Positions 1-18,404 of a stretch of DNA of 18,404 nucleotides are shown here, piece after piece; position 1 is the first letter of the stretch, and every line of letters starts with the position of its first letter. This DNA comes from a virus (lineage: Duplodnaviria > Heunggongvirae > Uroviricota > Caudoviricetes): the IMG/VR virus record IMGVR_UViG_3300029713_000154. The stretch is one strand, 5' to 3'. The notes under the pieces are model-generated. The model was given only the letters and a program-made list of their open reading frames with translations, searched no databases and was not told where the DNA came from. A program made the position numbers and the translations under genes.

Positions 1-539
1 GGAGTGCCATGATGGTGCCCTCAGTGAGCCAGAGAGTTCAGTGTACGGGAATTCGTTTGCGAGCAGAACTGATAATATCCCTTTGTTCTCTTCTTAAATA
101 TTTATCTTTCTTGATAATTTACGATAAATACAGATACAAATTTAGCGAAAAGTTTTCCCCCTACAAACAACAGTAATTCATTAACTCTTTATTTTTCATT
201 TGGTTAAAAATTTTTCTCAATTTTGGCACGCTTCTCGCAATAACACTTTTGCGTTGATACTGAATTTCAAAGGGGGTTAATCCCCCGTCGGCACACCAGG
301 AACGGCCAGGCTGTTTTCCGGGCGTGTTCCGTCAGCCTTTGACGCCAATTATGGGTTCGATTCCCACATTCATTCCTGAAATGAATACTGGTTGTAACTT
401 ATTAAATAAAAAGTGAGGGATTGCGCAGTCAGCGATCCCCGATAACGTCGCCGATAAAGACGCCGGGTAACAGGCAAAAGGGAATTCCCCTGTCGCTTCG
501 TGTCTGCTTCCGCGACGGCTGTTAAGCAAGGAATAGATA

Positions 540-1667
540 ATGATTAAGAAAATAAACGTAAGAAAAGATCAGCTGGCATTACTCTCCAGAAATGGCGATT
601 ACTACAAAGTGCTGCATGCAGGCGAGCATATTTTACCCTGGTTAAATACGCCGGAAGTGTTGCTGATTACTCTGGATGGCAGCGAAGTTCCCGACGTGCT
701 GGCGGATTATTTGCGCCGCTTTCAGCCTGATTGGGTGGAAAGATATTGCCTGGTGGCAGACATGTCGGAAACTGAAGCCGGGGCGTTGTATATGGACGGT
801 ATTTTGCTTGAGATCCTGCCGCCATCAACGCGCCGTTTATACTGGCGTGTAGAGGATGATTTGACGCTGGTGCGGATGAACACGCAGCAAGTCCAGGTAC
901 AAACGGAGGTGATGAATGCGGTATTGCAACCACGGCGCAAAGGGGCAGTTAAAGGCCGCGATGCAATACTAACGGTGCAAGTTCCGGCCTGGCACGTAGG
1001 CGTGCTGAAAATCGATGGTGAAACGCAGGCGCTGTTACCGCCGGGGCTGACCGCATACTGGAAAATAAATCATCTGGTTGAGGCTGAAGTTGTCGACACC
1101 CGCTTGCAGGTACTGGAAGTCAGCGGGCAAGAAATCTTAACGAAAGATAAGGTCAATCTGCGGATTAATCTCGCCGCTAACTGGCGCTACAGCGACGTGT
1201 TGCTGGCATTTAGTCAGTTAACGAAGCCGATTGATCATTTGTATCGGGAATTACAATTTGCCCTGCGTGAAGCGGTAGGTACGCGTACGCTGGATGAACT
1301 GCTGGAAGATAAACAGGTCATTGATGACGTTGTCAGCGAACAGGTGAAATCGCGCATGTTGCCATTTGGTATGGAGATTGCCTCATTAGGGGTGAAAGAT
1401 ATCGTCCTGCCTGGTGATATGAAAAATATCCTCGCGCAGCTGGTTGAGGCAGAGAAATCTGCGCAGGCGAATGTGATTCGCCGACGTGAAGAAACGGCAG
1501 CGACGCGCTCGTTACTGAACACCGCCAAAGTCATGGAGAACAATCCGGTAGCGTTGCGTTTAAAAGAGCTGGAAACGCTGGAGAGAGTGGCTGAGCGGAT
1601 CGATAACATCTCTGTATTTGGCGGTCTGGATCAGGTTCTGCATGGGTTGGTTAATATCAAAGGGTGA
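540..1667 (+). CDS. SPFH/band-7 (stomatin/prohibitin-like) domain protein with an extra ~140-aa N-terminal domain; no obvious transmembrane segment
   Basis: 375-aa ORF. Residues ~190-330 carry a band-7-like signature (GMEIASLGVKDIVLPGDMKNILAQ, EAEKSAQANVIRRREE). The stop at 1665-1667 lies within a few nt of the next gene start. Confidence 0.6.
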   Translation: MIKKINVRKDQLALLSRNGDYYKVLHAGEHILPWLNTPEVLLITLDGSEVPDVLADYLRRFQPDWVERYCLVADMSETEAGALYMDGILLEILPPSTRRLYWRVEDDLTLVRMNTQQVQVQTEVMNAVLQPRRKGAVKGRDAILTVQVPAWHVGVLKIDGETQALLPPGLTAYWKINHLVEAEVVDTRLQVLEVSGQEILTKDKVNLRINLAANWRYSDVLLAFSQLTKPIDHLYRELQFALREAVGTRTLDELLEDKQVIDDVVSEQVKSRMLPFGMEIASLGVKDIVLPGDMKNILAQLVEAEKSAQANVIRRREETAATRSLLNTAKVMENNPVALRLKELETLERVAERIDNISVFGGLDQVLHGLVNIKG

Positions 1668-1672
1668 GTAAC

Positions 1673-2464
1673 ATGCCATTAAATGGAGTCAGTGCTGCGA
1701 TGCGCGAAAGGGTATCGCAGCAGTTAAAAGAAATTGAACGGCGGTATGATGTGAAAGTATTGTACGCCTGTGAATCAGGGAGTCGCGGTTGGGGATTTGC
1801 CTCGCCCGACAGCGACTACGATGTACGGTTTTTGTATGTTCACCCGCTGGAATGGTATCTGCGAGTAGAGTCACCGCGCGATGTTATCGAGCTGCCCATC
1901 GATGACGAGTTAGATGTTTCCGGTTGGGAGTGGCGTAAGGCGCTGGGATTATTGAAAGGCGCGAACCCGACGCTGATAGAATGGCTGGATTCTCCGGTGG
2001 TCTATCAACAAGATGAAGAAACGATAACGGCGCTTAAGGCAATGGTCCCAACGTGGTTTTCTCCGCTGCGTGCGCGCTGGCATTACTATTCGATGGCGCA
2101 GAAAAACTTCCGCGGATATTTGCAGGGCGATGAAGTTCGACTGAAAAAATACTTTTACGTGCTGCGCCCGCTGCTGGCCGTTCGTTGGGTTGAAGCGGGA
2201 AAAGGTGTACCGCCAATGCGTTTTTCCGAATTGCTGGCGGGAAGTGAGTTGGATGCGGCATTACGCGCAGAAATAGATGAATTGCTGGAGCGTAAACAGC
2301 GTGCGGGTGAAGCGGAATATGGACTGCGCCGTCCTTTGTTACATGCGTTTATTCGTGCGGAACTGGCGCGCGGGGAAATTCCTCCGCTGTTACCAGACAG
2401 CCGGGAAGGGGACGTTAAAGAACTGGATAGTTTACTGTACCAGACGGTAATGCGCCGGGCGTGA
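1673..2464 (+). CDS. Pol-beta superfamily nucleotidyltransferase (ANT/minimal-NTase-like N-terminal domain plus helical C-terminal domain)
   Basis: Motif ESGSRGWGFASPDSDYDV fits the hG[GS]x(9-13)Dh[DE] NTase signature. The ORF track starts it at GTG 1664 (overlapping the upstream stop); ATG 1673 with GGTGA about 7 nt upstream is the more likely start. Forms an operon with the SPFH gene. Confidence 0.55.
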   Translation: MPLNGVSAAMRERVSQQLKEIERRYDVKVLYACESGSRGWGFASPDSDYDVRFLYVHPLEWYLRVESPRDVIELPIDDELDVSGWEWRKALGLLKGANPTLIEWLDSPVVYQQDEETITALKAMVPTWFSPLRARWHYYSMAQKNFRGYLQGDEVRLKKYFYVLRPLLAVRWVEAGKGVPPMRFSELLAGSELDAALRAEIDELLERKQRAGEAEYGLRRPLLHAFIRAELARGEIPPLLPDSREGDVKELDSLLYQTVMRRA

Positions 2465-2480
2465 AGCCCGGCGTTATTTT
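2453..2480 (+). terminator. Rho-independent terminator of the SPFH-NTase operon
   Basis: Stem 2453-2460 CGCCGGGC / 2466-2473 GCCCGGCG with loop GTGAA, followed by TTATTTT. The TGA stop of the NTase gene lies in the hairpin, and the stop of the convergent minus-strand gene overlaps the T-tract. Confidence 0.6.
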
Positions 2481-2934
2481 ACGGCTGATATTGCCAGCTA
2501 CTGACTAAAGCGTACAAGTGGTTTGGGGAATAGCGCCAACTCTCCTTTAATTGCAGAAATTCGGCACAAAATTCGCTGCAAAACAGGCGTTCACGCTGTT
2601 CTTTATTACCGGTAATAATTCCAAGCGCGCCGCGCCAATCATATTTTTTGCCATCATGTTTATGGAAAAACGCTTCCACGTCCTGAAGGCTGGCCTGGAG
2701 CGGCAGCATATCCCACTTATCCGCTGGCAATGGCATTATCTTTCCGCGTACACCGCGATCGCGCAGTGATGCAGAGTAACAAAGGTAACTCTTTTCACCA
2801 TGCTTAACGGCTAATTCACAGTGGGAATAACTACCGCGCGTGATTTTACGGGTAAGCCAGTCAGCCAGTCGGGCAATACCACGGTGCTCTGTTCGGCCCT
2901 TATAACAAGCGAGCCAGACAGTGGTTTTACTCAT
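2479..2934 (-). CDS. Hypothetical 151-aa protein; possible permuted papain-fold (YiiX/YaeF-like, NlpC/P60 superfamily) enzyme; last gene of the tail operon
   Basis: Start ATG overlaps the TGA stop of the fibre assembly gene (ATGA at 2931-2934). His-before-Cys arrangement (YSHCEL ... LFCSEFCAEFL) recalls the permuted papain-like family. Assignment is from memory only. Confidence 0.4.
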   Translation of the reverse strand: MSKTTVWLACYKGRTEHRGIARLADWLTRKITRGSYSHCELAVKHGEKSYLCYSASLRDRGVRGKIMPLPADKWDMLPLQASLQDVEAFFHKHDGKKYDWRGALGIITGNKEQRERLFCSEFCAEFLQLKESWRYSPNHLYALVSSWQYQP

Positions 2935-3545
2935 GCTTGCCAGCCTGTTGAATAATCGTAGTCGAGCACCGCCTGAATATCGTCCAGAGCTTCCACCGCC
3001 GCGATATGGTGCTGGGCATTGGCGAACAGGCGCATATCGTGATCCATTGTTACCGATTCAAACTGGGCGGCGATCTCGTTGGTTAACTCGATCAGACCGT
3101 TATTTTTAGTTTTCCACATTAACCCTGGAGGGATTTTTTTCTCCGCTCCCATTTTTGTGAGTGAGAGCTGTTGGATACGGCTGTTTGTATCACTGTGGAA
3201 GTGATGGTTGTTGATGATGATGTAATCGGTTGTGACGTAATCCCGTTTGGATTTTATTCTTCTTATTATATCCGCTTTTATTTCTGAAATAAATTTAAGC
3301 ATTGAATCTGTATCAACTATCCATTCTCCTTTTTTTAGTTTGTGAAATCTATCTGGTGGTGGCGTAGAGATAAAGGATAAATCTTCACAGTTAATCCAAA
3401 TTGGGATATTAGCTTTCGCATATGTCTGCCATTGCTGATCAGTTATTTCAACTAAATGTTCTACTTTAGGATAGTTGTAGTGTTCTGTATCGATCCAGTC
3501 CAGAACGATAAATGTTTCAGGATCAAAACAAGCATATTTTGTCAT
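2931..3545 (-). CDS. Tail fibre assembly (chaperone) protein, Mu U / P2 gpG-like
   Basis: 204-aa ORF immediately downstream of the fibre gene. The N-terminal half is encoded in low-GC DNA contiguous with the fibre tip; the C-terminal half is higher GC. Confidence 0.7.
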   Translation of the reverse strand: MTKYACFDPETFIVLDWIDTEHYNYPKVEHLVEITDQQWQTYAKANIPIWINCEDLSFISTPPPDRFHKLKKGEWIVDTDSMLKFISEIKADIIRRIKSKRDYVTTDYIIINNHHFHSDTNSRIQQLSLTKMGAEKKIPPGLMWKTKNNGLIELTNEIAAQFESVTMDHDMRLFANAQHHIAAVEALDDIQAVLDYDYSTGWQA

Positions 3546-3551
3546 TTTTAA

Positions 3552-5378
3552 TTACCATGATATTTTTACGAAGCCAGAGGCACCTTTTGTTCCGCTAGTA
3601 TTGCCTAAATTTGTTAACTCATTATTTTTATATTGAAAAGGAGGTAAATAAGATCCCCCAGCTCCTCCAGAACCATAACCTGTTGCTGCTGTTGGCTTTG
3701 CCATTACTGCTTTTTTTCCACCATTACTTAGGTTTTCTGTAATAACAGTACCTGAAGCCCCTCCCTTTCCATATATAGAATTTTCACCATTCTTTCCAGG
3801 ATAAAATTCTGCAGATGACGGTATTGCATTTGGTGGAGTACCTTTAGGATCGTCACTGAATTTTATATAAGGCTGCGTAGTGTTAGAGTGATAAATGTTA
3901 TATCCTCCATGGCCACCTTTTGCAGTTAGATTAGAAAACGAAGAGTCTCCACCATCAAAGCTTTTTTGTGTTGTCTCTGTTTTATCATACGAATACTTTA
4001 TTTGTGAAACAGGTGGATTGTTCCAAAAAGGACCTCCATTACCTCCAGCTCCGATCTTTACTGAAAAATGCTGGCCTGGTGCCACGTTTAAGTAATCAAC
4101 AATCAATTCTCCTGCATTACCTCCGCAGGCTTCATAATGTGATGATTGTGCTCCTCCGGCCCCCCCACCTCCGCCGCCCATAATTTCCACAAATAATATT
4201 GTTACGCCCTCAGGAACTATAAATGTTCCATTTGTAGTATAAAAACTAGTGTGGGTATGATTAGCTGGAGCTGCAGTTTTTGCCTTATCCATTGCCGCCT
4301 TCACCGCGCTCGGTGTCGCCGCCTCCGTCGTACTGTTGCTATCCGTCGCGTTATTAAGCTTCACAATCCCTTTTTGCGACAGGGTGCCGTCTGGAACACC
4401 CGTAATCTGTCCCCATGGGTGAGTATGGTTTCCCGCAGCCTTACTATTCGCCAGGTCATATGCCGCCTTCACCGCGCTCGGTGTCGCCGCCTCCGTCGTA
4501 CTGTTGCTATTGGTCGCGTTATTAAGTTTCACAATCCCTTTTTGTGTCAGGGTACCGTCAGGAATACTCGTAATCTGCCCCCAGGGGTGCGTATGACTAC
4601 CCGCAGCCTTACTATTCGCCAGGTCATACGCCGCCTTCACTGCGCTCGGTGTCGCCGCCTCCGTCGTACTGTTGCTGTCTGTCGCGTTATTAAGCTTCAC
4701 AATCCCTTTTTGTGTCAGCGTACCATCTGGTATATCAGTAATCTGACTCCAGGTATGACGATGATTTCGAGCCTCAATCATTGCCGCTTTCACCGCTTTT
4801 GGCGTAGCCGCTTTGGTTTCGTCATCACTGTCAGTGGCGTTACTCAACTGTGTAAAGCCTTTTTGCGTTAACGTAGCATCAGGATGATTAGTCGAACGCT
4901 CATGTTCATCCAGTTGTGAATCAACATAATCCCGTGTTGCCAGTACAATACTGGGGTCAACGGTGAGTGTTACCGCAGTCGTGTTGGAAACTTCCATAAT
5001 CAGGCGAATGCAAACTTGCTTACCGCTGCCGCCGGGTAATAGTGGTTTATACGACTCCGGGAATTTACCGATAGCAATGAGTTCACCATCGGTATCAAAA
5101 ACGCCGACTTCACGTACATACCAGCCGCCGATATTTTCGGGCAGCACGAGTTCCGCAATTAACCAGTTAGGGTTATTGGGTGCAACTGTTAATGTATTTA
5201 AATCACCGCGCCATACTTCATGGCGTAATTTAGTTTGGCTGACGGTGGGTTCATAATATTGTCCTCCGCTGTCACCAACAGCCATTTTTTGTAGATGAAG
5301 CTGTTTTTTATCCGCCAGAGCATTGGCAATTTTTGCCATTCCCCTGTCGGTGAGTAGAGTATAAAACTCATTGTCCAT
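3552..5378 (-). CDS. Tail fibre protein (Mu S / P2 gpH-like) with internal ~56-aa repeats and a glycine-rich C-terminal receptor-binding region
   Basis: 608 aa. Repeated TLTQKGIVKLNNATDSNSTTEAATPSAVKAA units; C-terminal GGGGGGAGG and GAGGNGG stretches. ATG at 5378 with GGAG upstream; position between gpI and the fibre assembly gene. Confidence 0.85.
   Translation of the reverse strand: MDNEFYTLLTDRGMAKIANALADKKQLHLQKMAVGDSGGQYYEPTVSQTKLRHEVWRGDLNTLTVAPNNPNWLIAELVLPENIGGWYVREVGVFDTDGELIAIGKFPESYKPLLPGGSGKQVCIRLIMEVSNTTAVTLTVDPSIVLATRDYVDSQLDEHERSTNHPDATLTQKGFTQLSNATDSDDETKAATPKAVKAAMIEARNHRHTWSQITDIPDGTLTQKGIVKLNNATDSNSTTEAATPSAVKAAYDLANSKAAGSHTHPWGQITSIPDGTLTQKGIVKLNNATNSNSTTEAATPSAVKAAYDLANSKAAGNHTHPWGQITGVPDGTLSQKGIVKLNNATDSNSTTEAATPSAVKAAMDKAKTAAPANHTHTSFYTTNGTFIVPEGVTILFVEIMGGGGGGAGGAQSSHYEACGGNAGELIVDYLNVAPGQHFSVKIGAGGNGGPFWNNPPVSQIKYSYDKTETTQKSFDGGDSSFSNLTAKGGHGGYNIYHSNTTQPYIKFSDDPKGTPPNAIPSSAEFYPGKNGENSIYGKGGASGTVITENLSNGGKKAVMAKPTAATGYGSGGAGGSYLPPFQYKNNELTNLGNTSGTKGASGFVKISW
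4293..4900. repeat. Tandem in-frame 168-bp repeats (3 near-identical copies plus a divergent fourth) inside the tail fibre gene
   Basis: Copies begin at 4293, 4461 and 4629 (TGCCGCCTTCACCGCGCTCGGTGTCGCC...), with a degenerate copy from about 4797. Period 168 bp = 56 codons. Confidence 0.8.
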
Positions 5379-5380
5379 AA

Positions 5381-6013
5381 TTACTCCGGGTAAATAGATG
5401 TAATTTCAAGGCTCCATTGCCCTGTTCCGTAATAAATCGATGTGTTGTGCTGTACTTCCCGTATCTGGAAAGGTAAAACCGTCGTCAGTTCACCACCATA
5501 AAGTGCACAGCCAATAACAGGAATAGCACTTTGGTTAATGATCCAGACGATTAATGCTTCCAGTTTTGAACGTGTGTTTTTATATTCATGAATGAGTTCT
5601 ACCAAATCATTGAAAAGGTTTTCATCCAGGCCTTTATCCACCAGCGCTATATCCACCTTAAAAAAATAAGCCCTTCCCCCATATTCAAACCATTCTGAAA
5701 TAGTTCCTGGTAATGAGAGTATTTCCAGCACCCGCCGCACCGCCCAAATTGTTCCTTTATATTTATGCAGTTCAATGGCTTGTTTAATTAACTCGCGTTT
5801 CTCCCGCTCATCGGTGGTAAATAACCAACCTTCCAGCCCCTGAACGTGAAATTGTTCTGCAAGGGCTGGTAATGCCGAAGCATCAACCTGGTCGATCAGA
5901 TAAACCATCAACGCCGTCAGATCGAGTTGGGCAAAACGCTCGGCGGCGATATTTGCCAGAATCGAAAAACGCTCATCGCTGGCAAGCGGCGGCGGTGGCA
6001 GCAATTTATCCAT
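5381..6013 (-). CDS. Baseplate/tail protein gpI-like
   Basis: Track ORF 5381..6028 starts at TTG. ATG at 6013 (MDKLLPPP...) with GGAG upstream is the likelier start. Sits between the gpJ-like gene and the fibre gene. Confidence 0.75.
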   Translation of the reverse strand: MDKLLPPPPLASDERFSILANIAAERFAQLDLTALMVYLIDQVDASALPALAEQFHVQGLEGWLFTTDEREKRELIKQAIELHKYKGTIWAVRRVLEILSLPGTISEWFEYGGRAYFFKVDIALVDKGLDENLFNDLVELIHEYKNTRSKLEALIVWIINQSAIPVIGCALYGGELTTVLPFQIREVQHNTSIYYGTGQWSLEITSIYPE

Positions 6014-7121
6014 CGCTGACTCCGGCAATCGTGACGTCTATTGCGGTGCATTCCGCCCACTCATGCGCCTGCAAAATACGTTTTGTAGGCATATTCAGCG
6101 CAACGTCATAGACGCCATCGACCTGTAACACTTTGATTATCTGGTTTGGCACAATGTCCTGCCCCAGATGTTTCTGCCGCTGTTGCGTCCAGAGGCTAAT
6201 CGCTTTACGCGCTGCAGCCAGCGTTGTCTCCTGATCGGCGGTGGTAAACAGCGTTAGCTGCGCACGGATCTCATATGGCACTCGAAGAGCGCATTTCGCA
6301 CTCACTTTGTCGGTCAGCGGACGTTTTTTCTCCTTGCTAACCTCCTGTTCAATTTGCGCGAGCAGTTCTATTCCCGGCAGTCCGTTCAGAGTTAGCGGGT
6401 AGATCTCCACGCAGCCTTCTGGCAATCCCTCGTCCGGCCCCAGTACTGCAACGTCAATAATCGACTGGCTAACAGAAAGCGTATGAAAGCGGTAGGCACC
6501 ATAGCTGCCCGCATTACTAAAGCTTTCTGGTGCCAGTTGGATACGCTGGCGCAATGCGTCATCGCTCTCTTCACCGCAGCCGCCCGTTGACGCAGTCAGG
6601 TTGGTTACGTTGATGTCATAATGACCAATCCTGTCGACCAGTGCGCTAATTTGTGCAGGCTGCCAGCCGTTACCCTGTTCACCTGCTGCGAGGCTGGTGG
6701 CAGGAACGGCGATATGCAAACTCCTGGCCGGAAGCAGAACATCTTCATCGGTGGCGAACATCACGCTATCAGAGGCACTGGCCCGCGTTCCCTGGGGAAT
6801 CAGGATATTGCTGGTATACGCGCTGACGACCGAAAACTGCAACGTCGTTTTTGCCGGCTGCGCAGGCAAACGGTGAACGCCCACCAACTCCCCTAAATAA
6901 TCCAGCATTGGCGCGCGGGAATACGCGACCAGGTTCTGTTTCGCCGCTTCCTGAATGGCGATGCGTACAAGGTTTTCACGATAGGCAAACAGGTCGATGA
7001 GCAACCGCTCAGCCTGTGCCGGATAGAGTTTTTTACCGCTGGCATCTTCGTATTGCGCAATCATCTCACTGGTAATTTGCGCAGGATCGCGGTCAATAAA
7101 ATTGGGTTCGGCTATCGCCAT
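6006..7121 (-). CDS. Baseplate assembly protein gpJ-like (baseplate wedge)
   Basis: 371 aa. ATG at 7121 with GGAGGTG SD; overlaps the gpW-like gene by 10 nt. Synteny W-J-I-fibre. Confidence 0.8.
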   Translation of the reverse strand: MAIAEPNFIDRDPAQITSEMIAQYEDASGKKLYPAQAERLLIDLFAYRENLVRIAIQEAAKQNLVAYSRAPMLDYLGELVGVHRLPAQPAKTTLQFSVVSAYTSNILIPQGTRASASDSVMFATDEDVLLPARSLHIAVPATSLAAGEQGNGWQPAQISALVDRIGHYDINVTNLTASTGGCGEESDDALRQRIQLAPESFSNAGSYGAYRFHTLSVSQSIIDVAVLGPDEGLPEGCVEIYPLTLNGLPGIELLAQIEQEVSKEKKRPLTDKVSAKCALRVPYEIRAQLTLFTTADQETTLAAARKAISLWTQQRQKHLGQDIVPNQIIKVLQVDGVYDVALNMPTKRILQAHEWAECTAIDVTIAGVSDG

Positions 7122-7471
7122 AACACCTCCGTTGAGTTGATAACGCCGTCAGCGGCGCGCCATTGCACACGTAACGTCAGATGTTCGCCGTCGATTACTG
7201 GTGTCACCTTCAGCAACCGACAGCGCGGCTCCCACTGGCGGATGGCTTCCACCGACTCCCGTACCACATGCGGAATTGCCCGCTCGATGGGGTAATCGAT
7301 GTAGTGCCACAAGTTGCTGCCAAACAGCGGTCTGTGGGGATCACTGCCGCGCGGTGTGCGCAGAATGATGTGTATTGCCTGGTGAATATCATCCAGTCCG
7401 CAGACGTATTCTTCAGGCCGCTGCAAGGCCGGTTGCCAGTGCAGCGTTGAGGGTCGTGTTTTTGTGTTCAT
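7112..7471 (-). CDS. Baseplate protein gpW / gp25-like
   Basis: 119-aa ORF of typical gpW size, positioned between the spike and gpJ genes. Weak SD. Confidence 0.8.
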   Translation of the reverse strand: MNTKTRPSTLHWQPALQRPEEYVCGLDDIHQAIHIILRTPRGSDPHRPLFGSNLWHYIDYPIERAIPHVVRESVEAIRQWEPRCRLLKVTPVIDGEHLTLRVQWRAADGVINSTEVLWR

Positions 7472-7534
7472 GAGGGTATTTTCGCCCTGAACGGGCTGTG
7501 GCGATATTAAAGCGATTTAGAAAACTGATTGATT

Positions 7535-7564
7535 AAAAAGAGAAAACCCGCCATCAGGCGGGTT
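7535..7564 (-). terminator. Intrinsic-terminator-like hairpin between the gpV and gpW genes (minus-strand sense)
   Basis: Stem 7545-7552 AACCCGCC / 7557-7564 GGCGGGTT, loop ATCA. On the minus strand it is followed by UUCUCUUUUU, immediately after the gpV stop at 7570-7572. Confidence 0.4.
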
Positions 7565-7569
7565 AAACG

Positions 7570-8271
7570 TCAGTGTGTATGGTGGTTGGAGTTGCCACCG
7601 CTGTCCTGCAATGCGCCGCTGGCCTGAACGTTGCCGATCACGTTGACATTGCCAGTTATCGTGGCGGCGTTACCGATGCCTCCACTTCCTGCCATCCCGC
7701 CAAGCCAGGTGAGTTTTTTCATTACCGTGACATTGCCAGTAAAGGTGCTCATGGGCGCATCTACCGTCACTGCTGCCGCTTTAACATCGACCTTAGTGGC
7801 GTCGATGCTGACATCGGTCGCTTTAATATCGACGGTATCGGAAGTCACGGTGACCTGTTGGGCTTTAATCTCAACGTTGGGTGATGTCAGGCGGGTACTG
7901 TCGATAACCTCAATCACGATTTTCTCGATACCGCCGTTAATCGTCAGCTGGTGGGTGCTGCGGTCATATTCAAACGCTGCGCCATCAGAAAACTGGACGT
8001 AACGTTTATCGCGCGAGGCCACAGGCGCGGTGTCAACCGTAGAATAAACTGCGCCCAGCACCACGCCATCTTCACCGTTATTGTCCAGCAGAACTTCCAC
8101 TTGCTCGCCCATATCCGGTAGCCAGTAGTCTTTATTGTCCTGGGAATTGCGTTGAAGTACCGCAAGCCAGTTGCTCTTCAGATTGTCACACTCCGGAAGC
8201 GTGACTCGCACCCGAACGCTGGTTTCGTCAATATCGCTGATAATCCCCGTTTGACGGGTTACTCCTTTCAT
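7570..8271 (-). CDS. Baseplate central spike protein gpV-like
   Basis: 233 aa. N-terminal OB-fold-like region and a C-terminal repetitive beta-helix-like segment (VTVTSDTVDIKATDVSIDATKVDVKAAAVTVDA), Gly-rich tip. Strong SD AAGGAGG. Confidence 0.85.
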   Translation of the reverse strand: MKGVTRQTGIISDIDETSVRVRVTLPECDNLKSNWLAVLQRNSQDNKDYWLPDMGEQVEVLLDNNGEDGVVLGAVYSTVDTAPVASRDKRYVQFSDGAAFEYDRSTHQLTINGGIEKIVIEVIDSTRLTSPNVEIKAQQVTVTSDTVDIKATDVSIDATKVDVKAAAVTVDAPMSTFTGNVTVMKKLTWLGGMAGSGGIGNAATITGNVNVIGNVQASGALQDSGGNSNHHTH

Positions 8272-8280
8272 ATTTCCTCC

Positions 8281-9321
8281 TTACTGGCTGGTCGCTGGCC
8301 CGCGTGACACGTCGATTTCAGTGGTATAGCCGCTGCGCACAAAACTGTGAGTCGATTTATCAATCAGCCACTGACCGGAAAGCACGCCAAAATCGGTCAG
8401 TTCAATTTTATTGCCCGCCGTCAGTTCCGGGCAGCCCATCATCCTGAGCGTTCCGGTTTGTTGATATTCGTTGTGGCTGTCGAGCGCGGCGTTGGCCTTT
8501 GCCTGTGCCGCGCCAACGTCCGGCGCCCGACTGTTCAGTTTTAGCGTGTCGGCACTGGTGCCGACTCCACGGGTAGACGGTTTTTGCTGGCTGTCGTGGG
8601 TGTAGATAACCAGTTCTTTTTTCTTACTATTTTGATGCTGTACGGTGGCATTTTTGTAGATACGGTTAATGGTATCTTTGAAGGTGAAATGCGAAACGTC
8701 TTTGCGGTCGATCGTTTTTACCGGCGCCAGGCAGCGCAGCGTGGGTAAATGCGAAAAAATCAGTTCTTTGGTGGTCACCTTTACCGCATAGCCATATTCG
8801 CTGGCCAGGCGCTTGAGAAATCCGACATCGGTTTCACCATACTGCGTTACCCGGTCGATGGTGAGCGGCTCGATTTTGCCCACCAGTTTCAGACCGTGCG
8901 TTTGGGCGATACGGCTGGCGATAGCCGAAAGCGTCGTTTCTTCAAAGCCCTGGCTGTTACGGGTACGCAGCGCCTGATTGACGGAAGTGGCGATGCCATC
9001 AATATTTACCGTAGAAGGTGGCGCTGAAATATCAATTTTATCAATAATATACTGACCACAATCGAGCAGCTTTTCCCCCTGATAACCCATATGCAGCGCC
9101 AGCGTATCGCCTTTGCCGGGATACCACTCTTTTATCCAGCGTCCATCGGTGTCATCCAGTGTAATCGCGATGGTATCTGACTCGTTTTTGATGCTGTCGT
9201 GGTAACTGATGCTGGTGACATAGGGTGTGATGTCATAAGTGATATCTTTATGCCCATACCAGAGGGTAAAAATGGGCGTGAGTGTGGCAAAGACGCCACC
9301 AGTTACGCTTATCTCAGCCAT
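8281..9321 (-). CDS. Baseplate hub protein, P2 gpD / Mu gpP-like
   Basis: 346 aa, typical gpD size; position X-D-V; GGAGA SD. Confidence 0.8.
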   Translation of the reverse strand: MAEISVTGGVFATLTPIFTLWYGHKDITYDITPYVTSISYHDSIKNESDTIAITLDDTDGRWIKEWYPGKGDTLALHMGYQGEKLLDCGQYIIDKIDISAPPSTVNIDGIATSVNQALRTRNSQGFEETTLSAIASRIAQTHGLKLVGKIEPLTIDRVTQYGETDVGFLKRLASEYGYAVKVTTKELIFSHLPTLRCLAPVKTIDRKDVSHFTFKDTINRIYKNATVQHQNSKKKELVIYTHDSQQKPSTRGVGTSADTLKLNSRAPDVGAAQAKANAALDSHNEYQQTGTLRMMGCPELTAGNKIELTDFGVLSGQWLIDKSTHSFVRSGYTTEIDVSRGPATSQ

Positions 9322-9518
9322 GGTGGGATCTCCGATAAGGTTTTATTGACGGAAATGACCGGAATAATGAGCTGAATACCGGAAGGCAGTACCGGGTAAA
9401 TGGCGACATGTGGATTGGCGACGATTATGCGTTCATAAGCCAGCGCATCACCGTAGTAATGCCATGCCAGATTATCCCAGCGTTCGCCGTCGGTGGTGAT
9501 ATGTTCAAGGTATCGCAT
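9309..9518 (-). CDS. Tail protein X (gpX, LysM-like)
   Basis: About 69 aa with the pattern YxxDxLDxIAxxYYG...ANP...LPxGxxLxIP typical of P2 gpX. The track starts at GTG 9521; ATG 9518 shares a base with the upstream TGA. Confidence 0.75.
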   Translation of the reverse strand: MRYLEHITTDGERWDNLAWHYYGDALAYERIIVANPHVAIYPVLPSGIQLIIPVISVNKTLSEIPPWLR

Positions 9519-10471
9519 CACCAGATCCTCGTAATGGTCGCGGCAGCAAGCTGGCTCACTGTGGGAGTGGTTTGTTGTACCGTTGTTCGTGCCTGATCAA
9601 CCAACGTTGCGGCTTTATCAAACGTCGCTTCGGCGATGTCGCTGGTAATGTCGTCGAAAAGCGCCTGAGCATGGTCAACCAGTGTACTGGCGTCATTGGC
9701 GCAGTCCCGGATACCTGGCATGTTACCCAGTAAAGTTTTAATCTGCGCCGACAACGCTTTTGGGAGTCCTGCCAGCGTTTGCAGATCCATTGGCTGTTTA
9801 AACAGGGTTTCGATGGCGTCGATTGTCTTTTTCAATGACGTAATTATCTTTTCACACTTTTCTTTTAACACTTTGGCCTCTTTAATCATTGCTTTCACTT
9901 TTGCCACCGTTTTTTTAATATCTTCAATGGCTTGTGTCAGTTCATCCAGCATCTCTTTGGCCTTACGCATACCTTCTTCGATGGCGTTTAATATCTGATC
10001 AAACCAGGACTCCACCATGTCGGGAAAATCGCTCGCCTTTTCCTCAATGTTAGGCTCCTGGGTGGTAATCGCCGGAGGTAAAAGTGGATTTTTAGGATCG
10101 CCGGTGTACTCCTGGAGCGACATCGTTCCGTTTTGGGCAATCACATTGCCCCAGGGATCGGTGTGCTGGTGGGTGGCGGTTAGCTCCGTAATTACAAACC
10201 AGCCGCGATAATCGCCATTGCCAAATACCAGTGCCATCGCCTTGTGAGCAAGCATGGCTTCACGCAGTCGATTAAGCTCTGTTGTGGGCTGGCAAAACTG
10301 GCTGTGCAGGGAAAATTCCAGCGCCAGCATATCCAGCTTATCGCCAATAAACTGCACACCGGGTTTGCCTTCTATACGGGCATGTGTGGCGTAATCCACG
10401 CCCATTGTGCTTTTAAAGCCGTCCCAGAATGCGACAACCTTAAATTCAATCTCTCCTAAAACGGCATACAT
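9518..10471 (-). CDS. Tail protein with gpU / Mu-N-like N-terminal domain and a C-terminal coiled-coil extension
   Basis: 317 aa. The N-terminus MYAVLGEIEFKV resembles the gpU start. The C-terminal ~170 aa is Lys/Glu/Ala-rich heptad-like sequence. Lies between the tape measure and gpX genes. Confidence 0.6.
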   Translation of the reverse strand: MYAVLGEIEFKVVAFWDGFKSTMGVDYATHARIEGKPGVQFIGDKLDMLALEFSLHSQFCQPTTELNRLREAMLAHKAMALVFGNGDYRGWFVITELTATHQHTDPWGNVIAQNGTMSLQEYTGDPKNPLLPPAITTQEPNIEEKASDFPDMVESWFDQILNAIEEGMRKAKEMLDELTQAIEDIKKTVAKVKAMIKEAKVLKEKCEKIITSLKKTIDAIETLFKQPMDLQTLAGLPKALSAQIKTLLGNMPGIRDCANDASTLVDHAQALFDDITSDIAEATFDKAATLVDQARTTVQQTTPTVSQLAAATITRIW

Positions 10472-12846
10472 CAGGCATACCCCCGGCGCTGTTGTTGCGC
10501 CATTACGTCGTTAATCATTCTTTCAAGTTCGCGTTTACTCATCGTCAACACGTTCTGAATCTCTTTAGTGGTGTTTTGTCCGTTACCCTGCACGGTAATC
10601 TGTGGCGAAAAATTCACCTGAACTTTTCCAGAGGAACGGGAAGGTAGCGTCGCCGGTTTGGTTACGGATTTACCAGGTAAAGAGGCCAATGCGGGTTTGG
10701 CGGCTGTATTTTTTGCCGCAGGTGCCGATGGCGGCGTTGTCGTTTTACTGGATGGCGCGAGTTGTTTCCCCACCGGAGGCGTTAAAATCGCACCGGCAAC
10801 GCCTGGAACAACGCTCGCGGGGGAGACGGATGCGGTATTAGTCGTGCTTGTAATAGCTGTAGCCGATCCTTCTGTACTAATACCCATCGTGGTTTTTAGC
10901 CAGTCTGGGATGACGTTTTTGACCTGATCAATAATGCCTTTCAGAGCGGGGAAGGCATTCATTATGCCGTCGGCCAGGCTAGCCAGAAGATTGCTGCCGA
11001 ACTCGCTAAAACTCGCAGGCATTTCAACACCAAACCAATTCATCACACTGGAAAAGGCGCTATAGAACAACTCCAGCGGCGACCAGTCGAGAATTAACCG
11101 ACAAATTTCTGCAATGCCGCCGTCAAAGGCCGTGGTGATACGTTGCCAGATGGTAGAAAAGAACCTGGAGATAGGCTCCCAGTTGCGATAAATCAGATAA
11201 GCAGCGCCCGCAATCGCAGTGATGACCAGACCAATGGGATTCATCAATAAAACCCTACCCAACCAGAAGACGGTCTGACCTGCCTGTTTCAGTGCGCCAA
11301 TCAGGCCACGACCAAGCAGTTGCGTTAGCCATTTTGCACCGCCACCCAATGACTTAACCGCTGATAGCATCTTACTTGCCCCGCCTGTGAGTGCCAGACT
11401 TGCCCTGACTTTCAGGAAGATATCGACCAGACGAATAAACGGCGAGGCGATGAAGTTCGCGCCCAGTTTTAAAACATTCAGCGCGCCGTTAAACAGCCAA
11501 ATCGCCCCGACGATTTTCGCAATGTTTTGCACCAGTGCCGGGTGCTCACGTAGCCAGGCGCTGAACTGGCGAACAACCGGCGTAAGGCTTTGTGCCAGCT
11601 CGCCAATCAGCGGCATTAATTGCAAGCCAATGCTGAGCCATAAATCATTTAACGCCAGCTGTAACGCTTTAGTCTGTTCAATGGGCGAGGCCATTTGCGC
11701 AGAAAAGTCGGCATCAATCAGATTCTTGCTGCTGGCTTGCATGGCAGAGGCTTTTAACTGGCGATATTCCTCCATATTCGCCAGCATAGGTGCCAGGAAT
11801 TCCACAGTTTGCGCATCGCCGAACATTTCGCCCAGATTAAATTGCGTCACCATCGATTGCAGCGCATTGCTGCGAGCAGATAAATCTTCAATCTGCATAG
11901 TGCGTTTGAAGGTGCCGAGGATCGCCGGATTCATCTTCTCAAGCTGCATTTGCACGATATGAGTCATGGCTTCGCTAACACCCATACCGTTTTGCTGATG
12001 CTCAAGCAGAGAGCCTTGCAGATCAACGCCCTGGCTGGCGAACCAGTTATCGGTTTTTTTCGAAAAGGTGGTTTGCAGAAAGTGGTCGAAATTCTCCGCC
12101 GCCGCACTGGCGCTGGCCCCGTTTTTCATGGCGATCTGCATGATGGCGGTCAGTTCAGCCATACCTTCCAGACCCTGAGCGCCGGTTTTACCTGCAAATT
12201 TCTCTATCCACTGCGTTTGTTCGGCAACGGCAGGCCCACCGCTTTTGCTAATGCCATACATCATGTTTTGCGTGGCGTGGAAATTTTCCGGGGCAATATT
12301 CAATCGATCATGAGTCGCGAGCGCGGCATTCGCCCACGTTTCAGCACTTTCGCGCGTGGCGGTGGCAGCTTTGGCGATCTCCGGCATATAACGGTTGAGA
12401 TCCTGCATCGACGACAAATTGCCTTCGATCAGCGTTTGGGCTGCGTTCTGTAAGGTGGTCTGCTGCTGGTTAAAATCCATGCTCCAGTCGCGCAGATTAA
12501 GGCTGAGCGTCTCGCGGGTTGTAGCATTCATCCCACCTTTGGTCGCCATATTGACCATGTTGTCCTGGAACTCATATGGCAACTTCCAGTCGGGGGCTTC
12601 AACATTGAATACCTTGCTAAATTGCCCGGCAAATGTTTGGGTTTTCTCCATTAGATCAGCGCGGTTCCGGCTATTTTCCTCCAGGCGGAGAGCAGAATCG
12701 GCAAGTTGCTGCGTTAGTTTGATTACTGTCGCTTGCTGAGAAGAGAGAGCTAACAAAGTTCTGGCGTTGAGTGAGCCGTAACGGGCTATTGCCTGCGTCA
12801 ACGTCTCATTACGCGCCTGAAGCTGGGTAATAATATCGTTGGCCAA
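10471..12846 (-). CDS. Tail tape measure protein
   Basis: 791 aa, Ala/Gln-rich helical N-terminal half with a central hydrophobic segment; position after the chaperone gene. Apparent TTG start at 12846 with AAGAG upstream. Confidence 0.85.
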   Translation of the reverse strand: MANDIITQLQARNETLTQAIARYGSLNARTLLALSSQQATVIKLTQQLADSALRLEENSRNRADLMEKTQTFAGQFSKVFNVEAPDWKLPYEFQDNMVNMATKGGMNATTRETLSLNLRDWSMDFNQQQTTLQNAAQTLIEGNLSSMQDLNRYMPEIAKAATATRESAETWANAALATHDRLNIAPENFHATQNMMYGISKSGGPAVAEQTQWIEKFAGKTGAQGLEGMAELTAIMQIAMKNGASASAAAENFDHFLQTTFSKKTDNWFASQGVDLQGSLLEHQQNGMGVSEAMTHIVQMQLEKMNPAILGTFKRTMQIEDLSARSNALQSMVTQFNLGEMFGDAQTVEFLAPMLANMEEYRQLKASAMQASSKNLIDADFSAQMASPIEQTKALQLALNDLWLSIGLQLMPLIGELAQSLTPVVRQFSAWLREHPALVQNIAKIVGAIWLFNGALNVLKLGANFIASPFIRLVDIFLKVRASLALTGGASKMLSAVKSLGGGAKWLTQLLGRGLIGALKQAGQTVFWLGRVLLMNPIGLVITAIAGAAYLIYRNWEPISRFFSTIWQRITTAFDGGIAEICRLILDWSPLELFYSAFSSVMNWFGVEMPASFSEFGSNLLASLADGIMNAFPALKGIIDQVKNVIPDWLKTTMGISTEGSATAITSTTNTASVSPASVVPGVAGAILTPPVGKQLAPSSKTTTPPSAPAAKNTAAKPALASLPGKSVTKPATLPSRSSGKVQVNFSPQITVQGNGQNTTKEIQNVLTMSKRELERMINDVMAQQQRRGYA

Positions 12847-13035
12847 AATTGTTTCTCTTTAATTATTGATAATGGCCCACTGGTTATTTTTCTAAAAAAG
12901 GGGCTGGGAAGAAATAAACCTGGCGGGCTTTGAAGAACTCGCAGACATCAGGTCTGCGAGCCATATTCGATCTTTATTTGGTCGCTGGCTTCATCCAGCC
13001 AGTTGCTAAAGTCATCTATGGTGAGCGCGTCTATC

Positions 13036-13353
13036 TCACTGGGTGGAAAGCGAAACCATCTCGCCAGTAGCGCCATTGCCTGCCATAGCTGGGGAGGATT
13101 CTGTAACCACGGTAAGCATGGATTGAAATCGTTTCTGCAATGCCTGGTAATCCAGCAAATCCATTTCAGCTAAATCTTCTGGCACCAGTCCGGTCATCGC
13201 CGCCATTAGCGGTTCATCCCACTCTTCGGGTTTTTCGCTGATCCGGCGCGCGTTGCGCATATCTTTTACTTTCAGGCGACGTAATTGCAGCGAGTCGATA
13301 GTATTTCCTGCTGCCGACGTAAATGGGAACTGTAAGATATAATGCTCTTTCAT
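13036..13353 (-). CDS. Tail assembly chaperone (gpE-like)
   Basis: 105-aa acidic protein between the tube and tape measure genes. No second frameshift-partner ORF is apparent. Confidence 0.55.
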   Translation of the reverse strand: MKEHYILQFPFTSAAGNTIDSLQLRRLKVKDMRNARRISEKPEEWDEPLMAAMTGLVPEDLAEMDLLDYQALQKRFQSMLTVVTESSPAMAGNGATGEMVSLSTQ

Positions 13354-13403
13354 TTTGTATCCTTATTTATGTTGCGAAGTTCGGGGCCGTAGCCCCGAAT
13401 AAT

Positions 13404-13928
13404 TTAGCCACCGATGTTATTGCGATAGGTACTTAATTGATCCACGCCGTTAACCCGAAAAATATTCGCCATATAATCAAGTTCAAGCAGCGTTTCACCA
13501 TCGACCACTTGTTTAATATAAGTACAACCAAAGGCGCTGCTGAATTCCGGGTTTTCATTCTGTTTAAATGTGCCCAAGGGATTCTTTTTAAACATCACGG
13601 TTAAATGTGTCACTAACGCTAATTGATTCGCTTTCCCCTGGGAGTTATAGCAATCAATACTGGAGCGGCACTGTAATGCTACTGCCTGCCACGGGTTTGC
13701 CGTTTTACGCATTACGTCCTGATAAAAGGAGTTCCATTTAATTTCCCCCTCCAGTTTATCGAAACCAGCCGGGAGTTCGATTTTACCGACCATACCCAGT
13801 GCTTTATGCTCTTGCATAATTAAACTGACATCCGGCAATTTAATTTCGGTTGCACGACCTAAAAGATTATTACCATCGAGATAAATATTGGCGTTGGTAA
13901 TACGGTTAATTTGAATTTTTCCAGCCAT
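13404..13928 (-). CDS. Tail tube protein (P2 FII / Mu M-like)
   Basis: 174 aa; start ATG overlaps the sheath stop (TAATG). Confidence 0.85.
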   Translation of the reverse strand: MAGKIQINRITNANIYLDGNNLLGRATEIKLPDVSLIMQEHKALGMVGKIELPAGFDKLEGEIKWNSFYQDVMRKTANPWQAVALQCRSSIDCYNSQGKANQLALVTHLTVMFKKNPLGTFKQNENPEFSSAFGCTYIKQVVDGETLLELDYMANIFRVNGVDQLSTYRNNIGG

Positions 13929-15352
13929 TAGCTATTGCTCTCCAGAGAGACTAAATATTCAGAAGTAATTTCAGTTTCAAACGTCAGACGTTCCAGCGGC
14001 GGCGGCGGGGTGAATTTATAGCTAAGCAATAAATGCCCGGCGCTGAGTTCAGCCGGTGAATTTCGCGCCGGATCGTACCAGCACTCAAAGCCAAGCAGTG
14101 CGCCGTCGGCAATCAGTTTTCGGCCCCAGGTATTTACCGATTCGGTCAGCGCGTCAATAAGAGCCTGATTAATCGGCATATCAATATACTGCTGACTGAA
14201 ATAACGGATTGACTCATTAATTACATCGCCTGTCCGGCGAACGTTTTCAAAGTTACGCATATGGGTCACGGTAGGCCATGCCGCTGTGCGGTTGCCCCAC
14301 AAGCGCAGACCAGAACCGTAACTATTGAAAATAGTGGTAATGCCGTTTTCGTTGAGCTGATTCACTTCGCTTTGTGGATCATCAATCATTGCAGAAAGCG
14401 AACGTTCAATACCGGTAATACCCTGAATTTCCTGGTTTGAGTTGCTCCACCAGAAACCTTTTTCGAGGTCTACTTTGGCACGTAGCCCGGCAGCGCGCGA
14501 AGAGAGTGGTTCGAGAACTTCCTGGTTAGTGATGCCATCGTAAACTTTGACGTGTGGGTAACATAAACGCACACGATCAGAGCTGGTATTGAAGTTGATA
14601 GCCCCTTGCGAACCGCGTCCAGCCAATACCTGCTGGAATGTCGTCCCAATCGGAGCATCAATGTAGGTAAGCGCACCGAGTTTTTCCGCTTGTGCAATCA
14701 GCTCAGTAGTTACTGATTTTTGCGTACAAAACACGGGAGCAAGCAGGATTTTGGCGTAGAAACCGTACAGGTTATAGGTGTCCTGAAGGAGTTTCATCCC
14801 CGTGCGGTCGCCTGCGGTATTTACGGCACCGATAATATCGGCTGCGGTGACCTTTGTAGGGTCGCACCAGGAATAATAGGCGCAAACTTTCGCACCAGGA
14901 GGAATGTCGGCTCCTTTACGGGTAATTATGCCTGTTTGTTCATCTACGCTAAATGCTGCGGTGTTAAAGGTTGATGAATTTGATGAAGAGGGCTTTAGTA
15001 CCACGTTACGCACATTGCGGTGAGCGAGCTTCGCCTGGTTGTTAGCGTCAAAAGTGATACTCTCATTGCTGATGTTGGAGCCATGTTTTGCCGGATCCAG
15101 CACGTTAATCACCACCACCGTACCGGCACCGTGGTCATAAATCGCCTTCAGTGCCTGTGGGATCGTAAAGTTAGCCTGAGTCGAGCCAAACTGCGCAGCA
15201 TCGCTTTCAGAAAGGCATAATGTTGGTTTATTTACCGGACCGCAGGGGGCCGTACCGATTAAAGCGATGACGGCGGATTTTACCGCTTTAACCGGACGCG
15301 GGCCGGTTTCAATTTCAATGGTTTCTACACCGTGCAGGTAATTAGCTGCCAT
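13928..15352 (-). CDS. Contractile tail sheath protein (P2 FI / Mu L-like)
   Basis: About 474 aa. The track begins at TTG 15358; ATG 15352 with GAGGA SD is the likelier start. Size and position are typical of a sheath gene. Confidence 0.9.
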   Translation of the reverse strand: MAANYLHGVETIEIETGPRPVKAVKSAVIALIGTAPCGPVNKPTLCLSESDAAQFGSTQANFTIPQALKAIYDHGAGTVVVINVLDPAKHGSNISNESITFDANNQAKLAHRNVRNVVLKPSSSNSSTFNTAAFSVDEQTGIITRKGADIPPGAKVCAYYSWCDPTKVTAADIIGAVNTAGDRTGMKLLQDTYNLYGFYAKILLAPVFCTQKSVTTELIAQAEKLGALTYIDAPIGTTFQQVLAGRGSQGAINFNTSSDRVRLCYPHVKVYDGITNQEVLEPLSSRAAGLRAKVDLEKGFWWSNSNQEIQGITGIERSLSAMIDDPQSEVNQLNENGITTIFNSYGSGLRLWGNRTAAWPTVTHMRNFENVRRTGDVINESIRYFSQQYIDMPINQALIDALTESVNTWGRKLIADGALLGFECWYDPARNSPAELSAGHLLLSYKFTPPPPLERLTFETEITSEYLVSLESNS

Positions 15353-15539
15353 GTACAATTTCCTCTACGTTATTTTGTTCTTCCTGAGTGATGACAGGAG
15401 TCAGATGATTGCGGGCAATCATGGTCATGACCCACTCGTTGTCTTCTGGCAGATCAATTTCACTGTTCGGCCACAATAAGATTTCTTGTCCATCGGCAAG
15501 GGTGACGCCGCTTGCCGGGCCGTTGTAGATGTATTTCAT
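15342..15539 (-). CDS. Small tail-associated protein (65 aa), function unknown
   Basis: ATGA-type coupling to the upstream gene; overlaps the sheath start. Conserved position immediately upstream of the sheath gene. Confidence 0.45.
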   Translation of the reverse strand: MKYIYNGPASGVTLADGQEILLWPNSEIDLPEDNEWVMTMIARNHLTPVITQEEQNNVEEIVHGS

Positions 15540-15991
15540 TCAGTTTCCTCGTAGTTAACTTCCGTAAGCAGGGGAAGATCCGTGCTTTCCTGTTCAGCGA
15601 TAAACAGCGAGCTGGTCGCCATTTCCAGGATGTAGCGGCAGAAACCGCCGCTCTCACCCGTATTAATTTCTTTTTCAAGCCAAAGCAGACGATCGCAATC
15701 AGGAAGCTGAAGGCCGCCCAATGCGCTGCGTATGCAATCAAGTGCGTTTAACGCGTCACAATTTTTGTCAACAATAACGGTGGCGGTTAAGCGGAGTATT
15801 TGCTGTTGCACGATGGCATCACTGCTTTCGGGTGTGGTAAAGACAGAACCGCTATAATTAATAATCACTGCAACTTGTTGTGTCTGTGGAATATATTTCT
15901 GGGCATCCGTAGATGAAATAAATATATCCATTTCAGGATGCCGATCACGTAATTTGACCATGACATAATTCATTGCAGATAAAATTTTCAT
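15536..15991 (-). CDS. Putative tail completion / terminator-like protein (151 aa); first gene of the tail operon
   Basis: ATG at 15991 with AAGGT upstream; first ORF after the terminator that ends the lysis cassette. Function inferred from position only. Confidence 0.45.
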   Translation of the reverse strand: MKILSAMNYVMVKLRDRHPEMDIFISSTDAQKYIPQTQQVAVIINYSGSVFTTPESSDAIVQQQILRLTATVIVDKNCDALNALDCIRSALGGLQLPDCDRLLWLEKEINTGESGGFCRYILEMATSSLFIAEQESTDLPLLTEVNYEETE

Positions 15992-16046
15992 ATGAGGTGT
16001 ACCTTAATTACCGCTCACTTCGTTATCGTTGAGATGTATTATGAAG

Positions 16047-16091
16047 CAGTGAAGGTGAAGAATCTTTTAATGTGATTTAGAGAAAAAATTG
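16047..16091 (-). promoter_or_regulatory. Candidate activator-dependent late promoter element upstream of the tail operon
   Basis: 45-nt block shared with the lysis-operon upstream region at 17406-17450; sense strand CNATTTTTT-N28-CTTCACTG at identical spacing. Confidence 0.35.
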
Positions 16092-16100
16092 AATGGCTAT

Positions 16101-16133
16101 AAAAAATCCCCACACTTACGTAAAGGTGGGGAT
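16101..16133 (-). terminator. Rho-independent terminator after the lysis cassette
   Basis: Stem 16106-16113 ATCCCCAC / 16126-16133 GTGGGGAT, followed on the minus strand by UUUUUU. Lies 5 nt after the spanin-like gene stop. Confidence 0.55.
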
Positions 16134-16137
16134 GTAT

Positions 16138-16452
16138 TTAATAACTGCCACGTTGTAACAGCTCGATTTTGCTATATAAGGCATCCAGCTTTGCTTCTAA
16201 TACTGCTTGCCCACGAAGATAATCTTCTCTGCGGACATAATGCAGCGGAAGCTCGGCACGAAATTCAAGAAACTCTCTTTCCAGTTTCGACCAACTTGTT
16301 TCTGATTCCCTGCGGGCATTTTCCAGAGACTCAAAACGCTCATTAAGTCGTTTTTCAATTTGCGCTAACAGCAGTTTTCCGGCAGCAAACATTAATCCAA
16401 CGAAGGAAAGCATAAGGGAGATCACTTCCCAAAAATCGATACTGAGTTTCAT
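16138..16452 (-). CDS. Putative i-spanin (Rz-like): N-terminal transmembrane segment plus coiled coil
   Basis: 104 aa. Hydrophobic residues 8-26, then charged heptad-like sequence. Directly downstream of the endolysin gene; GAGGGG SD. Confidence 0.5.
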   Translation of the reverse strand: MKLSIDFWEVISLMLSFVGLMFAAGKLLLAQIEKRLNERFESLENARRESETSWSKLEREFLEFRAELPLHYVRREDYLRGQAVLEAKLDALYSKIELLQRGSY

Positions 16453-16464
16453 CGGCCCCTCTGA

Positions 16465-17070
16465 TTAGTGAAGACAGCTTGCCTGTCCCCAGAGTAAATA
16501 GCGGGCAGCGTGTTGATAGAGAATCATCTTTGGATAGCGACGATTTTCTCGCCAGTTCGCGGCGCTGCGCCCGGCGTTGACTTGCTCGACATGACCAAAC
16601 CAGCGAGTGGCATCTAACCCTTTGGATGCAGCCAGTTTTTTATCCCGGTTAACCCACCCCTGACCGCCGTTATAGGCGCTTAGGGTAAACGCCATACGCT
16701 GACAGTCATTTTGCGCAGAGATGTTTTTCCACAAATGCTGGTCATATTGCACCAGCGCGCGAATCGCCCAGGTTGGGTTATACGGTTTGTTTTCACGCAA
16801 TTGTGGATACAACTGGCTTATCCATGTCGCAGTAGCAGGCATAAATTGCGCCATACCTTGTGCGCCAACGGGGGAACGTACCATTGGCTGCCAGGCGGAC
16901 TCCTGGTGTAATTGCCCGGCAAAGTCGGCCACTGGGGCATTCAGCCCCCAGACTTCTCGAGCTGTACGAATTAGTTCGTTTCGCCATGCCAGAGAGGCTC
17001 GCGGCGGTTCAGAGGCGTTAAGCGGGAAAAGAACGAAAATAATCATAGACGCGATATATTTCAGCCACAT
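16465..17070 (-). CDS. Endolysin, SLT-domain lytic transglycosylase with N-terminal signal or SAR sequence
   Basis: SLT family-1 motifs (HQESAWQP, GAQGMAQFMP, AYNGG). Likely start is ATG 17070 (MWLKYIASMIIFVLFPLNA). The track extension to 17148 overlaps the holin gene in another frame and is discounted. Confidence 0.8.
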   Translation of the reverse strand: MWLKYIASMIIFVLFPLNASEPPRASLAWRNELIRTAREVWGLNAPVADFAGQLHQESAWQPMVRSPVGAQGMAQFMPATATWISQLYPQLRENKPYNPTWAIRALVQYDQHLWKNISAQNDCQRMAFTLSAYNGGQGWVNRDKKLAASKGLDATRWFGHVEQVNAGRSAANWRENRRYPKMILYQHAARYLLWGQASCLH

Positions 17071-17072
17071 CA

Positions 17073-17360
17073 CTATAGCCCTAAGGCGACGGAAAGACAG
17101 ACGGCGGCAACGATGATGGCGCGGCGAATCATTGCCGCCGCGCAGCAACGCGGTTCCTTCCAGGGGCTAAAAGAGTCAGGCCGTGCCCAGGGGAACAAAC
17201 TGCGATCGAGCCAGTATCCCAGAACCGCGGAAAGCGAAACCAGGCTTAGTTTATAAATGACGACCGGGATCTGTGCTGAAGAGGTCCAGCCGATCACGAC
17301 AAACAGCGCGACGGAAGCGACCAGCCAGCCGGAAAGCCGGGGAAAAGTGACTTTTTTCAT
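17073..17360 (-). CDS. Holin or pinholin-like small membrane protein
   Basis: 95 aa with 2-3 hydrophobic segments; strong AGGAGA SD; immediately upstream of the endolysin gene. Confidence 0.5.
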   Translation of the reverse strand: MKKVTFPRLSGWLVASVALFVVIGWTSSAQIPVVIYKLSLVSLSAVLGYWLDRSLFPWARPDSFSPWKEPRCCAAAMIRRAIIVAAVCLSVALGL

Positions 17361-17405
17361 ACGATATCTCCTGATAAGTGAGCGTTTAGTGTCGTCAGAA
17401 CCCGC

Positions 17406-17450
17406 CAGTGAAGAATGAAAAAAGCTTTAATAAATAAGTTTAAAAAATAG
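17406..17450 (-). promoter_or_regulatory. Candidate activator-dependent late promoter element upstream of the lysis operon
   Basis: Same bipartite motif as 16047-16091; it ends about 45 nt upstream of the holin ATG. Confidence 0.35.
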
Positions 17451-17656
17451 ATTCTCTATAAATGAACATGCCCGCTAATAAATCGACTCAGCAATTAAAG
17501 AGCAAACGGTGACCTGGCGAATAAGCGCGTCATTATGCAGGGAAAAGATGATGGTGGATCGTAGGAATAGTCGATAGTTATTTGATTTTTAAAGTTTGTT
17601 TAAGAAAGTCAGCGACTGTGAGGGAAACGATCTTTTTACACTACAGGTAAAAATAA

Positions 17657-17676
17657 TACTGTATGTGCATACAGTA
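17657..17676. promoter_or_regulatory. LexA (SOS) box
   Basis: TACTGTATGTGCATACAGTA matches the consensus TACTG-(TA)5-CAGTA at all ten flanking positions, with a CTGT-N8-ACAG core. Lies in the 535-bp AT-rich divergent regulatory region, upstream of a TAAAAT -10-like hexamer (17682-17687) and a TTGACA (17698-17703). Confidence 0.6.
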
Positions 17677-17896
17677 TCGTGTAAAATGATACTCCTGTTG
17701 ACAAGAAACATAACACAAACAATATATTTATTTAGTGAATTTATGCGTACATTAATATTAAGAATTTATATTTCTGGTGATTGTTTATTTGTTTGTTGAA
17801 TGTATTGAGTAGCAGTAATGACAACTGCTTAGCGTATATCCGTGGTTTTACACGCATCGGGTCTTATTCAGGATGCAAGATATATGGAGATGAAAA

Positions 17897-18238
17897 ATGA
17901 TACGAAAATCAAAAGAGATGGCCCGGACACCGGAGATCATTAACGACCTGGCTTTTCATGCATCGCAAGTTCTGATTGAAAGCATCAATCTCGACAGTTC
18001 ATCGGCAGAAAATGTGGGTTTTGCCATTGCCGACCGAATGATGCGTAACTGGGGCGGACAAAGCATTTATTTCCCTAAGGGGATCTCCGGACGAGCATCG
18101 GAGCGTGACTACCAAATCTATAGCGAGTGCGATGGGCGCAACTACGCCGAATTAGCGAAGAAATATAATCTGACGCTGCAATGGATTTATAAGATAGTCA
18201 AACGTGTACATACGGAGAAGCAGCAGAGTCGTATGTAG
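17897..18238 (+). CDS. Mor/C-family transcriptional activator (Mu middle/late operon regulator-like)
   Basis: 113 aa. C-terminal helix-turn-helix-like region (YAELAKKYNLTLQWIYKIVKR) typical of Mor/C proteins; GGAG SD. Divergent from the lysis and tail operons. Confidence 0.75.
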   Translation: MIRKSKEMARTPEIINDLAFHASQVLIESINLDSSSAENVGFAIADRMMRNWGGQSIYFPKGISGRASERDYQIYSECDGRNYAELAKKYNLTLQWIYKIVKRVHTEKQQSRM

Positions 18239-18299
18239 TGGTGATTGCACCGACATGGCGAGTAGCGATATGGGGTCGCAACTCGCCTGTACTGGTCGT

Positions 18300-18404
18300 T
18301 TACTCAAACAAATTACTATGCAGTTTTTGCACCACCTGCTCGGCATCTTCGCCGGGCACCAGGAAGCACAGGTTATGGCTGGATGCGCCGTAACAAATCA
18401 TGCG
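18300..18404 (-). CDS. lysC: Aspartokinase III, 3' end (partial, continues beyond the window)
   Basis: Minus-strand translation of 18303-18404 gives RMICYGASSHNLCFLVPGEDAEQVVQKLHSNLFE followed by TAA, matching the LysC C-terminus as remembered for Escherichia. Confidence 0.85.
   Translation of the reverse strand, partial: RMICYGASSHNLCFLVPGEDAEQVVQKLHSNLFE

Follow-up and report, generated by a model that had tools for sequence, protein, structure and literature searches.

A SPFH–RlaP gene pair with two structured leader RNAs in Escherichia coli, a probable reduced variant of a predicted Band-7/RtcB RNA-repair system

Gene content and protein features

The stretch of DNA analysed (the window) is 18,404 nucleotides long and belongs to an IMG/VR record assigned to Caudoviricetes (IMGVR_UViG_3300029713_000154). 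The unit described here covers positions ~100–2480, with an upstream region (100–540) and two co-oriented genes on the + strand. The first gene (540..1667) encodes an SPFH/Band-7 ('slipin') protein of 375 aa, the second (1673..2464) a Pol-beta nucleotidyltransferase (NTase) of 263 aa belonging to the RlaP family (PF10127). In E. coli genomes that are 100% identical to the window, the products are named 'slipin family protein' and 'nucleotidyltransferase domain-containing / DNA polymerase beta superfamily protein' in RefSeq. The RefSeq start of the NTase gene is the ATG at 1673, which has a better ribosome-binding site than an alternative GTG start at 1664 (+ strand) overlapping the SPFH stop codon. 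The genes are 5 nt apart with the ATG start and overlap by 4 bp with the GTG start, in agreement with the tight linkage claimed in an earlier, sequence-only reading of this DNA.

The same reading had the pair closed by a strong terminator. An intrinsic terminator was indeed found at 2452..2479 (+ strand), consisting of a 9-bp stem (2452–2474) with 8 G-C pairs followed by TATTTT. It is the sole terminator-like site on the + strand within positions 1–3000 and is common to the unit and a convergent 151-aa ORF of the tail island. Rfam matches to SorX correspond to the terminator hairpin and were rejected.

The SPFH protein matches Pfam Band_7/SPFH (PF01145 superfamily) at residues 147–318 (E=2.8e-26). 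Two N-terminal beta-rich repeats (residues 1–69 and 70–130) precede the SPFH domain, which is followed by a long C-terminal helical (coiled-coil) region. The extra N-terminal domain noted earlier corresponds to about 140 residues without a Pfam match; structure modelling confidently predicts the N-terminus to be a beta-rich soluble domain, and its repeats might, very tentatively, be assigned as MVP repeats. The protein can still be described as cytoplasmic-looking, since no membrane anchor, hairpin or other hydrophobic segment was found in it (maximum Kyte-Doolittle mean over 19 residues of 1.13).

The Pol-beta fold proposed for the NTase was confirmed by the RlaP profile, which matches with 321.9 bits against a cut-off of 23 (E=4.2e-96) over profile positions 1–248 of 249. 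The catalytic GS/DxD/D residues of the window protein are intact (G39-S40, D51, D53 and D84) and invariant across 38 orthologues; three Asp are strictly conserved in RlaP (PMC12776372). The name stands for 'RNA-ligase-associated Pol-beta', and the Pseudomonas enzymes, which favour nicked-tRNA mimics, extend RNA 3'-OH ends by 1–2 NMP, an activity demonstrated for the RlaPs of P. fluorescens and P. aeruginosa only (PMC12776372). The products end in a 3'-OH and are not directly ligatable by RtcB, a problem raised by the authors themselves (PMC12776372). A PDB sequence search yielded no match to RlaP, the copy used apparently being without the PfRlaP structure. The window contains no RNA ligase gene. 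The E. coli RlaP is active-looking, and it would add nucleotides to 3' ends here as well.

Promoter and upstream repeat array

The sigma-54 promoter and the two structured RNAs upstream of the pair were overlooked in the sequence-only reading. The pattern TGGCAC-N5-TYGCW is matched once in the window, by the promoter (-24/-12 type, TGGCACGCTTCTCGCAAT, 224..241, + strand), with 0.04 matches expected by chance. The promoter is almost invariant across 23 aligned enterobacterial loci and closely resembles the same strain's rtcBA promoter (TGGCACGACGGTTGCAAT). Ahead of the SPFH gene, no sigma-70-like site was detected on the + strand.

A repeat array (TTATCT-N5-GATAAT-N4-CGATAA-N5-GATAC, 102..137, + strand) lies ~90–120 bp upstream of the promoter and is a putative enhancer (UAS) for RtcR. 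A TTATCC..GATAA..CGATA array adjoins the start codon of divergent rtcR in Citrobacter, Enterobacter, Klebsiella, Phytobacter and others, and a related TATCC..CGATAT array occurs upstream of the E. coli rtcBA promoter. The spacing, however, differs by ~4 nt from that of the canonical rtcBA-region array, which counts against an RtcR site. Because strain K-12 has retained the array without the module, the array may also, or instead, serve yjbD and may not be an RtcR site.

Structured leader RNAs

Leader RNA 1 (246..399, + strand, ~150 nt) has closing stems, one short hairpin and one long bulged arm, along with a T-arm of tRNA type (GGTTCGATTCC at 354–364) and a hairpin after it. Its structure was derived manually and then checked by covariance-model search and pair counts. 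The covariance model matched 31 loci, all directly upstream of an SPFH gene, and the match in the window scored 138 bits (E=4e-27). In the alignment fitted to the model, compensatory changes occur in 34 of 38 pairs and 89% of the cells are paired, compared to 38–50% when the partners are slid. The single-sequence fold is no better than that of shuffled sequences (z=-0.6), so the support for the structure comes entirely from covariation. A pairing between a G-run and the T-loop, suggested by RNAalifold for a 12-sequence alignment, was rejected, as its paired columns are invariant.

The T-loop motif occurs a single time in the window (0.01 expected by chance), and it precedes the SPFH gene in nearly all of 84 loci. 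ARAGORN called no tRNA for RNA 1 in the window and the enterobacterial loci, Rfam (including the tRNA model and Y-RNA) gave nothing relevant at the gathering threshold or at E<=10, and the T-arm is placed outside the closing stem; the label 'tRNA-like' therefore refers to the T-loop and to positional homology. Equivalent RNAs from more distant loci do receive tRNA scores, with odd anticodons. RNA 1 is a putative enterobacterial counterpart of the 'band-7-associated tRNA-like' RNA (b7a-tRNA).

Leader RNA 2 (417..520, + strand) consists of a small hairpin (~417–440) and a long bulged stem (~446–518) and ends ~20 nt upstream of the SPFH start codon. When 18 loci were aligned with MAFFT by sequence only, RNAalifold revealed compensatory changes in 21 of 25 pairs. 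Paired cells amount to 94%, against 36–53% with slid partners, and the observed values were reached by 0 of 500 shuffles; the single-sequence fold has a z of -3.0. No description of RNA 2 was found in the literature that could be searched. Two conserved structured RNAs, missed at present by genome annotation and Rfam, are thereby added to the locus.

Related loci and the full operon

The homologue set comprises 80 species-level loci with an SPFH homologue, obtained from a 50%-cluster search and a second query. Divergent rtcR is present in 52 of them, rtcB directly downstream of the SPFH gene in 41 and RlaP in 37, and 24 related loci have rtcB between the SPFH and RlaP genes. The common order is rtcR <-> (tRNA-like RNA)-SPFH-rtcB-rlaP. 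The sequence-only reading had not recognised the pairing as a named system; the NTase is RlaP, and SPFH proteins of this clade form the Band-7 component in RNA-repair operons of the RtcB type (10.1101/312249, PMC13086221). Its remark that the usual NfeD partner is missing holds, with no NfeD-family gene in the window or the related loci: the SPFH gene adjoins RlaP here, and RtcB and RtcR in relatives.

Enterobacter bugandensis carries the full arrangement (yjbD...rtcR <-> SPFH-rtcB-rlaP-lysC-pgi) at the same chromosomal site as the window, and the yjbD-lysC site holds the operon, without the island, in Citrobacter, Enterobacter, Klebsiella and others. No Escherichia locus examined has rtcR or rtcB at this site, and among the 80 species-level loci RlaP is found without rtcR or rtcB in Escherichia alone. 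SPFH-RlaP loci that have rtcR and no rtcB recur in Citrobacter, Klebsiella, Mangrovibacter, Brenneria, Lonsdalea and Hafnia. The rtcB gene is flanked by short direct repeats (AAAGGATAA-N-ATG) and C. amalonaticus is polymorphic for it; in Escherichia it appears to have been cleanly lost between such repeats. Many distant SPFH homologues have neither rtcB nor RlaP nearby, yet tRNA-like RNAs or whole tRNA arrays are present, so that no partner of the SPFH protein is more constant than the RNA.

Distribution in E. coli and selection

The pair is present in 1632 of 5426 complete E. coli genomes (30%), with the STEC O111 and O103 lineages among the carriers. As the remaining 70% are without it, the pair is dispensable. 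The tail island occurs in 197 of the 5426 genomes, so the pair is independent of it. The weight that the sequence-only reading gave to the adjacent island is not sustained: with the yjbD-lysC site occupied without the island elsewhere, the adjacency is incidental. In K-12, the yjbD-lysC spacer measures 252 bp and contains just the left end of the region. The slot is variable, and a tail-like island or a zeta-toxin gene is also found there. In 40 records sampled across the ranking of the 1632, one match was partial and the remainder had both genes annotated and intact.

Strain E2, which is identical to the window over positions 1–3000 and is the one strain in which co-occurrence of the pair with canonical rtcR was examined directly, carries rtcR-rtcB-rtcA at the malT locus, with RtcB ~685 kb from the pair. 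At least 4053 of the 5426 E. coli genomes have rtcR. The canonical RtcR of E2 and the SPFH-linked RtcR share 62% identity, with a nearly identical C-terminal HTH, and canonical and SPFH-linked RtcB share 72%. The array and the conservation of the RtcR HTH suggest that the unit is probably controlled by RtcR in trans.

Codon differences between E. coli lineages that differ by 5–14% in DNA are 4–8 fold more often synonymous-only than non-synonymous in both genes (49:10, 38:7 and 78:22 for RlaP). These ratios point to strong purifying selection on the pair, and the genes look functional.

Comparison with known systems

Operons that combine Band-7/SPFH, b7a-tRNA, RtcB and RlaP for RNA repair were predicted by Burroughs and Aravind (NAR 2016, as cited in 10.1101/312249, PMC12776372 and PMC7824862), an example being P. 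aeruginosa rtcR-PaFlo8-rtcB-rlaP-rtcA. The window is like them in SPFH clade, RlaP family, an RNA upstream of SPFH and a sigma-54/RtcR-type promoter. Sister genera have orthologous full versions at this very chromosomal site. In contrast to the full operons, the Escherichia locus is without rtcB, rtcA and rtcR, its RNA has diverged too far to be scored as a tRNA, and a second structured RNA is added. The role of SPFH/Band-7 and tRNA-like RNA in Rtc-type repair is a purely bioinformatic prediction. PaFlo8 is the SPFH protein encoded in the P. aeruginosa rtc locus, and deleting paFlo8 had no effect in the assays tested, which covered growth, virulence, motility, biofilm and oxidative stress (PMC13086221); our search for functional data on that role found nothing beyond this knockout.

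E. coli rtcR-rtcBA and Salmonella rsr-yrlBA-rtcBA share the RtcR-type sigma-54 promoter with the window. In Salmonella, the structured non-coding RNAs YrlA/YrlB, with a tRNA-like module, are transcribed ahead of the repair genes, as the leader RNAs of the window would be, RNA 1 having a putative module of this kind, and the RNA-binding/scaffold protein Ro60 precedes the enzymes in the place taken here by the SPFH protein. Unlike these loci, the window has no Ro60/TROVE, Rfam Y-RNA match, ligase or cyclase, and has an NTase instead.

Membrane SPFH-NfeD pairs (QmcA-YbbJ, YqiK-YqiJ, PH1511-PH1510) and HflK/C-FtsH resemble the window protein in the SPFH fold and in a long C-terminal helix of the kind that mediates ring or cage assembly. 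The window protein differs from SPFH-NfeD and HflK/C-FtsH systems in having no transmembrane anchor and no NfeD or protease partner, in two added N-terminal beta-repeats and in its RNA-repair gene partners. The eukaryotic vault consists of major vault protein, vault RNA and TEP1/vPARP. Proteins of the major-vault-protein type have tandem beta-repeat domains, an SPFH shoulder and a cap helix and assemble into a soluble cage; the window protein is at most a tentative candidate for this group.

Proposed function and alternative explanations

Based on gene identities, synteny, the conservation of promoter and RNAs and purifying selection, we consider it probable (roughly 60%) that the unit is a reduced version of the RNA-repair system predicted for Band-7, b7a-tRNA, RtcB and RlaP, an enterobacterial 'second rtc locus'. 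In Escherichia, the sigma-54 promoter with its array, the two leader RNAs, SPFH and RlaP would have remained after deletion of rtcR and rtcB. Ribotoxins or stress would cut tRNA or rRNA, and the resulting fragments with 2',3'-cyclic phosphates would switch on canonical RtcR, encoded elsewhere in the genome, which would activate both rtcBA and the promoter in the window. RlaP would then restore 1–2 nucleotides at trimmed 3'-OH ends of broken tRNAs. The SPFH protein may self-assemble into soluble rings or cages, as stomatin and HflK/C do, and with the tRNA-like RNAs it may act as a scaffold for substrates and enzymes or sequester them; RtcB and RtcA, provided in trans, would close the break. Since the locus encodes neither ligase nor regulator, we infer the cooperation with RtcB and RtcR, including trans-regulation by the latter, and likewise the formation of a scaffold or cage. 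Counting against this reading are also the array kept in K-12 and its deviating spacing, the dispensability of the pair, the paFlo8 deletion without a phenotype, the 3'-OH of RlaP products and the failure of ARAGORN and Rfam to recognise RNA 1 as a tRNA. That such a cytoplasmic cage is vault-like and packages the leader RNAs, and possibly broken tRNAs, with RlaP and RtcB is a speculative and rather doubtful extension.

A decaying remnant, in which genes and leader have been functionless since the loss of rtcR and rtcB and are heading for deletion as in K-12-like strains, would account for the absence of both genes from every Escherichia locus examined, for the ~70% of complete E. coli genomes without the pair and for the residual K-12 spacer. 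The 4–8 fold synonymous-only excess in both genes, the intact catalytic residues of RlaP, the retained promoter, RNAs and terminator and the single partial record among the 40 sampled argue against it, as does the stable recurrence of the rtcB-less version with rtcR in six other genera, and we regard decay as unlikely. A ligation-independent role appears less likely again. In that case, RlaP would tag or 'cap' RNA 3' ends of tRNA halves or leader RNAs and the SPFH assembly would store them, tuning the pool of RtcR-activating fragments or protecting from exonucleases in place of repair. This is compatible with the rtcB-less version in several genera, with RlaP products that are not direct RtcB substrates (PMC12776372) and with the distant SPFH homologues that keep the RNA without rtcB and RlaP nearby. 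The position of rtcB between the SPFH and RlaP genes in most loci, however, points to a role linked to ligation.

The defence, stress or toxin-like role that the sequence-only reading thought plausible holds as far as the pair is accessory in E. coli; evidence for defence or toxicity was found neither in PADLOC nor in phages or mobilisable plasmids. Pol-beta NTases are frequent in defence systems. An anti-phage or toxin-like cargo of a mobile island, in which the NTase acts as effector or generates a signal and the SPFH protein serves as sensor or membrane effector, would also fit the patchy distribution of the pair and the variable slot, and RNA repair is itself part of conflicts with ribotoxins and phages (PMC12776372, PMC7824862). 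However, neither SPFH nor RlaP matched PADLOC-DB v2 at E<=0.01, homologues were found in 0 of 50,697 phage records, and plasmid matches are confined to Mb-sized or non-mobilisable replicons. Across Enterobacteriaceae the locus keeps its synteny and is vertically placed, the pair is independent of the tail island, its conserved partners are RtcR, RtcB and the tRNA-like RNA with no defence genes among them, and the activity demonstrated for the RlaP family is the extension of RNA 3' ends, not the production of cyclic signals (PMC12776372). We consider this the least probable of the explanations.

Implications

Roughly one in three natural E. coli strains carries this minimal version (promoter, two RNAs, SPFH and RlaP), with ligase, cyclase and activator encoded elsewhere, as in strain E2. 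The putative scaffold/NTase/RNA module is thus genetically apart from that for ligation in the host that is most tractable, a separation that makes RtcR dependence, the restoration by RlaP of nucleotides removed by 'smart' anticodon nucleases in vivo and the ligands of the SPFH assembly testable. If the cage proved to be vault-like, it would constitute a bacterial RNA-repair compartment, which in E. coli would be a free-standing, RtcR-controlled add-on to canonical Rtc with two unannotated ncRNA genes of the pangenome.

Properties of the SPFH and RlaP genes

The window was identified as E. coli chromosome at the yjbD-lysC slot, with positions 1-3000 being 100% identical to strains such as D7 and E2. 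The first gene of the pair (540-1667, + strand) encodes a protein of 375 aa with a Band_7/SPFH domain at residues 147-318 (Pfam, E=2.8e-26). Residues 154-373 can be aligned to stomatin, QmcA and HflK/C chains (PDB), while no Pfam family matched the first ~140 residues. The product of the second gene (1664/1673-2464, + strand) belongs, over its full length, to PF10127, 'RlaP, RNA repair pathway DNA polymerase beta family' (Pfam, E=4.2e-96). A hairpin with T-run at 2452-2474 (+ strand, stem of 9 bp with 8 GC) is the sole + strand terminator-like site within 1-3000. Pfam, the hydropathy profile and the terminator scan hence reproduced every detail of the sequence-only reading of 540-2480 (SPFH domain, N-terminal extension, nucleotidyltransferase, terminator), including the 'cytoplasmic-looking' character of the SPFH protein, in which a hydrophobic segment is absent (maximum 19-residue hydropathy 1.13).

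An AlphaFold2 model of the SPFH protein, with 72 diverse homologues as input alignment, was confident (pLDDT 91.7, pTM 0.76). At the N-terminus it predicts a five-stranded beta unit with a helix after it for residues 1-69 and another for residues 70-130; a third beta unit is continuous with the SPFH domain, and a helical region lies at residues 292-353. We read the gene product from this model as a predicted soluble SPFH protein whose SPFH-like beta modules are duplicated. A ring or cage is its probable form, on the analogy of every SPFH assembly solved so far; it may also be specifically related to vaults.

Promoter and leader RNAs

Positions 100-540 hold a promoter and RNAs overlooked in the sequence-only reading. 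A sigma-54 promoter, TGGCACGCTTCTCGCAAT, is located at 224-241 (+ strand) and is the sole sigma-54-type match in the window (0.04 expected by chance). It is nearly invariant across 23 aligned enterobacterial loci and strongly resembles the promoter of rtcBA in the same strain, TGGCACGACGGTTGCAAT. The array TTATCT..GATAAT..CGATAA..GATAC at 102-137, ~90-120 bp further upstream, is a candidate enhancer for the sigma-54 activator RtcR; its counterpart in other genera lies directly against the start codon of rtcR. This role is uncertain because K-12 retains the array stretch without the module. The K-12 yjbD-lysC spacer (locus L086, 3633-3884) shares the left part of window 1-160 up to ~150, TTATC..GATAA repeats included, and these repeats are either a relic of a deleted operon's enhancer or part of yjbD regulation. 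Since neither a terminator-like site nor a sigma-70-like promoter was found between leader and SPFH gene, the unit is most simply one transcript from ~249 to ~2479.

The leader contains two predicted structured RNAs. RNA 1 (246-399, + strand) harbours a perfect tRNA T-arm, GGTTCGATTCC, at 354-364 (0.01 expected by chance), and almost all of 84 loci have a T-loop motif in the 900 nt that precede the SPFH gene. Its derived structure comprises closing stems, a short hairpin, a long bulged arm, the T-arm and a further hairpin. A covariance model built from this structure yielded 31 matches in 976 kb, every one directly upstream of an SPFH gene. In the alignment fitted to the model, compensatory changes were found in 34 of 38 pairs, and 89% of cells pair compared to 38-50% in slid controls. 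RNA 2 (~417-520, + strand) consists of a small hairpin and a long bulged stem; 21 of its 25 RNAalifold pairs are compensatory in a sequence-only alignment and 94% of cells pair (36-53% when slid), values reached by none of 500 shuffles. Rfam contains no family matching either RNA, even at E<=10, and ARAGORN called no tRNA.

At distant loci, e.g. of Neisseriaceae and Burkholderiales, the equivalent position scores as tRNA, often with odd anticodons (e.g. ATT, TTA, AGG) or an undetermined one; these are presumably b7a-tRNAs. Seven loci of Burkholderiales, Gammaproteobacteria and other MAGs (L053, L061, L064, L071, L081, L083 and L084; SPFH identity 45-54%, SPFH gene at ~6001 in most) lie in or beside arrays of 5-25 tRNAs, often with a tRNA-like gene of aberrant anticodon directly upstream of the SPFH gene. 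Such arrays resemble the cyanobacterial stress-induced tRNA 'L-arrays' linked to rtcB (PMC8421152).

Relation to RNA-repair operons

A scan with one genome per species yielded 80 loci with full-length SPFH homologues (44-97% identity, N-terminal domain included), at which RlaP, RtcB and RtcR were sought by tblastn. A divergent rtcR was present at 52 loci, rtcB directly 3' of the SPFH gene at 41 and RlaP at 37. The commonest layout, rtcR divergent from SPFH-rtcB-rlaP, was found at 24 loci, in which the ~1.23-kb SPFH-RlaP 'gap' is a 408-aa RtcB. Enterobacter bugandensis carries it at exactly the chromosomal site of the window (rluF-yjbD...rtcR <-> SPFH-rtcB-rlaP-lysC-pgi). In Citrobacter, Klebsiella oxytoca, Mangrovibacter, Brenneria, Lonsdalea and Hafnia, rtcR is divergent from an SPFH-rlaP pair without rtcB; among the compared loci, both rtcR and rtcB are absent only in Escherichia. 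At betaproteobacterial loci without rtcB and RlaP, the gene next downstream of SPFH is conserved and encodes a 369-aa AAA-family ATPase (PF00004, E=4e-8; L060 7153-8262, equivalents in L064, L066-L068, L070, L071 and L075), which is an alternative partner of this SPFH clade.

A short direct repeat, AAAGGATAA-N4-6-ATG, flanks rtcB, with one copy where the SPFH gene ends and the other where rtcB itself ends (L012 7105-7140 and 8340-8375; also L026, L009 and L014). The rtcB-less junctions (L006, L010, L011, L013; window 1655-1675) look like products of a deletion between the two copies, and the Escherichia/Citrobacter junction is as expected from such an event. In Citrobacter amalonaticus, forms with and without rtcB both exist.

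The sequence-only reading did not recognise the pairing as a named system. PF10127, the rtcR/rtcB neighbours and the literature place it in a described RNA-repair system, the Band-7/tRNA-like-RNA/RtcB/RlaP operon (Burroughs & Aravind 2016, as quoted in bioRxiv 10.1101/312249), which is described from comparative genomics alone. Two RlaPs of Pseudomonas, whose genes lie between rtcB and rtcA, add 1-2 NMPs to RNA 3'-OH ends and favour a nicked tRNA mimic's 5' half; their proposed role is to put back nucleotides that 'smart' ribotoxins, e.g. RloC, take away (PMC12776372). The rtc locus of P. aeruginosa PA14 contains an SPFH gene, paFlo8, whose deletion gave no phenotype in the assays used (PMC13086221).

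In strain E2, rtcA-rtcB and a divergent rtcR lie at the malT-glpR locus. The RtcR encoded there shares 62% identity with the SPFH-linked Enterobacter RtcR, with nearly identical C-terminal DNA-binding helices (NDADRLRKYLARFGLTWEAV in E2, NDADRLRKYLARFDLSWERV in Enterobacter), and the RtcB is 72% identical to the SPFH-linked RtcB. Given these identities, and with rtcR carried by at least 4053 of the 5426 E. coli genomes, it is plausible that canonical RtcR activates the pair in trans and that canonical RtcB/RtcA are used.

Occurrence, genomic context and selection

Of the 5426 complete E. coli genomes, 1632 carry the pair, always on the chromosome and essentially in single copy (median 1 place per genome, maximum 2). 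The baseplate region of the adjoining contractile-tail cluster occurs in only 197 of the 5426; the pair is independent of this tail island. Because a zeta-toxin-family gene lies between pair and lysC in O111:H8 and yjbD and lysC are 252 bp apart in K-12, the slot downstream of RlaP is a variable insertion site with the tail cluster as one of several occupants. A defence or toxin-like accessory role was also considered plausible earlier. Neither protein matches a PADLOC model or has a homologue in the phage collection, plasmid-collection matches are restricted to Mb-scale or non-mobilisable replicons, and the conserved synteny likewise argues against mobile cargo. The RNA-repair system is conflict-related only insofar as RNA repair counters ribotoxins.

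Loss of rtcB and rtcR could also mean that the pair is a decaying remnant. Between E. coli and Escherichia lineages differing by 4-14% at the DNA level, synonymous-only codons outnumber amino-acid-changing codons in three comparisons each (SPFH 51:7, 39:8, 94:11; RlaP 49:10, 38:7, 78:22). The Pol-beta signature of RlaP (G39-S40, D51-x-D53, D84) does not vary among 38 orthologues and is preserved in the window protein. Both observations argue against decay.

The contractile-tail cluster (2479-17360, - strand, and 17897-18238, + strand) is inserted between RlaP and lysC. It encodes tail fibre, DUF4376, baseplate J/W/V/I, gpD, gpX, tape measure, tube, sheath, holin, lytic transglycosylase and a Mor-type activator; it contains no head, integrase or replication genes and looks tailocin-like. 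The tail-fibre ORF (3552-5378, - strand, 608 aa) has 3-4 tandem ~45-aa repeats (…GTLTQKGIVKLNNATDSNSTTEAATPSAVKAAYDLANSKAAG.HTHPW.QIT…) and a glycine-rich C-terminal half, and GC is low at 3000-4500 (0.38-0.44) relative to the surroundings. In O111:H8 (L002 7961-8887) and L005, strains without tail cluster, the slot is filled by the gene of a P-loop kinase of 308 aa from the zeta-toxin family (PF06414, E=1e-40), for which no obvious antitoxin is annotated. Upstream of the window, strain E2 has a type III effector toxin gene of the ShET2/EspL2 family (L001 1192-2766) in the place of arpA, with aceK and iclR on either side.

Taken together, the best reading of the unit is a variant of the Band-7/tRNA-like-RNA/RtcB/RlaP repair operon that lacks ligase and regulator, is kept under selection in ~30% of E. 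coli and is probably wired into the RtcR regulon. Its two structured leader RNAs lack annotation, and the E. coli version sets apart those parts of the system that are understood least, namely SPFH, RNAs and RlaP.

Follow-up and report, generated by a model that had tools for sequence, protein, structure and literature searches.

Putative Mor-Family-Dependent Late Promoters With a Mu Pm-Like Dyad in a lysC-Adjacent Tailocin Island of Escherichia coli

Introduction

The Mu promoter Pm has no -35 element; a Mor-binding dyad occupies -51 to -36, and an alphaCTD footprint lies just upstream of it (PMC4287176, PMC4390567). The C-dependent late promoters of Mu likewise combine a recognisable -10 with the lack of a -35, and their dyad is centred at -43.5 (PMC2582627). 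Among the tail-like elements, induction by DNA damage has been reported for carotovoricin-type tailocins (PMC11974492, PMC13566846). Our literature search found no report on the dyad box or the promoters of the E. coli tailocin described here; a paper on an ST131 “tailocin” was set aside as it concerns a P2-like prophage, different from this island.

The island lies between yjbD and lysC and, in the RefSeq annotation, carries tail and lysis genes together with a Mor-family gene and no head genes. The window (the whole 18,404-nt stretch of DNA that we analysed) has a Bcepmuvirus-type lysis cassette and contractile tail genes and is devoid of head, replication and transposition genes; from its gene content, it is probably a headless carotovoricin/Bcepmuvirus-like tail-and-lysis island, a predicted SOS-inducible tailocin of E. 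coli. About 190 of 5426 complete E. coli genomes (~3.5%) carry it; strains IAI39 and S10 are positive and K-12 is negative. The identical locus is occupied by the island in Salmonella, Citrobacter, Enterobacter and E. albertii. The best phage relatives of its transglycosylase include phage PhiKM, classed as a Bcepmuvirus, and homologues of the island holin, transglycosylase, Rz-like, gp37, sheath and tube genes are present in Pectobacterium clusters. For comparison we used 11 orthologous islands, together with about 50 loci from related phages or tailocins.

Results

The 45-nt Motif

A preliminary description of this DNA had proposed that one bipartite motif of 45 nt precedes both the lysis and the tail operon:

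17406..17450, minus strand: copy A, upstream of the holin gene (exact sequence, read from 17450 to 17406: CTATTTTTTAAACTTATTTATTAAAGCTTTTTTCATTCTTCACTG)
16047..16091, minus strand: copy B, upstream of the gp37-family gene and the tail operon (exact sequence, read from 16091 to 16047: CAATTTTTTCTCTAAATCACATTAAAAGATTCTTCACCTTCACTG)

Both stretches are exactly where they had been placed and have the sequence described. The gapless arrangement ATTTTTT-N28-CTTCACTG is present at both sites and nowhere else in the window, and the distance of about 45-55 nt to the first start codon is also right, copy A ending 45 nt short of the holin ATG (17360) and copy B 55 nt short of the gp37 ATG (15991).

Whether the likeness exceeds chance depends on the statistic. 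When the two 120-nt upstream regions were shuffled 1000 times with dinucleotide counts preserved, the best ungapped identity between A and B (25/45) was matched by 13% of the shuffles (p = 0.13), and the longest run common to both, nine bases (ATTCTTCAC, on a different diagonal), was equalled by 13%; two exact runs on one diagonal, with a sum of 15, were equalled by 0.9% (p = 0.009), a statistic that was picked post hoc. Taken alone, the alignment of A and B is marginal against chance.

The motif search in homologous islands that had been suggested as a check went against the motif, the two blocks not being kept together. At copy A, ATTTTTT was kept in 7-11 and CTTC in 8-11 of the 11 orthologues, and ACTG in just 1-3; at copy B, the CTTCACTG columns were kept in 3-7 of 11, and of ATTTTTT solely the 3' Ts were retained. 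The tail promoter region has CTTCGCTG in the major E. coli allele and CTTCATTA in another, and E. albertii has CTTCAGCA at A. Among 94 fetched loci, the literal motif was found in the E. coli copies only and was absent from the 93 others; CTTCACTG and ATTCTTCAC, searched as separate words, gave no informative additional sites.

Nor do the two copies sit at one distance from the core promoter. Measured against a TAAA anchor, the block positions are -19/+16 in A and -10/+25 in B, and CTTCACTG falls at -32 to -25 from the predicted start in A and at -23 to -16 in B; the copies differ by 9 nt with respect to both the TAAA anchor and the -10, so that the ungapped register of the preliminary description is 9 nt out against the conserved architecture anchored on the -10. 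With CTTCACTG not conserved and its distance to the -10 unequal, the 45-nt motif fails as a recognition unit. Judged from the orthologues, the CTTCACTG block is a non-conserved, lineage-specific coincidence, confined to some Escherichia alleles; ATTTTTT is a conserved T-tract, which in A belongs to a distal dyad and in B has a UP-like position.

A Dyad Box 23 nt Upstream of a -10

The conserved unit is an imperfect dyad, TTAAA-N4-TTTAA, with exactly 23 nt between its end and a downstream -10 (nAnnnT) and with no accompanying -35; the preliminary description had overlooked it. A Gibbs sampler supplied with 52 holin-upstream regions, from which the E. coli lineage had been excluded, returned TAAmsCssTTTAAAAkC at -67 to -73 from the start codon, and an A2/T6 hexamer lies exactly 23 nt past the right half-site in 36 of 37 clear sites from independent phage or tailocin loci. 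The same spacing is common to the putative lysis (P_lys, copy A), tail (P_tail, copy B) and gpW (P_W) promoters and is invariant in 11/11 orthologous islands at A and B. The box is found upstream of the holin and tail operons in the carotovoricin-type clusters of Pectobacterium, Brenneria and Lonsdalea and also precedes the holin gene of the Bcepmuvirus Escherichia phage PhiKM; in Pseudomonas phage B3, whose endolysin is related, no obvious box was seen upstream of the holin.

The earlier observation that a good sigma70 -35 is lacking holds: both regions have a conserved -10 (sAnAyT at A, nAnAAT at B; GAAAAT at W) and no usable -35. At all three promoters, 2-3 of the 6 bases at the -35 agree with TTGACA and there is no TGn, i.e., no extended -10; a consensus scan for sigma-70 promoters at A and B returned none. 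If the -10 is numbered -12 to -7, the centre of the dyad would fall near -42.5, a numbering that rests on the inferred start.

The dyad is short and AT-rich, and the bare pattern is not enriched in the window (3 matches vs. 1.3 expected); the significance of the boxes derives from the position weight matrix (PWM), spacing and conservation, not from bare dyad counts. One PWM match of 14.4 bits (261-282, minus strand) was rejected, as it lies in a segment present in 1632 genomes, far beyond the tailocin carriers, and has no -10 at +23.

The lysis promoter region comprises:

17430..17443, minus strand: P_lys distal dyad TTAAA-CTTA-TTTAT, taking in the 3' end of ATTTTTT; nearly invariant in 9/11 orthologues, putatively functional
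17417..17430, minus strand: P_lys proximal box TTAAA-GCTT-TTTTC, 8/10 to the dyad, at about -49 to -36 (orthologue spacing, PWM)
17410..17416, minus strand: conserved rTTCTTC in the -35 region of P_lys (CTTC kept in 8-11/11)
17388..17393, minus strand: P_lys -10 GACACT (sAnAyT in orthologues), an A2/T6 hexamer 23 nt after the right half-site in 11/11

The arrangement TAAAs-N3-TTTyC-N23-(-10) has unchanged spacing in 11/11 orthologues. The proximal box itself is weak, with TTTTC as its right half: it scores 5.25 bits, for which 0.016-0.045 matches are expected per 130 positions, and this score is reached somewhere in 294 of 300 shuffled windows. It is proposed mainly from conservation and spacing. 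The last four bases of rTTCTTC are the only conserved part of CTTCACTG at P_lys. Transcription is predicted to start near 17380-17383, the holin ATG being at 17360. A reverse reading of the AT block, in which it would serve the activator gene as a promoter, showed no conserved -10 and was rejected.

The tail promoter region comprises:

16101..16133, minus strand: intrinsic terminator closing the lysis operon, stem 16133-16106 and U-run (-15.5 kcal/mol, z = -3.96)
16083..16089, minus strand: T-tract (ATTTTTT of copy B), at about -58 to -52; conserved, with a putative role
16067..16080, minus strand: P_tail box CTAAA-TCAC-ATTAA, 8/10 to the dyad (PWM, conservation)
16038..16043, minus strand: P_tail -10 CATAAT (nAnAAT followed by AC in orthologues; orthologue alignment)

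This box scores 10.3 bits (0.002-0.007 expected per 130 positions), is kept in 11/11 orthologues and is also found at the tail operons of Pectobacterium, Brenneria and Lonsdalea. The start is predicted near 16030, with the gp37 ATG at 15991. The terminator stem shows compensatory changes between E. coli alleles, and RNAalifold gave no consensus structure for the tail-operon leader.

A third predicted late promoter lies in the gap between the baseplate gene V and the gpW gene:

7535..7564, minus strand: intrinsic terminator after baseplate gene V (-15.3 kcal/mol, z = -3.94)
7507..7520, minus strand: P_W box CTAAA-TCGC-TTTAA, 9/10, in the V/W gap (PWM, conservation)
7478..7483, minus strand: P_W -10 GAAAAT, separated from the box by 23 nt and from the gpW ATG (7471) by 6 nt (spacing, conservation)

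The statement that no motif precedes gpW thus stands for the literal string and falls for the functional box: the top PWM match of the entire window is here (18.85 bits at 7501-7522, a score reached by 6 of 300 shuffled windows). The box is kept in loci L090, L091 and L092, and the cassette of terminator, box and -10 (7564-7478) is kept in Xenorhabdus and Pectobacterium. Because intrinsic terminators lie directly upstream of each, P_tail and P_W head separate transcription units.

The Activator Gene and Its Upstream Region

The island encodes its own Mor-family protein, divergently from the late operons:

17897..18238, plus strand: Mor-family transcription activator gene, 113 aa, divergent (Pfam PF08765, E = 2e-37; PHROG 532; RefSeq annotation)
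17589..17603, plus strand: perfect dyad TTAAA-GTTTG-TTTAA with a 5-nt spacer, upstream of the activator gene; the sole exact match in the window
17626..17631, plus strand: putative -10-like AACGAT, 22 nt after the dyad, toward the Mor gene (A2/T6 at fixed spacing)
17635..17676, plus strand: sigma-70 promoter TTTACA-16-TACTGT, overlapped by the LexA box (sequence)
17657-17676, plus strand: predicted LexA box TACTGTATGTGCATACAGTA, overlapping the promoter -10; kept in 9/11 orthologues

PHROG 532 bears the label “late transcriptional activator.” The protein is 27% identical to Mu Mor and 34% identical to Mu C, the latter over a partial alignment of 64 residues. A PF08765 activator gene in the same element is linked to the boxes in 11/11 lysC islands, and the activators are 81-97% identical across the genera with orthologous islands. 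A search for the name RdgB among homologues returned only close relatives, none so named.

The preliminary description had missed the dyad upstream of this gene, which is in the same place in 7/11 orthologues. A hexamer nAsnAT (AACGAT, AGCAAT, TACGAT) follows at 22-nt spacing in E. coli, Salmonella, Citrobacter and Phytobacter and is imperfect in E. albertii and Dryocola. The dyad and AACGAT are possibly an autoregulated promoter of the activator gene. A box of the form CTGT-N8-ACAG overlapping the gene's promoter would, by its sequence, place the activator in the LexA (SOS) regulon.

Discussion

It is likely that A and B are sigma-70 late promoters of a tailocin island, dependent on a Mor-family activator and carrying a Mu Pm-like dyad in place of the -35. 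The sequences, their conservation, the spacing and the family of the activator are observed, and from these we infer binding, activation and start sites. The earlier idea of activator-dependent late promoters survives in this form, with a Mor-family gene in the island, Mor/C geometry and no -35; what it loses is the 45-nt motif as the activator's site.

The circuit would run as follows. DNA damage would lead to LexA cleavage and thereby to production of the Mor-like protein, which would act at P_lys, P_tail and the third promoter before gpW (7507-7478), and possibly on its own gene via the dyad at 17589-17603. The activator of P_lys and P_tail would thus be the island's own Mor-family protein, P_lys serving the holin, lytic transglycosylase and Rz-like genes and P_tail serving gp37, sheath, tube and the genes downstream.

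The late boxes differ in strength by a phage-trained PWM (gpW/baseplate 18.9, tail 10.3, lysis 5.3 bits), and the lysis promoter has the extra distal dyad. This raises a more elaborate scheme, which we hold only tentatively and think rather doubtful: one LexA-controlled Mor-family activator might act on four graded boxes, with structural genes switched on first and lysis last and cooperatively, with positive feedback through the box upstream of the activator gene, and with a leaderless gpW transcript starting at its AUG. If true, timing in the islands of E. coli, Salmonella, Citrobacter and Enterobacter would be set by a compact and conserved circuit whose place in the chromosome is fixed.

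Of the alternatives to Mor-family activation, the one that survives best, improbable as we find it, is that the AT-rich blocks are sites for host factors (a UP element for alphaCTD, IHF, Fis or H-NS) and that the promoters follow an SOS or growth response without a dedicated activator. UP elements and bent DNA typically have T- and A-tracts phased at ~10 bp, as seen here; the T-tract of B coincides with the alphaCTD position of Mu Pm; and we found no Mor-family gene within 6 kb of the Pectobacterium clusters, though the boxes are present there. However, the box takes the place of the -35 and extends to -36, too near for a UP element, and it agrees with the Mor operator of Mu Pm both in its half-sites and in the 23-nt spacing; the lack of both a -35 and an extended -10 makes unaided initiation by sigma-70 unlikely, and in the lysC islands the linkage of a Mor-family gene to the boxes is complete.

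Less probable still is that ATTTTTT-N28-CTTCACTG is itself recognised by the activator or by a second factor, its blocks acting jointly at fixed spacing. The rarity of the two-block, one-diagonal match among shuffles would favour this, as would ATTCTTCAC, which occurs exactly at these two places only within the window and lies in the -35 region of both promoters (about -35 to -27 and -32 to -24); in Mu, the bases that immediately follow the Mor/C site are important (PMC2582627). Activators that are so nearly identical across genera should, however, have a conserved site, whereas ACTG is largely lost at A, where E. albertii too has another sequence, CTTCACTG is poorly kept at B and varies there among E. 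coli alleles, and the pattern is missing from all other loci, its two copies being 9 nt apart relative to the conserved -10. That the likeness of A and B is mere chance between AT-rich intergenic regions, the operons being transcribed from elsewhere (e.g., by read-through from an upstream promoter), is the weakest proposal and very improbable: it fits the two shuffle statistics that are met by 13% and the unenriched bare dyad, but not the invariant box-to-(-10) spacing in the orthologues at both regions and in the independent loci, the strong terminators directly upstream of P_tail and P_W, or the matches of an independently trained PWM at B and W, which are unlikely by chance in upstream regions.

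Dependence on the Mor-family protein would make these late promoters of a known kind, extending the Mu Mor/C paradigm to this group with no new mechanism. It would supply a regulatory map for a little-studied tailocin (one activator, three late promoters and a candidate feedback site), and the consensus of dyad, 23 nt and -10 may be used for annotating the late operons of Bcepmuvirus-like prophages and carotovoricin-type clusters. There is also a lesson in the original motif: one drawn from two sequences, however convincing by eye, may be out of register with the true signal.

Comparison With Known Systems

Among the closest parallels is Mu Pm. In the Mu sequence the Mor element is AGTAAAGCCGGTTAAT, and its GTTAA ends 23 nt before TATCCT, the numbering being fixed by the permanganate-sensitive positions quoted in PMC4287176; the island dyad stands at the same 23 nt from its -10, by a numbering taken from the inferred start, and is nearly the same sequence as the Mor operator. 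Both systems have an element-encoded Mor-family activator, a -10 without a -35 or extended -10, and a dyad with a G/C-rich spacer over the -35 region with A/T-rich DNA just upstream, and the P_tail T-tract sits where the alphaCTD/UP-like subsite does in Pm. The island differs in that its activator is just 27% identical to Mor and appears to drive the late operons (lysis, tail, baseplate) directly, with no Mor-to-C cascade, and in that its activator gene has a predicted LexA box, whereas Mu's relies on phage early transcription. As with the C-dependent late promoters of Mu, the island has several late units, each with its own predicted activator-dependent promoter, including those before the lysis and baseplate genes; unlike them, the C-site of Mu Plys is of the TTAT...ATAA type, which differs from the island box, and the identity to C is 34% over the partial 64-residue alignment.

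The carotovoricin Er-type clusters of Pectobacterium share the same boxes and the 23-nt spacing before the holin, the tail operon and a third site, but in E. coli the activator gene is adjacent to the cluster and has its own predicted LexA box. For the Pectobacterium clusters, whose DNA-damage regulation involves rdgA/rdgB, the activator assignment relies on RdgB, a probably Mor-like protein. Matches to the P2 Ogr-type site TGT-N12-ACA (centred near -55) were found at 2890, 3513 and 10105, three against 4.0 expected and none near the promoters, and this candidate was rejected. The island nevertheless resembles P2 with Ogr/Delta and the R-pyocins with PrtN and its P-box in that, once the contractile-tail element is induced, its tail and lysis operons would be turned on by a small, dedicated activator; it differs from both in the family of the activator and in the site.

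Gene content and distribution of the island

The window corresponds to an island in the E. coli chromosome, flanked by yjbD and lysC; its annotation lists tail and lysis genes and no head genes. The genes that concern us here are as follows.

Annotated genes of the island
17897-18238, strand opposite to the tail and lysis genes: "Mor transcription activator family protein"
17360-17073, minus: holin, first gene of the lysis group
17070-16465, minus: lytic transglycosylase, lysis group
16452-16138, minus: Rz-like membrane protein, lysis group
15991-15536, minus: Gp37-family gene, first gene of the tail group, followed by sheath, tube, tape measure, D, V, W, J, I and fibre genes

The activator matches the Pfam Mor family (E=2e-37) and PHROG 532 ("late transcriptional activator"); its identity is 27% with Mu Mor and 34% with Mu C. 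The best PHROG match of the Gp37-family protein (15536-15991, minus) is phrog_209, labeled "portal protein" despite the absence of head genes from the island; the PHROG label itself is probably at fault.

The island was found in about 190 of 5426 complete E. coli genomes. E. albertii, Salmonella, Citrobacter freundii, Enterobacter hormaechei and two metagenomic enterobacteria have it beside lysC-pgi as well, and Phytobacter, Dryocola and Superficieibacter are further carriers. Homologs of the island's lysis and tail genes make up carotovoricin-type clusters in Pectobacterium, Brenneria, Lonsdalea and Samsonia, which published work describes as tailocins of the Mu type that respond to DNA damage by induction (PMC13566846, PMC11974492). 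Among phages, the closest relatives of the transglycosylase are in transposable phages, including Escherichia phage PhiKM (classed Bcepmuvirus).

The probable lysis and tail promoters

The preliminary description had proposed a 45-nt bipartite motif, an ATTTTTT block plus CTTCACTG, shared by the regions before the holin and Gp37 groups. Both copies (17450-17406 and 16091-16047, minus) are present letter for letter; ATTTTTT-N28-CTTCACTG matches the window at these two sites and no other, and the copies end 45 and 55 nt, respectively, upstream of the first start codon. In 1000 dinucleotide-preserving shuffles of both 120-nt upstream regions, the best ungapped 45-nt identity (25) and the longest shared run (9) were each equaled by 13% of shuffles; two exact runs on one diagonal, summing to 15, were equaled by 0.9%, which is nominally significant for a statistic picked after the data were seen. 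Since two sequences by themselves cannot decide between chance and signal, orthologues were compared.

Across eleven orthologous islands, the lysis promoter (P_lys) has an invariant layout, TAAAs-N3-TTTyC-N23-sAnAyT, and the tail promoter (P_tail) follows TAAAk-N3-ATTAA-N23-nAnAAT-AC; the distance from TAAA to the -10 hexamer is therefore equal in both.

Predicted lysis and tail promoters in E. coli
17393-17388 (-10), minus: P_lys, TAAAG-CTT-TTTTC, 23 nt, GACACT
16043-16038 (-10), minus: P_tail, TAAAT-CAC-ATTAA, 23 nt, CATAAT

Measured from the TAAA, the blocks of the 45-nt motif lie at -19/+16 in P_lys and at -10/+25 in P_tail, so that the original alignment shifts one promoter against the other by 9 nt. 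Nor is CTTCACTG a shared conserved block: at P_lys only its CTTC is kept (8-11 of 11, against 1-3 of 11 for ACTG), lying within a conserved TTTTCrTTCTTC, and at P_tail it is not conserved (3-7 of 11), the commonest E. coli allele reading CTTCGCTG and another CTTCATTA with box, spacing and -10 unchanged. The ATTTTTT block survives as a T-tract (at P_tail 16089-16083, about -58 to -52), with no conservation beyond it. Because of this lack of conservation and the 9-nt offset, the literal bipartite motif is disfavored as the recognition unit. The regions themselves hold up as real and probably activator-dependent promoters; the motif was mis-specified and two further sites were missed.

In the lysis-operon terminator (16101-16133, minus), the stems of two E. 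coli alleles differ by compensatory changes (CCCCACCTTTACGTAAGTGTGGGG vs. CCCCACCCTTATGTAAGGGTGGGG); a third allele lacks the terminator entirely. The tail-operon leader (15992-16037, minus) carries a conserved GAACnnTnACGrAG, followed in most genera by a hairpin with differing stems (GAGAGA..TCTCTC, GGAGAG..CTCTCC) that is absent from E. coli and E. albertii; RNAalifold found no consensus structure in this leader.

A box defined from independent loci

A Gibbs sampler, run on 52 non-redundant holin-upstream regions with the whole E. coli lineage excluded, converged on TAAmsCssTTTAAAAkC, 67-73 nt upstream of the holin start, an imperfect dyad TTAAA-N4-TTTAA with a G/C-rich spacer. An A2/T6 hexamer lies exactly 23 nt past the right half-site in 36 of 37 clear sites, with no competing offset; pure chance is disfavored as the source of the resemblance because this spacing is invariant over dozens of loci. 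The same box lies upstream of the PhiKM holin and, in Pectobacterium-type clusters, box and 23-nt spacing recur before the tail operon and at a third site after the tube gene. Pectobacterium carotovoricin clusters carry an extra box-plus-GATACT promoter directly after the tube gene (at ~10824 in one cluster, L012, and likewise in L013, L016, L017, L020 and L024), without a counterpart at that place in E. coli.

A position weight matrix of these independent sites was scanned over both strands of the window. The P_tail box scored 10.3 bits (0.002-0.007 such matches expected per 130 upstream positions) and the proximal P_lys box 5.25 bits (0.016-0.045 expected); the latter is weak and supported chiefly by conservation. 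A 14.4-bit match at 261-282 (minus), GATTAACCCCCTTTGAAATTCA, lacks a suitably spaced -10 and probably arose by chance; its segment, which precedes slipin and nucleotidyltransferase genes, is shared by 1632 of 5426 E. coli genomes and thus is not tailocin-specific.

A candidate third promoter before gpW

The best match in the whole window (7501-7522, minus; 18.85 bits, reached in 6 of 300 shuffled windows) falls in the V/W gap, immediately past an intrinsic terminator (7564-7545).

Candidate gpW promoter
7520-7507 (box) and 7483-7478 (-10), minus: P_W, CTAAA-TCGC-TTTAA, 23 nt, GAAAAT, 6 nt, gpW ATG (7471)

The cassette is kept in one related contig, Xenorhabdus and Pectobacterium polaris. For the predicted functional element, the conserved box/-10 cassette, the earlier claim that gpW lacks such a motif upstream is therefore wrong.

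gpW has no Shine-Dalgarno sequence, and the -10 ends 6 nt upstream of its ATG (7466-7495, minus), an arrangement kept in Xenorhabdus and Pectobacterium (GGGCGAAAATrCCCTCATG / GGGGGCGATACTGCCCCCATG; L090, L091 and L092, ~2470-2503). The -10 also occupies the loop between the arms of an inverted repeat. Two readings are suggested: that the gpW mRNA is leaderless, or that on read-through transcripts a hairpin places a G-rich, SD-like stretch near the AUG. Across genera, gpW is much less conserved (7112-7570; downstream genes 2479-7471) than the sheath and tube of lysC islands: its top match outside E. coli is 78% identical and the rest ≤73%, whereas sheath and tube reach 79-94%. Between V and W, the gap with its terminator and promoter may be an exchange junction for the baseplate-wedge and fibre (specificity) module.

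Predicted control of the activator gene and a proposed mechanism

Elements upstream of the activator gene
17589-17603, plus: perfect dyad with 5-nt spacer, TTAAA-GTTTG-TTTAA, no other exact match in the window; at the equivalent position in 7 of 11 orthologues
17626-17631, plus, toward the activator gene: -10-like AACGAT, 22 nt past the dyad
Downstream of AACGAT, plus: sigma-70 promoter TTTACA-16-TACTGT, overlapped by the LexA box
17657-17676, plus: near-consensus LexA box, kept in 9 of 11 orthologues

The order (17589-17676) is thus dyad and -10-like hexamer, LexA-overlapped sigma-70 promoter, then a ~220-nt leader and the ATG, which suggests positive autoregulation gated by LexA. The analysis establishes how the boxes and -10 hexamers read, how they are spaced and how far they are conserved, as well as the activator's family, the LexA box consensus and the terminators. 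Upon DNA damage, we infer, LexA would leave the activator promoter and the Mor-family protein would bind the boxes, recruit sigma-70 RNA polymerase to P_lys, P_tail and P_W and perhaps boost its own gene. P_tail and P_W are each preceded by an intrinsic terminator, which would insulate them. P_lys combines the weakest proximal box with a conserved distal dyad (17443-17430), an arrangement that, speculatively, could make lysis lag behind tail synthesis.

Comparison with known systems

The P2-type site TGT-N12-ACA is absent at the island promoters, and literature searches found no published description of these boxes or of this island's promoters. RdgB of Pectobacterium is, we presume, a Mor-like activator. 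The Mor and C proteins of phage Mu bind imperfect dyads that are centered at -43.5 and stand in for a -35 element; the A/T-rich DNA directly upstream is contacted by alphaCTD (PMC4390567, PMC2582627, PMC4287176). The Mu Pm dyad lies at -51 to -36 (PMC4287176); with +1 set from the permanganate-sensitive positions quoted there, the element reads AGTAAAGCCGGTTAAT, with 23 nt separating the end of its GTTAA from TATCCT. The geometry is identical to that of the island promoters, the half-sites are nearly alike, and the P_tail T-tract (16089-16083) occupies the position of the UP-like subsite of Pm. That the conserved blocks are host-factor or UP-element sites is disfavored because the box stands where a -35 would be and agrees with the Mor operator. 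Judged from sequence, both regions are probably activator-dependent late promoters of the Mu Mor/C type; they extend this well-known type in a way that will not surprise the specialist, and are useful for annotating and studying the E. coli/Salmonella tailocin.

Follow-up and report, generated by a model that had tools for sequence, protein, structure and literature searches.

A LexA box upstream of a Mor-family activator probably places an enterobacterial tailocin candidate under host SOS control

DNA damage probably triggers a phage-derived contractile-tail island of Escherichia coli and related enterics through host LexA instead of through a phage repressor. In the window (the whole stretch of DNA analysed here, 18,404 nt), a near-consensus LexA box precedes the gene for a Mor/C-family late activator, and comparison of this region across orthologous islands leads us to a model in which LexA would directly gate mor, and Mor would then activate the late operons of a domesticated phage remnant. 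We put the probability of this full model at about 0.6. Its new part is a host LexA operator that, judged from sequence, seems to replace a dedicated repressor ahead of a Mor-type tailocin activator; in the literature, we found neither an account of the island nor one of a LexA box placed ahead of such an activator.

Results

Gene content and origin of the island

The island spans ~18 kb between yjbD and lysC (strain EC9), occurs in about 3.5% of complete E. coli genomes, and is absent from K-12. Of 5426 complete E. coli genomes, 186 contain the whole of the window's right end (17300-18404), and the others match its lysC part only. From left to right, the island comprises genes for a slipin/SPFH protein and an RlaP-family nucleotidyltransferase (plus strand), a tail block and a lysis cassette (both minus strand), a 536-bp gap, and mor (plus strand):

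Positions 2479-15991, minus strand: contractile tail module, assigned from Pfam and PHROG matches and annotation, with a sheath 71-75% identical to those of Bcepmuvirus phages.
Positions 16138-17360, minus strand: lysis cassette, with genes for a membrane protein/lipoprotein (16138-16452), an SLT-type endolysin (16465-17070) and a holin (17073-17360).
Positions 17897-18238, plus strand: mor, encoding a Mor/C-family late transcription activator of 113 aa (Pfam PF08765, PHROG 532).

The tail block runs, left to right, through fibre-assembly genes, fibre, I, J, W, V, D, X, U-like, tape measure, chaperone, tube, sheath, a small gene and gp37. This complete contractile tail set and the lysis cassette have all their genes annotated as intact in the window strain and its close relatives. 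The phages that share the sheath at 71-75% identity are BcepMu, phiE255, Klebsiella KP12 and Escherichia PhiKM. Mor covers 103 of the 107 profile positions of PF08765 (E=2.2e-37), matches PHROG 532, "late transcriptional activator", and is 44-48% identical to the late activators of Bcepmuvirus (48% to BcepMu gp01); its phiE255 homologue is annotated as "DNA-binding protein RdgB".

Complete phage relatives possess capsid, packaging, replication/transposition and integration genes, none of which lies between yjbD and lysC, and Pfam and PHROG scans of the island returned no capsid, terminase, transposase, integrase or repressor. The initial annotation had proposed that the element works with no phage repressor, and within the island this holds: the yjbD-lysC island encodes only slipin, nucleotidyltransferase, tail, lysis and Mor proteins, and an HTH repressor gene, with or without an S24 peptidase domain, is absent from it. 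In BcepMu, the activator gene gp01 closes a leftward early operon that is divergent from the cI/Cro-type repressor gene gp17, after which come the lysis cassette, head genes, gp37 and tail genes in order. On this comparison of gene content, the island is a remnant of a BcepMu-like transposable phage that has lost its repressor, its head genes and all early/transposition genes except mor. The gene content left after these losses is that of an R-type tailocin, and we refer to the island as an R-type tailocin candidate.

The slipin/SPFH and RlaP-family nucleotidyltransferase genes (window 540-2464, plus strand) overlap by 4 nt, on the other strand from the tail genes; the two could be cargo or could form a defence pair.

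A near-consensus LexA box in the gap upstream of mor

The gap between the holin gene and mor contains the following site:

Positions 17657-17676, no strand assigned: LexA (SOS) operator TACTGTATGTGCATACAGTA, called from consensus match, matrix score and conservation in orthologues.

As the initial annotation had stated, TACTGTATGTGCATACAGTA is found there, identical to TACTG(TA)5CAGTA at 17 of 20 positions, and it matches the SOS consensus at all flanking positions, since the 3 mismatches all fall within the central (TA)n. The CTG-N10-CAG palindrome is unbroken, with CTGT and ACAG both intact. Across the 18.4-kb window, this is the sole match to the consensus with three or fewer mismatches, and none of 200 dinucleotide-preserving shuffles of the window gave any such match. 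Scoring with a LexA position weight matrix (symmetrised, from 28 E. coli operators, its absolute values being approximate) bore the box out at 23.5 bits and a heterology index of 4.3, which ranks it in the top third among the 28 training operators; the second-best 20-mer of the window reached 12.4 bits. The box stands one base apart from the recA operator TACTGTATGAGCATACAGTA (position 10, A to T), which was checked through a 102-nt recA promoter sequence, identical copies of which precede recA in 5422 E. coli genomes.

The box lies 240 bp from the mor ATG, upstream of the Mor/C-type activator as had been described, and 297 bp from the holin ATG, in line with the ~300 bp given earlier for the leftward lysis operon. 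A distance of 240 bp is long, yet it has a precedent in tisB, which stands at 236 bp in a LexA-box table (PMC8072944).

Conservation of the box across orthologous islands

We compared the region upstream of mor across orthologous islands from one-genome-per-species contigs (Dryocola, Phytobacter, two Superficieibacter), a Salmonella Infantis contig, whose genes carry cross-references to STM4212-STM4219, and 26 IMG/VR contigs (13-17 kb). In 24 of the 27 distinct mor-upstream regions, a LexA box occupies the corresponding position, with box-bearing islands in E. coli, Salmonella, Phytobacter, Dryocola and Superficieibacter and a spacing to the mor ATG of 239-264 bp (311 bp in one). These 24 loci carry 16 box variants, all of which have a heterology index of at most 7.1 and score inside the range of real operators on the matrix used above, whose values are approximate.

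T6, T8, A13 and A15 are constant in all 16 variants; the constancy of CTG and CAG arises partly by construction, from the search pattern CTG-N10-CAG, which does not apply to these four positions. Changes cluster at positions 1, 2, 9-12 and 19, the low-information positions of the LexA motif, and variability along the box correlates with the LexA information profile (Spearman 0.70, p=6e-4). Perfect pyrimidine-purine alternation runs through the box centre in 12 of the 16 variants, and the intergenic DNA around the box is far less conserved, with many indels. In this alignment, the conservation of the box together with its substitution pattern is the footprint expected for a site maintained for LexA, which upholds the operator link drawn in the initial annotation, and we consider it very likely that the site is a functional LexA operator to which LexA would bind.

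The palindrome might instead be a chance repeat, the operator of another repressor, or a weak minus-strand terminator hairpin before UUAUUUUU. The minus-strand RNA folds at -9.7 kcal/mol (z = -2.7) ahead of a U-rich run, and orthologues commonly have an A-rich tract to the left of the box. However, the substitutions track the LexA information profile rather than stem pairing, the central changes are uncompensated, the stem is AT-rich, and a terminator scan made no call. For the other variants of this explanation, the palindrome is a single base from the recA operator, and the island encodes no other candidate repressor. We therefore regard a non-LexA origin of the palindrome as highly improbable; the hairpin reading, weak in itself and contradicted by the substitution pattern, was set aside.

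Upstream of mor in 43 Pasteurellaceae Mu-like loci (Mor 45% identical), no site reaches 14 bits, and no convincing box exists anywhere in the complete phages PhiKM and BcepMu, whose best sites (13.1 and 11.4 bits) are both intragenic. Among the loci and phages compared, the LexA box is thus restricted to tail-only islands. The three box-less regions of the 27 (L042, L046 and L047) also lack the adjacent TGTAAAATG (region ~250-330 bp upstream of mor at 4001); their Mor proteins are 89-91% identical, and they keep block 3, described below, and a holin promoter of the same layout.

Allelic variation and insertions at the box

The segment around the box (window 17560-17760) is unusually diverse within E. 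coli, with 41 genomes at 99% identity or above, 106 at 95-99% and 50 at 90-95%. Close E. coli alleles differ chiefly in the four central bases of the box (GTGC, ACAC, ACGT, GTGT, ATGT, GCAC), and these changes are almost always transitions that preserve the pyrimidine-purine alternation.

A partial match only at the box region is seen in 11 of 197 island-bearing E. coli genomes. The exact centre of the box (corresponding to window 17663-17670) is interrupted by different ISL3-family elements in two E. coli strains, AR_0013 (L160, about 2597-4520) and CREC-544 (L161, about 2597-3950). One element is ISEc53, which carries a ClbS/DfsB passenger gene, and the other is ISKox3; their orientations are opposite, and each insertion is flanked by an 8-bp target duplication of box positions 7-14 (ATGTACAT and ATGTGTAT). 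CREC-544 has a frameshifted sheath gene besides the insertion in the box.

Two Salmonella loci (L020 and L021) have lost the tail/lysis cluster together with the LexA box and still carry mor beside lysC; the new neighbour of mor in these loci is a hexapeptide-repeat (acetyltransferase-like) gene.

Candidate promoters overlapping the box

Three candidate promoters overlap the box:

Positions 17660-17687, plus strand: candidate rightward (mor) promoter, with -35 TGTATG in the box, a 16-nt spacer and -10 TAAAAT (17682-17687).
Positions 17658-17685, minus strand: candidate leftward promoter, with -35 TTTACA (17685-17680), a 16-nt spacer and -10 TACAGT (17663-17658).
Positions 17635-17662, plus strand: second rightward candidate, TTTACA-16-TACTGT, whose -10 falls within the left box half (8 of 12 consensus positions).

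The first of these matches the consensus at 7-8 of 12 positions across orthologues, its -35 reading TGTATG in the window and TGTATA in most orthologues, and the 9-mer TGTAAAATG (17680-17688) is conserved directly right of the box. The TTTACA-16-TACTGT candidate is confined to E. coli-type sequences (the window, L025 and L029). LexA on the box would mask the -35 and spacer of the mor candidate and the -10 and spacer of the leftward candidate; these two overlap completely, and LexA would be predicted to block both.

One explanation that we weighed is that the operator chiefly represses the leftward TTTACA-16-TACAGT, with mor transcribed from another promoter, or that both divergent promoters are co-repressed. 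LexA would then directly control a transcript toward the holin, lysis and tail genes, or a leftward regulatory RNA, and the initial annotation had likewise raised an action on the leftward lysis side. The leftward candidate matches 9 of 12 consensus positions and is the sole hit of a sigma-70 consensus scan, a scan that carries no statistical weight because it gave fewer hits than shuffles did, and both of its hexamers are present in 20 of the 24 box-bearing unique loci. These hexamers, however, lie in a LexA half-site and over the rightward -10, so that their conservation does not discriminate between the two promoters.

The rightward promoter with -10 TAAAAT is most likely the target of LexA, for four reasons. 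Conservation reaches the A, T and G beyond TGTAAA, which are required by TAAAAT alone. A separate conserved promoter-like block lies 30-90 bp upstream of the holin gene, and the DNA between it and the box is variable and rich in indels. If SOS acted directly on lysis, before tails are assembled, the system would defeat itself. Finally, nalidixic acid induces the mor homologue of S. Typhimurium but not its lysis and tail genes (PMC8072944). We accordingly rate predominantly leftward or two-way repression as unlikely. A further argument, that the box keeps a fixed distance from mor and a floating one from the holin gene, was dropped, the two spreads being similar (sd 14.6 vs 16.9 bp).

Probable late promoters of the tail and lysis operons

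Outside the box, we identified conserved elements in the intergenic regions and at a baseplate gene:

Positions 16038-16085, minus strand: late promoter P_gp37, TTTCTCTAAATCACATTAAAAGA followed by CATAAT 31 nt after TAAAT, with the BcepMu-group late-promoter motif.
Positions 16101-16131, minus strand: intrinsic terminator-like hairpin CCCCAC...GTGGGG with a T run, after the lysis cassette, read from the sequence.
Positions 7478-7525, minus strand: putative late promoter before baseplate gene V, GTTTTCTAAATCGCTTTAATA followed by GAAAAT 31 nt after TAAAT, a weaker match.
Positions 17388-17449, minus strand: P_lys, a conserved promoter-like block upstream of the holin gene, ATTTTTTAAAC/GTTATTTATTAAAG, a putative promoter.
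Positions 17582-17637, plus strand: block 3 (TTGATTTTTAAAGTTTGTTTAAGAAAG ... GTGAGGGAAACGATCTTTTT), a conserved block 20-75 bp left of the box.
Positions 17694-17896, plus strand: AT-rich leader (69% A+T) from the box-proximal promoter to the mor start, with a ribosome-binding site.

Upstream of gp37, all genera share TTTTCTCTAAA(G/T)CA(G/C)ATTAAAAGA, 20 unconserved bases and a CAnAAT hexamer located 31 nt downstream of TAAA(G/T). The late-promoter motif of the BcepMu group is TAAAG-N3-ATTAAAAGA with a -10 hexamer 31 nt after TAAAG. In BcepMu (63% GC), it occurs exactly twice, once ahead of the holin gene and once ahead of the head protease gene, each copy reading TAAAGCCGATTAAAAGAC with a -10-like hexamer 31 nt after TAAAG, and in PhiKM it occurs once, before the head genes. 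With the hexamer taken as the -10, the conserved site lies at about -34 to -57, and there is no -35 hexamer; the Mor- and C-dependent promoters of phage Mu have the same layout, with an upstream site and no -35 hexamer. This comparison provides good evidence for a Mor-type late promoter that continues to drive the tail operon. A hairpin like that at 16101-16131 is found in most orthologues, with the gp37 promoter motif standing after it. The leader of the gp37 operon (window 15992-16037 and orthologues) contains a conserved GAACGATAACGAAG(T/A)GAG element.

The other sites depart further from the motif. The gene V site reads TCTAAATCGCTTTAATA, 31 nt, GAAAAT, and stands after a terminator-like hairpin (about 7535-7564). 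P_lys consists of ATTAAAG, 31 nt, then GACACT (GATACT in other genera), which we infer to be a diverged form of the late-promoter layout. Block 3 looks like a late-promoter site whose spacer is longer by one base, with ACGAT 31 nt after TAAAG, and is kept in both box-bearing and box-less islands; in Salmonella, its hexamer is AGCGAT, a poor -10. A matrix built on the gp37 promoters did not recover the holin, gene V and block 3 sites above shuffle level, and for this reason we call only P_gp37 canonical. The idea of one Mor-binding motif for all four conserved intergenic blocks was rejected, as the matrix fails outside gp37. With the looser pattern T.TAAA[GT]-N31-.A...T, we obtained 5 hits where 1.6 were expected (p about 0.02); 3 of the 5 are intergenic and in the correct orientation.

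The leader of mor holds a conserved TGAATGTATTG (17797-17807). In the intergenic region, we found no Rfam match at E<=1 and no conserved small ORFs. The initial annotation had called the cascade simple; given the further conserved intergenic elements, it is probably less simple than that.

In Salmonella Infantis (L019, about 4330-4370, equivalent to about window 17610-17645), three GATC (Dam) sites within ~35 bp adjoin the box on its left (GCGATCGTGAGGAAAGCGATCTTTTTGATCG). This stretch has three such sites in Salmonella-type sequences, two in Phytobacter and one in E. coli. Dam-sensitive control exists at the mom promoter of Mu, of which the clustered GATC sites left of the Salmonella box are reminiscent.

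Response to DNA damage in S. Typhimurium

To relate these predictions to expression, we turned to the RNA-seq study of Merida-Floriano et al., in which S. Typhimurium 14028 was grown with or without nalidixic acid (PMC8072944). The mor homologue STM14_5073 is up 4.08-fold with the drug; at 348 nt, on the plus strand and described as "putative cytoplasmic protein", it fits STM4219 in size and description (PMC8072944 Dataset S1). The up-regulated list, which we covered in full, contains no other STM14_505x-507x gene and no "sheath" or "baseplate" gene (PMC8072944 Dataset S1). Because ~1,100 genes rose in this experiment (PMC8072944), the 4-fold rise of mor is not specific for LexA. The LexA-box table of the authors does not include STM14_5073, although their method should detect a 19/20 match within 400 bp (PMC8072944). 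The commonest Salmonella Mor allele is the allele of the box-bearing Salmonella loci.

In that strain and under those conditions, mor thus responds to DNA damage and the late genes do not, so that these data do not bear out the activator step, which may need more than Mor. Each link of the chain put forward in the initial annotation, from LexA through the activator to the late operons, is nevertheless backed by comparison. For the link from activator to late operon, this backing comes from the BcepMu-group motif before the gp37-sheath operon; the uninduced late genes of S. Typhimurium speak against it.

These data also bear on the possibility that LexA gates mor but that no working tailocin results, either because Mor is kept for another role, such as host-gene regulation by analogy with RdgB for pectin lyase in Pectobacterium, or because the element is decaying. 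The flat late genes would fit such a scenario, as would the Salmonella that retain mor beside lysC with the whole tail cluster lost, and the E. coli with an insertion sequence in the box and a frameshifted sheath gene. On the other side, the tail, lysis and mor genes are all annotated as intact in the window strain and close relatives, the late promoter of the tail operon is conserved across genera, and the tail-less Salmonella variants have lost the LexA box too. We judge this scenario decidedly unlikely and favour a functional element, in which Mor would drive the late promoters and particles would be produced.

Discussion

Our favoured model can be laid out as follows. The ancestral phage would have had an early operon that ended in the gene for a Mor/C-type activator and was silenced by the phage's own cI/Cro-type repressor. 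In the island, with the repressor, transposition and head genes gone, mor would stand directly behind a promoter overlapped by the LexA box. In an undamaged cell, a LexA dimer on the box would block RNA polymerase at the overlapping core promoter; upon DNA damage, activated RecA would stimulate LexA self-cleavage, and mor would be transcribed through the ~200-nt AT-rich leader. Mor would then activate promoters that lack a -35 hexamer, namely the diverged one of the holin-endolysin genes, the canonical one of gp37-sheath-tube, and possibly the baseplate one, and the cell would assemble tails and lyse.

A more elaborate version, which we hold to be possible but doubtful, is that the LexA box gates a self-amplifying Mor switch whose box centre is an ISL3 target for disarming. 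Block 3 would then be a Mor-dependent promoter reading into mor, so that after release of LexA, Mor would amplify its own production and drive part of the population into tail assembly and lysis, and LexA bound downstream of the block-3 start site would keep the loop locked. Independently of this loop, insertion of ISL3-family elements at the pyrimidine-purine operator centre would be a recurrent way to disarm a suicidal element.

Related circuits are known. In the Rdg system of Pectobacterium (RecA-RdgA-RdgB), DNA damage likewise leads through a Mor-family activator to a Mu-type tailocin and lysis, a course of events that for the island is proposed from sequence. The Rdg circuit controls pectin lyase, carotovoricin and lysis. 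Liu et al. in 1994 reportedly described RdgA as a RecA-sensitive repressor, a dedicated protein encoded elsewhere; the island, by contrast, has a host LexA operator before its activator and no RdgA-like gene within it. The likeness of RdgB to the window Mor is drawn through the annotation of the phiE255 homologue. Carotovoricin is said, after work by Yamada et al. in 2006, to be related to a prophage of Salmonella Typhi. It is a Mu-type tailocin whose cluster is without a repressor of its own (PMC13566846).

For the R- and F-pyocins, in which the SOS-sensitive PrtR blocks the activator PrtN and PrtN turns on the tail and lysis genes, the likeness drawn in the initial annotation holds at the activator step and fails at the repressor, since pyocins use their own, PrtR (PMC10598620). 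The two-step repressor-activator circuit is like the one that we propose for the island, but PrtR is a locus-encoded LexA-like protein and PrtN is not of the Mor family, whereas the repressor of the island is apparently host LexA. In colicin operons, host LexA binds an SOS box in the promoter that drives the suicidal release of a bacteriocin, acting directly on the toxin/lysis operon, often at two overlapping boxes and with no intermediate activator. The colicin comparison made earlier is apt for direct LexA control; the island differs in having a single box, upstream of an activator gene.

The Mor and C cascade of Mu and BcepMu shares with the island the activator family, the late-promoter motif and layout, and homologous lysis and tail genes; in the phages, however, mor ends an early operon under a phage repressor (BcepMu gp17), with no LexA box. 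LexA boxes at a key lytic promoter put GIL01, CTXphi, tum of coliphage 186 and the Gifsy antirepressors under host SOS control. These are complete phages in which LexA controls an antirepressor or acts beside a phage repressor or corepressor, whereas the LexA target of the island would be the Mor-type activator of a head-less element. In Gifsy, dinI-type genes are listed as LexA-regulated (PMC8072944).

Tailocins attract study both as precision antibacterials and for their part in driving competition among strains, and how a cell decides to sacrifice itself through them is an open question (PMC12090994). The R-type tailocin candidate described here apparently has been uncharacterised in the E. 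coli genomes that carry it, and the model predicts that SOS-inducing antibiotics would trigger its release; as K-12 is without the island, the circuit can be rebuilt there from parts. Known tailocin circuits rely on a locus-specific repressor, be it PrtR, RdgA or a cI-like protein, and in E. coli, Salmonella and related enterics, a Mu-type element seems to wire a single late activator to the host SOS repressor. If true, this would be a compact and genetically tractable case of host capture of phage regulation.
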